64,000 nucleotides of DNA. It comes from an uncultured Acidobacteriaceae bacterium. Lineage in GTDB: Bacteria > Acidobacteriota > Terriglobia > Terriglobales > Acidobacteriaceae. This document shows positions 1 to 64,000 of this stretch, piece after piece. The translations under genes and the position numbers were made by a program. The DNA is taken from positions 39,670-103,669 of the forward strand of contig CAVYZB010000010.1 in NCBI GenBank assembly GCA_963772895.1, given 5' to 3'. Every line of letters begins with the position of its first letter. The stretch's first letter is position 1. Below the pieces are notes generated by a model. That model worked only from the letters and a program-made list of their open reading frames with translations. It ran no database searches and was not told where the DNA came from.

Positions 1-363
1 ATGCACCATGAAGACGCCGGTCAGAAGTACGACCGCCAGAATAATGTTCATGGCCGGGCCGGCAACAGCGATCACGAAGCGCTGCCAGCGCGGGTGCGAC
101 ATGAACTCGTCAGGTGCGCCGCTGCGCGATTCCAGCGGATTCTCGCCCGCCATCTTCACGTATCCGCCCAGCGGCAACGCGCTGATGCGATAGTCGGTTC
201 CACCGCGCCGGAAGCCCGTAAGACGCTTGCCGAAGCCGATGGAAAACACATCGACTCGCACGCCAAACCATTTAGCAGCAGCATAGTGGCCGAATTCGTG
301 CACCAGGATCATGATGCCGAGCACTACCGCCATTGAGGCCACTGCGATTAGAAACGATTCCAT
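1..363 (-). CDS. rseP: RIP zinc metalloprotease RseP (site-2 protease), N-terminal part; gene runs off the window start
   Basis: The minus-strand frame is open from position 1 to the ATG at 363-361. My own translation is MESFLIAVASMAVVLGIMILVHEFGHYAAAKWFGVRVDVFSIGFGKRL..., carrying the HExxH (HEFGH) motif. It lies downstream of dxr as in the conserved uppS-cdsA-dxr-rseP operon. It is absent from the ORF track because no stop lies in the window. Confidence 0.85.
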   Translation of the reverse strand, partial: MESFLIAVASMAVVLGIMILVHEFGHYAAAKWFGVRVDVFSIGFGKRLTGFRRGGTDYRISALPLGGYVKMAGENPLESRSGAPDEFMSHPRWQRFVIAVAGPAMNIILAVVLLTGVFMVH

Positions 364-457
364 AAACCTCTTTAACTAAGGGAAAACCCATCCGGGGGTG
401 TTCCAGGGTGACGTTTCCGCCCCAGCCAAAAGAGGCCTGGAACGGTGCACCCGGAAG

Positions 458-1635
458 TTACATTCTGGAGTCCACACATTGGATGTGATCGCGCGCCCGG
501 AGTCGCGCATTTTCATCGACCGCCAATACTTCTTTTATAGATTCGGGTATTCGCGCCGGCGTTTCCCTGACTACCGCTTCTATTGTAGCTGGAATATCTG
601 TAAATCCAATACCACCTTCGAGGAAAGCCGCCACCGCCACCTCGTCCGCCGCGTTCAACGCGATCGTCTTTGCACCCCCTGCTTCGACTGCCTGGTACGC
701 CAAACGTAAGCAGGGAAATTTGTCCAAGTCAGGAGGCAGAAAATCCAGCCGCCGCAGCTCTTCCACCGGAAAGCGCAGGTCGGACTCAACGCGATCAGGA
801 TAGGTGAGGGCATACAGGATCGGTAATCGCATATCGGTTACCGAGAGTTGGGCGAGCAGGCTGCCGTCCGCGAACTCGACCATCGAGTGGATCGTGCTCT
901 GGGGATGAACGATGACGCTGATCTGGTTGGGCGGCATATCGAACAAGCGGCAAGCCTCGATGACCTCGAAGCCTTTATTCATCAGGGTCGCCGAATCGAT
1001 GGTGATGCGCTTGCCCATCTTCCAGGTCGGATGATTGAGCGCCTGCTCGATGGTGATGCTGGCGAAGTCGCTCGCGGGCGTGTGTAAGAATGGGCCGCCT
1101 GAGGCGGTCAGCCAAACCCGCTGAACTTCGTTGCGGCGACCACCACGCATGCACTGGTGAATCGCGTTGTGCTCGCTGTCGATCGGCAGCAGCGGCTTGC
1201 CCTGCCGGCGGGCTTCAGCGGTAATCAGGTCGCCGGCGGCAACAAGGCATTCTTTATTTGCCAGGCCGACGGTTTTGCCGGCCTTGACCGCTTCGTACGT
1301 GGCCTCGAGTCCGGCGACGCCCACGATTGCGCTGACTACAAAATCGGCATCGGGATGAGTGGAGACCCTGACCGATCCGGCCGACCCGTGCAGCGATTTC
1401 AACGGCGCTTGCCCAGGCCGGCCTTGTTCAGCTTGTCGTGGAGTTGACTGGCGGCTTCGGCCGTTGCCATCGACAAGATCTGCGGACGCCAGCGGCGCGC
1501 CTGCTCGAAGGCAAGCTCGACATTATTGCCAGCCGCCATGCTCACGACGGAGAAGCGGTCAGGGAAGCTCTCGACAATGTTGAGCGTGCTCTTACCGATG
1601 GAGCCAGTCGAGCCTAGGATGGCGATGCGTTTCAT
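458..1635 (-). CDS. dxr: 1-deoxy-D-xylulose 5-phosphate reductoisomerase (Dxr), frame-disrupted as sequenced (1-nt deficit near 1400-1410)
   Basis: ORF 1399..1755 contains MKRIAILGSTGSIGKSTLNIV... (ATG at 1635). ORF 458..1402 contains ...VGLANKECLVAAGDLI...LLPIDSEHNAIHQC.... These are the N- and C-terminal parts of Dxr in different frames. The span is 1178 nt (3n-1). Confidence 0.85.
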
Positions 1636-1642
1636 TGTTTCC

Positions 1643-2581
1643 CTAGCTATGAATGATACTTGTTCCCAGGTAAATGTTGAGGCCGGCAAAATAGAACAAG
1701 ATCGCGACCGGGAGGGCGAACAACAGCGCATCAATGCGGTCCAGCATACCGCCATGCCCGGGAAGAAGCGATCCCGAATCCTTGAGGCCCGCTCCGCGCT
1801 TCATCGCCGATTCAACCAGATCGCCAAGTTGGGCCGCGACGTTGATGCATACCGCGAAGAGGACGACGAGCCAAATGGGCGCTGGGGCCATCGCGACGGT
1901 CGACGTGGAGTACTCCGAAATAAGATGAACCTGAATCAGGCCAGAGTAGATAGACGGGAGAAACTGGAACAGCAGAAGGGCGACGACCACGGCGCCCAGC
2001 ACCGAGGCGATTGCCCCTTCCCACGTTTTTCCGGGGCTGATCCGGGCCGCCAGCTTGTGTTTGCCAATCGCGCGGCCCACATAGAGCGCGGCGATATCGC
2101 CCGTCCAAACCAGCAACATGACATACAACAGAAAAAGTGCGCCATTTTCCATGTCCCGCAAGCTAACCATGCAGGAGAGCGTAACGCCAATGTATGGCAG
2201 CACCATGAATGACACAGCTGCATCGGGCAGAGCTTCGGCAAGAGGATCGCGTCGCATACTTGCCACCAACAGTACGAGAGGCGAAATGAGCAGCACCGCA
2301 AGAGCGCCCATGCCGGCGACAAATGCGGCTGCGCCAAGATTCTGGGACCATGCCCAGTCAGTGACGTACGTCGACGCCTGCACCAGAAAGCCGCAAACCA
2401 GAAACAGGTAGCTCAGTCCTCGAAAGGGCCGAAAACCATCGGCCTGTACAATTCCCAGAAATTCCTTCGCCGCCAGCAGGGCCACTCCGAGGACCAGCAA
2501 GGTGAACAGCCATAGCGGCGCCTTGAACAAAGCCAGGATAACGAGTGGAATCAGGATGACGGCAGTCAGGACGCGCTTCAC
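1643..2581 (-). CDS. cdsA: phosphatidate cytidylyltransferase (CDP-diglyceride synthase)
   Basis: This is the C-terminal 312 codons of ORF 1643..2971. It is multi-TM with ...WTGDIAALYVGRAIGKHKLAARISPGKTWEGAI... and ...LPGHGGMLDRIDALLF.... The start is a GTG at 2581 overlapping the uppS stop (GTGA). The upstream ORF extension overlaps uppS and is Arg-rich junk. Confidence 0.85.
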   Translation of the reverse strand: MKRVLTAVILIPLVILALFKAPLWLFTLLVLGVALLAAKEFLGIVQADGFRPFRGLSYLFLVCGFLVQASTYVTDWAWSQNLGAAAFVAGMGALAVLLISPLVLLVASMRRDPLAEALPDAAVSFMVLPYIGVTLSCMVSLRDMENGALFLLYVMLLVWTGDIAALYVGRAIGKHKLAARISPGKTWEGAIASVLGAVVVALLLFQFLPSIYSGLIQVHLISEYSTSTVAMAPAPIWLVVLFAVCINVAAQLGDLVESAMKRGAGLKDSGSLLPGHGGMLDRIDALLFALPVAILFYFAGLNIYLGTSIIHS

Positions 2582-3369
2582 GAGGAATGTCCGTTGTCTG
2601 TGACTAGTCCTCCGAAGCGGCGCTCGCGCTTTTGAAAAGCTTCGATGGCTTCCAGCAACTGGATGCCGCGAAAATCGGGCCACAGCGTTTCGGTGACGTA
2701 AATCTCGGCATAGGCCACCTGCCACAGAAGAAAATTGCTGAGGCGCATTTCGCCGCTGGTGCGGATCACGAGATCCAACTCCGGCAAGCCATTGGTGTAA
2801 AGGTGGGTGGCAATCGATTTCTCGTCGATCTTCAGGTGCTCGACGCCGCCGTTGCGCGACGCTTCGCGCAGCAGCGCGTTGAACGAATCGACCAACTCGG
2901 TCCGAGAACTGTAATTGAGCGCGAGGGTGAGCACCATGCCGGTGTTCTTTTCGGTCATCTCGCGCGCCCACGCCATGCGCTCCTGAACTTCCTGCGGCAG
3001 CTCCTGCTGGCGGCCGATGTACTGCAGCCGGATGTTGTTTTCCATCAAGGTGGGCAGTTCCATCTTGAGGTAGCGGCGTAGCAGATTCATGAGATAGGTG
3101 ACTTCACCTTTGGGGCGCTTCCAATTTTCGGCCGAGAATGAGTACAGCGTGAGGGCGGGGACACCGATCCGCGCAGCCGTTTCGACGGTCGAGCGCACCG
3201 CGGCCACGCCCGAGCGGTGCCCCGCGATGCGAGGCAAATGCCGACGTTTGGCCCAACGGCCATTTCCGTCCATGATGATGGCGATGTGGTGGGGCAGCCG
3301 CTCCGGATCGAGGCGGGAGTAAATCTCGGCCTCTTTGCGGTTCAGCCCAGCGGGCACTTGTGCGCGCAA
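2578..3369 (-). CDS. uppS: di-trans,poly-cis-undecaprenyl-diphosphate synthase
   Basis: Carries HIAIIMDGNGRWAKRR, ...LTLYSFSAENWKRP... and ...IRTSGEMRLSNFLLWQVAYAE..., the classical cis-prenyltransferase motifs. Confidence 0.9.
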   Translation of the reverse strand: MRAQVPAGLNRKEAEIYSRLDPERLPHHIAIIMDGNGRWAKRRHLPRIAGHRSGVAAVRSTVETAARIGVPALTLYSFSAENWKRPKGEVTYLMNLLRRYLKMELPTLMENNIRLQYIGRQQELPQEVQERMAWAREMTEKNTGMVLTLALNYSSRTELVDSFNALLREASRNGGVEHLKIDEKSIATHLYTNGLPELDLVIRTSGEMRLSNFLLWQVAYAEIYVTETLWPDFRGIQLLEAIEAFQKRERRFGGLVTDNGHSS

Positions 3370-3684
3370 AGCGTACCTCTAATCGTCTTTGAAAGTAGCA
3401 CACGCCGTACGGGGGTGCAACGAAAAGAGGGGATTAGTGTTGGAGGGCCCAGCTACACAACGAGGCGAGCAAGTCCATGTCGAACAGCGAGAACAAATTC
3501 ACCCGCTGACGCTTCTGAGGTGCGACACATCGCCAACAAAGAAGCCAACCGAGAAAACCAAGGCAGCGAGCCTCGGCATTCTGGTCGGTGGTTTGTTTCA
3601 TGCGACGTTCAGGTCTCTGCGGGTATCGGTTTGCGCAGGTCGAGCGGACGTTCGCCGTACAGGACAGAGCTCGTCAACGGCTAA

Positions 3685-4221
3685 CTACGCGCCGCGCCGT
3701 GGATGCAGCACCATGTCGCGGACTTGCGCGAGCACGCTAGACAACTGCATAGCATTGAGCTTCGAGGTGAACTCGAGCAACTCAGCGACGAACGGGTCGG
3801 CCATCAGCTCACTGATTTCGTCGTCGCGAGACGGGCCGCAGGCGCGCAGCAGGTCGGGCACGCTGACCTCAAGCGCGATCGCCAGCCGGTTGAGCGACGA
3901 CAACGTCGGTATCGCCTTTTCGTTCTCGATCTTGGAGACGTAAGTTCGAGGAACGCCCATTCGCAACGCAAGCTGGCGTTGGCTCAGCCCACCGCGCAGG
4001 CGCAAGCTGCGAATCGCGTGGGCGACACGCACCTCGGAGCGAGTGGACGTTGCCGGAGCTGCGACCTGGAGAGCCGGCATGAGAATTGGCTCGGGCTCGT
4101 CCTCATCCAGCGACGTGCGGCAGCGACGGCAAAGATTGTTGGCGGTTTTGAACTGGACGAGATGACATTGGTCGCATCTCACCACTTCCCGGGAATCAAC
4201 GGGCGCGAGAGTCGTGGCCAT
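3685..4221 (-). CDS. XRE-family HTH transcriptional regulator with N-terminal CxxC...CxxC zinc-ribbon
   Basis: The N-terminus has CDQCHLVQFKTANNLCRRC. The core LRGGLSQRQLALRMGVPRTYVSKIENEKAIPTLSSLNRLAIAL is a typical HTH_XRE. Confidence 0.7.
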   Translation of the reverse strand: MATTLAPVDSREVVRCDQCHLVQFKTANNLCRRCRTSLDEDEPEPILMPALQVAAPATSTRSEVRVAHAIRSLRLRGGLSQRQLALRMGVPRTYVSKIENEKAIPTLSSLNRLAIALEVSVPDLLRACGPSRDDEISELMADPFVAELLEFTSKLNAMQLSSVLAQVRDMVLHPRRGA

Positions 4222-4395
4222 GCAGGTTGCGCGAGTGCCAGAGCGGGCACAGCATCAAACTTAGGCGTACTTTGCGGTATTCCTCTGCTAGAGTCAAGTG
4301 TATTGTCGGATGAAAACCGAAAAAGCTGTGCAAATCCGTCAATCGCAGGCCAGCGAGGCGGAAGAAAAGCCGATAAAACACGGGAGAAACACGGA

Positions 4396-4959
4396 ATGAC
4401 GCGCTCCGATGCGTGGTGTTTACTAACTGAGTTCACCCAATCAGAAAGCTTGCGAAAACATGCTCTCGCGGTAGAAGCGTGCATGCGTGCCTACGCTGGT
4501 AAGTTCGGTGAGGACGAAGAGCGCTGGGGAATCGTTGGCCTGATTCATGACTTCGATTACGAGAAGTATCCCACCGCGGAAGAGCATCCCTACAAAGGAA
4601 ATGAAATCTTGGAGGAGCGCGGCTATCCCGAGGACGTTCGGCGAGCCATCATGTCCCATGCCGACTACACCGGCGTGAGCCGCGACTCGAATCTGGAAAA
4701 AGCGTTGTTTGCCTGCGACGAACTGGCGGGCTTCATTACTGCGACGGCGCTGATCAAGCCCAACAAGTCGCTGGCCGAGGTGGATGCGAAGTCGGTACGA
4801 AAGCGCATGAAGGACAAAGCTTTCGCGCGCTCGGTTAGCCGCGAGGACATCATCAACGGAGCAGCCGGCCTGGGGGTCGACCTGGACGAGCACATCGCGT
4901 TTTGCATTGAGGCAATGAGAGGAATCGCCAGCGAATTGGGACTGGCAGGCAAAACGTAG
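4396..4959 (+). CDS. HD/HDIG-domain metal-dependent phosphohydrolase
   Basis: The in-frame ATG at 4396 lies within ORF 3703..4959. The sequence has ...RKHALAVEACMRAYA...GLIHDFDY...MSHADYTG..., the H..HD..D pattern of HD-domain proteins. The upstream part of the track ORF is antisense to the XRE gene. Confidence 0.75.
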   Translation: MTRSDAWCLLTEFTQSESLRKHALAVEACMRAYAGKFGEDEERWGIVGLIHDFDYEKYPTAEEHPYKGNEILEERGYPEDVRRAIMSHADYTGVSRDSNLEKALFACDELAGFITATALIKPNKSLAEVDAKSVRKRMKDKAFARSVSREDIINGAAGLGVDLDEHIAFCIEAMRGIASELGLAGKT

Positions 4960-5096
4960 TGAGCCGATTAGGCGGAATGATCTGGGCGAGTTTTGGCTTG
5001 ATCAAACAAGCTATGCCAGCCCACTATTCTTTGTTCCCACCCTTTCTCAAAAGAGGAGATAAGGCTGGGCACGCGGCGGATTATCGAAGGAGTTGC

Positions 5097-6731
5097 ATGG
5101 CTGCCACCAGCGCCCAATCCAAGACAGCGATCGTGCCAGCCAAGAGCTTCTTCGTCACTGAATCACGCTGGCGCAGCTTGCTGCTCTGCCTTTTTCTGGT
5201 AGTTTCGACCGTCTTGGTGTACTACCGCGTCCACACCCATCCTTTCTTTGGTCCGGATGACGCCTTGTACGTCGTGGACACTGAAGCCCTCCACCACGGA
5301 TTGAACTGGGAAACGATTGTGTGGTCGTTCCGCGTGCTCTACATGGGTAACTGGATCCCCTTAACGTGGATGGCTCACGCCGTCGACTACCGGCTTTTCG
5401 GTCTGAACCCGGCTGGACATCACATGGTCAACGTGCTGCTGCACGGGCTGAACGCGACGCTGCTATTTTGGGTGCTGAAACGCGCCACTGGATATACCGG
5501 ACGCAGCTTTATGGTAGCGGCGCTGTTCGCCATCCACCCCATGAACGTAGAGCCCGTGGCTTGGGTTGCCGAACTCAAGACCATGCTGAGCATGACTTTC
5601 TTCCTGCTCGCCCTGGCTGCATACGGCTGGTATGCGCGGGCGCCACGGAACGACGGCCGATACGCGGTGGTCGCGTTGCTGTTTGGCGTGGGTTTAACCG
5701 CCAAGCCACAGATCATCACCCTACCCTTTGTCCTATTGCTCTGGGATTATTGGCCATTGCAGCGGATGTTTCACGACAGCAGTTCGTCAGCTCCGCCGTC
5801 AGGCGCATATCCGCCGCACAGCTTCTCTCAGCTAGTGAAGGAAAAGGTTCCACTTTTGGCGCTGTGTTTGATGGACGCATTGCTCACGATGAAGACCCAG
5901 TCGGGGTGGAAGTTTAAGCCACCGCTTCCGGCCCGCCTGGAGAACGCAACTTTCTCTTATTGGCTGTATGTTAAAAAGGCGTTTTGGCCAACGGCCATGG
6001 CTCCCGAATACCCGCATCTTGCCCGGTTCCTGACGGCGTGGGAGGTTGCGGGCGCAGCGCTTCTTCTGCTAGCCATTACGGCACTTGTCTTGCATGGGCG
6101 GCGGTATCGTTATTTGCCGGTCGGATGGTTCTGGTTTTTGGGAACTCTGGTACCCACCATTGGACTTATGCAGGTGGGATTGCAAGGCATGGCAGACCGC
6201 TACGCTTACGAATCTTTTCTGGGGCTGTTCATCATGGTTTGCTGGGGAGTTTCCGACGGGGCCGAACGCCGCCATATTTCCGTGGCTTGGCTAGCGAGCG
6301 CAAGTGCCGTCGTTGTATTGGCCTTAACTGTAGTCACATGTCGGCAAATCGGCTACTGGCAAGACGACCTCACGCTGTGGAAGCACGCAGCTCTGGTGGC
6401 GAAGCATGGTTGGGTGGCGGAGGACCAGGTGGGTCTCATCTTGGTGGGACGGGGCAAAAACGACGAAGCCATGGAACACTTCTTTCGCGCGGCCGCCGCG
6501 AACCCGACCGACAGCACCAGCAATATCGAAATCGCCCTGTACGAGCAGAAACGTGGAAACTTTCGGGAGGAGATCGGTCGCTACCAGCATGCGCTTGAAG
6601 ACTACAACTTCAATCTGCCGCCCGAGAATAGAGTGAAGGTGTTGGTGAATATGGCGATCGCCTATGGTGAGCTCGGCGATGATATGAACGCCCAATTATG
6701 CTTGCGCCAGGCCAGAGAACTGCAGAAGTAG
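5097..6731 (+). CDS. multi-pass membrane protein with C-terminal TPR repeats (TMTC/PMT_2-like GT-C glycosyltransferase candidate)
   Basis: ATG at 5097 follows GGAG. The N-terminal roughly 400 aa are strongly hydrophobic (for example ...GNWIPLTWMAHAVDYRLFGLNPAGHHMVNVLLHGLNA...). The C-terminus has TPR-like repeats (...ALYEQKRGNFREEIGRYQHALE...AIAYGELGDDMNAQLCL...). Family assignment is from memory of similar bacterial TPR membrane proteins. Confidence 0.55.
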   Translation: MAATSAQSKTAIVPAKSFFVTESRWRSLLLCLFLVVSTVLVYYRVHTHPFFGPDDALYVVDTEALHHGLNWETIVWSFRVLYMGNWIPLTWMAHAVDYRLFGLNPAGHHMVNVLLHGLNATLLFWVLKRATGYTGRSFMVAALFAIHPMNVEPVAWVAELKTMLSMTFFLLALAAYGWYARAPRNDGRYAVVALLFGVGLTAKPQIITLPFVLLLWDYWPLQRMFHDSSSSAPPSGAYPPHSFSQLVKEKVPLLALCLMDALLTMKTQSGWKFKPPLPARLENATFSYWLYVKKAFWPTAMAPEYPHLARFLTAWEVAGAALLLLAITALVLHGRRYRYLPVGWFWFLGTLVPTIGLMQVGLQGMADRYAYESFLGLFIMVCWGVSDGAERRHISVAWLASASAVVVLALTVVTCRQIGYWQDDLTLWKHAALVAKHGWVAEDQVGLILVGRGKNDEAMEHFFRAAAANPTDSTSNIEIALYEQKRGNFREEIGRYQHALEDYNFNLPPENRVKVLVNMAIAYGELGDDMNAQLCLRQARELQK

Positions 6732-6790
6732 GTGGAATAGCATCCCCTTATTCTTAGCGCGGGTCGGCATCCTGCGTTCGACCGCCAAGC

Positions 6791-7183
6791 TCAATTGCCA
6801 TGCGAATGCCGCTCGGGCATGCCGAGACTTCGAACTGTATCGCCCTCGAAGTCGAATTCGATCAGCACGGCCGGTTCATTCCCCACCACCCAGCCATCGT
6901 GACCCGGGTCAATCACAACAACCTGAGGAGCCCTGAACTCCACGATGCAGCCGTCCGCGTACTCAATGTGGATCTGCCCCGAGGCCAGAAAACCGGCGTG
7001 CGCGTGCATGCATAGATCGGTTCCGCTAACCGGCTTCATATGCGTTGACCAACGAAACCCTGGTGGGTAGATGACGCGTTTGACGCGCGCCGCTCCGGCG
7101 GCCGCTATGTCCAGCTGTACCGTTCCCACTTCCCGGTGCTGAGTTCCCTTCATGGGTGCGAGAAGAGGATTGGCATCGCTCAT
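6791..7183 (-). CDS. cupin-domain protein
   Basis: A 130-aa ORF with a beta-rich composition and His-containing segments (...MHAHAGFLASGQIHIEYADG...) typical of small cupins. Function is unknown. Confidence 0.55.
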   Translation of the reverse strand: MSDANPLLAPMKGTQHREVGTVQLDIAAAGAARVKRVIYPPGFRWSTHMKPVSGTDLCMHAHAGFLASGQIHIEYADGCIVEFRAPQVVVIDPGHDGWVVGNEPAVLIEFDFEGDTVRSLGMPERHSHGN

Positions 7184-7317
7184 GAGGATTCCTCCGAGGT
7201 TTCTGCGCGGACTGTCGAATCGCTTCCATGTTCTCGTATCGAAGCAAGCGCATGTCCGGCGCGTTCCTGAGGATACCGCACCACGCCAGCCTCCGCCAGA
7301 AGCACAAAAGACTTTCT

Positions 7318-7389
7318 TTCACCACAGAAGACACGGAGGGCACGGGGAAAAAGAATAAGACTCCGTGGCCTCCATGTCTCCGTGGTGAA
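7318..7389. repeat. inverted pair of a roughly 30-nt GTGGTGAA-ended repeat element (long imperfect hairpin)
   Basis: The left arm is TTCACCACAGAAGACACGGAGGGCACGGGG (7318-7347). A 13-nt A-rich loop follows. The right arm is CTCCGTGGCCTCCATGTCTCCGTGGTGAA (7361-7389). The arms are about 80% complementary. A third single copy lies at 20476-20503. Confidence 0.6.
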
Positions 7390-7442
7390 TACGGTTTTCG
7401 TGCTTCTCGCCGATCTCTCTGATTCCAGAGCAAATCCAGTGC

Positions 7443-7483
7443 TTGACATTGCAAATTGCAATATTATAATTACAAATTGCAAT
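7443..7483 (+). promoter_or_regulatory. near-consensus sigma70-type promoter overlapped by repeated ATTGCAAT palindromes (probable autoregulatory operator)
   Basis: TTGACA (7443-7448) is separated by a 16-nt spacer from TATAAT (7465-7470). The perfect 8-bp palindrome ATTGCAAT occurs at 7455-7462 and 7476-7483, 21 bp apart. The 11-nt direct repeat CAAATTGCAAT occurs at 7452-7462 and 7473-7483. The ATG lies at 7484. Confidence 0.6.
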
Positions 7484-8005
7484 ATGAAACTGGGCGAGAA
7501 AATCCGCTACCTCAGGCTGGTCGAAGGCACTCTGCGTGGCATGGGCCGGGAGATGACGCAGCAGGATCTGGTGGCTGCGCTGAAAAAGGAAGTGGGTAGC
7601 GGCCTGAGCCAGTCGTACTTGTCGCAGATCGAAAGCGGAGCGCGCCCGCACCTGACCAATGCGTCGCGCATGCTGTTGGCGCGGTTCTTCAAGGTGCATC
7701 CGGGCTATCTGGTGGACGATCCCGAGGGCTACCACACCGAGCTGACCAGCGATTTGCGCGCCATGGAAGACCGGCTCGATCTTTGGCTAATCAACGGAGC
7801 GGAGCAGTTTGCGCGCGATCCCGCGCTGAGCCAGGCGCTATTGCAGGTGGCGAAGTATAAGGACACGCGCAAGTGCCTGCTGCTGCTAGGCGCGATTCTG
7901 GAAGCGCCAGAGTTGGTGGACCGTTTGTCCGAGGTGTTGAAGCCGGGCGCCGGGGAACCGCATGGCAGCGCGCGCAAAAGGAAATCAGCGGGAGCAACCC
8001 TATGA
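7484..8005 (+). CDS. XRE-family HTH transcriptional regulator
   Basis: The protein begins MKLGEKIRYLRL... and contains ...MTQQDLVAALKKEVGSGLSQSYLSQIESGARP... (HTH_XRE). Its stop overlaps the next gene's start (ATGA at 8002-8005). Confidence 0.7.
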   Translation: MKLGEKIRYLRLVEGTLRGMGREMTQQDLVAALKKEVGSGLSQSYLSQIESGARPHLTNASRMLLARFFKVHPGYLVDDPEGYHTELTSDLRAMEDRLDLWLINGAEQFARDPALSQALLQVAKYKDTRKCLLLLGAILEAPELVDRLSEVLKPGAGEPHGSARKRKSAGATL

Positions 8006-8604
8006 CATGGGAAATATTTTATCTCGTGTGCTTTCTGTTCGGAGTAACGATGATCGGGCTCTCCTTCCTGGGCGGAAGCCTGCACTTGCCGCACGTCCAT
8101 TTGCATTTACCCCACGGCGGCCCTCCCGTCGCAGGTGGAGCACACGGCGCCAGCACAAACGGCTCCGACATGCCGTTCTTCAACTTCGGAACGGTCATGG
8201 CATTTCTCGCCTGGTTTGGCGGGACCGGCTACTTGCTGACGCGCTACTCCTCGCTGGTCGTCGCTGGAGTGTTAACGCTGGCTGTCGTCGCCGGACTAGT
8301 AGGAGCAACAATTGTTTTCTGGTTCGTCGCCAAAGTGTTGCTCAAGTACGATCGCGATCTCGATCCAGCGGATTACGAGCGAGTGGGGGTGCTGGGCCGC
8401 ATCAGCAGTCCGATCCGAGCGGGCGGCACGGGCGAAATTATCTTCTCGCAGGCGGGTACCCGGCACACATGCGGCGCTCGCAGTGAAAACGGCGAAGCCT
8501 TGCCGCGCGGCAGTGAGGTCATCGTCACGCGATACGAGAAAGGCATTGCCTACGTGAGACGGTGGGAAGAAATGGCGGAGGAAGAAGAGGCAATTAGCAA
8601 TTAG
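8002..8604 (+). CDS. NfeD-family membrane protein (YqiJ-like partner of flotillin)
   Basis: It has N-terminal TM helices. The C-terminal soluble segment ...GVLGRISSPIRAGGTGEIIFSQAGTRHTCGARSENGEALPRGSEVIVTRYEKGIAYV is like the NfeD OB-fold. It lies directly upstream of an SPFH/flotillin gene, the canonical pairing. Confidence 0.7.
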   Translation: MTWEIFYLVCFLFGVTMIGLSFLGGSLHLPHVHLHLPHGGPPVAGGAHGASTNGSDMPFFNFGTVMAFLAWFGGTGYLLTRYSSLVVAGVLTLAVVAGLVGATIVFWFVAKVLLKYDRDLDPADYERVGVLGRISSPIRAGGTGEIIFSQAGTRHTCGARSENGEALPRGSEVIVTRYEKGIAYVRRWEEMAEEEEAISN

Positions 8605-8656
8605 CAATTAGCAATTAGCAGTTAGCAATTAGCTCTTAGCTTTTAGCTCTTAGTAG
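8591..8656. repeat. tandem heptamer array, 9 x CNNTTAG (mostly CAATTAG)
   Basis: The units are CAATTAG x4, CAGTTAG, CAATTAG, CTCTTAG, CTTTTAG and CTCTTAG, then TAG. The first two units encode the last NfeD codons (AISN) and its stop at 8602-8604. Confidence 0.85.
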
Positions 8657-8750
8657 ACGGCGCTGAGATTCTAAGGCGAAAGGCAGTCACAGGTGATGCG
8701 CGGACAGCAAACACGAGCAGCCTTTAGGGCTCGAAGATACGGGCGCAAGG

Positions 8751-8792
8751 CTAAAAGCTAAGTGCTAAGTGCTAGTTGCTAGTTGCTTTAAG
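8751..8792. repeat. tandem heptamer array in inverted orientation (CTAAAAG CTAAGTG CTAAGTG CTAGTTG CTAGTTG CTTTAAG)
   Basis: The units are reverse complements of the 8591-8656 family; CTAAAAG, for example, is the exact complement of CTTTTAG at 8640-8646. The array ends in the flotillin RBS AAGGAGG. Confidence 0.8.
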
Positions 8793-8799
8793 GAGGCCT

Positions 8800-10275
8800 A
8801 TGGGATTCCACATTCCAACTGAAGTGTTAATCATTGCCTGGACAGCAGTGGCTGCGGTGGTGCTGCTGATCAGTATATTTGCCAGGCTCTACCGCAAAGC
8901 TGGACCAAACGAGGTCCTCGTTGTGTATGGATTTCGCGGCACGCGCGTGGTGAAAGGACACGGCACGGTCATCTTCCCTATGGTGGAGACCTTCCGCGAG
9001 TTATCGCTTGAGTTGATGTCCTTCGACGTCGCACCGCAGCAGGACCTCTACACCAAGCAGGGCGTTGCCGTTACCGTCGAGGCGGTAGCGCAGATCAAGG
9101 TGAAGTCCGATCCGGAGTCGGTCTTGACTGCTTCCGAGCAGTTCCTAACCAAGGCGCCGCGGGACCGGGAAGCGCTTATTCGGCTGGTGATGGAAGGTCA
9201 CCTGCGCGGCATCATCGGGCAGCTCACGGTGGAAGAGATCGTGAAGCAGCCGGAGATGGTGGCCGACCGAATGCGCTCCACCTGCGCCGATGACATGAAC
9301 AAGATGGGGCTGGAGGTAATCTCGTTCACCATCAAGGAAGTGCGCGACAAGAACGAATACATCTCCAACATGGGGCGTCCGGACATCGCGCGCATCAAGC
9401 GCGATGCCGACGTCGCCACCGCCGAAGCGGAGCGCGATACTGCGATCAAGCGCGCCATAGCGCTGCGCGAATCCGCTATCGCCAAAGCACAAGCCGACCA
9501 GGAGCGGGTCGCCGCCGAGACGGCCTCTCAGGCGCGGCAAGCCGAGGCACAGCGCGATCTCGAGGTAAAGAAGGCGACCTACAACGAACTGGTGAAACGC
9601 CAGCAGGCGCAGGCTGACAAGGCGTACGAGATCCAGACCAACATCATGCAGCAGCAGGTCACCGCCGAGGCCGTGAAGGTGCAGCAAGTCGAGAAAGAAC
9701 AGCAGGTAAAGGTGCAAGAGGCGGAAATCCTGCGCCGCGAGAAAGAACTGATCGCCACCGTGCTGAAGGCGGCCGAGATCGAGCGGCAGCGGATCGAGAC
9801 GCTGGCCGGCGCCGAAAAGCAGCGGCTGACAGTCGAAGCCGAAGGCCATGCCAGCGCGATTCGTGCGCAGGGCGAGGCGGAAGCCGAGATCATCTTCAAG
9901 AAGGGCGACGCCGAAGCGCGGGCGATGAACGTGAAGGCCGAGGCCTATCAGGAGTACAACCAGGCGGCGGTCGTGGACAAGCTGTTCACTAACCTGCCGG
10001 AGATTGTGAAGGCGCTGGCCAGCCCGCTGGCCAATGTCGACAAGATCACCATCGTCTCCACCGGCAACGGTCATTCGGCTGGGATGAACAAGATCACAGG
10101 CGATATCACCGAAATGGCGGCGCAAGTGCCGGCGCTGTTTGAGGCGCTGTCCGGTATGAAGATGTCGGACCTGCTGGGCAAGGTGAGGACGCTCGGTGAG
10201 AAACCGAATCGGCCGGACGAGCTGCCGCCAGGCGATGGCGATGGCAAGTCACAGGCGGCCGGGGCAGGTAAGTGA
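8800..10275 (+). CDS. flotillin / SPFH (band 7) domain protein (FloT/YqiK-like)
   Basis: ATG at 8800 lies 5 nt after AAGGAGG. The protein has an N-terminal TM helix, an SPFH core (...VVYGFRGTRVVKGHGTVIFPMVETF...) and a long EA-rich coiled coil (...AEAERDTAIKRAIALRESAIAKAQADQERVAAE...). Confidence 0.9.
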   Translation: MGFHIPTEVLIIAWTAVAAVVLLISIFARLYRKAGPNEVLVVYGFRGTRVVKGHGTVIFPMVETFRELSLELMSFDVAPQQDLYTKQGVAVTVEAVAQIKVKSDPESVLTASEQFLTKAPRDREALIRLVMEGHLRGIIGQLTVEEIVKQPEMVADRMRSTCADDMNKMGLEVISFTIKEVRDKNEYISNMGRPDIARIKRDADVATAEAERDTAIKRAIALRESAIAKAQADQERVAAETASQARQAEAQRDLEVKKATYNELVKRQQAQADKAYEIQTNIMQQQVTAEAVKVQQVEKEQQVKVQEAEILRREKELIATVLKAAEIERQRIETLAGAEKQRLTVEAEGHASAIRAQGEAEAEIIFKKGDAEARAMNVKAEAYQEYNQAAVVDKLFTNLPEIVKALASPLANVDKITIVSTGNGHSAGMNKITGDITEMAAQVPALFEALSGMKMSDLLGKVRTLGEKPNRPDELPPGDGDGKSQAAGAGK

Positions 10276-10377
10276 CGGTGAAAGGGCACGGCTTCAGCCG
10301 TGCCGTAGATGCCGTCTTAATAGCAGGACTTTAGTCTCGGAGGGACGGCAGGCCGGTCCCCTCTTGACAGGATTGGT

Positions 10378-10551
10378 ATGAATTCCGAAACCGATAACGC
10401 GCAGATAGTGGTGAATCTTGGATTGATCGGCACATTACTGGGTGTCGTAGTTCGGTTCATCACGCACTCAAACGTAGCGGTTCCTGTAGGCGCCATGGGA
10501 GGCTTGCTCGTCGCCTTCTTGTTGGCAGCGGTTCGCGGCGAGCAGTTTTAG
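10378..10551 (+). CDS. possible small (57 aa) two-TM membrane protein, below the ORF-track size cut-off
   Basis: My own translation is MNSETDNAQIVVNLGLIGTLLGVVVRFITHSNVAVPVGAMGGLLVAFLLAAVRGEQF. It has two hydrophobic stretches and fills the flotillin-pspA gap on the same strand. The RBS is weak. Confidence 0.3.
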   Translation: MNSETDNAQIVVNLGLIGTLLGVVVRFITHSNVAVPVGAMGGLLVAFLLAAVRGEQF

Positions 10552-10569
10552 CCCAAGGAAGGAGCAGTT

Positions 10570-11229
10570 ATGGCATTACTCGATCGTGTAGCAACGCTGG
10601 TGCGGGCCAACCTCAACGATTTGGTTGACCGGGCAGAAAATCCAGAGAAGATGTTGAAGCAGGTCATCCTGGACATGGAAAACCAGTTCATGCAGGTGAA
10701 GACGCAAGTGGCCATCGCGCTGGCCGACCTTCATCTGTTGGAGAAGCGCAAGAAGGAAAACGCCGACAAGCACGCCGAATGGATGCGCAAGGCCGAACTC
10801 GCCGTCGACAAGAAAGACGACGAGCTGGCCCGGGCAGCATTGGAGCGTGCGATGAGCTTCCAGCAGCTTACCGAGAGCTTCGACCAGCAGATCGCCGACC
10901 AGGGGTCCCAGGTCGAGGCCCTCAAGTCGGCGCTGAAGAAGCTGGAACTGAAGCTCTCCGAAGCCCGCGGCAAGGCCGACCTGCTGATCGCGCAGCATCG
11001 CCGGTCGCGAGCGGTAAACCGCGCGGCTGATGCCCAAATCACTCCGACGGGAGAGAACCGCACCTTCGAACGGATGCGGTCCAAAGTCGCCCGAGAGGAA
11101 GCCATAGGACAAGCCAGAGGGGAGATACTGGGCGACGACATCGATGGCCGGCTCGACGCGCTGGAGCGCCAGCAGAAAATCGACGCGCTCTTGGACGAGA
11201 TCAAGGCGAAAAAACGGCTAAGTGCGTAG
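10570..11229 (+). CDS. pspA: PspA/IM30-family membrane-stress protein
   Basis: The start MALLDRVATLVRANLNDLVDRAENPEKMLKQVILDMENQ... is the hallmark PspA N-terminus. The rest is coiled coil. An AAGGAAGGAG RBS lies upstream. Confidence 0.9.
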   Translation: MALLDRVATLVRANLNDLVDRAENPEKMLKQVILDMENQFMQVKTQVAIALADLHLLEKRKKENADKHAEWMRKAELAVDKKDDELARAALERAMSFQQLTESFDQQIADQGSQVEALKSALKKLELKLSEARGKADLLIAQHRRSRAVNRAADAQITPTGENRTFERMRSKVAREEAIGQARGEILGDDIDGRLDALERQQKIDALLDEIKAKKRLSA

Positions 11230-11303
11230 GTAGCTCGACGAACTGCACGGCCTAACGAGGCCGCTAACGGCATTTTCGGCCACTGTCCTGGCATATCCAC
11301 ACT

Positions 11304-11342
11304 AAGGGGCTGCATGTTTACTGACATGTAGGCCCCTTTCTA
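11304..11342 (+). terminator. probable intrinsic terminator after pspA
   Basis: The stem AAGGGGC (11304-11310) pairs with GCCCCTT (11332-11338), with additional internal pairing (CATGT/ACATG). It is followed by TCT. Confidence 0.5.
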
Positions 11343-11368
11343 ATGTGCCACTTACCCGCCCATCCCCG

Positions 11369-11408
11369 GATCACCCATAAATCACCTCTAGATCACCCAC
11401 AAATCACC
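11369..11408 (+). promoter_or_regulatory. 18-nt direct repeat pair (GATCACCCAYAAATCACC), 22-bp period; candidate transcription-factor site
   Basis: GATCACCCATAAATCACC (11369-11386) and GATCACCCACAAATCACC (11391-11408) match at 17 of 18 positions. They lie about 210 nt upstream of the 11616 start. Confidence 0.35.
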
Positions 11409-11497
11409 GCTGGTGCATTGATGCCGCGAGCGAATGGGCGCATTGTGCGTTCACAAGAGCGGGAAATTGCGAAAGCGACCCGCTCTCAAAGGGGGGA

Positions 11498-11537
11498 CGC
11501 TTCCGGAGGTGCGACGACCATCCCGCCTCCGGAAGCG
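11498..11537 (+). promoter_or_regulatory. perfect 12-bp inverted repeat / stable hairpin in the 5' leader
   Basis: CGCTTCCGGAGG (11498-11509) and CCTCCGGAAGCG (11526-11537) are separated by a 16-nt loop. No U-tract follows. Confidence 0.35.
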
Positions 11538-11615
11538 AAATCGGCTCCCAAACCACAGCCGTGCGCCGAGCCACTTCCGACCGACGCCACAACCCATGGC
11601 CACAAGGAGGTCACC

Positions 11616-12341
11616 ATGAAAAGCCAAACTACACATACCGAGACAACCACCCCCTCTGACATCACGACCCCTTTGTGGGCAGGCAGCGCCGTGAAGAAAC
11701 TCGCCGCCGCGGCGTTGCTCAGTCTTGCGGCGCTCTCGTTCGCCCACGCCCAAGTCGCGCACTGTGCTCCCGGCAAGCTCTCCGATTACGAAAAGCTGGG
11801 CGCCCAGGGCTGCATGATCGGCGACAAGAAGTTCTCGAACTTTCAGTACCACCAGGGAGCCGCCGGACTGCCCAGCGACGCCATATCGCTGACGCCGGGA
11901 ACCACTCCTGAGACTGACGACCCTGGGCTGTTGTTTGAGGCCAAGTGGGCTTCGGCCTCCGAGGATTCATTCGTCTCCTACGACGTTGAAGCCCAACCCA
12001 ACGGGAAGCCCATCTCAGGCGCCAGCCTGCAAATGCAATTTGGGACGATCACCGGTACAGGAACAGCTGCAGTCCAGGCTCACCTCTGCCCGTTGGACAA
12101 CACGACAGATAGCTGTGATGTCCTGGCTCATCTGTGCCCGGTGGATGACGCGTCCGGAGTCTGTGGGTCGGAGGAAATCGAACTGAAGGTGGTTTTGAGC
12201 GCCAATGGCCCAAAGACCCCTGCAGCCTACGGTCGATTCAACCAGCCCCAGAGGGCAATCCGCGTGGTGACACCGATCGACTTGGCTCCGGGCAGCGGAG
12301 GCAGCGCGGATATGGATGGCTTCATGGCGGTATTTCGATAG
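11616..12341 (+). CDS. secreted hypothetical protein (signal peptide)
   Basis: ATG at 11616 lies 6 nt after AAGGAGG. The signal-like segment is ...AVKKLAAAALLSLAALSFAHAQ. The upstream part of track ORF 11343.. has no coding character. Confidence 0.6.
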   Translation: MKSQTTHTETTTPSDITTPLWAGSAVKKLAAAALLSLAALSFAHAQVAHCAPGKLSDYEKLGAQGCMIGDKKFSNFQYHQGAAGLPSDAISLTPGTTPETDDPGLLFEAKWASASEDSFVSYDVEAQPNGKPISGASLQMQFGTITGTGTAAVQAHLCPLDNTTDSCDVLAHLCPVDDASGVCGSEEIELKVVLSANGPKTPAAYGRFNQPQRAIRVVTPIDLAPGSGGSADMDGFMAVFR

Positions 12342-12519
12342 CAGCGGACGTCGTTCGGCCAACGGGCAAAACGACGAACGCTTCGGGAAGCGCCGACGGA
12401 TCGCTTCCCTGCCCGGTGAGATTTTCCAAGTTCAAGGGCGTGAGGAACAGCTAAGCGGTGAGTTGTTTCCCCACCTTCAACCACCACCGCCAACAAGCTA
12501 TGACCACAAGGAGGTCACT

Positions 12520-14508
12520 ATGAAAACCCAAATCAGCAAACAGCACACCAACGAGGTCGCAGTTCAACCCCAAACCACGTTCCATAAGGAGGATCGTATG
12601 AAAAAGCAGAACTTCACCACCCTGAAACTGGCCATCTTCTTCGCGATGGCTGTCACCATGGCATTGTCGGCGTATGCACAGGAAGAAGCTGCGCAGACAG
12701 CCCCTCCGCCCTCAAATCAGCAGCTGTCGCCGGAGGAGTTGCGGCTTCTCGATGAGTGGCAAGTCTCCATTTCGCAAGTTCCCGCGCCCAAGAAGGGCTG
12801 TTTCGAGGCCCAGTACCCCGACAAGGAGTGGCACGAGATTGCGTGTATTCCCGCGCCAACCCTTCCGATGGGCCAGAAGCAGGGGCCCCGGCCTCTCATC
12901 GTGGGTAATGGCAACGATGTTTCGGCCGAGGCGCCAACCGGCCGCATCTCCACCGCGACTGGTAAGTTCGACACCGTGACCGGCGTGACCAGTGTGAGCA
13001 GCAATTACGGGAGTTTTACTGTCCCGAACGCGTATACGCTCCAGCTCAACAGCAACTTCTTCAAGGGAAGCAGTCTTTGTCCGTCTCCCAGCGCGGGATG
13101 TGCTTGGGAGCAGTTCGTATACGAGAACGACGGTAGTGGCCTCCCCTTCCAAGGGGGCTGTTCATCAAGCACCCACGCCTGTGTCTACATTCAGTACTGG
13201 ATGTTCGGACTAACTTCTTGCCCGGTAGGGTGGCTGAGTGATGGTGTGGGCGACTGCTACAAGAACAGCCCGGCGGCAGGCGCACAGAATCCGGCAATCA
13301 GCCAGCTGAATCAACTAAGTTTGAGTGGCGTAGTCACGGCGACAAGCGATGAGGCCATTTTTTTTGTAGGCACCGTAGGTACAATGTCGGTCGGTGACAA
13401 TTCTGTCCATCTGGCAGCTGGTTGGCTGCAAGCCGAATACAACATGGTCGGCGACTGCTGCGCGAGCGGCGCGGTTTTCAACAACGGCGCGGACATGCAG
13501 ATCAGGAACAGTATCGTCTATGGAGGCACAGCCCCTCCAAACTGCGTGGCGGTAGGTTTCACCGGTGAGACGAACAACCTCAGCTTCCCGCTAAGTCCTC
13601 CTGCCCCAAGCGCGCCGGGACCGGCTCTCCTCTTCGATCAGAACGCGGCGAGTAGCGGAAGCGCCAACTGCGCGGCCGCAACCAGCGTAGGCGATACCCA
13701 TCTGTATACGGCCATGGGCTTGCATTACGATTTCCAGGCGTCGGGCGATTTCGTCGTGGCGCAAGAGGATCCGGACTTCCTCGTTGAGGCGCGGCAAGTT
13801 TCGGGCGCGCCAACATGGCCGAACGCAGCTGTAAATCATGACATCGCGGCCCAGATGGGCCTAGACACGGTCGCCGTCTGCGGGCCGACACAATTCGGGG
13901 GCTCTGAACTCTTCGTCAACGGCCGGTTCATTGAACTGGGCGACGGCCAAGTCTATTCCACGCCCAACGGTGTCGATATCTGGCGAGTCGGCGACGCTTA
14001 CAACGCCACCGACCAGAGCGGCAATTCCGTGAACGCCGTAGTCAACACATATTCCCCCACGTCCTGGATCAACCTCACCATTGGCCTGGGACACTGGCCG
14101 GCTAACCTCACTGGTCTTGCCGCCAACGCTAACCAAGACGTTAACCAGATCGCCGCGAAGGAAGGGTTTGTGCTGACGGCCCCATTTGCTTTCGGAGAGT
14201 TCTATCACGTCTATGGCCAAAGCTGGCGCTCCGGATTCGATGGAGAGGATCTGCTGTCGGTATGCGGAGAACAAACTGAGATCGGCAACCCTCTAATACC
14301 CTTCTACGCGAGACAGCTCCCTCCGCGGCTGTATGAGCAATCCCGAGCTGTCTGCACGACGGCGGGTGTGATAGGCGATGCACTTCTCGATGCCTGCACA
14401 CTGGATATTGGGGTAATTGGTAACGATGCGGCGGCACAGGTCTATGTCAACGCCCGTCAGCCCGTTGCAGTAGGAAACATCGTCATCAGTCCTACCTCAG
14501 TAAGGTAG
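12520..14508 (+). CDS. secreted protein with C-terminal von Willebrand factor type D (VWD)-like domain
   Basis: ATG at 12520 follows AAGGAGG. An alternative in-frame ATG at 12598 also follows AAGGAGG and directly precedes the signal peptide MKKQNFTTLKLAIFFAMAVTMALSAYAQ. The segment ...SVGDTHLYTAMGLHYDFQASGDFVVAQ...LFVNGRFIELGDG...IWRVGD...TGLAANANQD... is collinear with VWD/GDPH domains. Confidence 0.65.
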   Translation: MKTQISKQHTNEVAVQPQTTFHKEDRMKKQNFTTLKLAIFFAMAVTMALSAYAQEEAAQTAPPPSNQQLSPEELRLLDEWQVSISQVPAPKKGCFEAQYPDKEWHEIACIPAPTLPMGQKQGPRPLIVGNGNDVSAEAPTGRISTATGKFDTVTGVTSVSSNYGSFTVPNAYTLQLNSNFFKGSSLCPSPSAGCAWEQFVYENDGSGLPFQGGCSSSTHACVYIQYWMFGLTSCPVGWLSDGVGDCYKNSPAAGAQNPAISQLNQLSLSGVVTATSDEAIFFVGTVGTMSVGDNSVHLAAGWLQAEYNMVGDCCASGAVFNNGADMQIRNSIVYGGTAPPNCVAVGFTGETNNLSFPLSPPAPSAPGPALLFDQNAASSGSANCAAATSVGDTHLYTAMGLHYDFQASGDFVVAQEDPDFLVEARQVSGAPTWPNAAVNHDIAAQMGLDTVAVCGPTQFGGSELFVNGRFIELGDGQVYSTPNGVDIWRVGDAYNATDQSGNSVNAVVNTYSPTSWINLTIGLGHWPANLTGLAANANQDVNQIAAKEGFVLTAPFAFGEFYHVYGQSWRSGFDGEDLLSVCGEQTEIGNPLIPFYARQLPPRLYEQSRAVCTTAGVIGDALLDACTLDIGVIGNDAAAQVYVNARQPVAVGNIVISPTSVR

Positions 14509-14550
14509 GGGCTGATTAGATAACCGTGTCGGCTCCTAGGGCGCCGGGTC

Positions 14551-14590
14551 CCCCGCCCAAGCGTCTTTTGCTTGGGCGGGGATTTTCTTC
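14551..14590 (+). terminator. rho-independent terminator
   Basis: The perfect 12-bp stem CCCCGCCCAAGC (14551-14562) pairs with GCTTGGGCGGGG (14570-14581) around a 7-nt loop. It is followed by ATTTTCTTC. Confidence 0.75.
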
Positions 14591-14648
14591 GCCCTAGACT
14601 CGCACTCACTCACGCGCCGACGAACGTCAGACGCGCTAAAATATCGCG

Positions 14649-15248
14649 ATGGCTGACTCGCTTTATTTGAGCATCTGGTTTCCCAGTTTCCGCGAAGGCG
14701 AGATGATGCCGCGCGCGGTGAGCGTCCTGCGGCAATTCCCTTTCTCGGCGGTGCGCGAGGGTATCACCTACTTGTCGGTGCATCCGGTGGCATGGTCAGA
14801 GCCAACGGTGCTGGAACGCCGCTTCACGCCGGGCATCTCGCCAGAGGAAGCTGCCGAAGTGGCCGGCGAATTTGTGCATGACGATTTCGCCTTTGTCTTC
14901 GAGGCGTTTTGGGACCTTTGGGTGCCGAACGAAGACGAGCACGGCGACGATTGGGTGCAGCGTCCAGTTGCGGTGCGCTTTTTGGTGCATGGAGTTCAAT
15001 TCGACGAGGGCATCTACAGCGAAGACGGGCATGTCGAGGTGGACTTTGGGCTGGATACATCCTTCGTGTACGAAGGGCTGACGCTTTCCCCGTTCATCGA
15101 AAAGTATCTGCGCGCCAACATTGCCAAGCTGGTCGCATTCTCTGCGGCCGTCGAAAAAAATTGCGCGCTGAGCGGACGCGTGCTGTGGTCAGAGTCGGAA
15201 GAGAACCTGGCGCAGAAGCTGATCGCCAAATTACAGCAGACGCAGTAA
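14649..15248 (+). CDS. hypothetical protein (acidic, no recognisable motif)
   Basis: A clean 199-aa ORF with no competing ORF of coding quality. The family is not recognised. Confidence 0.5.
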   Translation: MADSLYLSIWFPSFREGEMMPRAVSVLRQFPFSAVREGITYLSVHPVAWSEPTVLERRFTPGISPEEAAEVAGEFVHDDFAFVFEAFWDLWVPNEDEHGDDWVQRPVAVRFLVHGVQFDEGIYSEDGHVEVDFGLDTSFVYEGLTLSPFIEKYLRANIAKLVAFSAAVEKNCALSGRVLWSESEENLAQKLIAKLQQTQ

Positions 15249-15688
15249 GGGCAGGCTTGAAGAGGCAAGGGGCAGTGGTTTGCTGAAAAACCACGTTAAT
15301 GAGCCGATGAGAAATCGGTCTTTCGGCCCGGAAGAAGTGTTCCGATATCGGCAATGTCCGTGTGTTTTTCGAAACGAATTCCCCCAGCGGCTGAAGCCGG
15401 CCGCCTCCCGCCGTCTTTTCGGCACGCCTAAAGGCATGCCCTTTCAAAGCGGCTTCTCAAACTTCCTCCAGGCCTCCGAGCCCGATTCCCGCTCGTTGGA
15501 CCCGGAAATTTTTGGCCACGCTTGACCCGCCAGTCTGGCCACAATATTTCAGCTAAATTTTGGAGCCTTCTTGCAATCTCCGCATCTGCTCTTGAGGCGG
15601 CAAAAAGCTACATCCTCCCGTGCGAGGGTGCCCTTAGCCGCAATGTTCGATTTCTGCATCTTACTGGCGATCCACGATTGCAGCGTTT

Positions 15689-16994
15689 ATGCATAGCACC
15701 AGCCCAACTCGCGATCTGCCGATGTCTGCCGTAAGCCCGGGTGAAGCCTCGCTGCTGGAAAAGTACCTGGCGGTGCGCGAGGCCTCTCTGCAGATCTGTT
15801 CTCCCCTCAGCGTGGAGGACCACAGCCTGCAGCCAATGCCCGACGCCAGCCCGGCCAAGTGGCACCTCGCGCATACGACCTGGTTCTTCGAGACTTTTCT
15901 TCTCAGCGCACAGAACGGCTACTATCCCTATAATCCCGCGTTTCGCAATCTGTTCAATTCCTACTACAACGCAGTCGGCGACCGGCCGTTGCGGACGTTG
16001 CGGCACATATTGTCGCGTCCGGGATTAGACGAGGTGCATGCCTACCGCGCCTACGTGGACGATGCCATGGTGCATATGCTTACAACCGAGGCCGCGCCGG
16101 AATTGACCGCGCTGGTGACGCTCGGGATCAACCATGAGCAGCAGCACCAGGAATTGATCGTCACCGATGTGAAGAATGGGCTGTGGACAAATCCGCTTCG
16201 GCCGGCATTTTACCCGCCGCAGGAAAATCACCACACACAGAGAGCTTCTGTCTCCGTGTCCCCGATGGAATGGCGACGCTTTGACGAAGGAATCTACAGC
16301 GTTGGTTTTGCGGGCGAGAGCTTCGCCTTCGACAATGAAGGCCCACGTCACAATGTTTATCTCGAAGCATTTCGCCTGGCTTCGCGATTGGTGACCAACG
16401 GCGAGTATCTGGAATTCATGCGCGACAACGGTTACGGCACAGCCAACCTGTGGTTTTCCGACGGGTGGGACTGCGTTCGCAACAATCAATGGAGCGCGCC
16501 CCTCTACTGGGAGCAGCGAAATGGCGAGTGGTGGCATTACACGGTTGAAGGCATGAAGCCCGTGGAGCTAAACGAGCCGGTTTGTCATATCAGTTATTAC
16601 GAGGCCGACGCCTTTTCTCGTTGGGCGGGCGCGCGACTCCCCGCCGAATTCGAGTGGGAAGTTGCCGCCAGATCTTGCCCAGTGGCGGGAAATCTGCTGG
16701 AGAGCCGGGTATCTGCATCCGCGCGCGTTGGACCAAGCGGCGGCGGAGCCGTTGGCGCAGATGTTTGGCGATGTCTGGGAGTGGACGGCCAGCGCATACG
16801 CACCGTATCCCGGTTTCAAGCCGGCCGCGGGAGCAGTCGGAGAATACAACGGCAAGTTCATGTGCAATCAGATGGTGTTACGCGGCGGCTCCTGCGCAAC
16901 GCCGCAGTCCCACATTCGAGCAACCTATCGCAACTTCTTTCCGCCCCACGTGCGCTGGCAATTTATGGGCATACGGTTGGCCAATGGCAACTAG
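15689..16994 (+). CDS. egtB: ergothioneine biosynthesis sulfoxide synthase EgtB (DinB_2 + FGE-sulfatase domains), frame-disrupted as sequenced near 16701-16712
   Basis: The N-terminal frame has ...[16 protein letters not shown]...[13 protein letters not shown]...[10 protein letters not shown].... The C-terminal frame (ORF 16662..16994) has ...[22 protein letters not shown]...[20 protein letters not shown].... The span is 1306 nt (3n+1). Reading CTG GAG AGC GGG TAT CTG would restore LESGYLHP. Confidence 0.85.
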
Positions 16995-17946
16995 CAAGCA
17001 ACTTCAGTACCTGGCGAATGATGCAATTGCGCTGGAAGTACTCGAGGGTCTCACGGCGACACCCAAGTGGCTTCCGTCGAAACTGTTCTACGACGAGATC
17101 GGCTCCGCCCTCTTCGAACAAATCACGGAGTTGCCGGAATACTACCTTACCCGCACCGAGCGGTCGATCTTCGAGAACTATGCCGGCGAGATGCTGCAGC
17201 AGGCGGGAAGCGCGTTGACCCTGGTCGAACTCGGCGCCGGCACGGCCACCAAGACCTCCATTCTGATTGAGAAATTACTGGTCCGGCAGAGACGCGCGCT
17301 TTTTTACCCGATTGATGTTTCACCTTCCGCCTTGCAGGAAGCCGTGGACCAACTCGGCCGGCAATTTCCGGAACTGCGGGTGAATCCCATCGTCGCCGAT
17401 TACACCGGAGGCGTGCCTGCGCTGAGCCGCATCAGCGGCCGCAAGCTGGTGCTCTACATCGGATCGAGTATTGGGAACTTTGAGCCGGAAGAGGCGATAC
17501 GGATTTTGCGGCGTATCCGGAGAACGCTGCGCGCGGGCGACGCACTGCTGCTGGGCGCCGATTTTGCCAAGAGTCCGAAGATCATTCTGCCCGCGTATGA
17601 CGATTCGCAGGGCATCACCGCGCAGTTTAACAAGAATATTCTGGCGCGCTTGAATCGCGAGTTCGATGCCGACTTCGACGTCGACCTCTTCCTCCACATT
17701 CCGATGTGGAACCGCCGACTGTCGCGCATCGAAGCCTACCTGGAAAGCACTACCGCGCAAAATGTCTTCATCCCCGCACTCGACCTGGACCTGTCGTTCG
17801 CGCCCGGCGAACGCATCCACACCGAGAACAGCTACAAATACACCGACGACATGATTGAACAGATCCTGCGCGACAGCGGCTTCACCCTGGAGCACACCTG
17901 GTGCGATCGGAAGAAATGGTTTGGGGTGCACCTGGCACGGGTGTAG
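16984..17946 (+). CDS. egtD: L-histidine N-alpha-methyltransferase EgtD
   Basis: The in-frame ATG at 16984 lies within ORF 16582..17946. Diagnostic segments are ...[30 protein letters not shown]...[12 protein letters not shown]...YIGSSIGNF...TENSYKY.... It overlaps the egtB end by 11 nt. Confidence 0.9.
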
Positions 17947-17950
17947 GGAA

Positions 17951-18199
17951 TCAGTGGCCTTCCAGGTTCTTGAGCCGGTCCGACAGGGATTCAACTTCCG
18001 CGTCCAGCCCCCGTAGAGCTGCCGCATGGCTCCGCTGACGTAATTCCACAGGTGAAGCCCGCTTGTGAAACTCGGTCAGCAGAGTGGTCTCGACCTTCTC
18101 AAGTTGTTCTCTGATCCACTGCTTGTCTTCGTCGGTTAGCACAGGCCAATTATAGGACAAAGGATGGGAATCCCCATCGCCACATCGCGAAACCCGCAT
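17951..18199 (-). CDS. small coiled-coil hypothetical protein ending ...RLKNLEGH
   Basis: An 82-aa ORF. A degenerate paralogue lies at 22246-22440, which supports it being a real gene family. Confidence 0.4.
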   Translation of the reverse strand: MRVSRCGDGDSHPLSYNWPVLTDEDKQWIREQLEKVETTLLTEFHKRASPVELRQRSHAAALRGLDAEVESLSDRLKNLEGH

Positions 18200-18304
18200 C
18201 TGGCATAGTTATTGCACATCCAACCAGACTGGAGAACAGAAAGGGACGTCGCACCATCGCGACGCTGTGGTTCAGCCGCGTCCACAGCTGCCTTTGACAG
18301 GGAA

Positions 18305-19156
18305 ATGAGCAGAATGAATTTGCATGTTCGCGATGCCCGCAGATTTCTGCTTAGCCTTGTGTGCGTGAGTTTTCTGGTTTCTCCGGCAGCGTCGGATGGG
18401 GCTGAGTTAAAGGAAGAGACCTTGAACGCCTGGGATGCATACATCCAAAAGGCAAATTCAGAGATGGACGGCCGTCTCCACAGTCCGTTTCTCTGGGTCG
18501 ACGAAGTGCCGGACCGCATCCAACGCGTTCGCGCGGGTAACATTCTGGTTTCGCCGGTCGGCCAGCACAATCCGAAGCCTGTGCCCTCCGGCTTAATCCA
18601 CGATTGGATAGGGGCGGCCTTCATCCCCGACGCTACGCTTGAAGACGTCTTGTCGGTGGCCCGGGATTACAGTCACTACCCGGAGTTTTACAAGCCTACG
18701 GTGGTCGAGTCCAAGCTGCGGGGCACTGCGGCAGAGTGCGACACGTACTCGCTGCTTCTGGCAAACAAGGAGGTCGTGTCCTCGACTGCGGTCGACAGCG
18801 ACTACGAATCTTGCTACCACCAGGTGGACGAACAGCGCTGGTACAGCGTCGTCCACACCACCCGGGTGCAGGAGGTACGGCACTACGGCCGGTCTGATGC
18901 GCAGGAACTTCCACCCGGCCACGGCAATGGCTACATCTGGTGCGTCTATGGTTTTGCCAGGTTCGAGGAGAGAGATGGTGGCGTCTACATCGAACTGGAG
19001 GCGATTGTCCTGAGCCGGGAAATTCCGTTCGCGGTTCGCTGGATGGTCGATCCCATGGTGCGCAGGGTCGCGAAGAACTCGATGTTGACCTCTTTGCGCC
19101 AGACGGAAGCGGCTGTTCGTGCAAGAGCAGGAACGGCGAACCAGGCAGGGAAATAA
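18305..19156 (+). CDS. secreted hypothetical protein
   Basis: The in-frame ATG at 18305 gives MSRMNLHVRDARRFLLSLVCVSFLVSPAASDG (signal-peptide-like). No motif is recognised in the remainder. Confidence 0.5.
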   Translation: MSRMNLHVRDARRFLLSLVCVSFLVSPAASDGAELKEETLNAWDAYIQKANSEMDGRLHSPFLWVDEVPDRIQRVRAGNILVSPVGQHNPKPVPSGLIHDWIGAAFIPDATLEDVLSVARDYSHYPEFYKPTVVESKLRGTAAECDTYSLLLANKEVVSSTAVDSDYESCYHQVDEQRWYSVVHTTRVQEVRHYGRSDAQELPPGHGNGYIWCVYGFARFEERDGGVYIELEAIVLSREIPFAVRWMVDPMVRRVAKNSMLTSLRQTEAAVRARAGTANQAGK

Positions 19157-19303
19157 TCCAGCGGGGTGAGATGAGGGCGCGATCTCGCGACCGTGCCCGC
19201 GCCCATCACCATGGATGAGTTTCCATCCGGTTATTCCTGACGGGCTACTCTCCAGCAGAGCCCGCGTCCGCTTCACCAACCGACGCCACTCTGCGGCTGC
19301 ACC

Positions 19304-20408
19304 CTACTCCCTTTGCTCTTTCCTTCGCAACTGCAGATACCCTCGAATTAGTTCGTTCAAGTCTCCATCTAGCACGCGATCCACGTCGCCAATCTCGACT
19401 CGCGTCCGCAGGTCCTTCACCATGCGATATGGTTGCAACACGTACGATCGGATCTGCGAGCCGAAGTCGATGTCTAGCTTGGAATCCTCGATGCCCTTGG
19501 TTACCGCGCGCTTCTTTTCCAGTTCGTACTCGTAGAGCCGTGAACGAAGGATGCTCATGGCACGCTCACGGTTCTTGTGCTGCGAGCGTTCGTTTTGGCA
19601 GGCGACCACGATTCCCGTTGGGAGGTGCGTGATTCGCACCGCCGAATCCGTGGTGTTGACGTGCTGTCCGCCCTTGCCACCAGAGCGATAGGTATCCGTG
19701 CGAATATCTTCCGGCTTGATGTTGATCTCGATAGTTTCGTCAATTTCCGGCGAAACATATACGCTGGCAAACGAGGTGTGGCGCCGCTTGGCCTGGTCAA
19801 ACGGCGAGATCCGGACCAGGCGGTGCACGCCAATCTCGCTGGTCAACAGCCCATAGGCGTGCTCGCCATTGACGCCGAAGGTTGCCGACTTTATGCCCGC
19901 CTCGTCGCCCGGCTGATACTCATAGAGCTGCGTGGAAAAGCCCTGACGCTCAGCCCAGCGTAGGTACATGCGCATCAGCATCTCGGCCCAATCCTGCGAC
20001 TCAGTACCGCCGGCGCCCGGATGAATGGTTACGATCGCACTGCGCTCGTCGTTCTCACCGGACAGCAGGGTCTCGGTCTCGAGCTTCTCAACCAGTCCAC
20101 GCAGCATGTCCACTTCGCGCCGAAGCTCCGAGGAGACGTCCTCCCCTTCGCGCGCCAGGTCAAAATATGCGGCGATGTCGCTTGACCGCCGCGCCAGTTC
20201 AGTCTCAGTTGCGAGCAAGCTGTCTAGGCGCTTCTTCTCGCGCATGACCTGTTGTGATTTTTCGGGGTTCGACCAGAGTGTAGGATCGGCAGTTTGCTTC
20301 TCGATCTGGCTCAGTTTTTCGCGCAGCTTGGGCGCGTCAAAGATACTCCTGTAGATCGTGCACCTTGTCCCGGAGGGCTGCGTATTCCTGTTCTAATTCT
20401 TCGACCAT
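19304..20408 (-). CDS. prfB: peptide chain release factor 2, with programmed +1 ribosomal frameshift
   Basis: ORF0 is ATG at 20408 ...MVEELEQEYAALRDKVHDLQEYL followed by TGA. The slippery site CTT TGA C lies at 20342-20336 and is preceded by AGGAG. The +1 frame continues DAPKLREKLSQIEKQTADPTLWSNPEKSQQVMREKKRLD... into ORF 19304..20245, which has SPF-type decoding and GGQ (...RSGGKGGQHVN...). Confidence 0.95.
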
Positions 20409-20475
20409 GTTGGGGTCCGCTTTTCGCTTGATCCGCGGCAATCGCAGCGCTTGCCTCTGACTTTAGCTCTTGATT

Positions 20476-20503
20476 CTCTGTGTTTCGGTATCTCTGTGGT
20501 GAA
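20476..20503. repeat. single copy of the GTGGTGAA-ended repeat element
   Basis: CTCTGTGTTTCGGTATCTCTGTGGTGAA abuts the lnt stop codon (20504-20506). It resembles the arms of the 7318-7389 element. Confidence 0.45.
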
Positions 20504-22123
20504 TTAAACATTGTCCACAACTGACGGCTGCGCCATCGCGGCCGGCGCGAAGACACGCAACAGTAGCCCCAGCAAGGTGATTATCGCACACACCAGCGGG
20601 AACCAATCTCCGTGGCGGGTGTAAAATGTGGTGGTTTCTTCCAGCGAATAAGCAGCCTGCAATTGTGTGCGCTGATTGCGCGGAGCCTCGGCCACTACGC
20701 GGCCCAGGGGGTCAATCACCGCCGTAATGCCGGTGTTGGTATCGCGCAGCAGCCAGCGATTGTTTTCCACCGCGCGCATTCGAGCCTGGTTCAGGTGCTG
20801 CCACGGAGCACCTCCCTCGCCGTACCAGCCGTCGTTCGAGATGTTGACGAACAACTCAGCACCATTTTTTGCGAACTGCCGCACTTCATCCGGGAAGATC
20901 GACTCGTAACAGATGAACGTGCCAATCTTGGTGTCGCCAACTTGCAGTGGCAGTCGTGATTGACCGCGGGCAAAGGTCCCCACTTGCTGGGTGAGACCTC
21001 CAGCAAAGCTGAAGAGTTTTTCGAACGGCACGTACTCACCGAATGGCACCAGATGGATCTTGTCGTAGCGCGCGGTCCATGCGCCGTTGGGCTCAATCAC
21101 GGCCGCCGAATTGTAGACGTCGGGCTGACGATTCGGCTCGCCCGTGTGCTCGATACCGATCGACCCCGCGATGATATACGAATTCGTGCTGCGGGCCACA
21201 TTGGCCAGAGTGCTGCGCACGTGCAGATCGGTCACAAAAAATGGCGCTGGCGATTCCGGCCAAATGATCAGTCCGGGCGTGCCGGCTTTGTTGTGCTGCG
21301 GGAGTACACTCAGCGCTGCCAGCGAGTCGAGCGTCTGTGTGAGGTAGTCGAGCGTCCACGCACCAGAATCGAGAATGGGAATATTTGCCTGTACCAGGGT
21401 CGCGCCGTCGCTGGTTGGCAGCGCTTCGGGCTTTATCAATTTGCCGGCATGTAGAGCGATAGCCGCAGCCAGCGCCGCGGTAAGTAAAACTTTGCGGCGC
21501 GCGTGCGGCACCAGGAAGGCGGCTGCAACCGCGGTATTGACTAGCACAATCTCGAAGGAGAGGCCGTACACTCCGGTGACCGTGGCAACACGGGAAAGGG
21601 GAATGTTGTCGATCTGCGTTGTGCCCAGCAGGTCCCAGGGAAATCCCGTAATGTAGGTGCGCGCCAACTCAATGGCAACCCAAAGGAAAGGTGTAAAGAC
21701 CAGCGCCCGTAAGCTGAAACCGTTCCGCCGGGCCGCGATAAGAGCGAGCAGAAATCCAAACAATCCGTGATAAAGGGCGAGATACAGCGCGTACATCAAG
21801 AGGAGCACGCACGATGTGGCAACACCAATCCCGCCGTACACGTGCATAACGTAGAAGACCCAATAGCAACTGCCGAGGTACCAGATGACGCCGCTCACGT
21901 AGCCAAGCAGGAATCCTTGCCACGGCGTAGCGGGCGCAAGGAAGAGTCCGCCATCGGCGAGCGCCATGGTCACATCTTGCTCGCGGCATTTCAGGATGGC
22001 GTAAATCAGCGGCGCCAGCGCCACCCAGCTCAGCAGATAAAGCGCAGGCTTGGGAAAGATCAGCACCTGCAGAACACCCGAAAGGCAGGCGAAGACCCAG
22101 GCGTTCGGGCGGATTCTTCTCAC
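20504..22123 (-). CDS. lnt: apolipoprotein N-acyltransferase
   Basis: A 539-aa protein with an N-terminal multi-TM domain and a C-terminal nitrilase-like CN-hydrolase domain (...IIWPESPAPFF...GTFICYESIFPDEVR...NISNDGWYG...). The start codon is GTG. Confidence 0.9.
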   Translation of the reverse strand: MRRIRPNAWVFACLSGVLQVLIFPKPALYLLSWVALAPLIYAILKCREQDVTMALADGGLFLAPATPWQGFLLGYVSGVIWYLGSCYWVFYVMHVYGGIGVATSCVLLLMYALYLALYHGLFGFLLALIAARRNGFSLRALVFTPFLWVAIELARTYITGFPWDLLGTTQIDNIPLSRVATVTGVYGLSFEIVLVNTAVAAAFLVPHARRKVLLTAALAAAIALHAGKLIKPEALPTSDGATLVQANIPILDSGAWTLDYLTQTLDSLAALSVLPQHNKAGTPGLIIWPESPAPFFVTDLHVRSTLANVARSTNSYIIAGSIGIEHTGEPNRQPDVYNSAAVIEPNGAWTARYDKIHLVPFGEYVPFEKLFSFAGGLTQQVGTFARGQSRLPLQVGDTKIGTFICYESIFPDEVRQFAKNGAELFVNISNDGWYGEGGAPWQHLNQARMRAVENNRWLLRDTNTGITAVIDPLGRVVAEAPRNQRTQLQAAYSLEETTTFYTRHGDWFPLVCAIITLLGLLLRVFAPAAMAQPSVVDNV

Positions 22124-22245
22124 TCAGCGAGTGTAGCAAAGGAAAATGGAGCTAGAGCGGTGCGAAGATTACGATTTGATTACTTGATCGGAAATTGCTG
22201 AGAAAGCGCGCACAAGTCGCAAGGCCGAATGTAGCCTGCGGGCTG

Positions 22246-22440
22246 CTAATCGGAATGACCTTCCAGGCGCCCCAGCCGACGCTCATGCGATTCGATCTGT
22301 TCGGATTGTTTAGTGACGGTTCCGGCCAATGTTGCAACTATTGAGGCAATTCAGTCGAGTCGCGCGTCCATCTTGACGAAGTATTCTGCATAGGCACCGA
22401 TTTGCTGCTTAGTTAAGGAGCTCCAAACATATCCCTGCAT
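22246..22440 (-). pseudogene. degenerate paralogue of the 17951-18199 small coiled-coil gene, interrupted by an in-frame TGA (22353-22351)
   Basis: My own translation is MQGYVWSSLTKQQIGAYAEYFVKMDARLD*IASIVATLAGTVTKQSEQIESHERRLGRLEGHSD. It shares W..LT........E...K....L and E.ES...RL..LEGH with the 82-aa protein. Confidence 0.3.
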
Positions 22441-22456
22441 CTTGATCAGCGCGGCT

Positions 22457-23996
<1,540 letters not shown>

Positions 23997-24016
23997 CTAG
24001 TAAAAGCAGGCAAGTA

Positions 24017-25492
24017 TCAGCCCGTGCAAAAATTCGACCTGCTCCTCACTTTCGCCCTCCGCCGTCCGAAGAAATACAGCAGCATCCCTCCGCCAAACAG
24101 AATTGCATTAAGCAGCAAGATCTTCGCGATCGCAAGTATCTTATTCGGTTCGCTTGCCTCGGGAACCATCGAGCCCAGAATGACCGCGCAGGTGGTCACG
24201 AAACCTACGATCGCCAGTGCGATCGCAACTGGCTTTCCGCCCGGAACTCGGACTACACCAGGCTCGACTGGCTCGCGCTGCAGGCGAATCATCGCGGCAA
24301 ACATGAACAGATACGGAACAAAATTGGTGATAATCGTCATGCTTATCAAGACCTGATAAGCGCCGTGGACGGTGCTGCCGAATTGTCCCAGCACGATAAA
24401 GAGCACGCAGCAGAGAGATTGCACGATCAGCGAAATGTACGGCGTTCCCCATTTCGGATGAACGCGGGCGAATGCCGGCGGCAGGAATCGATCGATGCCG
24501 GCAACGAATGGGATGCGCGACAGCGCCGCGAGGTAGGCGCCCACTCCGCCGAGGTTAGAGATGCAGATCAGCAGCGCCACTGCCGGTCCCAAACCGCTCC
24601 AGCCCACACGCTCGGCACTGCTGGAAATCGCCTGCATGATTCCTTCAAGACTATTCAGCTGACTGTGCGGCAGCACGACGAGCATCGCTACCGTTCCCAG
24701 CATGTAGCCCGCAGTGATGAGAATCCCCGCGATGAGCAGGGCACGCGGAATGGTGCGTCGCGCGTTCTTGATTTCACCACCCATGAAAGATGCCGACTCC
24801 GCCCCGCTGAATGCATAGAGCACGGTCGACCAAACGCCGATCGTTCCCCAGTGGAGCGACGGCTTCATCGAGGCTGCGGTGAAAGACGTAGCCGAGCCGA
24901 ACTTCATCCACGCCAAAACTCCGACAATGCAAAGCAGCGCCACGGGCAGCCAGGTTCCGATTGCCCCCAGATTGCTTAGCCATTTGCCGATATCGAGGCC
25001 GACGATGTTCAGAGCCAGCGCCAATCCCAGGCCGAGCAGCGAAAACGCCATGAAGAATGCGGCATTGCCTTGCAGACCCTTCCATCTGCTGCCGCCTACG
25101 TAAAGCGCATTGCTGGCCGCGAAGTAGAGGACCGCGGGAAAATAAGGCAGGTTGCTGGTCCAGTAAATCCATCCGGTCAGAAAGCCGGCGAAGTCACCGA
25201 AGGCGCGCTTGCTCCAGACATACATGCCGCCTTCCTGCGGATAGCGCGAGGAGAGTTCGAGTACGCACAAAGCCAGCGGGACGAATATAGTCGCCAGGCC
25301 GATCAGCCAAATCACCAACGTGCCCGGTCCCGCGCTGGCTGCAACCGCAATCCAGCGAAGGCTCAGCGTGGCGACCACATAGAACATGACGAGGTCGCGG
25401 AAACCCAGGACTCGCTTGGGTTGCGGAGAAGTGTCAGGCGAAGGCGAAAGCGGACTGGTTGTAGTCGACGGTTGCATTCGCTTGGCCATCAA
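24017..25492 (-). CDS. APC-family amino acid permease
   Basis: A 491-aa protein that is hydrophobic over its whole length, with typical APC segments (...GAESASFMGGEIKNARRTIPRAL...). Confidence 0.8.
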   Translation of the reverse strand: MMAKRMQPSTTTSPLSPSPDTSPQPKRVLGFRDLVMFYVVATLSLRWIAVAASAGPGTLVIWLIGLATIFVPLALCVLELSSRYPQEGGMYVWSKRAFGDFAGFLTGWIYWTSNLPYFPAVLYFAASNALYVGGSRWKGLQGNAAFFMAFSLLGLGLALALNIVGLDIGKWLSNLGAIGTWLPVALLCIVGVLAWMKFGSATSFTAASMKPSLHWGTIGVWSTVLYAFSGAESASFMGGEIKNARRTIPRALLIAGILITAGYMLGTVAMLVVLPHSQLNSLEGIMQAISSSAERVGWSGLGPAVALLICISNLGGVGAYLAALSRIPFVAGIDRFLPPAFARVHPKWGTPYISLIVQSLCCVLFIVLGQFGSTVHGAYQVLISMTIITNFVPYLFMFAAMIRLQREPVEPGVVRVPGGKPVAIALAIVGFVTTCAVILGSMVPEASEPNKILAIAKILLLNAILFGGGMLLYFFGRRRAKVRSRSNFCTG

Positions 25493-25601
25493 AGCCGTAT
25501 TGTTGGCAGAACGATTCGCGTTTGGTCAGCAGCTGAAACAGCTCGCCGGAAAACTCAATGAAGCAGATCCCTCACCGACTAAAGTCGGTTCGTGATGACA
25601 A

Positions 25602-26063
25602 TCACAACGGCAAACAATACCGATAGAACTCCTCGTCGCGCTTCCAACCCAAACTTTCGTACAGTTGTTGCGAAGCATGATTGTCGATCGCGGTTTCCAA
25701 GGTCAGGCTGTGGGCTTGCGTGTCCTCTGCCAACTGATGAGCGCGTTTCATTAGGGCGCGTCCTACTCCCTGTTTGCGCGCGTCCGCGACCACGTAAAGG
25801 TCGTTGAGGATCCATTGTCGCGTCAGGTTGACAGAGGAGAATACGGGGTAGAGATGCACGAAGCCTACTGCTCGTCCGTCGTGATGAGCGACGAACAGCA
25901 CCGACTCGCCTTTGCTCAACCGCGCGAAAAGAAAGCGGCGCGCCGCCTCCAAGTCGGAAGGCTTCTTGTAGAACTGCCGGTAGGCATCGAAGAGCGGCAC
26001 CACCTCGCCCACATCGGCCGGCGTAGCCTGCACAACTTCCAGAGACTCTGCTGGGGAACGCAT
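25602..26063 (-). CDS. GNAT-family N-acetyltransferase
   Basis: A 153-aa protein. ...LNDLYVVADARKQGVGRALMKRAH... is the acetyl-CoA-binding motif A (Q/RxxGxG/A). Confidence 0.8.
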   Translation of the reverse strand: MRSPAESLEVVQATPADVGEVVPLFDAYRQFYKKPSDLEAARRFLFARLSKGESVLFVAHHDGRAVGFVHLYPVFSSVNLTRQWILNDLYVVADARKQGVGRALMKRAHQLAEDTQAHSLTLETAIDNHASQQLYESLGWKRDEEFYRYCLPL

Positions 26064-26206
26064 GGGGACAAGGAAACACGGCAGCGGCTGGCCGTCAACT
26101 CTTTTGTTATGCGCTCCCTGCTATCATCTCGAAAAAACCGCTTCGGCAGCGCTCCTTTAAAGGCCGCCGAGGTAGTCGTTTTCGAAACTGATTCGGAGTC
26201 TTGTAG

Positions 26207-27335
26207 ATGGACCCTTCGCTGCACGACATCCTCGCCTCCTACGACGAGCGTAGCCCGCTAGAGCAGGCCTACACCATTCCGGCGTCGTGGTACGTCGACG
26301 CACGCGTAGCCGAACTGGAGCGCCAGCGCGTTTTTGGGCGCACGTGGCAAGTCGTGGGGCGGACAGATCAGGTGCAGCAAGCCGGCCAATACGTCACTAC
26401 AGATCTCGCCGGCGAACCGATCGTTGTCGTGCGCGGTAACGACCAGCAGTTGCGGGGATTCTACAACGTCTGCCGGCACCATGCCGCTGCCGTCGTGACC
26501 GAGGAGCAAGGTACGGCCAACATTCTGCGTTGTCCCTATCATGGCTGGAGCTACGGTCTTGACGGCTCGCTCAAGGGCGCGCCAGAGTTTGAAGGCGTCT
26601 GCTCCTTCGATCGCGGGCAGAACGGCCTGCTCCCCGTGCGGGTGGAAACCTGGGAACCGTTCGTCTTCGTGAACCTCGACCCGAAAGCTGCGCCCCTTAC
26701 GGATTTCCTGGGAAACCTGGTGCGACGAGTTGCTCCACTCAATCTCGGCTCAGTTCATTTTTTTGAGCGCCGGTCGTACAGTCTGAACTGTAACTGGAAA
26801 GTGTTCGTGGACAACTATCTCGACGGTGGCTATCACGTTCCTCATCTGCACAAAGCGCTGAATAGCGTGCTGGAGTACAAGCAGTACACCATCGAGAATG
26901 AAGACCGGTACTGCTTGCAATCGAGTCCAATGGTCGCCTCAAACGAGGACGCTGACACCTCAATAACGCGCACCGGCGACCGCGCCTGGTACTTCTGGCA
27001 GTATCCCAACTTCATGATCAATCTCTACAAGGGATATATGGACACAAACCTGGTGCTGCCGGATGGGGTCGATCGCTGCAAGGTAATCTTCGATTTCTAC
27101 TTCGACGATGTGACCGACTCTGCCGCGGAGCGCAACCTTCAAAGCATCGCTAGTTGGCGAACGCATCAACGATGAAGACATGGGAATATGTGAGGCGGTG
27201 CAGCGCGGCTTGCACTCGCGCGCATACGAAGCCGGACGGCTATCGGTGCGGCGGGAGGCCGGCGAACATCTGTTCCATCGACTGCTCGCCGCGGACCTGA
27301 AGAACAATCCTCACAATTTCCAGCCAGAGCTCTAA
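26207..27335 (+). CDS. Rieske [2Fe-2S] non-haem-iron oxygenase alpha subunit (choline-monooxygenase-like), frame-disrupted near 27148-27156
   Basis: The Rieske motif is CRHHAAAV...CPYHGWSY and the catalytic domain has ...DNYLDGGYHVPHLH.... ORF 26207..27175 stops prematurely. A downstream frame continues ...GERINDEDMGICEAVQRGLHSRAYEAGRLS...HLFHRLL to TAA at 27333-27335. The span is 1129 nt (3n+1). Confidence 0.8.
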
Positions 27336-27557
27336 GCAAAAAATCGATCTATAGCAACCCCAGTCTGCCGGAGTTGATTTCATCGCACGCAGTTTGCGCT
27401 AAAATAACCACTCATCGACCGGCGATTGGTATGGTGATTTGAGCATCGCTGGACTTACTATCTGCTGCAACTGAACTCACAATCAACAAACCAGTCATTT
27501 GGGAGTCGTCACGGTTTGTTGGAAACCCTCTGAGGCACGCGTTAGCGGGTTATAGCC

Positions 27558-29577
27558 TTGAAAAATAAGTACTTCCGATTCGGCGAGTTTCGGCTTTATC
27601 CCAGCGAGCATCTGCTTCTGCGCCACCACACTTCGGTGCCTTTGGCTCCCAAGGCCTTCGACATCTTGTTGTACTTGCTACAGAACCGCGGTCACCTGGT
27701 AAAGCGCGACGTCCTGATGGAGGCGATTTGGCCTGACAGTTTCGTCGAAGAGACCAACATTACTGTGAATATTTCGTTACTGCGGAAGGCCTTAGGCAGT
27801 ATGTCCGATGGCCAACCTTACATTGAGACTGTTCCGCGTAAGGGGTATCGCTTTAATGCCGCCGCGACCGAATGCGAGGACGCTGACGAGCCGACCATTA
27901 GCGAGACAAAGCTTGATTCACAAAAAGGTAATGAAGATGTAATTCCACCGGCACTCGCGGTATCGGCCTCGTTGGGTGTCGCTGCCAGCGTTGCGCCCGC
28001 TTTTCAGGCCCCAGTCCTGCGCAGCGCCGCCCTTGGTTGCCTCTCCCGCAACCCCGCCTCAGCAGCCGCCGCCAACTCTCGGATGGAAGACCTCGGCGAC
28101 CAGGGTCCTGCTGATGACCGTCATCTGTGTCGCGCTGGTGTTAGGTCTGTTTTATTACTGGTCACACTGGAAGGCTAAATCCACGACGGTCAGTGCATCC
28201 GAGCGGTCCATCGCGATCCTGCCGTTTCGTCCCCTCGATCCCAAGCCTGAAGACGAATATCTCGGACTGGGAATGACCGACGCGCTCATTACACGCTTGA
28301 GCAACCTGCACAAGATCATCGTGCGGCCGGTGGGTGCGGTGCGCAAATACGCGACAGTCGACGATCCCATTGCCGCGGGCCGGCAGCTGGCGGTGCAGTC
28401 GGTATTGGAAGGTAGCATTCAGCGCTCGGGAGATCGAACCAGGGTCACAGTGCGGCTCCTGCGGGTTGCCGATGGCGAGCTGCTGTGGGGCGACGAGTTC
28501 GACGAGAAATTCACCGACATGTTCAGCGTGGAGGATTCGATTTCGCAAAAGGTTGCCAACGCGCTCACCATTAACCTGAGCGGCGAAGAACAACGTCAGC
28601 TTTTGCGGCCGTTCACGGAAAACAATGACGCCTACCAGCTTTACATGAAGGGCCGCTTCTTCTGGAACAAGCGGACCGTGGATGGCGTGAAGAGAAGCAT
28701 TGATTATTTCCAGCAGGCAATCCTGGCGGATCCCAACTATGCGATCGCGTATGTTGGTCTGGCCGACTCCTATACGCTCGCGGGCTCTTACGGATATATC
28801 ATTCTGCCTCCGCATGAGGCCATGCCCAAAGCGGAAGCGGCGGCGGCCAAAGCCCTCGCCATCGACGACAGTCTGGCGGAGGCCCACGCTTCGCTGGGTT
28901 ACATCAAGTTCACTTACGATTGGGATTGGGCCGGAGCCGAGCAGGAGTTCAAGCGTGCCATCGCTTTGAATCCGGGCTACGACAATGCTCACCACTGGTA
29001 CTCGCACGAGTTGATGGCCTTGGGACGAACTAACGAAGCCATCTCCGAAGCCCGGCGTGCGCTGGAGTTGTCCCCTTCCGACACCGTCATGAATGAGCAC
29101 ATGGGCTGGACCTACCTCATGGCGCGCGATTACGACCGTGCGATTCAAAGTGCCCGCAAAGCGATTGAAATGGATCCCAACTTCCTCCTCGCGCATCGGG
29201 TCCTCGGGCTGGCCTATCAGTACAAGGGGCAGCATGATGAAGCCACGGCAGAATTCACGCGGGGCGTGGAACTCTCGCATGGAGATCCGGTAGCCAAGGC
29301 TTTCCTGGCGCGGTCCTACGCCGCTGCCGGGCAAAAAGTCCGGGCTACACAAATTCTGAATGAGCTGTTGCAGCTCGCCACCAGGCAGTACATGCCTCCT
29401 GCCGAGATTGCCGCAACCTGCACCGCTTTAGGCAGGAATGACGAAGCCTTCACCTGGCTGAACAAAGCCTACGACGAGCGCGCCGCCGCCCTCGTGTATC
29501 TCAACATCAATCGCGACTACGACTCCATACGCACCGATACCCGCTTCCAGGACCTGTTACGACGGATGCGCCTGTAA
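27558..29577 (+). CDS. CadC/OmpR-type winged-helix regulator fused to TM segment and TPR sensor domain; apparently frame-disrupted between about 27950 and 28100
   Basis: ORF 27558..28178 (TTG start) carries the trans_reg_C wHTH (...FRFGEFRLYP...KAFDILLYLLQNRGHLVKRDVLMEAIWPDSFVEETNITVNISLLRKAL...VPRKGYRF). ORF 27976..29577 carries the TM helix (RVLLMTVICVALVLGLFYYW), a ...SIAILPFRPL... domain and TPRs. The span is 2020 nt (3n+1). A fused architecture is common for this family. Confidence 0.65.
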
Positions 29578-29603
29578 GAAGCTTGACGACGTCTTTCGCT
29601 GCT

Positions 29604-30866
29604 TCACTCGTACCTCAAAGATTCCACAGGATCTAATCTCGAAGCATTCTTGGCGGGAAGGGTGCCAAAGGTGACGCCGATCAGGCACGAGACCAGCATT
29701 GCGATCAGGGCCGAAAGTCCAGACACCGGAAGCTGGTAATGGGTGAAGACCCGGAGCGAAAATGGCAGCGCCAGCCCGGCCAAGGTGCCAATAGTCCCAC
29801 CAATCAAGGAGATCATTACAGCTTCGGAGAGGAACTGCAGCAGGATCTCACGACGCGTCGCCCCCACCGCTTTGCGGATGCCAATTTCTCTAATACGGGC
29901 GCTCACCGTGGCGAGCATAATATTCATGATGCCAACTCCACCGGCAATCAGCGTGATGGCGGCAAACAGCAAGAGAATGATCGTAAATGCATTAGCGGTT
30001 TTCGCCACTAAGCCGAGCACCTGGGTAAGGTCACCGACGGTGTAAACCGATTCCGCTCGATGTCGCGCCTTTATCACCGCAAGAATTCGTTCTGAAGCCC
30101 GGGGAACGCTGCCGGCGTCGGACATCGAAAAGTAAATCTGGTTGACGGCATTGGTATCCGTCAAGTAACGGGCCACGGAGTATGGAATCAGCACTGTATC
30201 GTCTTGTATTTCTGATTGGCCAAACGTCTCTACACTCTCACGAAAGGTGCCGATCACTACGAATGGCAGTCCCTGGATGTTGATTTCGTGTCCCGCCGCG
30301 AACTCGATTCCCCCGTATTGGCGGGTCGCGAAGTCCTCCGTGACGAGGGCTACTTTGTGGTGGGATTGCGAGTCTTGTTGATCGAAAAATCTGCCTGAAC
30401 TTACGATGATGCGGCGCACGTTTACATAGTCTGGGTCCACGCCGAGAATCAACATGTCACGTTGCTTGCCGTTGCCAACCAGGATCGGCTCATGCAAATT
30501 CACCACCGGGGTCGCTTCTTGCACGCCCGGAACCTGCTGTTCCACGGCGGTCATGTCATTCACTGTCAGATAATCTGCGGTGCCCGCGGTCGTGCCTCCA
30601 TTCGCCGACCCCGTATATTCGGCCCAGATTAGATTGGCGCCAATGTTCTGGATTTCATTCAGGACGTACTGTTTACCGGTCAGCGCAATCGTGACAACCA
30701 GAACCAGGGAGAAGGTGCCGATCACCATTCCCAGGGCGGTCATGGTGGCGCGCACCTTGTCGGCGCGAAATGAATCCACGGCGATTGCGAGGATCTCTCG
30801 CAAGACCAAGGTGTTCTTGGGGGACACGGTCCACGAGATTGAGCGCACTTTTGCCGGGCGGGGCAT
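29604..30866 (-). CDS. ABC transporter permease, MacB/FtsX family (no cognate ATPase adjacent)
   Basis: A 420-aa protein with TM1, a large periplasmic domain and three C-terminal TM helices (...REIGIRKAVGATRREILLQFLSEAVMISLIGG...). Confidence 0.8.
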   Translation of the reverse strand: MPRPAKVRSISWTVSPKNTLVLREILAIAVDSFRADKVRATMTALGMVIGTFSLVLVVTIALTGKQYVLNEIQNIGANLIWAEYTGSANGGTTAGTADYLTVNDMTAVEQQVPGVQEATPVVNLHEPILVGNGKQRDMLILGVDPDYVNVRRIIVSSGRFFDQQDSQSHHKVALVTEDFATRQYGGIEFAAGHEINIQGLPFVVIGTFRESVETFGQSEIQDDTVLIPYSVARYLTDTNAVNQIYFSMSDAGSVPRASERILAVIKARHRAESVYTVGDLTQVLGLVAKTANAFTIILLLFAAITLIAGGVGIMNIMLATVSARIREIGIRKAVGATRREILLQFLSEAVMISLIGGTIGTLAGLALPFSLRVFTHYQLPVSGLSALIAMLVSCLIGVTFGTLPAKNASRLDPVESLRYE

Positions 30867-30872
30867 AAATCG

Positions 30873-31247
30873 CTATCTCCTGCCGATGAGCACCAACGTC
30901 ACCCCGGCACAGACCAGAAGAATACCGATCCAACGTTGCAGGCTGACGCGTTCGCCCAGGAAGAACCTGCCGCCCAGCGCTCCGACCACATAGCTGAGCG
31001 CCGTCACAGGTACGACAAAGCTTACATTTTCAAAGGAAAATATCGCAAGCAGCGAGAAGAATCCGATGGCCATCATGCCTACGCCGAGCCACATCCACTT
31101 AACGCGTAAGGCGCGAAGGATTACCGCGAGGAGCGCTCCCGGCCGGAAGTCTTTCACTTCGCCGGTCTCCTTCATCGCGCGCGACATAAATATCTCGCCC
31201 GCCGTTCCGAAGACAACAATCAGAAAAAAGAAGATGAACTCAGCCAC
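30873..31247 (-). CDS. half-size EamA/DMT (SMR-like, ArnE/ArnF-like) membrane protein
   Basis: GTG at 31247 lies 10 nt after GGAG and 2 nt after the stop of the upstream half-size gene. The protein is about 124 aa and hydrophobic, ending ...RWIGILLVCAGVTLVLIG. Confidence 0.6.
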   Translation of the reverse strand: MAEFIFFFLIVVFGTAGEIFMSRAMKETGEVKDFRPGALLAVILRALRVKWMWLGVGMMAIGFFSLLAIFSFENVSFVVPVTALSYVVGALGGRFFLGERVSLQRWIGILLVCAGVTLVLIGRR

Positions 31248-31249
31248 GA

Positions 31250-31666
31250 CTAGCCATTCTCCGTGGTACTGGGATGGGTATGGCCGACGAGAAACACCCC
31301 GATACAAATGACCACGATGCCGGCCCACCGCAATGGAGGGACAACTTCACCCAGCCAGGTCGCGGCCAATAGCGCAACTACGGCGTAGGCAATCGAAGAC
31401 GCCGGCTGCACGTAGCTATAGTCGGCCCATGACAGAACGATCATGTAGGCTGCGAAAAACACAAGCAGAGAGACAACGCCGAGCCATATCGCGCCAGTTG
31501 TGAAAACGCGAGTGAACACGTGCGGCAGTCGGAAGAGGGGCCACGGATCCACGGGTCCCACCTCTTTCATGCCTTTGCCGAGCAGAACATTGCCCAAAGG
31601 GCCGGCAATCGCCATGATCAAAATCAAAATAAAGGTTTTGAAATGTAGTCGCCTGGGAGATTCCAT
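31250..31666 (-). CDS. half-size EamA/DMT (SMR-like, ArnE/ArnF-like) membrane protein
   Basis: A 138-aa hydrophobic protein (...ILILIMAIAGPLGNVLLGKGMKE...RWAGIVVICIGVFLVG...). It is paired with 30873-31247. Confidence 0.65.
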   Translation of the reverse strand: MESPRRLHFKTFILILIMAIAGPLGNVLLGKGMKEVGPVDPWPLFRLPHVFTRVFTTGAIWLGVVSLLVFFAAYMIVLSWADYSYVQPASSIAYAVVALLAATWLGEVVPPLRWAGIVVICIGVFLVGHTHPSTTENG

Positions 31667-31987
31667 TGGCAGTGGTCAGTCGCTCCAAATGCAGAGAGGC
31701 ATAGTCATATGGTATATCAACGAAGCACAACGCGGGAGGTGCACATCCAGAGCGGCCGATGGAAGTGAGGACGATTCCGCCGGGAGAATCGCAGCAACAC
31801 TGAGCTTGAACCCTGGCGCTAGGGCGTGGCATCTGTTAAATCATAAAATGCTATCCTAAGGTATCTGCTCTTTGCAGTACTCCCGTGGCCACGGGAACGA
31901 AAATTGCCAAGCCGCATGTCGCCCTCACCTTGCTCAAGGCGGCTAGTCGCGGCAGGCTGATAATTCGGTATTGAGGGACTGATCGAT

Positions 31988-33919
31988 TTGTGCGGCATTG
32001 TTGGCTTTACTCATAAAGATTGGTCTCCACCTCCGGATCGCATTCGGAACGCCACTTCCACTCTGATCCACCGCGGGCCAGACCAGCTGGGCGTTTACCA
32101 ATCCCGTTTATGCTCGATGGGCGCCACGCGCCTCAAGATTATCGATCTGGAGCACGGCGATCAGCCCATTGCCACTCAAGACGGCGACACGGTGATTGTG
32201 TTCAATGGGGAAATCTATAACCACCTTGAGGTCCGTGCCGAGTTAGAAAAGCTAGGCCATCAATTTCACTCACACTGCGACACGGAGACGGTTCTTCGCG
32301 CTTTTCTCGAGTGGGACACCCAATGTTTCCCGAGGCTGCGCGGCATGTTCGCCGTGGCGCTTTGGACAAACTCCACGCGGCGACTGGTGTTGGCACGCGA
32401 TCGTGTGGGCATCAAACCACTCTACATCGCGCACCGTGGCGAGGATCTGTTCTTTGGGTCGGAACTGAAGGCCATCCTTGAACACCCAGAAATCGATCGC
32501 CGCTTGAGCACTGCCGGCCTGGATTGTTATTTGTCGCTGAACTATGTTCCCGCGCCCTGGACTCTGGTGGACGGAATAGAGAAGCTTCTGCCGGGACATT
32601 GGCTGGAGTGGCAAGACGGAAAAGTGAGCGAGGATGCTTACTGGCGTTTGCCCAACGAAACGCCCGTGCAGCGCAGTTTGGCGTCGGCCGGCGAGGAACT
32701 CGATTTCCTTCTGCAGCAATCGGTTCGCGAACACATGATCTCTGATGTGCCCTTAGGCGTGTGGCTGAGCGGCGGCATCGACTCCTCGACCATTCTTCAT
32801 TATGCTTCGCAGGCATCCACTTCCCGGCTGAAGACTTTCTCCATTTCGTTTCGAGGGCGCAGTTTCGACGAAACCAGTTACATCCAGCAGATGGTCGCCG
32901 AATACGGAACGGAGCACGAGCAGCTCGACCTGAATCCTGAGTTGGATCTGCAGGGCGCGATCGAAGAATTCGCGTATTACTCGGACGAGCCGAGCGCCGA
33001 TGCAGGAGCGTTGCCGGTCTGGTTTCTCTCCAAGCTTTGCAAAACCAGAACCACGGTTGCGTTGAGCGGAGAAGGCGCCGACGAATTGTTTGGGGGATAT
33101 CTAACCTATCGAGCGAATACCCTCGCTCAACACCTCCGGAGACTTCCCCGCAGTGTAATTCAGATGGCGCTCAATGCGATGCGCCTGTGGCCAGTCTCGA
33201 ATGAGAAAATAAGCTTCGAGTACAAACTCAAGCGATTACTCGAAGGCAGCATGATGCCGGCAGAGCTCGCCCACGTTTATTGGAATGGCACTTTTTCCGA
33301 CGCCGAAAAACGCTCACTGCTGGCGATGGAACTTCCGGGCGCACTCCACCAAATCCTCGGCGAGTTGCGAGGAATGCTAACCGACGACAAAGATAACCTG
33401 GGCGCTTTCCTGTGGTTCGATCAAAAGTATTATTTGCCAGACGACATCCTGGTTAAGTCGGACCGCATGAGCATGGCCCACGCCGTCGAGTTGCGGCCGC
33501 CTTTCCTGGATAACCGTATCGTCGAATTCGCCGCCACCTTGCCGGCATCGCTCAAAGTTCGAGGTTCGCAGCAGAAGTTCCTGCTGAAGCGACTCATGCG
33601 CGACAAGTTGCCGCAGTCCATCCTGCGGAGAAAGAAAATTGGTTTCGACATCCCAGCGCACGAATGGCTCCGTGGTCCGCTTCGATCGCTTGTCGTTGAT
33701 ACCTTGCACGCCGGACTTTCCGATCATCCTGAAATATTCAGTTCCGGTGTGATCGAACGTTATCTATGTGATCATTTGGAGAAACGAATCAATGTCGGCT
33801 ATCACTTATGGGGATTAATGATCCTGTTTCTATGGATGAAAAAGTGGCGGATTCAGGCGCCCGCCTCCTCCAGAGCAAACCAGCTGTTGGCGCCCGCGGG
33901 AATTGGTACGTTTATCTAG
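31988..33919 (+). CDS. asnB: asparagine synthase (glutamine-hydrolysing) family amidotransferase
   Basis: A TTG start is followed by Cys (MCGIVGF), the Ntn nucleophile. The protein also has ...VFNGEIYNH..., the PP-loop ...GVWLSGGIDSS... and ...LSGEGADELFGGY.... Confidence 0.9.
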   Translation: MCGIVGFTHKDWSPPPDRIRNATSTLIHRGPDQLGVYQSRLCSMGATRLKIIDLEHGDQPIATQDGDTVIVFNGEIYNHLEVRAELEKLGHQFHSHCDTETVLRAFLEWDTQCFPRLRGMFAVALWTNSTRRLVLARDRVGIKPLYIAHRGEDLFFGSELKAILEHPEIDRRLSTAGLDCYLSLNYVPAPWTLVDGIEKLLPGHWLEWQDGKVSEDAYWRLPNETPVQRSLASAGEELDFLLQQSVREHMISDVPLGVWLSGGIDSSTILHYASQASTSRLKTFSISFRGRSFDETSYIQQMVAEYGTEHEQLDLNPELDLQGAIEEFAYYSDEPSADAGALPVWFLSKLCKTRTTVALSGEGADELFGGYLTYRANTLAQHLRRLPRSVIQMALNAMRLWPVSNEKISFEYKLKRLLEGSMMPAELAHVYWNGTFSDAEKRSLLAMELPGALHQILGELRGMLTDDKDNLGAFLWFDQKYYLPDDILVKSDRMSMAHAVELRPPFLDNRIVEFAATLPASLKVRGSQQKFLLKRLMRDKLPQSILRRKKIGFDIPAHEWLRGPLRSLVVDTLHAGLSDHPEIFSSGVIERYLCDHLEKRINVGYHLWGLMILFLWMKKWRIQAPASSRANQLLAPAGIGTFI

Positions 33920-35796
33920 CTGTCCTGTTGATCGCGGGAATCGTATATCTGAGCGGAATTCTCTCCCCTCCCTCGTTGCAGGACGACGTGGATGCTGTTC
34001 AGGCGCAGATCGCGCGGAACATGATCACATCGGGCGACTGGGTGACGGCTCGCCTGGATGGTGTCGCCTACCTGGAAAAGCCGCCGCTGGTCTACTGGAT
34101 CATGGCGACCTCGTATGAGATCTTCGGAGTGCATGACTGGGCCGCGCGAATTCCGATCGCCCTCTCTGCGATCGGCCTCTGCTGGCTGACTGCCGCTTTT
34201 GGCGTTTGGGCATTTGGAAAACGCGCCGGCTTCTACGCCGGCCTGTCCATTGCGACATGCGTCGGGCTATTTCTCTTTACGCGGGTCTTGATTCCCGACG
34301 TCATGCTCACCTTCACGGTTGCTCTGGCGATGTGGGCGTTGCTCCGGGCCCTCGACGACGAGGAGTCCCATCCCCGCGCGTGGGCCTATGTTCTGGCCGC
34401 CAGTCTCGGAACAGGGCTGCTTCTGAAAAGTTTGATCGGAGTGCTGTTTCCAGTCGCCGCCGGAATCATTTACCTGTTCTTGACCGGTCAGCTGCTTTCC
34501 TCCAGGACCTGGAAGCGGCTTCATCCCATTAGCGGGATCGCCATCATCCTTTTGATTGCTGCACCCTGGCACATTCTTGCGACGTTGCGGAATCCCCCTT
34601 ATTTCGCATTCACGCTGCGAAGTGTGCCGGGTGAATACCACGGATTCCTCTGGTTCTTCTTCATCAACGAGCAACTGCTCCGCTTCCTGAATCTGCGTTA
34701 TCCACGCGATTACGACACGGTCCCTCGCCTCTACTTCTGGCTGTTGCATCTAGTATGGCTATTTCCCTGGAGCATATATCTTCCCGCAGTCGCAAAGCTG
34801 TCCTACAAACCATCGGATCGCGCGGGAAAGGTGCGCTTGCTGGCGCTCTGCTGGATTGGTTTCGTGCTGGTCTTCTTTACCTTTTCCACCACGCAGGAGT
34901 ATTACTCGATGCCTTGTTATCCTGCGTTCGCCCTGTTGCTCGGTTCGGCGATGGCCACTGGTGGCGATTGGGTGCGCAGAGGAACCCGCGCCCTGGCGGT
35001 GATTGCCGGATGCGCGGCCGTGGCGTCGCTGACAATTCTGTTCCTTGTCCGCGGAGTACCCACTCCTGGAGACATTTTCTCGGCGCTCACCACGCATCCC
35101 TCGGCTTACAAGCTTTCGATGGGCCACATGCAGGACCTCACCCTGGAATCGTTCGGCTATCTTCGCCGGCCGCTATTTCTCGCAGGACTGGCTTTCCTGA
35201 TAGGTGCATTGGGAACTCTTCGAGCCACTGGACAACGGGCCTTCCTGGCGGCAACGCTTATGATGGTGTTATTTTTCCAAGCTGCCCGCCTGGCCCTGAT
35301 TACGTTTGATCCCTACCTGTCTTCCCGTCCTTTGGCCGAGGCGCTATTGCGATCGCCTGACGGCAAGCTGATCGTGGACAAACACTATTATGCGTTTTCG
35401 TCTGTCTTCTTTTACACCGACCGCACCGCGCTGCTGTTGAACGGGCGGGTGTTGAACTTTGTGTACGGTTCGTACGCTCCGGGCGCGCCCGATGTTTTTA
35501 TTGACGACGCGGATTTCAAGAATCTCTGGCTGACGCCGGAGCGGTATTACCTGACGGCCAGCGTGTCGCAGTTGCCGCGGCTGGAAAACCTGGTAGGACG
35601 CGAGAAGCTAAATGTGGTTGCCGAAAGCGGCGGCAAATTCCTGGTAACTAATCAGCCGCTACCAGGCTCGAAGTTGCCGGAAGTTGCCGCTCTCGGGCAG
35701 GAGGGGGCCAGCTCCGTCGCCAAGCTGTTGGCACGAACCGGGAGATTTTCTGGGTTCTTTGGTAAAGTTAAGCAAGGGCGCTTCAAATATCAGTAG
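33808..35796 (+). CDS. GT-C fold glycosyltransferase, ArnT/PMT (GT39/GT83)-like
   Basis: A multi-pass membrane protein with the family-typical first loop ...DDVDAVQAQIARNMITSGDWVTARLDGVAYLEKPPLVYWIMA.... The start is ambiguous (ATG at 33808 or 33832). Both overlap the asnB 3' end. Confidence 0.75.
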   Translation: MGINDPVSMDEKVADSGARLLQSKPAVGARGNWYVYLAVLLIAGIVYLSGILSPPSLQDDVDAVQAQIARNMITSGDWVTARLDGVAYLEKPPLVYWIMATSYEIFGVHDWAARIPIALSAIGLCWLTAAFGVWAFGKRAGFYAGLSIATCVGLFLFTRVLIPDVMLTFTVALAMWALLRALDDEESHPRAWAYVLAASLGTGLLLKSLIGVLFPVAAGIIYLFLTGQLLSSRTWKRLHPISGIAIILLIAAPWHILATLRNPPYFAFTLRSVPGEYHGFLWFFFINEQLLRFLNLRYPRDYDTVPRLYFWLLHLVWLFPWSIYLPAVAKLSYKPSDRAGKVRLLALCWIGFVLVFFTFSTTQEYYSMPCYPAFALLLGSAMATGGDWVRRGTRALAVIAGCAAVASLTILFLVRGVPTPGDIFSALTTHPSAYKLSMGHMQDLTLESFGYLRRPLFLAGLAFLIGALGTLRATGQRAFLAATLMMVLFFQAARLALITFDPYLSSRPLAEALLRSPDGKLIVDKHYYAFSSVFFYTDRTALLLNGRVLNFVYGSYAPGAPDVFIDDADFKNLWLTPERYYLTASVSQLPRLENLVGREKLNVVAESGGKFLVTNQPLPGSKLPEVAALGQEGASSVAKLLARTGRFSGFFGKVKQGRFKYQ

Positions 35797-35853
35797 CAAA
35801 ATGAACGTGATTGCGTGGAACGCTCCAGGGACTCTCCCTGAATTACCTGTTGA

Positions 35854-37080
<1,227 letters not shown>

Positions 37081-37124
37081 CGGTACGTCTACGACGCGCA
37101 GCGGGACCGCCCCCCGCAGCCTGC

Positions 37125-38168
37125 CTATGACTTGGCGCAGTCAGAGATCCGCCGGGTGACCAGACGGGCGGCCTTCACCGCGCTGACTACCTTGCCGGAG
37201 AAGACGAAGATTTCTCCCTTGTCCTTTTCCAGGATGTAAAGGGTCCTGCGATCCTGGGCTGGGTTATCTTCCACCACGCGAATGGTGAAGCGCGAGCCAA
37301 GATAGACCGCGTTCCTGGAGGAGGGAACGGCGAGCGCAGAGTCTTTTCGCATCGCTTCAAATCTGCTGGGCGTGAACGGCTCGAAATCGGGCCGGTTCAG
37401 TAACGGTTGATAGATCTCGGGAATCGGCTCATCGGGATTTGTCGTTGTCCAGTGGTTCGTATTCTTGGCTGAACCAAACAGTGACTGGGGTGAACTGCCA
37501 TAGGGGTCGAAGGCGGTGAATGGACCGTCAACCACGACCAGCGATATCCCCTGCAACGCCGGCGGAAGTTGAATCAGGATTTTTTCGGCGACTTGGTATT
37601 TCACGCCTTTAAACAAACCGCGCCCGGGACCCAATCCGTAAGTCGCCCACACTACGTAGTCATATTCGGGGCGCATGGCGGAGCTGAACGCCCGCTGATT
37701 GAAGGAAATATTCAGCGCTTGAATGCGCGACGACAACATGTCTCTCAGAATGTCCGGGTCGTAGATTTGCTCGTCGACTTCGTAGCATTTGTCGATGAAG
37801 CCGAAATCCATCCACTCGGGTCGGCAAGGCCGCGCGCTGAGATGATACTCGGCCATCACTTTTTCGAACAATGCGGGCGGCGTTTGCGAGCCTTCGTGAG
37901 GAATCGCGTAATAGTGCCGGCTGTTGCGCACAATCGCGGGCGCGAATCTGTCCAGGAATTCGGCCCGGGCTTCCAGCGTTTCGCGAATGGTCTCCGGGCT
38001 GCGCGGATAGTGGTATCCCGAATGAATGCGGTACTGATTGATTGCGGACGCGGCACGCAAAACGCCGAGGGGGTCGAAAAGATGAACGTCATGGCCGGCC
38101 TCGGCAAGGCTGATGGCAATGGTAGCGCCGTAGACTCCAGCACCCGCGACCGCAACTTTGGATTTCAT
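37125..38168 (-). CDS. FAD-dependent oxidoreductase (DAO-like)
   Basis: The N-terminal dinucleotide fold is KVAVAGAGVYGATIAISLAEAGHDVHLFD. The protein is 347 aa. Confidence 0.7.
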   Translation of the reverse strand: MKSKVAVAGAGVYGATIAISLAEAGHDVHLFDPLGVLRAASAINQYRIHSGYHYPRSPETIRETLEARAEFLDRFAPAIVRNSRHYYAIPHEGSQTPPALFEKVMAEYHLSARPCRPEWMDFGFIDKCYEVDEQIYDPDILRDMLSSRIQALNISFNQRAFSSAMRPEYDYVVWATYGLGPGRGLFKGVKYQVAEKILIQLPPALQGISLVVVDGPFTAFDPYGSSPQSLFGSAKNTNHWTTTNPDEPIPEIYQPLLNRPDFEPFTPSRFEAMRKDSALAVPSSRNAVYLGSRFTIRVVEDNPAQDRRTLYILEKDKGEIFVFSGKVVSAVKAARLVTRRISDCAKS

Positions 38169-38182
38169 TGGAACCTCGTTGC

Positions 38183-39340
38183 TTACGACCCAGCCTTCGG
38201 CACGACTGGAACCAGAATTCCTTCCCGGATGAAATATTCAACGCCGCGCCAACGTATGGATTTGCGGCCGAAACTGATCAGCCAGATGAGGAAGGCCATT
38301 GCATCCCACAGCGGTATCAAGGCCATTTTCTTCCACAGGCCGGACTGCTTCATGCCCCAGATGCCAATTAGCCAGGTCATCGCGACTCGAAGCACGGCAT
38401 AGCTGCCAAGGTATCCCACGACCACGCTCATTGAGGGATGGGTCGCTATCGCGATCAGCGCCCAAGGCAATCCCCAGGTGAAGATCAAACCGAAATGACC
38501 CCAGGGCCGCATCAGCCTCATTACGGTCATCCAGCGAACGCGTTTGTAAAACAAATCACTGAGCGAGGCGAAATCAGCGACAGTCTGCACAACGTAGGGG
38601 AGCAGCTTGACCTCGTATCCCAACTCGGCGATCAGACGGCCCACGCGCAGGTCATCAGCTGGACGATTTTCAATCGCCTCATAGCCGCCGAAAGCAGCGA
38701 TATTCTTGCGCGTGGTGACGATGGTTTGTCCAAAGGTGAACTTCACGCCGTCCAATTGCCAGGCGACGAAAATTCCCGCAAAGAAATCGGAGATCATCCC
38801 GATCGATTGCAGTTCCTGGACGAGAGTGGTCTCTTTGGTAGAAGCGTAAATGCAAGTCGCACCGCCAACCTTGGGATCGCGAAAGGGCGCGGCCACGGCT
38901 CGCAGATAATCGGGCCCAACCCGGATGTCGCCGTCGGTGATCACCAGCAGATCGTGCTGCGCTTCGCTTACCAGCCGGACCAGCCTGGCAATCTTGTCGT
39001 TGATCGCGCTGCGACCGGATCCGAAAAGCAGACGGATCCGGCGTTCGGGAAAATCCTGAACCAGTTTCTCTAGAATCGGCAGCGCCGGATCATCCGGATC
39101 GACGCAAAAAAGGATTTCGTATTCGGGATAGTCCTGGCGGCAGAAGCTGGCGTAGTTCTCGTAGGCGTCGGGATCGAGTCCCTTGATGGGCTTCAGGCAG
39201 CTTATCGGCGGCGTAAAGTCGGTATTCGGCGGGACTCGCTTCCAGCTCAGAAAGTAGCGTGCAGAGCTATAGAGAGCCAGCAGGTAATAGATGCCGGGAA
39301 CGGCAGCAACAGCGAGGACAATGTAGCTGAGGACTGTCAA
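38183..39340 (-). CDS. membrane glycosyltransferase, GT2 superfamily / GT21 (ceramide glucosyltransferase- or HpnI-like)
   Basis: The protein has an N-terminal TM helix and ...YPEYEILFCVDPDDPALPILEKL...NDKIARLV...LLVITDGDIRVGPDYL...RWMTV..., with the D..D and (Q/R)xxRW-like motifs of this family. C-terminal TM helices follow. Confidence 0.75.
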   Translation of the reverse strand: MTVLSYIVLAVAAVPGIYYLLALYSSARYFLSWKRVPPNTDFTPPISCLKPIKGLDPDAYENYASFCRQDYPEYEILFCVDPDDPALPILEKLVQDFPERRIRLLFGSGRSAINDKIARLVRLVSEAQHDLLVITDGDIRVGPDYLRAVAAPFRDPKVGGATCIYASTKETTLVQELQSIGMISDFFAGIFVAWQLDGVKFTFGQTIVTTRKNIAAFGGYEAIENRPADDLRVGRLIAELGYEVKLLPYVVQTVADFASLSDLFYKRVRWMTVMRLMRPWGHFGLIFTWGLPWALIAIATHPSMSVVVGYLGSYAVLRVAMTWLIGIWGMKQSGLWKKMALIPLWDAMAFLIWLISFGRKSIRWRGVEYFIREGILVPVVPKAGS

Positions 39341-39611
39341 TCCGTCTGCTCTCCAACAATGGGTTTAGGTGGTTTCACGGGAACGGAGGAAAGCCAATCT
39401 CGTGGGCGCCAACTCTTGCCAGCGGGGAAAAATAGGAACCAGATCGACGCCGATTCCGAGCCGCTAAAATATCTCTTGAATTGTGGAGTGTAACATGTGA
39501 GGAAATCCCCCGTCGAACCGCGGCACCGCATCGCAGAGCCGGATAGGACGAGCGGCGCGGCAGACTTAGGCGGTGCCGAAGACGGTGCCTGTTATATAGG
39601 AATGCGATTGC

Positions 39612-40628
39612 ATGCGCGTTTGCGTAACTGGCGGCACAGGTTTTTTGGGCGCGGCCCTGGTGCGAGACTTGCTGGCCCGCAAAGTTCCCGTCCGGGTTTT
39701 AGCCCGGCCTTCCCAGCGTGCCGATCTGCTGGAAACGCACGGCGCGGAGGTTGTGCGTGGAGGATTGGAAGATGCAGACAGTATCGCCCGAGCGGTTGAT
39801 GGGGTTGACGTTGTCTATCATCTCGCAGCCAAGGTCGATACTCCCGGCAGCAGGGCGGATTTTCTTAAAACCAATTTGAGCGGAACAGAGAGGGTCCTGA
39901 CCGCATGCCTCCGACAAGGGGTTAACCGCGTCGTATATTCCAGTTCACTGGCAGTCTACGGCCCGGTCCGCAACGGCCAGCCAATCGACGAGGCAACTCC
40001 CTACGATGAGTCGCCGCAGCTGCGCGACTTTTATGCCGAGTCGAAAATCCTGGCGGATAAGTTTGCCGTCAGCTTCGCACAAGAAACGGGATTACCGTTA
40101 ACCATCGTCAGGCCCGGCATCGTCTATGGTCCAGGCAAGCAACTTCCGGTGGGCCTGCTGGGATTCACGCTGGGGAAGAGCAACTTCGTATTCGGCAATC
40201 CGAATAACCGCATTCCACTGAACTACGTGGAGAATCTGGTCGATGCGTTGCACCTGGTCGTTCATTCCGCGAGTGATGAGCAACTCCAGCAATTCAATAT
40301 CCTCGATGACGACGAACTCACCCTGGCGAAGTACCACGCGGCGAGAACGGAGGTAGACAAAACGACAACTCATTTTTTCGCAGGTTGGCCGGTGCTTCTT
40401 GCGGCGCCTTTCGCGGAAGCCATCCTGCGAGTGACGCCAAACGGCGGCAGCGTGCGGTTTTCAAGGCACCAACTGAAGCGAGCGCTGCAGGATCGCTGGT
40501 ATGACACGCATCGAATCCGCGAGCAAACCGGCTGGGCACCGAAAGTGCCGCTGAAAGAAGCGCTGTATCGCACATGGAGAAATGGCGCGAATCGTTCAAC
40601 CAAACCTGGACTGGGAGACGGAAGTTAG
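39612..40628 (+). CDS. NAD(P)-dependent epimerase/dehydratase-type extended SDR (3-beta-HSD-like)
   Basis: The protein starts MRVCVTGGTGFLGAALVRDLL and has the catalytic ...YAESKILADK... (YxxxK). It is convergent with the PPTase gene, with a 4-nt overlap. Confidence 0.75.
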   Translation: MRVCVTGGTGFLGAALVRDLLARKVPVRVLARPSQRADLLETHGAEVVRGGLEDADSIARAVDGVDVVYHLAAKVDTPGSRADFLKTNLSGTERVLTACLRQGVNRVVYSSSLAVYGPVRNGQPIDEATPYDESPQLRDFYAESKILADKFAVSFAQETGLPLTIVRPGIVYGPGKQLPVGLLGFTLGKSNFVFGNPNNRIPLNYVENLVDALHLVVHSASDEQLQQFNILDDDELTLAKYHAARTEVDKTTTHFFAGWPVLLAAPFAEAILRVTPNGGSVRFSRHQLKRALQDRWYDTHRIREQTGWAPKVPLKEALYRTWRNGANRSTKPGLGDGS

Positions 40629-41395
40629 GACGCACTAGAGGCAGTAGGAGTCGGGATCTCTAAGAAAATCGGCGGGGCGGGCGAAGGAGAGGCGACTACG
40701 GTTCGCACCAGATCACCCGTATTTTGCCACCACCCATAAAAGGTCTTGCCACCCTCATAAATGACGTGCAGCGGGCGCCAGCTGTTGAAGCTATCGGAGC
40801 GTAACGCGAAGGAAGAGTCTTCTGCGTGGTCTTCGTCTCCCGGCTGCGCCGGACGGCCGGGATGAACTATCACGCTGCGGGTATCGATCCGAAGCCCGGT
40901 CCGCAGCGCTTTCAGGGTGCTTTCCTTTGCACTCCAGAGCAAGGCCAAGAGCTGCGGGCGATCGGACGCGCGCGTCCTCTCAATTAAGGCTCGCTCTCCA
41001 TTCGTGAAGTAGTCGGCAATAAATGCATCGCTACGGGTCTCGATCACTTCCAGATCGCAACCTAGTTCCGTATTCGACGACGCGATGGCACATGCAGCAA
41101 CACCGGCGCGGTGGCTGAGCGAAATGGTAATCGCCGCTGGTTTGTTCGCCACAAAAACTTCTGGCGCGCCGGACGCCGCCGGCCGTACCTCGATATCCGC
41201 AAGGGCACGCGGATGGCTGGGGAGCTTCCAGTAAATCGCCAGCGCGCGTTTCCCCGTCCATCGGCCCAACCGCCAGTCGGCGTGGCGCTTGGCGAAACGC
41301 ATACCGTCCAGTCGAGTCGCTTCGCTGGCGCTTAACCAATCACTCTCCGACGGTACTTCGGCTTCGGTCTGTTCGAGCCAATACAGGTCCATCAT
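40625..41395 (-). CDS. 4'-phosphopantetheinyl transferase, Sfp/PfaE type
   Basis: A 256-aa protein with ...ISLSHRAGVAACAI...GCDLEVIE...LWSAKESTLKALRTGL... (PPTase motifs 2 and 3). Its start overlaps the carboxylase stop (ATGA at 41392-41395). Confidence 0.8.
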   Translation of the reverse strand: MMDLYWLEQTEAEVPSESDWLSASEATRLDGMRFAKRHADWRLGRWTGKRALAIYWKLPSHPRALADIEVRPAASGAPEVFVANKPAAITISLSHRAGVAACAIASSNTELGCDLEVIETRSDAFIADYFTNGERALIERTRASDRPQLLALLWSAKESTLKALRTGLRIDTRSVIVHPGRPAQPGDEDHAEDSSFALRSDSFNSWRPLHVIYEGGKTFYGWWQNTGDLVRTVVASPSPAPPIFLEIPTPTASSAS

Positions 41396-44300
41396 GCTTG
41401 TCCGATGCCAGAGATCATGAGTATCTCCTCAACGGGCGCCTCTTTCCGTAAATGACTTCCGGCTTGTACCTCCCTGACTACCGACTCCTCCGTCTTTCTC
41501 ATGCCGCGTTCGACGGCATCGATGAGGTATGGGCGAAGACTTGCCGGCGGAATAATACGATTCAGAGCACCTACCCTGAGCGCCCGATGCACACTATGTA
41601 CGCGATCGAACTCCTCAGCCATCTCACCCAGCTTCTCCGAGTGTACGACTTTGAAAAGTTCGTTCCATTCAGCGCGCAGCCGGGCCTTCTCCTTGCCGTC
41701 GGCCTTAGCCATTGCTTGGGTCAGCGCTTCCACTCGCTCGTCCTTACGGGCCCGGGATTCGACCTCGCTGGAAAACACGACGGCCGCCGCGGGTGCGCCA
41801 CCAATGACAGAAGCGTAAGTTCCCTCCAACGCTACTACCTCGAGCTGCTCGTTCAGCGCCCGCGAGAAAACTACATACGCGCCCCCGTGATAGCGGGAGA
41901 TCACGCAAAAGATCATGGGGCCTTTGAAGTTGACCACGGCCCGCCCAATCTGCGCGCCGTACTCAAGCTGTAGCTTGCGCATCGACTCGGGCGATCCGTC
42001 AAACCCCGACAGATTGGCCAGAATAACTACTGGCCGATTATTGCTGGCCGCATTGATCGCTCGAGCCAACTTCTTGGAGGAGAGAGGAAAGAGCGTCCCA
42101 GCACTCCATTGGTCGGGTCCATCTGCCGGGACAAATCCTAAGCGGGGGACCTGCTTGGATTCGATGCCGATGAGGCAAACCGGATAGCCGCCGAGATGGG
42201 CATCCCAAACCACTGCAGTTTCGGCGCCCCGCATGCCGGGCCAGCGTTCCAGTGGACAAAGATCCTGGTCTACAACTGCCCGCATCACGCTGCGAATGTC
42301 GAAGGACTTCTTCCGCCCGGCGTTGGTGTCGTCGGAGAAAATCTCGCCCACTCGAGCGAAACCGTTGTCAGAACCGGTGCCGTGCGGGTATGTCTGCACA
42401 TCGCGGTCAATGGGGTCGTTGGTGGCGGACCGCCGCGGGAATCGCTCGCCCGGCGCTACGTAGGTGTGCTCATAATGGCGCAAAAGAATGTGGCAGGCTT
42501 GATCGATGTCGCGCGCCCAATACTGCGCCTGGCCGTTGATGCCCATGATGCGATCGTACCCGCCGATACCTTCGTTGTCTTCGGCCGAGACGCTGCCCGA
42601 GTAGTCAAGGGCACGCTTGCCGGTGAGCACCATTGCCGCTTTCGGCGTCATGATCAGAATGCCGCGGGTATGCATGAGCATGGTCGCTTCGGCGTTCCAA
42701 TAGGGCTGTGCTCCGACGTTGATCCCGTTGATCACCAGATTCACTTCGCCGCCTGCCTGCGTGAACTCGACCAGGCGACGCAGGACGCGGGCAATCCAGT
42801 CCATGTTTTCCACGCCGCTTTCCATCGAGATCTTCGCGCCGGCCGAGATCGGAAACCACTCCAGCGGAACGCGCATCTGCTCGGCAAGATCCAGGGCTGC
42901 AAGGATGCGCCGGCATTCGGGTTCAGCGAGTGCGCCCAGATCGCCGCTCGGATCGCCTAACAGCAACACCCTCGTCATGCCCTCGGGATACTTGGCGGTA
43001 AAGTTGCGGATGACGCCAACGATGATGTTGGATTTATTTTGTCCCGGCGCACGATCGACCGGTATCAGACGACCTTCTGAATCAAGATCGTGCTCCAGAA
43101 AATCGCCGGGGGGGAATTCCGCGCGAGTATTCTCGCGGGCAGGCGTCAGCATTTTGATGATTTCGTAGGGATAGATGAGTCCCCGCCGGCGCATTCGAAC
43201 TACCTTCTGGTTGTACTCGGTCAACGGTTTCATCAGTTGTAGCGTGCTAAGCGGCCGGAAGGTCATAAGCAGGCCCGCGTCGCCGGGCGCCGAAATGCGC
43301 ATCACCATATCGCGCAATTCGCCGGTCTGCGGATTGGGAATACAAGCGCGGACTACCACTTGTTCTAAACCCAGGCCATCCGTCGACGAGGCCAGTTTGT
43401 GTGCAATATCGTTTAGTTCATCCGGTTTGAGGTCGAAAACCGGCCAAACGTAAAGAAAGATCCGATTCCAGTAGAGACGCTCGTGAGCGGCGCGCCGCGA
43501 CTGGAACAGCCGGATGCCCGCTACTGCTTCAGCAAACATGCGCTCCAAGTGCGGCAGTTGCACGATGCGACCTGTATCGTCCCGTACCGGAGTTAAGTCG
43601 CGGACTTCCGCAACCGCAAACAGCCGCTCGTCTTTGGGATTTTCTTTGGCCCTGGCATGCAGGAGATATACGTCTTCAACCGACGGCAGCCGCTCAACGG
43701 TAAAGTTCTTCAAGCGCCACAGATGTAACCGTTCGGCCATCATCGGATGGACTCCGCGGAATAGCTTTTCTTCTTCAAAAGCATTGCCGGAAAACTGATA
43801 AGTGAAATGCTGCATGCCAGCTATGCCTTCACCACAGCCTGGACCAGAGATTGCCACCACGATCCGCTGAATGGGGCGAGGGAAGCAAGCCTGGTTAAGC
43901 CTCGAGCAAACTTCCTGCTGTGTGACCTCTTGCTCAGCCAACGAACCCGACTTCCAAAGATAGAGATCGATAACAATGTCGTGCTCGGCCGGCACGTCCC
44001 CTATGCTAGGACACATTGCCTGTATCGCTTCCGCGAGCCGATCGTAATCAGCGTGGGCGGCCAGGACGTGGACGCGCCTGCCATCCTTCACATATTCCGC
44101 CGATACACAGGAGTTTCCATTCGCCGGCAAAGGGCGAAAGTTCATGAGTGATTGCCCACGATAATATCGAGACGTAACCACTTCCAGCATCAAGCGGCGC
44201 AACTCGGGGTCCGCGGTGGCAAAGCGGCCCGAGAAGAGGCTCGCCAGTGGTTGCGGACATTCGATCAACGCACTAACTCTCTCGTGCCGGTCCGCGGCTT

Positions 44301-47044
44301 CCGGGTTGGCGGCGAGATAGGCGAGATGATCTTCGGCTTGCGCATAGATCTGTTTACGTGACTGCTCAAACAGCGCCTGCTCGAAGCACCGATAGCGCAG
44401 CTCGCGGGCGAGATGGCAGATGGAGGGAAAAGGCGCGCGGGTGATGGCAATGATCCGGTCCAGCAATAAACGGAACGAGCTCGTCGGCGTGCGTCGCAAG
44501 GCTGTCAACGCGTATCAGACGCCGTTCCAGCAAAGCCAGAATAGGCGCCACTTGCCGCTCGACCCGTTGATGCGACTTGTAGATCCAGAGCAAGCTCTCT
44601 TCCAGTTCGGGCGAGCGGTCCAGCGTCTTCACGCCATAATGAGCGAGGGTGCGCCGGAGCGCGTCCATAAACGCAGGCGGAAGTCCTTCGCCGTGCGTTT
44701 CCAGCATGCGCGAATAAGAAAACAGGTACGCCTCGGTGCTAGGCTCTTCACCACCGGCGGGACCGTGCACGCTCGGCTTCCGGCGAAACAGAGAACATAC
44801 ATCCACAAAAATGTTGAGGATCTCATCTTCGCGGCGGACTAATTCGTCGCTGTCCGCTGCGGCTTCATGGAACTGACTCCATTGCGCGAACAGCCGCGCC
44901 GTCTGGGTCGGGTCCGCGTCGAAACCCAGCATGAGGTGCCGCAGTTCTTCCAAATCTTGCCGCCAGCGAGGTTGATTACAAGGTTCGTTCGTGGTCGGCG
45001 TCTCATCAAACACCACCCGCTGCGTTGTTGCCGACGGCTGGTCATCCGCGGTGGCTTCGATTTGCACCAGTGCATCGCCGGCCGCTACCTGCACGTGCGG
45101 TATCGTCATTACTTGCCGCACTTTTCCGGAAAACGGCGCCACAACCGCCATCTCCATTTTCATTGCTTCCAACACAGCCAAGGTATCGCCGACGGTGACC
45201 GTATCGCCCGGCTTTACGGCGATGGATACGACCACCGACGGGCCTGGCGCGCGCACCACTCCACCGTCATCTCGATTGATCGAGTGCGACACGCCGTCCA
45301 CTTCGATCCGGTAATTTACTCCTTGGACTACAGAAACGAGGTGGAAGCGGCGCCCGAAGGCGGTGAGCCAATATTCAAACTTGCCCAGGGGGTGGATGAG
45401 AGCTTCGATGCATGATCCATCCACTTCTACGCGGTACTGATGGGGGCCGAGGCAACAAATCCTGAGAGAGTAGCCTTGTCCTCGATAGCGCAGTTCCACG
45501 GTTCGGCCCAGCTCATTCCGAACGTGTGGGCGTCCGCGGACGGCTGAAGCGTAGAACTGCGACTGTTCCACCGCCAACTCGGTGGAGTAGGCCTCGATCG
45601 CGGCCTGCACCAGCGCCACCTGCGCGTGACGCCTGGAACAGTGCTCGCCGTTCGCCGCCAGACGGTCCAGCCATCCGATATCAACTTCGGCTCGCTGTAC
45701 ATCGGGGCGGTTCACCAGGTCCAACAGGAACGCCTTGTTACTGGCTCCGCCTTTGATGACGACAACGCTTTCGCGCAGCACCCGCTGCAGCCTGGAAAGA
45801 GCTTCCTTCCGGTTCTGCCCGTAGGTGATGATCTTGGCGATCATGGAGTCGAACTCCGGTGGGATAGCATCACCCACGGCCACACCGGTATCAATGCGCA
45901 CTCCGGGGCCGGTGGCAAGCCTGAACCGTTCAATCACACCCGGAGCGGGAGCGAATCCGTTTTCCGGATCCTCGGCGTTCAGCCGCACCTCAATCGCGTG
46001 ACCGGTGGTCCGGGGAGGATCGCCTTCCAGACGTCCGCCGCGTGCGACGTGAATCTGAAGCTTGACGAGGTCGAATCCGGTGGTGCGTTCGGTCACTGGA
46101 TGTTCGACTTGCAACCGGGTATTCATCTCCATAAAGGAGAAGCGGTGGCTTTCCGGTTGATACAGGAATTCAACGGTACCGGCGTTGTAATATCCTGCCG
46201 CCTGGCTCAAGCGTACAGCGGCCTCGCGGAGCGCCTGATCTTGCAGGATAGTAAGCGCGGGCGAGGGCGCTTCTTCAAGGACTTTCTGGTGGCGGCGTTG
46301 AATGGTACAGTCACGCACTCCGACCGCCCACGTGGTCCCGTACTGATCGGCGATGACCTGCACCTCAACGTGACGTGCCCCCAAAACCAGTTGCTCCATG
46401 AAAACGGTGGCATTGCCGAAGGCCTTGAAGGCTTCCGCGCGCGCACCTTCAAAGGAAGTCAGGAGTTGGGCCGCGGAGTTCACGCGACGAATGCCGTGAC
46501 CACCGCCTCCCGCGGTGGCCTTAATCAGGAGCGGATAGCCAAGGCGCTCGGCATGACGCTTTGCGTCAGCGAAGGTTTCCACCGACCCGCCGCTCCAGGG
46601 CGCTACCGGTATCTGGGCCTGCTCGGCCAGAAGTTTCGAGGCAATCTTGTCGCCCAGACGGCGCATAACATCACCATCCGGGCCGATGAACACGATACCG
46701 AGCTTGCGGCAAAGGTCTGCGAACTCGGGGTGCTCCGCGACAAAACCCCATCCCACCCAGACCGCCTCCGCGCGGGCTGCCGTCAACGTCCGTTCGAGCA
46801 AGTCATAATCGACGTAACTGCTCTTGGGATGGCCCGTGACCGGGTCCTTGAGGAAAGCGGCACCGAGAGACACCGCTTCGTCGGCCTCGCAAACGAACAT
46901 AGCGTGGCGATCGGGCTCAGTGTAGAGCGCAATGGTACACAACGATGTGCCGTTCTCTTGATTGAACTCGCGTGCCGCATGTATGAAGCGCATCGCGGCT
47001 TCGCCGCGATTGACAATGGCGACGCGTTGAAATTCGTGCTGCAT
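41392..47044 (-). CDS. single-chain multidomain biotin-dependent acyl-CoA carboxylase (BC - BCCP - central region - CT), frame-disrupted near 44468-44482
   Basis: ORF 44366..47044 carries biotin carboxylase (VAIVNRGEAAMRFIHAARE..., ...PLLIKATAGGGGHGIRRV...) and a biotinyl domain (...LAVLEAMKMEMAV...). ORF 41392..44508 carries the carboxyltransferase domain and has no proper start (TTG right after an in-frame TGA). The junction ...THADELV|RLLLDRIIAIT... is restored by removing 1 nt. The span is 5653 nt (3n+1). Confidence 0.85.
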
Positions 47045-47083
47045 AAAGTCTCCTCAACCGACCGGCCAGATCAATTGCATTGA

Positions 47084-50000
47084 CTACGCCATGACGGCGT
47101 GCAGTGTTTTGAAGGCTTCAGCATTGAGGCCGTCAGGCATCGCCGCCGTACGGTAGCCGAAGAGCCGCAGGTAGCAATTCCCTTTCGCGTCCACGACCTC
47201 GGCATCGAAGCTTGCTTGGTTCGGATTGGGAGTGACGACCGCATACAACTGGCTCTCCGCCAAAGCTGGCGCACGCAAAAAGGAAACTTCGTGAACCGCC
47301 AGTGGCAGACCAAACCGGTTTTGCATACTCATTTCCCAGAGGCCGGCAGTCTGGAAGCAGAGCTCGATCAGCCGTGGCGCCATAAGCGTCGGCTGGTCGG
47401 ATGGCCGGTGGCTTCCCGGAAGGCCTTTAGCCATCGCTCCAACTATCTGTTTTCCATCCCACCAAGCCCGCTCCAGGACTTGGTAAGCCGGTCCGTGGAA
47501 ATAGACGCGATAAATATCAGCAGCTTCGATGAACGAGTCAGCCGACGTCTGCGGCGTCTTCCCGGTTACAGGTGTCGGTGTCTGTTTCGAAAGCCGCACG
47601 CGGGCGGTGAAGTGAACGGTTTCTTGCGGCTCCGGGTGGTTGGGTAAGGTGCGCCGCCCGATGAGTCGGCAATCTGCGACCAAGCTGTCACCTTGCGGGC
47701 GGTACGCGGCTTGCACGGTCACCGTGCGCGGCTCATCGCGGTAGAACTTGAACGGCGACAGGAAATTCACCTCTTCCACCGCCTCGACATGCCAACCGGG
47801 AAGCACGCATAAGGCGGCTTCCGCGAAGCCTTCGATTCCCATGACACCCGGCAGTACTGGCGTGCCGTCGATGCGATGATCGTACAAGAACGGTTGGAGC
47901 TTCGGATCGAGGGTCGTCTCCATCGTCAGGCCGCTGTGAACGCCCATTCCTGTGACCTTGCCGACCATGGGCCCCTGCGCCGGTGTTTGCTTTCCGGCAA
48001 CGGCTGCAAATGCGTCAGTGTCGAGCCCGCCTGTGCAATCCCACTCGCCCAGCAGAACGCCAAGACGCTGACCAACTACAACCTCACCCCGCGTACCTCC
48101 CGATGTTAGTTCGCGGCGAATCCAAGGAATTCCCGCTTCAGGTGGCAGCATGTCGATGCCCGCCAGCTCCATCATCTTCGGGATGGAGCCGCGCGTTGCC
48201 ATTCCGATACCGCCCCACGCCGACCAGTCAAGGGCAATGCCACGCGTCAGTGGCCGCGTCGTGCGGAAGCTCGACGTGATCTTGCACAACAGATCGTTGG
48301 CTGAGCTGTAGTCCGTCTGCCCGCCATTGCCAAACCGTCCTGCAACCGAACTAAATGCTACAGTCGCTCCTAGCGGCATGTCGCCGATGGCCCGCAGCAG
48401 ATTGAACCAGCCGTCGCTCTTCACGTCGAAGACAAGATCGAATTCGCGTGGATCCTTGTCCGGCAGGAAGTGACTGCGCTCGATTCCCGCAGCGTGCAGC
48501 AGCACATCAATGCGGCCGTTGCGCTGACGCACTTGGTTGACGATATTGACCACCGCAGCCGTATCCGTAAGGTTGACGCTGAAGTAGTGCGCTGTCCCCC
48601 CCGCAGCGCGCACCGCGTCGATGGCGCTGTTGGCGGCATGCGCCCGCTCCAGTGCGGCCAGCTCCTTTTCGACCAGCGCCGGAGTGGCCCGCTCGCCGCG
48701 CGCCTGGATGCGCGCGAACAGATCGCGCTTCAGGCCATCTTTATCGGTCACAAAGCGCGCGAGGTCGGGATTATTCGGATCGGGTTCAGGCACCAGATCA
48801 AGCAAGTAGAACGTGCCACCAGAAGCTGCCGCCAAGTCAGCGGTGATAGCCGAGACGATACTTCCCGCCGCGCCAGTGATGAGAAAGACAGTCTCTGTGT
48901 TCAGAGTCAGGCCGGGCTGTCCATCGGCTACGGGCTGTTCTCGCAGGCCAACTGTCCAGCGCTGGCCGTCCTTGTAGCCAACTTCGACTACTCCAGGGTC
49001 GCGCAGAGTTTCCTCAACAAGCAGTTCGGCAACCTCTGACGTCTTGGATTCGGCCTCGAAATCGACCGCCTTGACAAGGGCGTCGAGTCGTTCCCGCTTA
49101 TAAGTTTTGGTAAAGCCAGTTACCGCGCCACCGAGCGGCGCAAGCGCTCCTGCCTCGTCGTATCCATGCTGCCCGCCCAGTCTCGTGGCGGATACCAGGA
49201 ATGTGCCCGGTTGTGCGACTTGGTCGAACAGAACCCGCATGGTGGTATAAAGCAATTTCACTCGTATCTGCAGCGCCTCATGCCATGCAGGCAAATCCAT
49301 CGTGCTGATTGATCCTTCGTAATCCAGCGCTGGAAGCCAATAGACTCCTTGCACCGGACCGGAGGCCAGCCAGCCTTGGAGGCGTTTGGCCAGCGTATCT
49401 GGATCGCGCGCGTCCTCGATCGCGAGGACTTCGACTCCCTTTGCCTGTAGCTGTAGGGTCAATGCCTTCGCCACCCCGCCTTTGTCGGGCATGATTACCA
49501 CACGGCAACCCGCGCCAAGTTTTACGCCAGTGGGTTTGCACAGGTTAAGCGGCGGCCGCAAGTTGGGCACCGGTACCCGACGTGGAATGGCATCTGCCGC
49601 ATCGAAGTTCGCGACTGGCGGCCGTGCAAGCTTAGCCGCTGCCACAGCAGGTGTTGCCGAAACGGCTGCGACCGACACTGCTATCCGCCGCCGGTCCTGT
49701 GCGAATTGAATAACATGGGCCAGGGTCGGGAATTCGCGCAGCTTGAGATTCTCATCACGCGGGATGTTATATGCCGCTCGAATGGCAGCGAACATCTCCG
49801 CCTGCTTGACGGTGTCGATGCCGAGGTCCGCTTCGAGATCAAGATCGAGGTCGAGCATGTCCTTGGGATAGCCGGTCTTCTCCGCTACGATGTCGAGCAC
49901 CTTCTCCTTAATGGAGTCATCCGTAACCGTCGCGGGCACGACAGCGGCCGGCTCCGGAACGGTTGGTTCAGCGATAGCTGACGACGCCTCAGGCTTGCCC

Positions 50001-53000
50001 GCCAGGTCGGGGCGCTTGTCATATACGAATTGGATCACGTGCGCTAGGGTGGGGTAATCGCGCAACTTACGATTCTCATCGCGCGGAATGTTGTAGATCT
50101 CGCGGATGGCGGCGAACATCTCCGCTTGCTTCACGGTGTCCACACCGAGGTCGGCTTCCAGATCAAGATCGACATCCAACATGTCTTTGGGATAGCCGGT
50201 CTTTTCCACCATCAATTCGAGAATGCGTTCCTTCACGGACTCGCCAGCGCCGCTTTCGGGAGATGTCACTACAGGCGGCGCGGAGGGCTGGGTCACGACC
50301 GGCATAACAGACGCCGCTGGCTCGCTGATCGTCGGAGATGATGAAGGCGTACCGGCCAAGTCTGGCCGTTTGTCATAAACGAATTGAATCACGTGCGCCA
50401 GGGTGGGGTAATCCCGCAGCTTACGATTCTCATCGCGTGGAATGTTGTAGATTTCCCGAATCGCCGCGAACATTTCCGCCTGCTTGACGGTGTCCACACC
50501 GAGGTCGGCTTCCAGATCAAGATCAACGTCCAGCATGTCTTTCGGGTAGCCAGTTTTTTCGACCATCAGTTCGAGAATGCGTTCCTTCACTGACTCGCCA
50601 GCCCCGTTGTTAGGAGTTGCCACGGCTGGTGGTGTTGTCAGTTGGGGCGCAACCGGCGTAGTCGGGGCCGCTGGCTCGCTAGTCGTCGCAGGTGATGAAG
50701 GCGTACCGGCGAGGTCTGGCCGCTTGTCATACACGAATTGAATCACGTGCGCCAACGTAGGGTAATCGCGCAGCTTGCGATTCTCGTCGCGCGGGATGTT
50801 GTAGATCTCGCGAATTGCCGCGAACATCTCTGCCTGTTTGACCGTGTCCACACCGAGATCGGCTTCCAGATCAAGATCGACATCCAACATGTCTTGCGGA
50901 TAACCGGTCTTCTCCACCATCAAAGCAAGGATGCGCTGCTTCACGGAATTGCCAGCGCCGTCGGCCGGCGATGTTACCGGCGGCACTGCTGGTCTCGGTT
51001 GCGTCGCGACGGGAGTCGGCGCTGGTGCAGGCGCCTCGGTCGTTTTCGGCGAGGGAGGAGTACCGCCGGCCAAGTCCGGCCGCTTTTCGTACACGAACCG
51101 AATCACGTGCGCCAACGTGGGGTAATCGCGCAGCTTGCGGTTCTCGTCGCGCGGGATGTTGTAGATTTCGCGAATGGCGGCGAACATCTCCGCCTGCTTG
51201 ACCGTGTCCACGCCGAGGTCGGCTTCCAGATCAAGATCGACATCCAACATGTCTTGCGGATAACCGGTCTTCTCCACCATTAATGCAAGGATGCGTTCCT
51301 TCACCGATTCGGCGGCGCCACTCTTAGGAGGCACAGCGGGTGTCGCCGCAGGAACCTTCGTTACTTCCTTCACCGTCACTCGCGTGGCCGATGCCGTCAC
51401 GGCCGGTGTTTGTTCTTTGAGCGGTTCGGGTTTCGCCACGGGCTTTTGCGTTGCAGAGGCCGCGGGTGGGGCAGGTTGGGCCTGAACTTCGGGCTTGGAG
51501 GGCTGCTTGGGATTAGGCGCCGACACAGACGCGGAGTCTTTAGCGACTCCTGCAATCCGCGCCGCCAACCCTTGATCTGGCACCCGCAGTGTGCGATGGA
51601 CCACTTCCAACTCAGCGACCGGACGCCCCGCCATGCGGCTTAGCCAAGCGTTCCAGGCGCCCTTGTCGGCAATACGGTAGGAGTAGCCGAGCGCATTGGG
51701 ACTGCGACGAATGCCGTCCTTGGTCGGCAGCCACTTCAACAAAATCATGCTAATCTGTGAACCGAAACCGGCGCCCAAATGCATTGCGTACTGCACGGGA
51801 TAAGGGCCGCCCTTCGACAGGTTCAGGAGCCCCAGCTCGGGATCGACTTCCTTGAAGTTAGCAACGGGTGGCAGCAATCCCGTTTCCAGCGCCTTCACGG
51901 CGAGGACATCTTCAATGCCAGTCCCCATGGCGTGACCAGTCATGCCTTTGGTGTTGGCAATTACGACTTGATCCGCGCTGTCGCCGAAGATGCGACGCAG
52001 TGCATGGATCTCCGCCGAAGCGCTGCCACCACGAGCAGGGGTATAGGTCTCGTGCGACACGAAAACCATTTGCGGAGCTATTTCGTTGCGGGTAACCCCC
52101 GTGCGCGTTTCGACTCGGCTTACCAGGTCCTCCATCACCTGGCCGATGTGCTGGACATCGAGGCGAGTGCCGTGAAATGCGCTATTAGCCGTCACTGTCC
52201 CCAGCACCTCGCATATCGGCTGGATTCCGCGTTCACGGGCTGCATCCAAACTCTCAATCACGAGCGCGGCGGCGCCCATGCCCATAATCATGCCGTGCCG
52301 GCGGCGGTCGAAGGGAACAGCAGCGTCTTCCACCTTTTCATCCGTGGCTGACGTTCCGCTGGCCAAAAATCCGGCGCCCATCCATCCCATCAGGTGGTCC
52401 GAGGTGACATCGTCGGCCGAGATGACGATCACGCGGCGGCACCGTCCGGCGCGGATCCAGTCCTGTGCCAACGAAACCCCTTGAGCAGTGGTCGCGCATG
52501 CGGAATTGATTTGCGTGTTGGGACCGCGCGCGCCGATGAGCTCGGCAAACTGCGAGTGTCCCATCGACAAAACTCTCAGCAGGAAGCGCCGGTCGAAGAC
52601 GTAGTTTTCTTTCTCGATTGTGCTGCGCAACTCCTCGATGCGCCGGTCTAATTCTTGCCCCAGGTCCGAATGGCCATTCCCCGCCGCATGGAGACGCAAA
52701 CCCTCCAGCAAAGCCAACTGTTCGCGGCGCTCATGGTCTTGGTAATAGCTCCCTAATATGTCAGCGAAGGAGTCATAACCCGGGAAGGCCGAGCCGAAAA
52801 TTACGCCGGTGTCGTCACGCATAGCGTCCGGCAGTCCCCAACGGTCAGGTAACTGCGTACCTTTGGTCGTGGTCTTATAACGCATGACCAGGGGGATGCC
52901 AGCGTCACGTAGCGCGTCGATTCCCGCGCCGATCGCCAGCCGAGTAACCTGGTCGAAGGCGGCGAGGTGCTCGGTGGGAACGCCGAATTCACTTTCCAAA

Positions 53001-56000
53001 TCGAAAGCGCCCCCGCGACCTGCTAGCTTGATGACGTCCGCCACATCCGTAATGGACTCGAAAGTGGGCTCTCCCTTCTCGCTCTTAACCAAACGTCTGA
53101 TGCGCTTGTCCACCATCTCCTGGCGGAAGCGCGCGGGGATCGGAGCTGATGAATTGATCGCCGCGCAAGATGCGTTCGAGGTTGCCGTCGTCGAAGATGC
53201 GCTCGGTTCCAGGTAGACCCAGGGATGCTCCCGTGATGCCAACTTGAAGATTCGCGCTGGCAGAAGTGTCGCCGTGATGCCAGCCCGCGCGTTCCAAGGT
53301 CTCGGTCAACAAACGGCCGAGCTCGTCATATCCATGACCGTTCGAACGAGTTGCCGGTGTCGGAAAAGCAGCCGGAACGGAAGCCACCACCGGCATTGGT
53401 TTGGTCTCGTTCGCTGCCACAGAAGGCGCAGGTCTCACTGGGATATCGACCGCCACGTCGGGCCGCCCATAGCCCAATCCCGCCGCGTAAAGTCCGCACA
53501 GCGCCTGGTTGAAAGCCGGAATGTCCCCGAATTTGGGATGGTTCGTGAACAGCGAAACTACGTCGCCGCGATTGCCAAGCACTTCTTCGGCAAATCCCTG
53601 CAACGCCTTCTTCGGCCCCACTTCAACGAAGATTCGCGCGCCCGCATCGTAGAGCGTGTTCAAGCCTTTCACGAACTGTACCGGCGAAGCGACCTGCTGC
53701 GCGAGAAGCTCCAGCATCTGCGGGACAACATCAGGTCCGTTGGGATAAAACTCGCCATTTACGTTGGCGACCACTGGCACAAGAGGTGGCCGTACGTTCA
53801 GGTGCGATAGCATTTCGCGTAGAGGCTCACTGGCAGGAGCCACAATCGAGGTGTGGAAGGCGTGGCTCACCGGCAAGGGGGCCACGTCGTACCCAGCTTG
53901 CAGGAAGATCTGTATGGCTTGTTCGACTGCCTGGCTGGCGCCGCCGATGACCGACTGCTGACCGCTGTTCACGTTGGCGATCACAACATAGCCGTCAATG
54001 GTCTTCAGGATTCGCTCGACTTCAGCAAGCGGCGCAAAGACCGCCGCCATCTTTCCGGTATCTTTCACGGCCACTTTCGTCATGCCCCGACCGCGGGCGC
54101 TGACTGCCGACAATGCGTCCTCGAAGGTGAGCGAGCCCGACGCGACTAAGGCGCCGTATTCGCCCAAGCTGTGTCCCATGGTCATGTCAGGCTGGATGCC
54201 GTAAGCGTCCAACAGCCGGGTCAGCGCGAGGTCGATCGTCAGCACGGTGGGCTGAGTAATCTCGGTCTGGCGCAGATCTTCTTCCGCTTTCGCAACAGCG
54301 TCCGGGTTAGTTTTGTCCACGAAGACAAACTCGCTCAATGGCTTGCCGAGCAGCGGAGTCATGATGCGGTCCGCTTCGGCAAACGTCTTGGCTACGATTG
54401 GTTCGGCAGCGCGGAGAGGCTCCAGCATGTTGACGTACTGCGAGCCTTGCCCGGTGTACAGGAACGCCACTTTGCCGGCAGTACCGCTTCCACGGAAGAT
54501 ACCTTGTGGACGCAGGGCCTTCCAGATGGGAGGTTGATTGGCTTTCAGCGCCTTCAGCGCCTTGGCCGACTTGTCGGCCAGGTCAGCGGCATCGGCGTAG
54601 TCAATCGCCAGCCGTTCCGGAGCTCTCAGGTCCGATTCCGCTGGAGCCGTTGGTGCTGGTGCACGACCTGCCGCAGCGTCTTTTTGTACTGCCTGCAGCC
54701 GATTGGCGAGTTCTGCCTCCGACGCCGCGCCGATCACCAGTGCGCCGCGTAACGGAGCTTTGCCGGAGACGGCCTCGACTGATGGAACCACAGCGGTTGC
54801 CACAGGTACAACAGCCGCCACGCTGACCGTCTGCTGCGCCACAACTGGCGATGGCGCGGTGACTGCTACCGAATGCTTGCCATTTCCGTTAAGCTTGCCG
54901 GGTATGTACTCTTCGAGGACGGCGTGGAAGTTGGTGCCGCCAAAGCCGAAGGCGCTGAGCCCGACTCGCCGCGTGCCATCCGCGGGGACCGTCCACGGTC
55001 GCAACTCGGTGTTGACATACAGAGGGGAGCGAGCAAAGTCAATGGCCGGGTTGGGATGTTTGAAATTCAGGCTGGGCGGCAACATCTTATCGCGCAGCGC
55101 CAGCGTTGCTTTCAGCAATCCAGCCGCGCCCGCGGCTCCTTTCAGATGCCCAATGTTCGATTTAACAGAGCCCAGTGCCACCGACCCGGCGGGGAGATTC
55201 AAATTGCCGAACACATCGGCCATGCTTTGCAATTCAATCGCGTCGCCCACGCTGGTCGACGTGCCATGGCCTTCCATCAACGTACCGGCGGTCGGAGATA
55301 ACCCGGCATTTTGCCAGCCTCGCTCGATAGCCAGCTTTTGACCAATCGGGTTGGGCGCCGTAATTCCCTTTTCCCTTGCCGTCGCTGGCACCGCCGATAC
55401 CGCGCAGCACGGCGTAGATCTTGTCCCCATCGTGCTCGGCATCGGCCAAGCGCTTGAGCAAAAAGATCGCCGCGCCTTCGCCCATTACGAAACCATCGGC
55501 TCCCTCCGCGTAGGGACGGCTATCGATCGCCGAGAGCGCCCCGATCTTGCAAAACTTAACGAAGGTGGGGGCTCCCATGTTGCGATCGATCCCGCCGCAG
55601 ACCGCCACGTCAAAGTCATTCGCCACTAGCCCTTCGACCGCCGAACTGATGGCCGCCATTGCCGATGCACACGCTGCATCGCACACATAATTGGGCCCGT
55701 GAAAGTTGTAGATATTTGCAATGCGGCCGGCAATGCAGTTGGCCAATTCGCCGGGCATGCTGTCTTCTGTAATTTCAGGGAGGAGCTTGGCCATGCGGTC
55801 GTGCAATTCGCGCGTGATGTCTCGACGTGCTCCCGCCGGCAACGCGGCGAAGGTGGCGCTATCCGCCAACTCACGAGCGTATTCCGGAAAGTGCACGCGC
55901 AATGAGGTGAGGTAATGTCTTTCTCCAGCCATGGCATTGCCTAGAATCACTGCAGTGCGATCAAGATTCAGCGGCCGCTTAGGATAGCCATAGTCTTCCA

Positions 56001-56319
56001 ACGCTTCGCGGGTAGACGCGATGGCCCATTTTTGGGCAACGTCCATGGCATCGACTACGCGGGGCGGGATAGGCAGGTGCCATTTCATGGGCTCCCACAC
56101 GTATTCCCGCACCCAGCCACCAATCTTCGAGTAGGTCTTGTCGGGCGCGCTGTGATCGGAATCGTAATAAAGCGCCGGGTCCCAACGGTCGGATGGAACC
56201 TCGCTGATGCTGTAACGGCTGTTCTTCACGTTTTCCCAGAAAGCCGGTACGTTCACGGCATCGGGTAGAACTGCCCCTGCGCCCACAATCGCAATGGCAC
56301 GATGAGCGGTGTTTTCCAT
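47084..56319 (-). CDS. PUFA-synthase (PfaA)-like type I megasynthase, KS - AT - KS - 5xACP - KR - PS-DH; two 1-nt frame disruptions as sequenced (about 55362-55378 and about 53135-53160)
   Basis: KS1 (56319 to about 55000) has ...[11 protein letters not shown]..., ...[12 protein letters not shown]... and ...[13 protein letters not shown].... AT (about 54500-53600) has ...[10 protein letters not shown]... and ...[11 protein letters not shown].... KS2 (about 53230-51700) has ...[12 protein letters not shown]..., ...[11 protein letters not shown]... and ...[11 protein letters not shown].... Five ACP-like repeats lie at 51310-49691. KR (about 49400-48100) has ...[15 protein letters not shown]...YSSANDLL.... 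DH (about 47950-47084) has ...[14 protein letters not shown].... The total is 9236 nt (3n+2). Confidence 0.9.
49691..51310 (-). repeat. five tandem carrier-protein (ACP-like) coding repeats inside the megasynthase
   Basis: Equivalent CATGTC positions lie at 51248, 50888, 50534, 50180 and 49856, giving periods of 360, 354, 354 and 324 nt. The core unit is EKTGYP(Q/K)DMLD(V/L)DLDLEADLG(V/I)[13 protein letters not shown].... Pro/Ala/Thr-rich linkers sit between the units. Confidence 0.9.
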
Positions 56320-56575
56320 GTCTGGTCACTTCCTTTGGAACATTCTTTTGACTCGAACGAAAATGGTGGCTATCGGGCGACGAAAAGCAGGCGTTCGGAG
56401 ATTGGGGCCTGTCTCACTCTTTCCCACGCGGGGAGTGACGATCCACTCTCACGGCCTGGATGACCCGGGTGCGCCCGAGAGCATCCCTACTGTGACAGGG
56501 GGCCTATATCTGTGTCAGTGATGTAACGTTGGGGGCTCGGTGATGCAGGCCACACGGGAGGGTGATACGTCGCGA

Positions 56576-56660
56576 GTTACACTCTTTTGCATTATGAGTT
56601 ACAACATATACATTACGTATTACAACACGTATATTACGTGTTGCAACGTTAATTGTTGGA
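56576..56660 (-). promoter_or_regulatory. AT-rich block with nested palindromes upstream of the megasynthase operon (candidate promoter/operator)
   Basis: An inverted repeat TACAACACGTA (56621-56631) - TAT - TACGTGTTGCA (56635-45) matches at 10 of 11 positions. TTACAAC occurs at 56599-605 and 56620-626. Palindromes are GTTGCAAC (56640-47) and TACGTA (56614-19). This is the only AT-rich stretch in the 417-nt gap, about 260-340 nt upstream of the ATG at 56319. Confidence 0.4.
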
Positions 56661-56684
56661 TAGGGCCGGACCAAAGCACACACC

Positions 56685-56717
56685 ACAGGCATCCGATTCG
56701 CAAAAGCGGATGCCTGT
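56685..56717 (-). terminator. hairpin immediately after the acyl-CoA dehydrogenase stop (probable terminator of the ACAD-ETF operon)
   Basis: A perfect 11-bp stem ACAGGCATCCG (56685-95) pairs with CGGATGCCTGT (56707-17) around an 11-nt loop. The T-tract is better on the plus strand (ATTTGTTTCTG) than on the minus strand. Confidence 0.45.
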
Positions 56718-56736
56718 ATTTGTTTCTGTCCCACGC

Positions 56737-58422
56737 TTAAGCCAGGACGGGTTGTTCCACTTCTTTCTTCACCCGGCTATAGAGCACGTCGGCAACGTAA
56801 TCCATGTCTGAAACCACGCCGGCTTGTGCGCGGTGGATGGCTGACAATCCCAAATCAACTTCGAACCCTGCCATCTCCGCGTCGCTGACGCCACCCGCTC
56901 CGGTCACCCAACGCAAACCCTCTTCGCCTACTTTGAGGGCCGCCTCGCGGGCGAAGATCCGGCTGATGGCCGCCAGCGCGGTCGGGTCGAAGCGGTCGTT
57001 CGCCTTCTCGTGAAGCCTGCCGTCCGCAGCCAGCGCAGCCCGGCGGGCCAGCGTGGCAGCGCATTCGGCATATGCAATCCATTCGCCGACGCGCAGCAGA
57101 ATGTGCTGGAAGCGGGTAAGCCGATGCACGCGCGCCTTCTCCATGACCTCAGCCAAGGCGTGCAGCGCCAGGGCCGCTACATCTGCGCCGACATTGGGAT
57201 GTGCGGCATGCAGCGCCTCGACCTCGCGCGCCCGATCATGATAGTGCTGTCCGCGCGTCTTCAGGTGGAGCTGCCACCGATCGCGGCTGATCGTCATCTC
57301 CATGATCTCCGACGTGCCCTCGTAGATACGGGTGATGCGCACGTCGCGGCTGACCTTCTCGACCACGTATTCATGGGTGTAGCCGTAGCCGCCCAGCGCC
57401 TGAATACTGGCGTCGGCGGCGGCATCTCCGGCTTCGGTGGACATGTACTTGGCGATGGCGCCTTCGGTGTTGAGGCTGCCCTCGTTGCCGGCGTCGATGC
57501 GTTGTGCCGTCTCCTCTATAAAAGCGCGGCCAGCTTCCAGCTTCACCACGTTGGGCACGATCAGCTTGTGGGTGTAGCCCTGCTTCTCCGAGAGCGGCGT
57601 GCCGCCCTGGATTCGCTTGGTGGAATAAGGGATGGCGCGGTCCAGCGCGGACCAACCAGCGCCCAGTCCGAAGGCCGCGACCATCACCCGGGTGTAACCG
57701 AAGACCAGCTGGGCCTGGATAAGTCCCTGGCCTTCTACGCCACCGACAAGCCGGTCGGCATCGACGTAAACGTCGTTGAGCGCCAGCGCTGCCGTGTTGC
57801 TCAGACGAATGCCGTGCTTGTCCTCAGGCTTATCGTGAGCAAAACCTTTGGTGCCCGCGTCCACGATGAACCAGCTTGGCCCAGCGGGCGTATTGGCCAG
57901 GATGGTGCAATAGTCGGCAATTCCGCCGTTGCTGATCCACTGCTTGCTGCCATTGATCTTGTACCCAACGATCTTGCCGTCTTTTTCGACGCGGTCGGCG
58001 GTCGTCTTCAGCGCGCCCAGGTCACTGCCCGCTTCCGGTTCGGTCGCGCCGTAGGCAAACAGAACGCCTTCGTCGGCGATCTTGCCTAGCCACTTCTTTT
58101 TTTGCTCTTCAGTGGCACCGAATGTTATGGGATCGCTGCCCAGGAATGTAGCGAACAGCGAGGTGGCAACGCCCAGGTCGATGCGCGCCATCTGCTCGCA
58201 TATGAGATAGACGTCCATGGTACTGCCGCCCATGCCGCCGTACTCTTCCGGAATGAACAACAGCTGTATGCCCAATTTGTCTGGGTCAGACATTTGCCGA
58301 ACGATCTCCACCGGGCATTCATCGCGTTCATCCAATGCGATCAGCTCTTCATCAGGCAGGCGCTTCTTCGCGAAGTCCCGGAGCGATTTCAAACTTAGCT
58401 GCAATGTCTTCTTGGTAATCAT
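56737..58422 (-). CDS. acyl-CoA dehydrogenase with C-terminal extension
   Basis: ATG at 58422 follows GAGAGG and avoids overlap with etfA. The protein has ...FIPEEYGGMGG..., ...YGATEPEAGSDLGALKTTA... and ...RIYEGTSEIM..., plus an extra C-terminal helical domain of about 170 aa. Confidence 0.85.
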   Translation of the reverse strand: MITKKTLQLSLKSLRDFAKKRLPDEELIALDERDECPVEIVRQMSDPDKLGIQLLFIPEEYGGMGGSTMDVYLICEQMARIDLGVATSLFATFLGSDPITFGATEEQKKKWLGKIADEGVLFAYGATEPEAGSDLGALKTTADRVEKDGKIVGYKINGSKQWISNGGIADYCTILANTPAGPSWFIVDAGTKGFAHDKPEDKHGIRLSNTAALALNDVYVDADRLVGGVEGQGLIQAQLVFGYTRVMVAAFGLGAGWSALDRAIPYSTKRIQGGTPLSEKQGYTHKLIVPNVVKLEAGRAFIEETAQRIDAGNEGSLNTEGAIAKYMSTEAGDAAADASIQALGGYGYTHEYVVEKVSRDVRITRIYEGTSEIMEMTISRDRWQLHLKTRGQHYHDRAREVEALHAAHPNVGADVAALALHALAEVMEKARVHRLTRFQHILLRVGEWIAYAECAATLARRAALAADGRLHEKANDRFDPTALAAISRIFAREAALKVGEEGLRWVTGAGGVSDAEMAGFEVDLGLSAIHRAQAGVVSDMDYVADVLYSRVKKEVEQPVLA

Positions 58423-58444
58423 TGTCGGTGCCTCTCTTTGCTTC

Positions 58445-59428
58445 TTAGACCGAAACCGGTTTCGTTTCACGGACCTTGCTGGTCAACTCCGGCAGGAACT
58501 CCAGGATGTCGTCCACAATTCCGATATCTGCCACTTGAAAGATCGGGGCCTTCGGATTCTTGTTAATAGCGACGATGAAGGGATTGCCTTTAAGTCCGGC
58601 CAGATGTTGGAAGGAGCCGCTGATGCCACATGCCATGTAAACCTTGGGCTTGACGGTCTTTCCAGACGAGCCTACTTGTCGGGATTTCGGCAGCCACTTG
58701 GCGTCGACCACCGGCCGCGAGCAACTCACTGCCGCGCCTAGCGTCTCGGCCAACTCCTCAGCAATGGCGATGTTGTCCTTTTCCTGAATGCCACGGCCGA
58801 CCGAAACGAGGACAGCGTGCTTGGTGATGTCCACATCGCCTGCCTCGGCAACGATCGTCTCGAGATAACGTCGGCCAGATGTCAGCGCGCCAACGTCTGC
58901 CGACTTGTCAATGGCGACACCGTTGATGGGAGCGCCTTCCTGCGGTTTGAATGCGCCGGGACGCAGATTAAGGACTGCTCCGGCTGATGCATCGCACCGG
59001 ACATGAGCGCTCACCTGTCCACCAAACTCCTGGCGGACGAGTTTGAGCGCAGCACCGTCAACCCCGTCAATGCCGATTACATCGGGCACATATGCCGCAT
59101 TCATCTTGATGGCCAGACCCGGTGACAGATCGATTCCAAAATGAGAGTGAGAGACCAGCACGATGCCATCGTGGGGCAGGACATTCAGCAGAGCTTTGCG
59201 GACCAGCTCAGCATTGGGGTAAGCAAGTGCCTGGTTCGCGATTTTCCATACCTCGGCGTACGAGCCACGCAGGGTTTCGCAAACGGCGTCAAGTTCCGCG
59301 CCCCAACCGGTGACTACCGCGACCGGTGATGCCGCCGCGTCGATCTTTTTTGCAGCGGCTATGAGTTCGGCCGCTGAATCGTCGGCAATGCCGCCCTTAT
59401 GTGCGATGTAGGCGAAGATGCGTGCCAT
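58445..59428 (-). CDS. etfA: electron transfer flavoprotein subunit alpha
   Basis: Carries ...VLVSVGRGI...AEELAETLGAAVSCSRPVVDAKW...QVGSSGKTVKPKVYMACGISGSFQHLAG... Its start overlaps the etfB stop (TAATG). Confidence 0.9.
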   Translation of the reverse strand: MARIFAYIAHKGGIADDSAAELIAAAKKIDAAASPVAVVTGWGAELDAVCETLRGSYAEVWKIANQALAYPNAELVRKALLNVLPHDGIVLVSHSHFGIDLSPGLAIKMNAAYVPDVIGIDGVDGAALKLVRQEFGGQVSAHVRCDASAGAVLNLRPGAFKPQEGAPINGVAIDKSADVGALTSGRRYLETIVAEAGDVDITKHAVLVSVGRGIQEKDNIAIAEELAETLGAAVSCSRPVVDAKWLPKSRQVGSSGKTVKPKVYMACGISGSFQHLAGLKGNPFIVAINKNPKAPIFQVADIGIVDDILEFLPELTSKVRETKPVSV

Positions 59429-60216
59429 TAGTTCAACCCTCCTTTGGCCTTCATTAACTCAATCAGTTTGGCGATGACTTCTTCCCGGTCGCCTGCGAGC
59501 ATCTCGGCGCCCTTGCCGAGCGCGGGAACGAAGTAGTCCACCCGTTTGACCTTCGCTCCGGCATTCCCGACTGCACTTGCATCCACACCGAGGTCGGAAG
59601 CGCTGAAGGTCGGAACATCTACCGCCGCGACCTGCCGAATGCCTCGCATCCCGACGTAACGCGGCTCGTTGATGCCGGTCTGAATCGAGAGCACACAGGG
59701 GAGATCGATCTCGTTCATCTCCTTGTTGCCGCCTTCGATCTCGCGGCTCACCTTCAGCTTGCCGCCATCAACCGCAATGGAATTCACCAGAGAAGCGAAG
59801 GGATAGTCGAGCAGGGCCGCCAGCATTCCACCTACTTGGGCGCCGCCGTCCTCGGCCTGGACTCCGGTCAGGATCAGGTCGTAATGGCCCTTCTGCACGA
59901 ACGACTTCAAAGCCGTCGCAATTCCCTTGCCGTCCGATCCCTCGAATGCTTTGTCGGAAATCAACACGCCACGGTTTGCGCCCATGGCCATCTCTCGGCG
60001 CAGGACTTCCTCGTCGTCGTCGCTGCCGACCGTAACCACCGTGACCGTGCCACCGGCCTTGGCGGTGATCTGCAGGGCCTCTTCGACGGCGTAGTTGTCG
60101 GGTTCGTTGATCGAATAGACCAGATCGTCACGTTCGATATCGTTCCCGGCAGTGTTGAGTTGAATTTCGTTTTCCGAAGTGTCAGGTACTCGTCGTACGC
60201 AAACTAGAATTTCCAC
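59428..60216 (-). CDS. etfB: electron transfer flavoprotein subunit beta
   Basis: GTG at 60216 follows GGGGAG and gives VEILVCVRRVPDTSE..., the canonical EtfB N-terminus. The longer track ORF start adds 18 atypical residues. Confidence 0.9.
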   Translation of the reverse strand: MEILVCVRRVPDTSENEIQLNTAGNDIERDDLVYSINEPDNYAVEEALQITAKAGGTVTVVTVGSDDDEEVLRREMAMGANRGVLISDKAFEGSDGKGIATALKSFVQKGHYDLILTGVQAEDGGAQVGGMLAALLDYPFASLVNSIAVDGGKLKVSREIEGGNKEMNEIDLPCVLSIQTGINEPRYVGMRGIRQVAAVDVPTFSASDLGVDASAVGNAGAKVKRVDYFVPALGKGAEMLAGDREEVIAKLIELMKAKGGLN

Positions 60217-60277
60217 AGTTGCACTCCCCAATGGATTTGGTTCGAAAGTTATTGACCAGGTTCTACGCAAAAATGTT

Positions 60278-62398
60278 CTATGTGAGAACCTCGGCCGTCA
60301 GCTTGTCGTGTTCCAGTTGTACTGGCGCCGGCCGCACGAGCTGTTTGTCCACCAACTCCGCCAAGTCGATGGCGGTCATCTTGCCTTCCATGCCCGCAAC
60401 CTTGATCGCATCTTCGATATTCGCCATGCAGAAGGGGCACGCAGTTACGATCACATTGGCCCCAGCTTCGGCAGCCATCTGCACTCTCTTTACGCCCATC
60501 CTCTCGTCTTCTTTCGGCTCGTAGAACAGCATCAGCCCGCCACCGCCGCAGCAGAATGACCGGTCGCGGGAGCGGCTCATCTCGACCCTCTTCAAACCAG
60601 GAATCGCATCCAGCACATCGCGAGGATCGTCGTAAACCTGATTGTGCCGGCCGAGATAGCAGGGGTCGTGATAGGCATAAACGTCGGCGGCATTTTCTAC
60701 CGGATCGAGCTTGAGGTTGCCGGACTTCACCTCCCGGCAAATGACCTGGCTGATGTGCTCCACCGGCGGCACATCTTTGTAGTCATGCTTCAGCGCGTTG
60801 TAGGCGTGCGGATCGGCGGTCACGATTCTCTGGACCCCAGATGCCTTGATGGCGGCCACGTTTTGGTCTCGCAGCGCGATGAACAACGACTCTTCGCCAA
60901 AACGCCGTGCTTCATGTCCGCTATCCTTCTCAGCGGGGCCCAGGACGCCGAAATTCATCCCGGCCGAGTCGAGGATCCTGGCGGTAGCACGCCCGATCGA
61001 CTGCATGCGGTCGTCGTAGGAGGTGATGCTGTCGACGAAATACAAAGTGTCCGCAGTGCTCTTCCCGTCCAGCGTCTTAACGGCGCAAGTCGGGGCGAAA
61101 TCCTTGGCCTTGGTCCACTCGGCCCGTTTCTTCTCCATCTTGCCGTAGGGATTGCCGCGGCTCTCGAGCGCCTTCAGCGGCTTTTGCAGTGACTGCGGCA
61201 CGTTCCCATCGTCGATCATGCCGCGCCGCAAATCGACAATCTTGTCGATGTACTGGATCAGCAACGGGCACTCCTCTTCGCAGGCGCCGCAGGTCGTGCA
61301 AGACCAAATTTCGTCTTCGGAATAAATGCCACCAATCAACGGTGTGCCGTTGCCTGTGCTGCCGAACATCGGATAATGCTGGAAGGCATAGTCTCTTGCC
61401 TTGGTCGTGAGGAACCTTGGCGACAGCGGCCGTCCTACCGCATTGGCCGGGCATTGGTCCGAGCACCGTCCGCAGTCGGCACAGGAATAGAAATCGAGCA
61501 TGTGCTTCCAGGTGAAGTCTTCGAAGGTCTTCACCCCGAACGATTTCACCTGATCCAGATTCTCGTCACTGACGCCCCATCTCACCGGCTTCACGGTTCC
61601 ACGGTCCAATTTTGCGAAGTAGACATTGAACAGAGATGTTTCCACGTGGAACTGTATTCCGAACGGCCGATAGCACAGCAAGAAGTAAAAGGTCAGGACA
61701 TCGACAAAATAGGCGCTCAGATTCAGATTCTGAAGCGTGGTCAACGGCGTCGTAGCGAGAACACTCTTGAACACCCAGGGCAGCGATAGCAGAGCCAGAA
61801 ATTCAGCGGGCTGGCCTTGCTGCGTCTGATAGGCCGCCTTGCTGGCCTCAAACAAACTCTCAGTCGCCATTAGCAGCGCAATCAGGCCTAAGAGAAAGAT
61901 GGCGTCTGCCGGGTGACCTTTACCGTATCTGGAAGGCACCGCGTACCGCGCGGGCTTGAAGACGATCCGGCGAACAGCAGCAAAGATCATGCAGAGGAAG
62001 ACAATCGTCGCTGCGTAGTCCTTAACGATGCTGTAGATAAGGCCGATTCCCTCCGAGGAGCCAGGCAAAACGAAATTCGGGGAGACACCGAGGATCAGCA
62101 GAGAGAAGGCTTGAGTCGCCAGGATAAGGAAACCCGCAAAGAAGAGGATATGCATGACCCCGGCGGTCGGGTAGCGCGGATGCTTCCACTGCCCCAGCCA
62201 ATATTGCAATACCCTTTCCAATCGGACGAAAGGCCGATCGAAGCGCCAATCGCGTTCACCCTGGATGAGCGGCGTCAGCCGCTTCGACACGATATAGGAG
62301 AAGCACGCCAGTCCCAGAAGATTAAGGATTATAAAAAGGGTTCGCCCGGTTACCAACCAGTATGTAGCTTGCGCGGGGGACTGGATGCCTTCCACCAT
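60278..62398 (-). CDS. membrane-anchored (Fe-S)-binding oxidoreductase, HdrD/GlpC/DsrK-like with CCG domains (candidate ETF:quinone oxidoreductase)
   Basis: ATG at 62398 follows AGGAGAGG. The N-terminal roughly 250 aa are multi-TM. Two 4Fe-4S motifs are present (CADCGRCSDQCP and CTTCGACEEECP), as are cysteine-rich CCG motifs (...HDPCYLGR..., ...RSFCCGGGG..., ...VTACPFCM...). Confidence 0.8.
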   Translation of the reverse strand: MVEGIQSPAQATYWLVTGRTLFIILNLLGLACFSYIVSKRLTPLIQGERDWRFDRPFVRLERVLQYWLGQWKHPRYPTAGVMHILFFAGFLILATQAFSLLILGVSPNFVLPGSSEGIGLIYSIVKDYAATIVFLCMIFAAVRRIVFKPARYAVPSRYGKGHPADAIFLLGLIALLMATESLFEASKAAYQTQQGQPAEFLALLSLPWVFKSVLATTPLTTLQNLNLSAYFVDVLTFYFLLCYRPFGIQFHVETSLFNVYFAKLDRGTVKPVRWGVSDENLDQVKSFGVKTFEDFTWKHMLDFYSCADCGRCSDQCPANAVGRPLSPRFLTTKARDYAFQHYPMFGSTGNGTPLIGGIYSEDEIWSCTTCGACEEECPLLIQYIDKIVDLRRGMIDDGNVPQSLQKPLKALESRGNPYGKMEKKRAEWTKAKDFAPTCAVKTLDGKSTADTLYFVDSITSYDDRMQSIGRATARILDSAGMNFGVLGPAEKDSGHEARRFGEESLFIALRDQNVAAIKASGVQRIVTADPHAYNALKHDYKDVPPVEHISQVICREVKSGNLKLDPVENAADVYAYHDPCYLGRHNQVYDDPRDVLDAIPGLKRVEMSRSRDRSFCCGGGGLMLFYEPKEDERMGVKRVQMAAEAGANVIVTACPFCMANIEDAIKVAGMEGKMTAIDLAELVDKQLVRPAPVQLEHDKLTAEVLT

Positions 62399-62867
62399 GA
62401 TGCTCAACCTCTCCTACGGAGCGAGGTGTCGATTACTCCCGCAAATGTTATTCAGAGGGCCACGCAAGAAGCGGCTGCCGGACGCGCAGGACGAGAACAC
62501 CAAATTGCAGCACTTGCTTTCGCCCTCGCAACAATCGAGGAGTAGCTCAGGTTTGGTGTTCTGGCCTGAGTACCCGGGAGTACGCCTCAGTTTGAAGGGG
62601 ACGCGGACATATGTCTGTGATGCGAAGTATTGTGCGACTGTGACGTGGGATACGTCCTGGAGTGATGGCAACCGAATGCACCGTGCGGCCAACCACTAGG
62701 TGCGAAAAACTCTCGCCGTTTGTCATCCTGAGGGACGAGTCCGGTCGGCCTGGCAACTGGACGAGGAATCGAAGGGCTATCCCACCCATTCTTCCTTTGG
62801 TCCGGAATTCATGCGTGGTGTTCCGGCCCGCAGTCTCCGGAAGAATGAGGATTAGAATACAAGGGCA

Positions 62868-64000
62868 TTGCCACCTCCGCTCTCAACGCTGCAGAAGCTT
62901 CCTAAGCCCGCGGGCGGTGGCGCGCCCACGTGGCAAGGGCGTTTTCGCGCTCTGCGTTCCATTCCCGCTTTTCTCCGCCTGGTCTGGGAGACGCATCGTG
63001 GCTATGCCGTTGCCACAGTCGCGCTGCGGTTGCTACGCGCCGGCATCCCAGTCGCCACTCTCTGGGTCGCCAAATTGATTATTGACACTGTCGTGTCGGC
63101 GCGCATGGGGCGACCAAATATCTCCCGGCTTTGGTTTCTGGTTGGACTGGAGTTGCTGATTGTCTTCACTGGCGAAGTGTTAGATAAAGCATCCACGGCG
63201 GTAGAAGGATTGTTTGGCGACCTTTGCTCTCATCACATGAGTGAAAAGCTCATCAGTCATGCTGCCAAACTCGATTTATGCCATTTTGAAGATCCCGCAT
63301 TTTATGATCAACTGGAGCGCGCGCAGCGGCAGACCACGGGACGAATAGGTCTGCTTACGCAATTGTTGTCGGTTGGACAGGACTTTGTGACCCTGGTTTC
63401 ATTGGCCACGGCTATCTTTGTTTATGGACCGTGGCTGCTGGCTCTGCTGGTTGTCGCGGTGCTTCCCGGGTTTTTTGGTGAGGCCCACTTCAGTTCACTG
63501 GAGTATTCCCTGCTGCATCGCATGACGCCGGAACGGCGGCAGTTGGATTACCTGCAGTACGTGAGTGCCAGTGACAAGACAGCCAAGGAAGTGCAGATGT
63601 TCGGCTTGGCCGGCTGGCTGGTGGGCCGTTATCGGTTGCTCGCGCACCGATTTTATGAGGCAAATAAGCGCTTGGCCATCCGTAAAGGCATCGCTGCCAC
63701 AGCGCTTTCGTTGCTGGGAATTGCGGGATACTACGCAGCATATGTAGTCATACTCTGGCGCGGATTTTACGGTGTCATCACCATTGGCACGCTAACGTTT
63801 CTGGCCGCATCATTTTCGCGAAGCCGTGCCGTCACCGAACGAATGCTGCTGAGCGCCGGCAACATCTATGAGCAGTGCCTTTACATTCAGGACCTGCTCG
63901 ATTTCTTTCGCATGCAGCCAGCCATCGTCTCTCCGGTCGATGCTCTCCCAGTTCCAGCGCCCATAAGGCAAGGACTGGTTCTCGAAGACGTAGGTTTCCA
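62868..64000 (+). CDS. ABC transporter, fused permease/ATPase type (MsbA-like exporter), N-terminal TMD; continues past the window end
   Basis: The frame is open from the stop at 62853-55 to the window end and is not in the ORF track. My own translation is ...FLRLVWETHRGYAVATVALRLLRAGIPVATLWVAKLIIDTVV...DPAFYDQLERAQRQ...YVSASDKTAKEVQMFGL.... The only candidate start seen is TTG at 62868, so start confidence is low. Confidence 0.7.
   Translation, partial: MPPPLSTLQKLPKPAGGGAPTWQGRFRALRSIPAFLRLVWETHRGYAVATVALRLLRAGIPVATLWVAKLIIDTVVSARMGRPNISRLWFLVGLELLIVFTGEVLDKASTAVEGLFGDLCSHHMSEKLISHAAKLDLCHFEDPAFYDQLERAQRQTTGRIGLLTQLLSVGQDFVTLVSLATAIFVYGPWLLALLVVAVLPGFFGEAHFSSLEYSLLHRMTPERRQLDYLQYVSASDKTAKEVQMFGLAGWLVGRYRLLAHRFYEANKRLAIRKGIAATALSLLGIAGYYAAYVVILWRGFYGVITIGTLTFLAASFSRSRAVTERMLLSAGNIYEQCLYIQDLLDFFRMQPAIVSPVDALPVPAPIRQGLVLEDVGF

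What the first reader, a model, noticed from the sequence alone, without database searches (positions are those of the whole stretch)
30873..39340. Arn-pathway-like gene logic built around a UDP-sulfoquinovose synthase: candidate periplasmic sulfoquinovosylation system
Within about 8.5 kb lie six relevant genes:
- Two half-size EamA/DMT genes separated by 2 nt, the layout of the ArnE/ArnF flippase heterodimer.
- An AsnB-type amidotransferase.
- A multi-pass GT-C enzyme with the ArnT/PMT first-loop signature (...YLEKPPLVYW...).
- A protein collinear over its whole length with SQD1/SqdB.
- A FAD oxidoreductase.
- A GT21/GT2 membrane glycosyltransferase of the type that loads sugars onto lipid acceptors.

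No SqdX- or SqdD-type SQDG synthase is visible. The set matches the Arn logic step for step. A nucleotide-sugar maker feeds a GT2 that loads a lipid carrier, a small-DMT heterodimer flips it, and a GT-C transfers the sugar on the outer face. The donor here would be the sulfonated sugar. Possible targets are lipid A or LPS core, a protein, or the lipid made by the neighbouring megasynthase. I am not aware of a described bacterial system of this composition.
Basis: inference. Interest (0 to 1): 0.65.

Follow-up and report, generated by a model that had tools for sequence, protein, structure and literature searches.

The report
Sulfoquinovose envelope-glycosylation gene module in Acidobacteria
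Soil Acidobacteria of the class Terriglobia keep a true UDP-sulfoquinovose synthase next to membrane enzymes of the kind that decorate the cell envelope from the outside. This predicts an undescribed sulfonated surface lipid or glycan in one of the most abundant soil phyla.

Summary

- **The sugar-maker is genuine.** The SqdB-like protein aligns without gaps to Arabidopsis SQD1 over 382 residues (628 bits), and all catalytic residues are kept.
- **The gene set is conserved.** I anchored searches separately on SqdB, on the GT21 and on the GT-C. In most Terriglobia loci the same genes recur within 6-10 kb, in about 30 different gene orders. They are SqdB, an ArnT-like GT-C, an HpnI-like GT21, an AsnB-like amidotransferase, an ArnE/F-style pair of half-size EamA genes, and often a MacB-type permease.
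- **What is not core.** No other gene family recurs. The neighbouring polyketide synthase is not part of the module. The FAD oxidoreductase and the SDR are accessory.

The Arn-like reading is only partly supported. A lipid-linked, flipped sugar route is very plausible, but the step "GT21 loads undecaprenyl phosphate" is not shown. Three results count against it:
- Characterised GT21 enzymes glycosylate lipid hydroxyl groups.
- Some relatives carry a true ArnC-type GT2 coupled to the GT-C while keeping the GT21.
- Some species lack the GT-C in the locus but keep everything else.

The main rival is a beta-sulfoquinovosyl lipid made by the GT21. I rate this a new variant of a known kind, with moderately high interest.

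The parts
29604..30866 (-). MacB/FtsX-type permease with a periplasmic core domain and no ATPase domain. It is a frequent but not universal member, and lies 6 nt downstream of EamA_a in the same direction.
   Evidence: MacB_PCD 115 bits and FtsX 67 bits. Present in 26 of 57 full loci. It forms a co-directional string MacB-EamA-EamA-AsnB-GT-C-SqdB in 7 loci.
30873..31247 (-). Half-size EamA/DMT membrane protein a (124 aa from GTG 31247). Proposed flippase subunit.
   Evidence: EamA 37.7 bits and a weak ArnE hit of 20 bits. The start lies 2 nt after the stop of EamA_b. About four hydrophobic segments.
31250..31666 (-). Half-size EamA/DMT membrane protein b (138 aa). Proposed flippase subunit.
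   Evidence: EamA 33.8 bits. A profile search finds the pair in 38-41 of 57 SqdB-anchored full loci. In many loci the pair sits directly beside the GT21.
31988..33919 (+). Glutamine-dependent AsnB-like amidotransferase (643 aa). Its carboxylate substrate is unknown.
   Evidence: Asn_synthase 299 bits and GATase_7 153 bits. The best NCBIfam model is the EPS-associated XrtA/PEP-CTERM amidotransferase (502 bits, below its cut-off of 817). The best solved relative is hydroxyamidotransferase 7YLZ. It almost always lies immediately upstream of the GT-C and overlaps it.
33808..35796 (+). ArnT/PMT-like GT-C glycosyltransferase (up to 662 aa). The start may be 33808, 33832 or 33844, and it overlaps the end of the AsnB gene.
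   Evidence: PMT_2 72 bits; ArnT model 91 bits (cut-off 567); 103 bits to 5EZM. D59, D60, D62, E90, K91, P163, D164, K207, N262, P263 and TQEYYSMP are nearly invariant in 64 orthologues.
35863..37080 (+). UDP-sulfoquinovose synthase (SqdB/SQD1 orthologue, 405 aa).
   Evidence: 628 bits in a gapless alignment to SQD1 (1QRR). T145, Y182, H183, K186 and the GGDGYCGW motif are conserved. NF041015 scores 478 bits against a cut-off of 575.
37125..38168 (-). FAD oxidoreductase with a D-amino-acid/glycine-oxidase fold (347 aa). Accessory. It lies 14 nt downstream of the GT21 on the same strand.
   Evidence: Only the N-terminal part of DAO matches by sequence. The AlphaFold model has pLDDT 77.6 and pTM 0.81. 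Its Foldseek TM-scores to glycine and D-amino-acid oxidases are 0.65-0.69. Present in 13 of 57 full loci.
38183..39340 (-). HpnI-like GT21 membrane glycosyltransferase (385 aa). It is inverting, has an N-terminal TM helix and C-terminal hydrophobic helices, and is proposed to attach sulfoquinovose to a membrane lipid.
   Evidence: Glyco_transf_21 115 bits; HpnI model 283 bits (cut-off 310). 90 bits to human ceramide glucosyltransferase. 28-31% identical to annotated Burkholderiales HpnI. Present in 47 of 57 full loci.
39612..40628 (+). HpnA/OleD-like extended SDR (338 aa). Accessory. It travels with the GT21 and the FAD oxidoreductase in a subset of loci.
   Evidence: Epimerase 144 bits. HpnA scores 137 bits (cut-off 368) and OleD 133 bits. 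Present in 12 of 81 loci, always beside the GT21.

Best explanation
This is a conserved Terriglobia module for putting sulfoquinovose on the outer face of the cytoplasmic membrane through a lipid-linked intermediate.

Proposed route:
1. SqdB makes UDP-alpha-sulfoquinovose from UDP-glucose and sulfite. This step is shown as far as sequence can show it.
2. The GT21 is the only GT-A glycosyltransferase in more than 90% of the modules. On the cytoplasmic face it transfers the sugar, with inversion, to a membrane lipid. I take this lipid to be a polyprenyl phosphate. This is inferred.
3. The heterodimer of two half-size EamA proteins flips the lipid-linked sugar. In some relatives an MprF-type flippase-like protein takes that place. 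This is inferred from the layout and from the replacement pattern.
4. The ArnT-like GT-C transfers the sugar to a periplasmic acceptor. Candidates are lipid A or LPS core, another envelope glycan, or a membrane lipid head group. The acceptor is unknown.

The AsnB-like enzyme is translationally coupled to the GT-C. It probably amidates a carboxylate on the same target or precursor. The MacB-type permease may help move the product.

My estimates:
- About 0.55 that the GT-C route carries sulfoquinovose.
- About 0.35-0.4 that the GT21 is the carrier loader in this window.

A sulfonate keeps its negative charge at the low pH of peat and acid soils, where these bacteria live. That gives a plausible selective reason (inference).
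For: - SqdB orthology and catalytic residues.
- ORF family clustering over 81 loci finds only SqdB, GT-C, GT21, AsnB, the EamA halves and the MacB permease conserved, plus accessory FADox and SDR.
- The GT-C and the GT21 occur together in 44 of 57 SqdB-anchored full loci, in 29 arrangements.
- The linkage holds when anchored on the GT21: SqdB, GT-C and AsnB are each present in 38 of 48 loci.
- It also holds when anchored on the GT-C: 59 of 66 loci have SqdB within 6 kb.
- Minimal strings of the form SqdB-GT21-GT-C plus the EamA pair exist (L017, L028, L030, L056).
- Single co-directional strings MacB-EamA-EamA-AsnB-GT-C-SqdB exist.
- The GT-C keeps the ArnT acidic loop, E/K, RNP and Tyr positions.
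- The EamA pair is often directly beside the GT21.
- The EamA pair is replaced by an LPG_synthase_TM flippase-like gene in L249, L259, L009, L010 and L016.
- In Acidiferrales the operon AsnB-GT-C-ArnC-like GT2-(flippase-like)-SqdB is itself a complete Arn-type set that includes SqdB.
- L016 has two GT-C copies, one beside the GT2 and one in the GT21 operon.
Against: - Every characterised GT21 or HpnI-type enzyme uses a lipid hydroxyl acceptor: ceramide, bacteriohopanetetrol, diacylglycerol or a carotenoid (established knowledge).
- This GT21 keeps the invariant ADD and K-R-x-R-W motifs of that group.
- I found no precedent for a GT21 acting on a polyprenyl phosphate.
- In 9 related loci an ArnC-like GT2 sits next to the GT-C, and in L015 it overlaps the GT-C by 4 nt. 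Seven of those loci still have the GT21, so the two are not simple equivalents.
- Several species, including the cultured Tunturiibacter lichenicola MP8S11, have GT21-SqdB-AsnB-EamA pair with no GT-C in the locus.
- The role of AsnB is unexplained.
- The acceptor is unknown.
- There are no biochemical data.
Confidence: 0.45

Rival explanations
1. Sulfoglycolipid reading. The GT21 is a terminal lipid glycosyltransferase. It makes a beta-sulfoquinovosyl lipid on a hydroxyl acceptor such as bacteriohopanetetrol, diacylglycerol or a glycerol-bound membrane-spanning lipid. The EamA pair flips that glycolipid. The GT-C, with AsnB, is an optional further step. It decorates this lipid or a related target with a different sugar, taken from a polyprenyl-phosphate donor made by a GT2. 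That GT2 is linked in some genomes and unlinked in most.
For: - GT21 family chemistry and the retained ADD and RxRW motifs.
- The nearest curated model is HpnI (283 bits, full length).
- PMC5462960 reports that subdivision 1 and 3 Acidobacteria have 'hpnI' but no hpnK. That would fit an HpnI-like enzyme that does not use UDP-GlcNAc.
- The same paper notes that acidobacterial membrane-spanning lipids appear to carry large polar head groups.
- The ArnC-like GT2 coexists with the GT21.
- Variants without a GT-C keep GT21, SqdB and the EamA pair.
- Some loci hold only the GT21 plus the EamA pair (L196, L200).
- Terriglobia commonly carry another ArnC-like GT2 elsewhere in the genome.
Against: - It needs an unlinked donor synthase in more than 90% of genomes, although the synthase, flippase and transferase are linked.
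- It does not explain why SqdB is usually in the same transcription unit as AsnB and the GT-C rather than with the GT21.
- No hopanoid genes were found in the 64-kb window.
- Identity to true HpnI is only 28-31%.
Confidence: 0.3
2. Two independent functions are merely kept side by side. SqdB plus the GT21 make a sulfolipid. AsnB, the GT-C, the EamA pair and the MacB permease form an unrelated envelope-modification unit that uses a sugar other than sulfoquinovose.
For: - AsnB-GT-C pairs occur as second copies away from SqdB and the GT21 (L272, L279, L273).
- Six SqdB genes stand alone.
- The GT21 is usually transcribed convergently, not in the AsnB-GT-C-SqdB string.
Against: - The genes are interleaved in many orders, for example SqdB-AsnB-GT-C-GT21, SqdB-GT-C-GT21 and SqdB-GT21-GT-C.
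- The linkage holds from three independent anchors across orders of Terriglobia.
- Neutral co-location would not survive about 30 rearrangements.
Confidence: 0.12
3. The SqdB-like enzyme makes a nucleotide sugar other than UDP-sulfoquinovose, so the module has nothing to do with a sulfonated sugar.
For: The score on NCBIfam's UDP-sulfoquinovose synthase equivalog is below the curated cut-off (478 against 575).
Against: - The alignment to SQD1 is gapless and roughly 70% identical (my estimate) over 382 residues.
- T145, Y182, H183 and K186 are conserved.
- All other SDR families score below 50 bits.
Confidence: 0.05
4. The sugar is attached to the lipid made by the neighbouring PfaA-like polyketide synthase, as in heterocyst-glycolipid logic.
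For: In the window, the PPTase, the multidomain acetyl-CoA carboxylase and the PKS lie directly beside the GT21 and SDR.
Against: The carboxylase and PPTase are found only in the four closest relatives (L001, L002, L004, L005). They are absent within 10 kb in all other module-bearing loci.
Confidence: 0.03

Closest known systems
Arn pathway of Escherichia coli and Salmonella (ArnC GT2, ArnE/ArnF flippase, ArnT GT-C; L-Ara4N on lipid A)
   Same: The steps match: nucleotide-sugar synthesis, a lipid-linked sugar, a heterodimer of two adjacent half-size DMT proteins, then an ArnT-like GT-C. The GT-C keeps the acidic loop and the residues that bind the carrier phosphate.
   Different: - The sugar would be anionic sulfoquinovose rather than cationic Ara4N.
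- There are no ArnA, ArnB or ArnD genes.
- The cytoplasmic transferase is a GT21, not an ArnC-type GT2.
- The GT-C and the EamA proteins score far below the ArnT and ArnE equivalog cut-offs.
- An AsnB-like amidotransferase is part of the module.
Rhizobium RgtE / RgtA-D system (GT2 makes dodecaprenyl-phosphate-galacturonic acid; ArnT-like GT-C enzymes add it to lipid A and LPS core)
   Same: It is the precedent for an acidic sugar delivered to LPS by ArnT-like GT-C enzymes from a polyprenyl-phosphate donor (established knowledge).
   Different: The sugar is a uronic acid, not a sulfonate. The loader is a classical GT2. No linkage to an AsnB-like enzyme or to an EamA pair is known to me.
Sulfolobus acidocaldarius Agl3-dependent N-glycosylation
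   Same: It is the only well-known case in which UDP-sulfoquinovose feeds a lipid-carrier glycan that a GT-C (AglB) transfers outside the cell. This is from my own knowledge. only listed papers on Sulfolobus N-glycosylation (e.g. PMC2948927, PMC4287180) and I did not read them.
   Different: It is archaeal. The carrier is a dolichol-linked oligosaccharide, the transferase is an oligosaccharyltransferase, and the target is protein Asn. It has no GT21, no EamA pair and no AsnB.
SQDG synthesis (SqdB/SqdX in cyanobacteria, SQD1/SQD2 in plants, SqdB/SqdD in Rhodobacter)
   Same: It uses the same first enzyme, and the window protein is a close orthologue.
   Different: The known SQDG synthases are retaining GT4 or GT8 enzymes that give alpha-SQDG. 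None is linked here. The linked GT21 is inverting, so any lipid it makes would be beta-linked and not canonical SQDG.
HpnI (bacteriohopanetetrol N-acetylglucosaminyltransferase)
   Same: It is the closest curated family to the GT21. The match is full length and the score is 283 bits against a cut-off of 310. Terriglobia are hopanoid producers (PMC5462960).
   Different: Identity to annotated HpnI is 28-31%. There is no hpnK partner and no hopanoid genes in the window. The gene is linked to SqdB rather than to hpn genes.
Three-component glycosylation systems of Gram-positive bacteria (CsbB/GtrB GT2, GtcA/GtrA flippase, YfhO GT-C)
   Same: The logic of loader, small flippase and GT-C is the same. 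The Acidiferrales loci with an ArnC-like GT2 and a flippase-like protein fit this pattern closely.
   Different: The protein families differ for the flippase and, in the window, for the loader. The targets there are teichoic acids.

Membership tests
SQD1/SqdB UDP-sulfoquinovose synthase | Full-length collinearity with SQD1, including its specific insertions relative to other SDRs | tested here: met
   Gapless alignment of residues 2-383 to 1QRR residues 3-384, 628 bits.
SQD1/SqdB UDP-sulfoquinovose synthase | Catalytic Thr145, Tyr182 and Lys186, plus His183 and the GxxGxxG NAD site | tested here: met
   [17 protein letters not shown] and GGDGYCGW are identical in the query and SQD1. Residue numbers were counted on the printed alignment.
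SQD1/SqdB UDP-sulfoquinovose synthase | Score above NCBIfam equivalog NF041015 cut-off | tested here: not met
   478 bits against a cut-off of 575, although the match covers 1-384 of 384 model positions.
SQD1/SqdB UDP-sulfoquinovose synthase | Converts UDP-glucose and sulfite to UDP-sulfoquinovose | not testable with these tools
   Needs an enzyme assay.
ArnT (GT83) lipid A Ara4N transferase | GT-C/PMT_2 membrane domain with an acidic first periplasmic loop and carrier-phosphate ligands (CmArnT D55, E84, K85, R270, Y345) | tested here: met
   PMT_2 72 bits and alignment to 5EZM. DDxD, E90/K91, RNP and the YYSMP Tyr are nearly invariant in 64 orthologues. R261 is kept in 54 of 61.
ArnT (GT83) lipid A Ara4N transferase | Equivalog-level similarity to ArnT | tested here: not met
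   NF009784 scores 91 bits against a cut-off of 567.
ArnT (GT83) lipid A Ara4N transferase | Operon context with arnA, arnB, arnC and arnD | tested here: not met
   No such genes in the window or in the conserved neighbourhood.
ArnE/ArnF flippase | Two adjacent half-size (about 110-140 aa, four-helix) DMT/EamA genes | tested here: met
   124 aa and 138 aa, 2 nt apart, each matching the C-terminal part of the EamA profile.
ArnE/ArnF flippase | Equivalog-level similarity to ArnE or ArnF | tested here: not met
   ArnE model scores 20 bits against a cut-off of 92. ArnF gives no hit.
ArnC/GtrB/DPM1-type polyprenyl-phosphate glycosyltransferase (GT2) | PF00535 catalytic domain of about 320 aa with two C-terminal TM helices | tested here: not met
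   The window has no such gene (tblastn). The window enzyme is a GT21. Such GT2 genes do occur beside the GT-C in 9 related loci.
HpnI (hopanoid glycosyltransferase, GT21-like) | Score above TIGR03472 cut-off | tested here: not met
   283 bits against a cut-off of 310. Identity to annotated HpnI is 28-31%.
HpnI (hopanoid glycosyltransferase, GT21-like) | Genomic association with hopanoid genes (shc, hpnH, hpnG, hpnK, hpnJ) | tested here: not met
   None among the scanned ORFs of the 64-kb window, and none among the conserved neighbours in 81 loci. The rest of the genome was not examined.
GT21 / ceramide-glucosyltransferase-like lipid glycosyltransferases | Glyco_transf_21 domain with DxD, a catalytic Asp (ED/DD motif) and (Q/R/K)xxRW | tested here: met
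   PF13506 115 bits. 90 bits to human ceramide glucosyltransferase. TDGD, ADD and KRVRW are invariant or nearly so in the orthologues.
SQDG synthase (SqdX/SQD2 GT4, SqdD GT8) | A retaining GT4 or GT8 gene linked to sqdB | tested here: not met
   No such family in the window or among the conserved neighbours, including the loci with SqdB alone.

The most novel reading that the evidence does not exclude
Terriglobia run the first bacterial periplasmic sulfoquinovosylation pathway. A GT21-family enzyme acts as a polyprenyl-phosphate sulfoquinovosyltransferase, an acceptor type not known for that family. An ArnE/F-like EamA heterodimer flips the intermediate. An ArnT-like GT-C then places alpha-sulfoquinovose on lipid A, LPS core or a membrane-lipid head group. 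The result would be a negative surface charge that does not depend on pH, and a large unrecognised soil source of sulfoquinovose. A more extreme version is that the coupled AsnB-like enzyme acts on the C6 sulfonate itself. I put that at about 3%.
Probability: 0.3. Interest if true: 0.8.

Novelty: new variant of a known kind. Interest (0 to 1): 0.62.

Why it matters
**Sulfur cycle.** Sulfoquinovose is one of the most abundant organosulfur compounds on Earth. Its production is attributed almost entirely to phototrophs through SQDG. Terriglobia are among the dominant bacteria of acidic soils and peat. A conserved module that turns UDP-sulfoquinovose into an envelope conjugate would add a non-photosynthetic soil source. 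It would also help explain why sulfoquinovose degraders are common in soil.

**Cell envelope.** It would reveal a new envelope chemistry in a phylum whose LPS and polar lipid head groups are largely uncharacterised. One possible use is keeping surface charge at low pH.

**Enzymology.** Either answer is new. The GT21 would be a polyprenyl-phosphate glycosyltransferase, or it would make a beta-sulfoquinovosyl lipid that is not SQDG.

**Testability.** The module is present in cultured Tunturiibacter strains, so the question can be tested directly.

Tried and rejected
- **GT21 structure.** The only alignment I could hand in was shallow (32 sequences, 75-93% identical). The model had mean pLDDT 51 and pTM 0.42. 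I did not use it or run a fold search on it.
- **FAD oxidoreductase by sequence.** A single sequence and a 10-sequence profile against the PDB matched only the first ~35-58 N-terminal residues (FAD-binding region), including UDP-galactopyranose mutase. The mutase idea was dropped once the model showed a D-amino-acid/glycine-oxidase fold.
The test is therefore inconclusive.
- **Is the ArnC-like GT2 of L007 elsewhere in window-type genomes?** Close orthologues (above 60%) occur only in five module loci (L081-L085). About 75 other Terriglobia loci hold a 50-57% relative with no module gene nearby except one GT21 hit in L153. This neither supports nor excludes a donor synthase acting in trans.
- **SqdX beside lone SqdB genes.** None was found.
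- **RNA and signal scans.** Rfam over the whole window gave no match. The promoter and terminator scans gave nothing above shuffled expectation.
- **Literature.** Searches for sulfoquinovose with Acidobacteria, undecaprenyl, ArnT or GT39, and for GT21 with polyprenyl, found nothing relevant.
- **Megasynthase as target.** Rejected on synteny.

Full report
**What is in the window**

The window comes from an Acidobacteriaceae genome. The SqdB gene is 98% identical to that of a peat or soil MAG, and its best relatives are almost all Terriglobia.

Between 29.6 and 40.6 kb the ORF list and profile scans give the following genes:

| Coordinates | Strand | Product |
|---|---|---|
| 29604-30866 | - | MacB/FtsX-type permease without an ATPase domain |
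| 30873-31247 | - | half-size EamA protein a |
| 31250-31666 | - | half-size EamA protein b |
| 31988-33919 | + | AsnB-like glutamine amidotransferase |
| 33808-35796 | + | PMT_2/ArnT-like GT-C |
| 35863-37080 | + | SQD1/SqdB-like SDR |
| 37125-38168 | - | FAD oxidoreductase |
| 38183-39340 | - | GT21 glycosyltransferase |
| 39612-40628 | + | HpnA/OleD-like SDR |

- The GT-C has no possible start after the AsnB stop, so it overlaps the end of AsnB by 76-112 nt.
- Beyond 40.6 kb lie a PPTase, a multidomain acetyl-CoA carboxylase and a PfaA-like polyketide synthase.
- Upstream lie unrelated housekeeping genes.
- No GT4 or GT8 SQDG synthase was found among the large ORFs scanned.

**The individual proteins**

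*SqdB.* The SDR is a genuine SQD1/SqdB orthologue.
- It scores 628 bits against Arabidopsis SQD1 and aligns without a gap over residues 2-383.
- The NAD motif and T145, Y182, H183 and K186 are conserved.
- It falls below NCBIfam's equivalog cut-off (478 against 575). I read that as a property of the model, not of the protein.

*GT-C.* Its only solved relative is Cupriavidus ArnT (103 bits).
- Across 64 orthologues, several positions are invariant or nearly so. These are the acidic first-loop motif (D59, D60, D62), E90/K91 in YLEKPP, P163/D164, K207, the RNP motif and the TQEYYSMP tyrosines.
- Some of these correspond to the ArnT residues that bind the undecaprenyl phosphate.
- The protein is far from being an ArnT orthologue (91 bits against a cut-off of 567).

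*GT21.*
- It resembles human ceramide glucosyltransferase (90 bits).
- It matches the HpnI model over its full length, just below cut-off (283 against 310).
- It is 28-31% identical to annotated Burkholderiales HpnI and 24-27% identical to alphaproteobacterial GT21 enzymes.
- Its DxD, ADD and K-R-x-R-W motifs are invariant in the orthologues.

*AsnB-like protein.*
- It has the catalytic Cys2.
- It is closest to the long, polysaccharide-associated branch of the family.
- Its best solved relative is a hydroxyamidotransferase.

*FAD protein.* Sequence shows only an FAD-binding N-terminus. A reasonable model (pLDDT 77.6, pTM 0.81) has the D-amino-acid/glycine-oxidase fold, with TM-scores of 0.65-0.69.

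I fetched 80 SqdB loci from different species and looked for the window's proteins in them.

- Unsupervised clustering of all non-overlapping ORFs in these loci plus the window gave eight recurrent families:

| Family | Loci (of 81) |
|---|---|
| SqdB | 77 |
| GT-C | 63 |
| GT21 | 58 |
| AsnB | 56 |
| EamA halves | 46 |
| MacB permease | 40 |
| FAD oxidoreductase | 19 |
| HpnA-like SDR | 12 |

- Nothing else occurs in more than 7 loci.
- Among 57 loci with full 10-kb flanks, the GT-C and the GT21 occur together in 44. Six have SqdB alone.
- A profile search finds the EamA pair in 38-41 of the 57.
- The genes appear in 29 different orders and orientations. Examples are:
  - the single string MacB-EamA-EamA-AsnB-GT-C-SqdB with a convergent GT21
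  - SqdB-AsnB-GT-C-GT21
  - SqdB-GT-C-GT21 with the EamA pair opposite
  - SqdB-GT21-GT-C
- Anchoring on a GT21 from another genus gave the same picture. Of 48 full loci, SqdB, GT-C and AsnB are each present in 38, and the EamA halves in about 36.
- Anchoring on a GT-C did too. 59 of 66 loci have SqdB within 6 kb.
- The carboxylase and PPTase next to the polyketide synthase are shared only by the four nearest relatives, so the megasynthase is not part of the module.

**Variants that bear on mechanism**

1. *An ArnC-type GT2 in some relatives.* Six Acidiferrales loci lack the EamA pair.
   - They carry an ArnC/GtrB-type GT2 immediately after the GT-C, overlapping it by 4 nt in L015.
   - The GT2 scores 207 bits on the ArnC model and has a PF00535 domain.
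   - In three of the six, an LPG_synthase_TM "flippase-like" protein follows, and then SqdB.
   - FADox-GT21-SDR sit on the other strand.
   - That operon is a complete Arn-type set and it includes SqdB.
2. *A different GT-C and GT2 pair.* L007, L008, L060 and L083 carry a divergent GT-C (about 60% identical) paired with a different ArnC-like GT2. L060 and L083 also have the GT21. L007 and L008 do not.
3. *Two GT-C copies.* L016 has one GT-C beside the GT2 and flippase-like gene, and another at the end of the FADox-GT21-SDR operon.
4. *Flippase swap without a GT2.* L249 and L259 have the flippase-like gene between the GT-C and the GT21, with no GT2.
5. *EamA pair beside the GT21.* The pair is very often directly beside the GT21. 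A few loci hold only those three genes.
6. *No GT-C in the locus.* Several species have GT21-SqdB-AsnB-EamA pair with the GT-C cleanly absent. One is the cultured Tunturiibacter lichenicola MP8S11. T. gelidiferens M8UP28 has the full set.
7. *AsnB and the GT-C as a unit.* AsnB and the GT-C are almost always adjacent and co-directional where both occur, even in second copies far from SqdB.

**Interpretation**

The shown parts are these:
- A genuine UDP-sulfoquinovose synthase is present.
- It is tightly and anciently linked to two membrane glycosyltransferases of different folds, to a small flippase-type pair (or a substitute flippase-like protein), and to an amidotransferase.

The following parts are inferred.
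- GT-C enzymes as a class use polyprenyl-phosphate-linked donors on the outer face of the membrane. This one keeps the phosphate ligands.
- SqdB usually sits in the GT-C's transcription unit. I therefore think the GT-C route most likely carries sulfoquinovose (about 0.55).
- In the window, and in over 90% of modules, the GT21 is the only candidate for the cytoplasmic lipid-loading step. Its frequent adjacency to the EamA pair fits a product that must be flipped.

Three observations count against the GT21 as a polyprenyl-phosphate loader:
- The acceptor chemistry of every characterised GT21 or HpnI-type enzyme, together with the retained base and RxxRW motifs.
- Its coexistence with true ArnC-type GT2 genes.
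- The variants that have no GT-C in the locus.

The strongest rival is that the GT21 makes a beta-sulfoquinovosyl lipid, and that the GT-C with AsnB is an add-on decorating step.
- The acceptor could be bacteriohopanetetrol, diacylglycerol or a membrane-spanning glycerolipid.
- A published survey reports 'hpnI' without hpnK in subdivision 1 and 3 Acidobacteria. It also reports membrane-spanning lipids that are released only by acid hydrolysis (PMC5462960). Both would fit this rival, but neither is a test.
- Because GT21 enzymes invert, any such lipid would not be canonical alpha-SQDG.

**Comparison with known systems and novelty**

- The logic is that of the Arn, RgtE/RgtA-D and GtrB/GtrA/GT-C three-component systems.
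- The sugar has a precedent on a lipid carrier only in Sulfolobus N-glycosylation. This is from my own knowledge. only listed papers on that topic and I did not read them.
- Membership tests fail at the orthologue level for ArnT, ArnE, ArnC and HpnI. They succeed for SQD1/SqdB and for the broad GT-C, EamA and GT21 families.
- Six full-text searches found no description of a bacterial system that links sqdB with a GT-C, an EamA pair or a GT21.
- I rate it a new variant of a known kind. It is well supported as a conserved module, its chemistry is unresolved, and it can be tested in cultured Tunturiibacter strains.

**Limits**

- Only 6-10 kb on each side of each anchor could be seen.
- The collection scans are capped and not exhaustive. 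One search missed its own query genome.
- The GT21 model was too poor to use.
- No experiment is available.

Noticed in passing
window 40625-56319 (- strand): A PPTase, a eukaryote-like multidomain acetyl-CoA carboxylase and a PfaA-like PKS lie here. The carboxylase is split into a BC-BCCP ORF (44366-47044) and a central+CT ORF (41392-44508) that overlap by 143 nt. The PKS is split into three overlapping ORFs, and one KS domain is divided between 55234-56319 and 53085-55442. The splits look like frameshifts, either real or sequencing errors. The carboxylase and PPTase are shared only with the four nearest relatives.
   Followed up: partly
window 56737-62407 (- strand): An acyl-CoA dehydrogenase, ETF alpha and beta subunits, and an Fe-S/CCG-domain oxidoreductase lie directly upstream of the PKS. 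They may form an electron-transfer unit tied to the lipid synthase.
   Followed up: no
window 15689-17946 (+ strand): An EgtB-like protein (DinB_2 plus FGE-sulfatase domain) is followed by an EgtD-type histidine methyltransferase (Methyltransf_33, 363 bits). This looks like an ergothioneine biosynthesis pair.
   Followed up: no
L016 7716-9826; L009, L010, L015, L022, L040; also L249, L259: Acidiferrales-type loci carry an ArnC-like GT2 directly after the GT-C (4-nt overlap in L015). Some also have an LPG_synthase_TM (MprF-type) flippase-like gene in place of the EamA pair. L016 has two GT-C copies, one with each glycosyltransferase.
   Followed up: yes
L167 (Tunturiibacter lichenicola MP8S11, NZ_CP132944.1) and L187 (T. 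gelidiferens M8UP28, NZ_CP132939.1): These are two cultured congeners. M8UP28 has GT21, SqdB, GT-C, AsnB and the EamA pair. MP8S11 has the same locus with the GT-C cleanly missing. They form a natural pair for comparative lipidomics. I could not determine whether MP8S11 has a GT-C elsewhere.
   Followed up: partly
GT21, window 38183-39340, and PMC5462960: The 'hpnI' reported by BLAST in subdivision 1 and 3 Acidobacteria that lack hpnK may be this SqdB-linked GT21 rather than a true hopanoid glucosaminyltransferase. If so, hopanoid side-chain predictions for these taxa would need revision.
   Followed up: no
L012-L014, L023, L039, L071; L273: Six loci have SqdB with no module gene within 10 kb. 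The MAG that holds L014 has AsnB, the GT-C and a flippase-like gene on another contig (L273). So the module can be split across the genome.
   Followed up: partly
L035, L079, L201, L237, L238, L305: Module genes 63-78% identical to Terriglobia versions sit in bins labelled Verrucomicrobiia, Deferrimicrobiaceae, Acetobacteraceae, Binatia and Dormibacterota. This is probably binning contamination, though horizontal transfer is not excluded.
   Followed up: no
window 11343-14508 (+ strand): Two large ORFs (332 aa and 730 aa) have no Pfam match. They lie downstream of a flotillin and a PspA/IM30 gene (8776-11229).
   Followed up: no

What the first reader, a model, noticed from the sequence alone, without database searches (positions are those of the whole stretch)
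40625..56319. Non-canonical PUFA-synthase-like operon: a single ~3078-residue KS-AT-KS-5xACP-KR-DH protein plus single-chain carboxylase plus PPTase, with no PfaB, PfaC or PfaD partners in view
Once the two frame errors are bridged, one polypeptide carries these domains in order:
- A canonical KS (DAACAS, HGTST, NIGH).
- A malonyl-type AT (GHSLGE).
- A second KS with an intact Cys-His-His set (NSACATT, SHETYTP, GHAMG) and a long N-terminal insertion.
- Five tandem carrier domains.
- A KR and a PKS-type DH (HxxxGxxxxP).

A 39-nt gap then leads to the BC-BCCP-CT carboxylase, whose stop overlaps the Sfp/PfaE-type PPTase start (ATGA). Classical Pfa and heterocyst-glycolipid systems need a KS-CLF pair, FabA-type DHs and a PfaD enoyl reductase. 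None of those is within about 15 kb on either side. An ER-less iterative synthase with its own malonyl-CoA supply and activator would be predicted to make a polyene, poly-hydroxy or beta-hydroxy long-chain product. The flanking genes (GT21, SDRs, sulfoquinovose and GT-C genes, MacB permease, ABC exporter) would fit export as a glycolipid-like envelope component. I cannot assign this architecture to a described product.
Basis: partly seen in the sequence, partly recalled or inferred. Interest (0 to 1): 0.8.

Follow-up and report, generated by a model that had tools for sequence, protein, structure and literature searches.

The report
Orphan PfaA-like lipid synthase operon
This is an acidobacterial copy of a widespread giant fatty-acid/polyketide synthase operon, first catalogued in 2011 and still without a known product, and it has two overlooked oddities: a conserved flavoprotein partner, and threonine where every known carrier domain has serine.

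Summary
On the minus strand, 56319-47084 encodes a 3077-aa KS-AT-KS-5xcarrier-KR-DH protein once two +1 insertions are bridged. Its stop overlaps an Sfp-type PPTase gene.

The architecture is not undescribed. It is the "Type R" secondary lipid synthase of Shulse & Allen 2011, in the Koribacter variant with a carboxylase between the pfaA and PPTase homologues. Its product is still unknown. The frameshifts are sequencing errors, because Illumina MAG orthologues are intact.

New points:
1. A VLCAD-like acyl-CoA dehydrogenase sits directly upstream in about 125 of 136 related loci. In distant relatives the same slot holds a fused FabK/PfaD-type ER, an OYE or a FabI. The system is therefore probably not ER-less. 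In Acidobacteria, EtfAB and a membrane FeS protein join the operon.
2. Every carrier domain has Thr, not Ser, at the phosphopantetheine site (596 of 601 motifs).
3. KS2 keeps its Cys-His-His triad, so it is not a CLF.
4. The flanking glyco genes are not conserved with the cluster.

Verdict: a new member of a known orphan kind. The family itself is worth an experiment.

The parts
60278..62407 (-). Membrane-anchored Fe-S oxidoreductase (EtfD-like), 709 aa. It has 4-5 N-terminal TM segments, two 4Fe-4S motifs and a C-terminal CCG domain. It is the first gene of the acidobacterial operon.
   Evidence: Pfam CCG and Fer4; NCBIfam TfrB/GlpC-like hits, all below cutoff; hydropathy and sequence. The same gene sits at the same place in L003 and L016.
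59428..60270 (-). Electron transfer flavoprotein beta subunit (280 aa).
   Evidence: Pfam ETF 6.6e-45; PDB matches. The gap to the FeS gene is 7 nt, and the gene abuts etfA.
58445..59428 (-). Electron transfer flavoprotein alpha subunit (327 aa).
   Evidence: Pfam ETF_alpha/ETF; PDB matches. It is conserved upstream of the ACAD in most acidobacterial loci.
56737..58470 (-). VLCAD/ACAD9/Bacillus-FadE-length acyl-CoA dehydrogenase (577 aa; the real start is probably the ATG at 58422). It keeps the catalytic Glu in IYEGTSEI and has a C-terminal domain of about 170 aa. It is the candidate trans-acting enoyl reductase of the synthase.
   Evidence: Pfam Acyl-CoA_dh_N/M/1; PDB. Orthologues of 55-93% identity lie directly upstream of the PKS in about 125 of 136 loci. 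Their identity tracks KS2 identity (r=0.83).
47084..56319 (-). PfaA-family iterative type I synthase, 3077 aa after removing two +1 insertions (about 55362-55365 and 53141-53144). Approximate domain coordinates: KS1 56307-54909; AT 54596-53619; KS2 53246-51638; five Thr-type carrier domains 51295-49613; KR 49330-48038; PKS-type DH 48010-47087.
   Evidence: The intact orthologues are 2959 aa (L003) and 2967 aa (L016). The L003 orthologue scores 1125.6 against the TIGR02813 cutoff of 1010.1.
51638..53246 (-). KS2, a FabF-like ketosynthase. Cys, His, His and Lys are invariant (motif HETYTP instead of HGTGTP). The N-terminal half is diverged and holds a helical hairpin insertion. It is not a CLF.
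   Evidence: Invariant C251/H399/H439/K434 in A1. Residue-level alignment to FabF. Foldseek top hits are all FabF, but the model is low confidence.
49613..51295 (-). Five tandem carrier domains with the core motif LEADLG(V/I)DTVKQAE. Thr (codons ACG/ACC) replaces the universal phosphopantetheine-bearing Ser.
41392..47044 (-). Eukaryote-like single-chain carboxylase BC-BCCP(EAMKME)-ACC_central-CT, 1883 aa after removing one +1 insertion at about 44472-44475.
   Evidence: Pfam; NCBIfam; junction check. Intact orthologues are 1890 and 1876 aa. Yeast and human ACC are among the PDB hits.
40625..41395 (-). Sfp-type 4'-phosphopantetheinyl transferase (256 aa). Its start overlaps the carboxylase stop (ATGA).
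   Evidence: Pfam ACPS; weak HetI hit in NCBIfam. It always follows the PKS or ACC in relatives. It is fused to the C-terminus of the PKS in 39 representatives.

Best explanation
The locus is an acidobacterial copy of the 'Type R' secondary lipid synthase cluster. Three steps are shown by sequence:
1. One PfaA-family megasynthase (KS1-AT-KS2-5 carriers-KR-DH) builds an acyl chain iteratively from malonyl units. The AT has the malonyl-type GHSLGE/HAFH motifs.
2. A dedicated eukaryote-like single-chain acetyl-CoA carboxylase makes the malonyl-CoA.
3. A dedicated Sfp-type PPTase activates the carrier domains.

Three further steps are inferred from comparative genomics:
1. The VLCAD-like acyl-CoA dehydrogenase encoded directly upstream is a fourth core component. 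It most likely supplies the enoyl-reduction step that the megasynthase lacks. In Acidobacteria it would draw electrons through the co-operonic EtfAB and the membrane FeS (EtfD-like) protein. The product would then be a long, at least partly saturated acyl chain rather than a polyene.
2. The dedicated, often fused, PPTase exists because the carrier domains carry Thr instead of Ser at the attachment site. Housekeeping PPTases probably do not accept Thr.
3. KS1 and KS2 are both catalytic and probably divide the elongation cycles between them.

The three frameshifts in the window are sequencing errors. The chemical identity of the product and its release mechanism are unknown; no TE or offloading AT is present.
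For: Identity with Type R: the domain order and the pfaA-ACC-PPTase gene order match the description in PMC3098273. The orthologue passes the PfaA subfamily cutoff.

Intactness: Illumina MAG orthologues are single ORFs. The closest long-read MAG is shattered in the same way as the window. The junctions are colinear. Another frameshift lies in egtB elsewhere in the window.

ACAD as a core partner:
- It is directly upstream in 120 of 136 loci under strict criteria, plus 5 fragmented cases.
- These include four loci of 65-70% GC that lack ETF genes and a relative with 47% KS2 identity, with a 32-nt gap.
- The orthologues are 55-93% identical over the full length, including the C-terminal domain, and the catalytic Glu is invariant.
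- ACAD identity tracks KS2 identity (Pearson r=0.83, n=120).

The ER slot:
- 13 of 62 full-length representatives carry an N-terminal NMO (FabK/PfaD family) domain fused before KS1, as do L100, L134 and L168.
- L088 has an OYE gene in that position.
- L093 has a FabI-like gene 21 nt upstream.
- ACAD and NMO never co-occur.

Malonyl-CoA supply is a recurring theme. Relatives carry a single-chain ACC, a CT-BC-BCCP gene set, or a fused AccD/A gene.

PPTase linkage: it is always adjacent, and it is fused in 39 representatives.

Thr carriers: 313 of 313 and 283 of 288 motifs, and 61 of 62 representatives. Thr aligns to the Ser of solved ACPs. E. coli ACP S36T cannot be modified (PMC3340395).
Against: - No ACAD-family enzyme is known, to my knowledge, to reduce carrier-bound enoyl thioesters. 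ACADs normally oxidise.
- The EtfD-like partner points to the quinone pool, which is the usual direction of beta-oxidation.
- The ETF subunits could not be assigned to the bifurcating or non-bifurcating type.
- In the window and its closest relatives, the ACAD-PKS gap is 330-500 nt, so the two may be separate transcripts.
- OYE and FabI each rest on a single locus.
- Some relatives (L086, L089, L128, L146, L090) show no reductase next to the PKS.
- Nothing here shows the product, expression, or modification of Thr.
Confidence: 0.6

Rival explanations
1. This is an ER-less iterative synthase, so each cycle stops at the enoyl or hydroxy stage. The product is a polyene, poly-hydroxy or beta-hydroxy chain. 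The flanking GT21, SDR, GT-C and MacB genes attach it to sugars and export it as an envelope glycolipid.
For: No ER domain lies within the PKS, and no PfaD, FabI or OYE gene was found in the window. The enediyne PKSE (KS-AT-ACP-KR-DH-PPTase) is an ER-less precedent that makes a polyene (my own knowledge). Distant family members have the same C-terminal PPTase fusion. A GT21 gene lies next to a KS2 remnant in Nostocoides (L081).
Against: The ACAD is conserved and co-evolving upstream, and three classical ene-reductase families occupy the same slot elsewhere. The window's SDR, GT21, FAD oxidoreductase, epimerase and PMT genes have no homologues downstream of the PPTase in 28 loci, nor in 80 loci. 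The SDR gene is convergent with the operon.
Confidence: 0.18
2. The ACAD, EtfAB and FeS genes work in the usual oxidative direction. Either they are simply beta-oxidation genes kept next to the PKS, feeding acetyl-CoA to the carboxylase. Or the ACAD dehydrogenates a primer or the released product, introducing a 2-ene, rather than acting as the synthase's reductase.
For: The ACAD has all the hallmarks of an ordinary long-chain acyl-CoA dehydrogenase. The FeS protein looks like an ETF:quinone oxidoreductase. The intergenic gap in the window is 417 nt.
Against: The ACAD stays glued to the PKS in distant high-GC lineages where the ETF genes are not adjacent, with gaps of 10-150 nt. It diverges in step with the PKS. 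Plain neighbourhood does not explain why NAD(P)H-type ene-reductases replace it in other branches.
Confidence: 0.18
3. The operon is inactivated. The three frameshifts are real, and the PKS and carboxylase are pseudogenes.
For: There are three +1 insertions within 15 kb.
Against: Each frame stays open for hundreds to thousands of codons on both sides. The sequence is 80-87% identical to intact orthologues, with no other lesions. The closest relative is a long-read MAG with even more breaks. Other genes in the window look frameshifted too. All catalytic motifs are intact.
Confidence: 0.04

Closest known systems
Type R secondary lipid synthase cluster (Shulse & Allen 2011, PLoS One 6:e20146), especially Candidatus Koribacter versatilis Ellin345
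   Same: One pfaA homologue described as KS-MAT-'CLF'-ACP(3-6)-KR, with a PPTase gene downstream. In Koribacter an acetyl-CoA carboxylase gene sits between the two. It is found in Acidobacteria. The PPTase has the hShxH motif. The product is unknown.
   Different: Nothing essential differs. The 2011 description calls KS2 a CLF, although its catalytic triad is intact. It lists neither the DH domain nor the upstream ACAD/ETF genes, and it does not mention the Thr in the carrier domains.
Canonical PUFA synthase PfaABCDE (Shewanella, Moritella, Photobacterium)
   Same: A PfaA-type KS-AT-tandem ACP-KR-DH protein (the orthologue passes TIGR02813). Iterative use of malonyl units. A dedicated Sfp-type PPTase.
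   Different: No PfaB, no PfaC (KS-CLF plus two FabA-type DH domains), and no PfaD. An extra catalytic KS lies between the AT and the carriers. The carriers have Thr. The partners are an ACAD and a single-chain ACC. There is no means of making cis double bonds, so PUFA production is unlikely.
Enediyne polyene synthase PKSE (SgcE, CalE8)
   Same: An iterative KS-AT-ACP-KR-DH core related to PfaA. The PPTase is integrated at the C-terminus, as in 39 distant members of this family.
   Different: PKSE has a single Ser-type ACP, no second KS, no carboxylase and no reductase partner. It works with a dedicated thioesterase, which is absent here.
Heterocyst glycolipid synthase (HglE/HglD/HglC/HglB) and the Azotobacter ArsA-D phenolic lipid synthase
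   Same: PfaA-like secondary lipid synthases that make long saturated or hydroxylated chains for envelope lipids.
   Different: Those systems are multi-protein sets with KS-CLF and separate ER components. They have conserved glycosyltransferase or type III PKS partners. No such partner is conserved here.
Multidomain bacterial acyl-CoA carboxylase SACE_4237 of Saccharopolyspora erythraea (PMC6491548)
   Same: A eukaryote-like single-chain BC-BCCP-central-CT carboxylase in a bacterium, supplying malonyl-CoA.
   Different: SACE_4237 is the essential housekeeping enzyme. Here the carboxylase is a dispensable cluster accessory. It is absent from 11 of the first 80 loci and is replaced by multi-subunit forms in others.
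Reductive ACAD/Etf systems (butyryl-CoA dehydrogenase-EtfAB, caffeyl-CoA reductase CarCDE, acryloyl-CoA reductase)
   Same: ACAD-family flavoproteins that physiologically reduce enoyl-CoA using electrons from ETF. The window ACAD's best NCBIfam hit is acryloyl-CoA reductase AcrC, below its cutoff.
   Different: Those enzymes are about 380 aa, tetrameric and act on short CoA esters. This one is the 560-580-aa VLCAD-like class and is linked to a PKS. The direction and the substrate are untested.

Membership tests
Type R secondary lipid synthase cluster (Shulse & Allen 2011) | A single pfaA homologue with KS-MAT-second KS-like domain-ACP(3-6)-KR | tested here: met
   Pfam and motifs give KS-AT-KS-5 carriers-KR(-DH). 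The same order holds in 62 of 62 full-length representatives.
Type R secondary lipid synthase cluster (Shulse & Allen 2011) | A PPTase gene downstream; in the Koribacter variant an ACC gene lies between them | tested here: met
   ACC at 47044-41392 and PPTase at 41395-40625.
Type R secondary lipid synthase cluster (Shulse & Allen 2011) | The proximal KS falls in the Type R clade of the KS tree | not tested
Korobacteraceae MAGs are 83% identical in KS2, which is only indirect support.
Type R secondary lipid synthase cluster (Shulse & Allen 2011) | The PPTase carries the P1b' motif hShxH rather than the PUFA-type (F/S)NxSH | tested here: met
   ITISLSHRAG is present in the PPTase translation, and no FNxSH is present.
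PfaA subfamily (NCBIfam TIGR02813) | Whole-protein score at or above 1010.1 bits | tested here: met
   The intact orthologue L003 (about 84% identical) scores 1125.6. The window's own largest fragment scores 458.7 because it is split.
Canonical Pfa PUFA synthase | PfaC partner (KS-CLF plus two FabA-type DH domains) | tested here: not met
   None among the ORFs scanned in the window, nor in the roughly 21-kb related loci.
Canonical Pfa PUFA synthase | PfaD (NMO/FabK-type) enoyl reductase | tested here: not met
   No PF03060 hit in the window. The domain is fused to distant family members only.
Chain length factor (CLF) | A KS-like fold that has lost the active-site Cys | tested here: not met
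   Cys (NSACATT), His (SHETYTP), His and Lys (NTKGMTGH) are invariant in 16-18 sequences and align to the FabF catalytic residues.
Acyl carrier domain (PF00550) | Carrier fold and family signature | tested here: met
   PP-binding 1.2e-29. The model's best structural matches are all ACPs, though the model confidence is moderate.
Acyl carrier domain (PF00550) | Ser at the start of helix II as the phosphopantetheine acceptor | tested here: not met
   Thr in 5 of 5 window domains, 596 of 601 motifs in loci, and 61 of 62 representatives. It aligns to the Ser of PigH and bacterial ACPs.
Eukaryote-type single-chain acetyl-CoA carboxylase | BC, BCCP with the biotinyl-Lys motif, central region and CT on one chain | tested here: met
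   PF00289, PF02786, PF02785, PF00364, PF08326 and PF01039. EAMKME is present in the sequence. The orthologues are single ORFs.
Eukaryote-type single-chain acetyl-CoA carboxylase | Acetyl-CoA as the substrate | not testable with these tools
   Inferred only from the malonyl-type AT of the neighbouring PKS.
Sfp-type PPTase | ACPS domain with the Mg-binding and catalytic motifs (GxDxE, WxxKEsxxK) | tested here: met
   PF01648 7.3e-18. LGCDLEVIE and WSAKESTLKAL are in the translation.
Acyl-CoA dehydrogenase (VLCAD-like length class) | Three ACAD domains, a catalytic Glu in YEGT, and an extra C-terminal domain | tested here: met
   Pfam. IYEGTSEI is invariant. The 577-617-aa PDB relatives are 2z1q, 3owa, VLCAD and ACAD9.
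Trans-acting enoyl reductase of a PKS/FAS | Reduces the carrier-bound 2-enoyl intermediate | not testable with these tools
   The evidence is positional only: NMO, OYE and FabI occupy the same slot in other branches.
Enediyne PKSE | KS-AT-ACP-KR-DH-PPTase on one chain, with a partner thioesterase | tested here: not met
   The extra KS2, the multiple carriers and the separate PPTase differ from PKSE. No TE was seen in the window ORFs scanned or in the locus gene tables read.

The most novel reading that the evidence does not exclude
This very widespread megasynthase family would use threonine-linked phosphopantetheine on all its carrier domains. That would be a post-translational chemistry not described for any carrier protein. 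A co-evolved PPTase, adjacent or fused, would install it. In the large clade that includes this window, an acyl-CoA-dehydrogenase-family flavoprotein, wired to ETF and the quinone pool, would have replaced the FabK/PfaD-type enoyl reductase. That would be a new way of powering the reductive step of fatty-acid-like synthesis. The family's breadth: at least 597 relatives among the first 600 pattern matches in the species-representative genomes, and 698 clusters at 50% identity with E<=1e-30.
Probability: 0.4. Interest if true: 0.8.

Novelty: new member of a known kind. Interest (0 to 1): 0.6.

Why it matters
Secondary lipid synthases of this type were catalogued in 2011, but their products are still unknown. 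A 2026 survey still lists only a handful of such lipids with known structures (PMC13291983).

This family is among the most widespread of them in soil and peat bacteria: Acidobacteriota, Actinomycetota, Myxococcota and several Proteobacteria. Knowing its product would fill a gap in the lipid biology of dominant soil phyla.

Two features found here make it experimentally attractive:
1. The invariant Thr at the cofactor attachment site. If it is modified, the rule that carrier proteins need Ser would have to be extended, and the dedicated PPTase would be explained.
2. The acyl-CoA dehydrogenase sits in the position that classical enoyl reductases occupy in related clusters.

Practically, the result also warns that antiSMASH-style 'ER-less PUFA-like' calls for this family are likely to mispredict the chemistry.

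Tried and rejected
- Literature. Nine full-text searches found no paper beyond Shulse & Allen 2011 that describes this architecture. None found a paper on phosphopantetheinylated threonine. A peatland BGC paper had no relevant mention.
- Source of the window. An exact look-up of the window's EtfA found nothing on record.
- ETF type. PDB comparison of EtfA and EtfB was inconclusive. The best hits mix bifurcating ETFs (C. difficile, CarDE) with the non-bifurcating Methylophilus ETF. It therefore gives no direction for electron flow.
- KS2 structure. The AlphaFold model is poor (mean pLDDT 62). Foldseek still ranks FabF first, but I put no weight on details of the N-terminal insertion.
- ACP model. 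Confidence is only moderate (pLDDT 68), and the structural matches have weak E-values.
- RNA and signals. Rfam finds nothing in the window. The promoter and terminator scans around the operon ends and in the 417-nt ACAD-PKS spacer are no better than shuffles.
- ACAD-PKS fusion as a Rosetta stone. None was found among 146 representatives.
- Pseudogene reading. Rejected.
- Glycolipid flank reading. Rejected on synteny.
- 'KS2 = CLF', as in the 2011 paper. Rejected on the catalytic residues.


Full report
**1. What is in the sequence**

Six long minus-strand ORFs fill window 56319-40625. Pfam assigns them as follows.

| ORF (minus strand) | Pfam result |
|---|---|
| 56319-55234 | N-terminal half of a ketosynthase |
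| 55442-53085 | C-terminal half of the ketosynthase, the KS-AT linker and an acyltransferase |
| 53242-47084 | Weak second ketosynthase, PP-binding repeats, KR and a PKS-type DH (PKS_DH_N plus PS-DH) |
| 47044-44366 | Biotin carboxylase plus biotinyl domain |
| 44508-41392 | ACC_central plus carboxyltransferase |
| 41395-40625 | ACPS-family PPTase |

- Neighbouring ORFs overlap in different frames at three places.
- Reading the DNA shows that each is a single extra base, at about 55362-55365, 53141-53144 and 44472-44475.
- Removing them gives a 3077-aa synthase and an 1883-aa carboxylase.
- The three junctions (GKGKG|ITAPNP, QFISS|IPARF, ADELV|RLLLD) are colinear with intact orthologues.
The gap is 39 nt and the ATGA overlap is there.
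There are three, and the third is in the carboxylase.

**2. The frameshifts are errors, not decay**

- In two short-read MAGs the orthologues are single ORFs. L003 has a 2959-aa PKS and an 1890-aa ACC. L016 has 2967 and 1876 aa.
- The closest relative, L001, is 92% identical in KS2. It is a long-read MAG, and its gene is broken into many pieces.
- Several other long-read contigs show the same shattering.
- Elsewhere in the window, egtB also looks split.
- By contrast, the break in prfB is the natural programmed one, with CTTTGAC at 20336-20342.
- The window's PKS is 79-84% identical to L003, and its ACC is 87% identical, with no other lesion.

**3. It is a described cluster type**

Shulse & Allen 2011 (PMC3098273) define Type R as one pfaA homologue, KS-MAT-CLF-ACP(3-6)-KR, followed by a PPTase gene.
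- They report it in Koribacter, Solibacter, Elusimicrobium and Roseiflexus.
- They note that in Koribacter versatilis an acetyl-CoA carboxylase gene separates the two. That is this layout.
- The L003 orthologue passes NCBI's PfaA subfamily model, scoring 1125.6 against a cutoff of 1010.1.
- I found no later paper on the architecture.
- A June 2026 survey still names only heterocyst glycolipids, Azotobacter phenolic lipids and zeamine-type compounds as secondary lipids with known structures (PMC13291983).

**4. How widespread it is**

- The KS2 region finds 1034 proteins in the word-indexed search. The top 120 are 62-91% identical and carry labels from Acidobacteria, Actinomycetota, Myxococcota, Gamma- and Alphaproteobacteria.
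- A full HMMER pass over 1.84 billion representatives gives 698 clusters at 50% identity with E<=1e-30.
- All 62 full-length representatives (KS2 36-54% identical) keep the order KS1-AT-KS2-carriers-KR-DH, with 1 to 6 carriers.

**5. KS2 is a real ketosynthase**

- Cys, His, His and Lys are invariant in two alignments.
- They align to the catalytic residues of FabF from residue 224 onward.
- The only oddity in the motifs is HETYTP in place of HGTGTP.
- The N-terminal 220 residues are diverged and hold a predicted helical hairpin. The structure model is weak (pLDDT 62), though Foldseek ranks FabF first over almost the full length of the targets.
- The label 'CLF' in the 2011 paper therefore does not fit.

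**6.

Directly upstream on the same strand lie four genes:
- a 577-aa acyl-CoA dehydrogenase (56737-58470);
- EtfA;
- EtfB;
- a 709-aa protein with 4-5 transmembrane segments, two 4Fe-4S motifs and a CCG domain, which is an EtfD-like ETF:quinone oxidoreductase by my own knowledge of the Mycobacterium system.

In L016 the seven genes FeS-EtfB-EtfA-ACAD-PKS-ACC-PPTase follow each other with gaps of at most 66 nt.

How well the ACAD is conserved next to the PKS:
- Of 136 related loci with enough upstream DNA, 120 have the ACAD orthologue directly before KS1. Five more have it in fragmented or displaced form.
- It is kept in four loci of 65-70% GC, where no ETF gene is adjacent.
- It is kept in a relative with 47% KS2 identity, with a 32-nt gap.
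- The orthologues share 55-93% identity over the full length, including the C-terminal domain, and the IYEGTSEI catalytic Glu is invariant.
- ACAD identity to the window rises with KS2 identity (Pearson r=0.83, n=120).
- This is co-inheritance, not chance neighbourhood.

**7. Why I read the ACAD as the missing reductase**

In more distant branches, the position before KS1 is filled by other enzymes that reduce C=C bonds.

| Enzyme in the slot | Where |
|---|---|
| About 700-aa N-terminal NMO (FabK/PfaD family) domain, fused | 13 of 62 representatives, and L100, L134, L168 |
| Old-Yellow-Enzyme gene, 94 nt upstream | L088 |
| FabI-like gene (FabI models at 1e-77 against FabG at 1e-26), 21 nt upstream | L093 |

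- ACAD and NMO never occur together.
- Filling one slot with unrelated families that share one chemistry is the usual signature of non-orthologous displacement.
- ACAD-family enzymes that work reductively with ETF are known: butyryl-CoA dehydrogenase, caffeyl-CoA reductase and acryloyl-CoA reductase (my own knowledge). The last is the window ACAD's best NCBIfam hit, though far below its cutoff.

This step is inference, and it has weaknesses:
- OYE and FabI each rest on one locus.
- Five loci show no reductase at all.
- The EtfD-like protein suggests the oxidative direction.
- I could not type the ETF.

**8. Threonine carriers**

The core of every carrier domain reads LEADLG(V/I)DTVKQAE.
- HMMER alignments to solved carrier proteins put this Thr on the phosphopantetheinylated Ser (PigH DLGVDSI, ACP DLGADSL).
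- In the model, the Thr sits at the first turn of the helix corresponding to helix II.
- Thr is found in 5 of 5 window domains. It is found in 313 of 313 motifs in the first 85 loci, 283 of 288 in the next 84, and 61 of 62 representatives.
- The single exception (P0168/L086) has Ser in all five domains, together with KV instead of KQ two residues on.
- All four Thr codons are used, and Ser is one mutation away. The residue is therefore selected.
- E. coli ACP S36T cannot be modified and is non-functional (PMC3340395).
- Two searches found no paper on Thr-linked phosphopantetheine.
- The PPTase is always next to the synthase. In 39 representatives it is fused to its C-terminus.
- The simplest reading is that the cognate PPTase modifies Thr. 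That is untested.

**9. The carboxylase**

- It has the eukaryote-like arrangement, with an ACC_central region and an EAMKME biotinylation site.
- Yeast and human ACC are among its PDB matches.
- A bacterial precedent is SACE_4237 (PMC6491548).
- It is an accessory. It is missing from 11 of the first 80 loci.
- Elsewhere it is replaced by CT-BC-BCCP genes (L128, L146), by a CT gene (L090), or by a fused AccD/A gene (L089).
- Supply of malonyl-CoA is thus a recurrent need of the system. This fits a bulk lipid better than a trace metabolite (inference).

**10. The flanks**

- Downstream of the PPTase, the window has a convergent SDR/epimerase, then GT21, an FAD oxidoreductase, another epimerase, a GT-C/PMT_2 protein, AsnB and a MacB-type permease.
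- None has a homologue after the PPTase in 28 loci with at least 3.5 kb in view. No gene family there recurs in more than two loci.
- The operon ends at the PPTase, and the glycolipid-export idea has no synteny support.

**11. Verdict**

- The locus is a new member of a known but biochemically orphan kind.
- The best model is a complete, self-supplied iterative synthase. Its reductive step is outsourced to an ACAD, and its carriers use Thr.
- Both of those points are inferences that simple experiments can settle.

Noticed in passing
window 49613-51295 (-), and all related loci: Carrier domains carry Thr instead of Ser at the phosphopantetheine site (DTVKQAE). Only one lineage (P0168/L086) has Ser, and there the motif is DSVKVAE.
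   Followed up: yes
window 15689-17946 (+): Ergothioneine genes. An EgtB-like ORF (DinB_2 plus FGE-sulfatase) stops matching its profile at position 124 of 255. It overlaps by 636 nt an ORF whose C-terminal 300 aa are the EgtD methyltransferase. This is probably another sequencing frameshift inside egtB.
   Followed up: partly
window 19304-20245 (-), site at 20336-20342: The release factor 2 gene lacks its first ~27 profile positions in this frame. A CTTTGAC lies about 90 nt upstream on the same strand. This is the classical programmed +1 frameshift of prfB, not an error.
   Followed up: partly
window 27558-29577 (+): A Trans_reg_C winged-helix ORF overlaps a TPR-rich ORF by 200 nt in another frame. 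This may be one regulator gene split by a frameshift.
   Followed up: no
L081 10001-12905 (Nostocoides australiense HG764815.1): An isolated 601-aa KS2-only fragment, with no KS1, AT, carriers, KR or DH, is followed by a GT21 glycosyltransferase. It looks like a remnant of the cluster. This is the only other place where a GT21 sits next to this family.
   Followed up: no
L082 1-9964: A long-read contig of 69% GC shows two ACAD genes and two partial KS/KR-DH sets ahead of the main cluster. This is either a tandem duplication of the cluster or a misassembly.
   Followed up: no
representatives P0154-P0254 (39 proteins), e.g. P0221 residues 3039-3174: In many distant family members the Sfp-type PPTase is fused to the C-terminus of the synthase. 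This gives KS-AT-KS-ACPn-KR-DH-PPTase, reminiscent of the enediyne PKSE.
   Followed up: partly
L128 3379-6927; L146 818-2822; L090 4996-6636; L089 17380-19002: Where the single-chain ACC is missing, other carboxylase forms sit next to the synthase: CT-BC-BCCP genes, a PccB-like CT, or a fused AccD/AccA.
   Followed up: partly
window 1643-3369 (-): cdsA (CTP_transf_1) and uppS (Prenyltransf) ORFs overlap by about 390 nt, because of a long upstream extension of the cdsA ORF. This is most likely an ORF-calling artefact rather than a frameshift.
   Followed up: no
window 11343-14508 (+): Two adjacent ORFs of 332 and 730 aa have no Pfam match at E<=1e-5.
   Followed up: no
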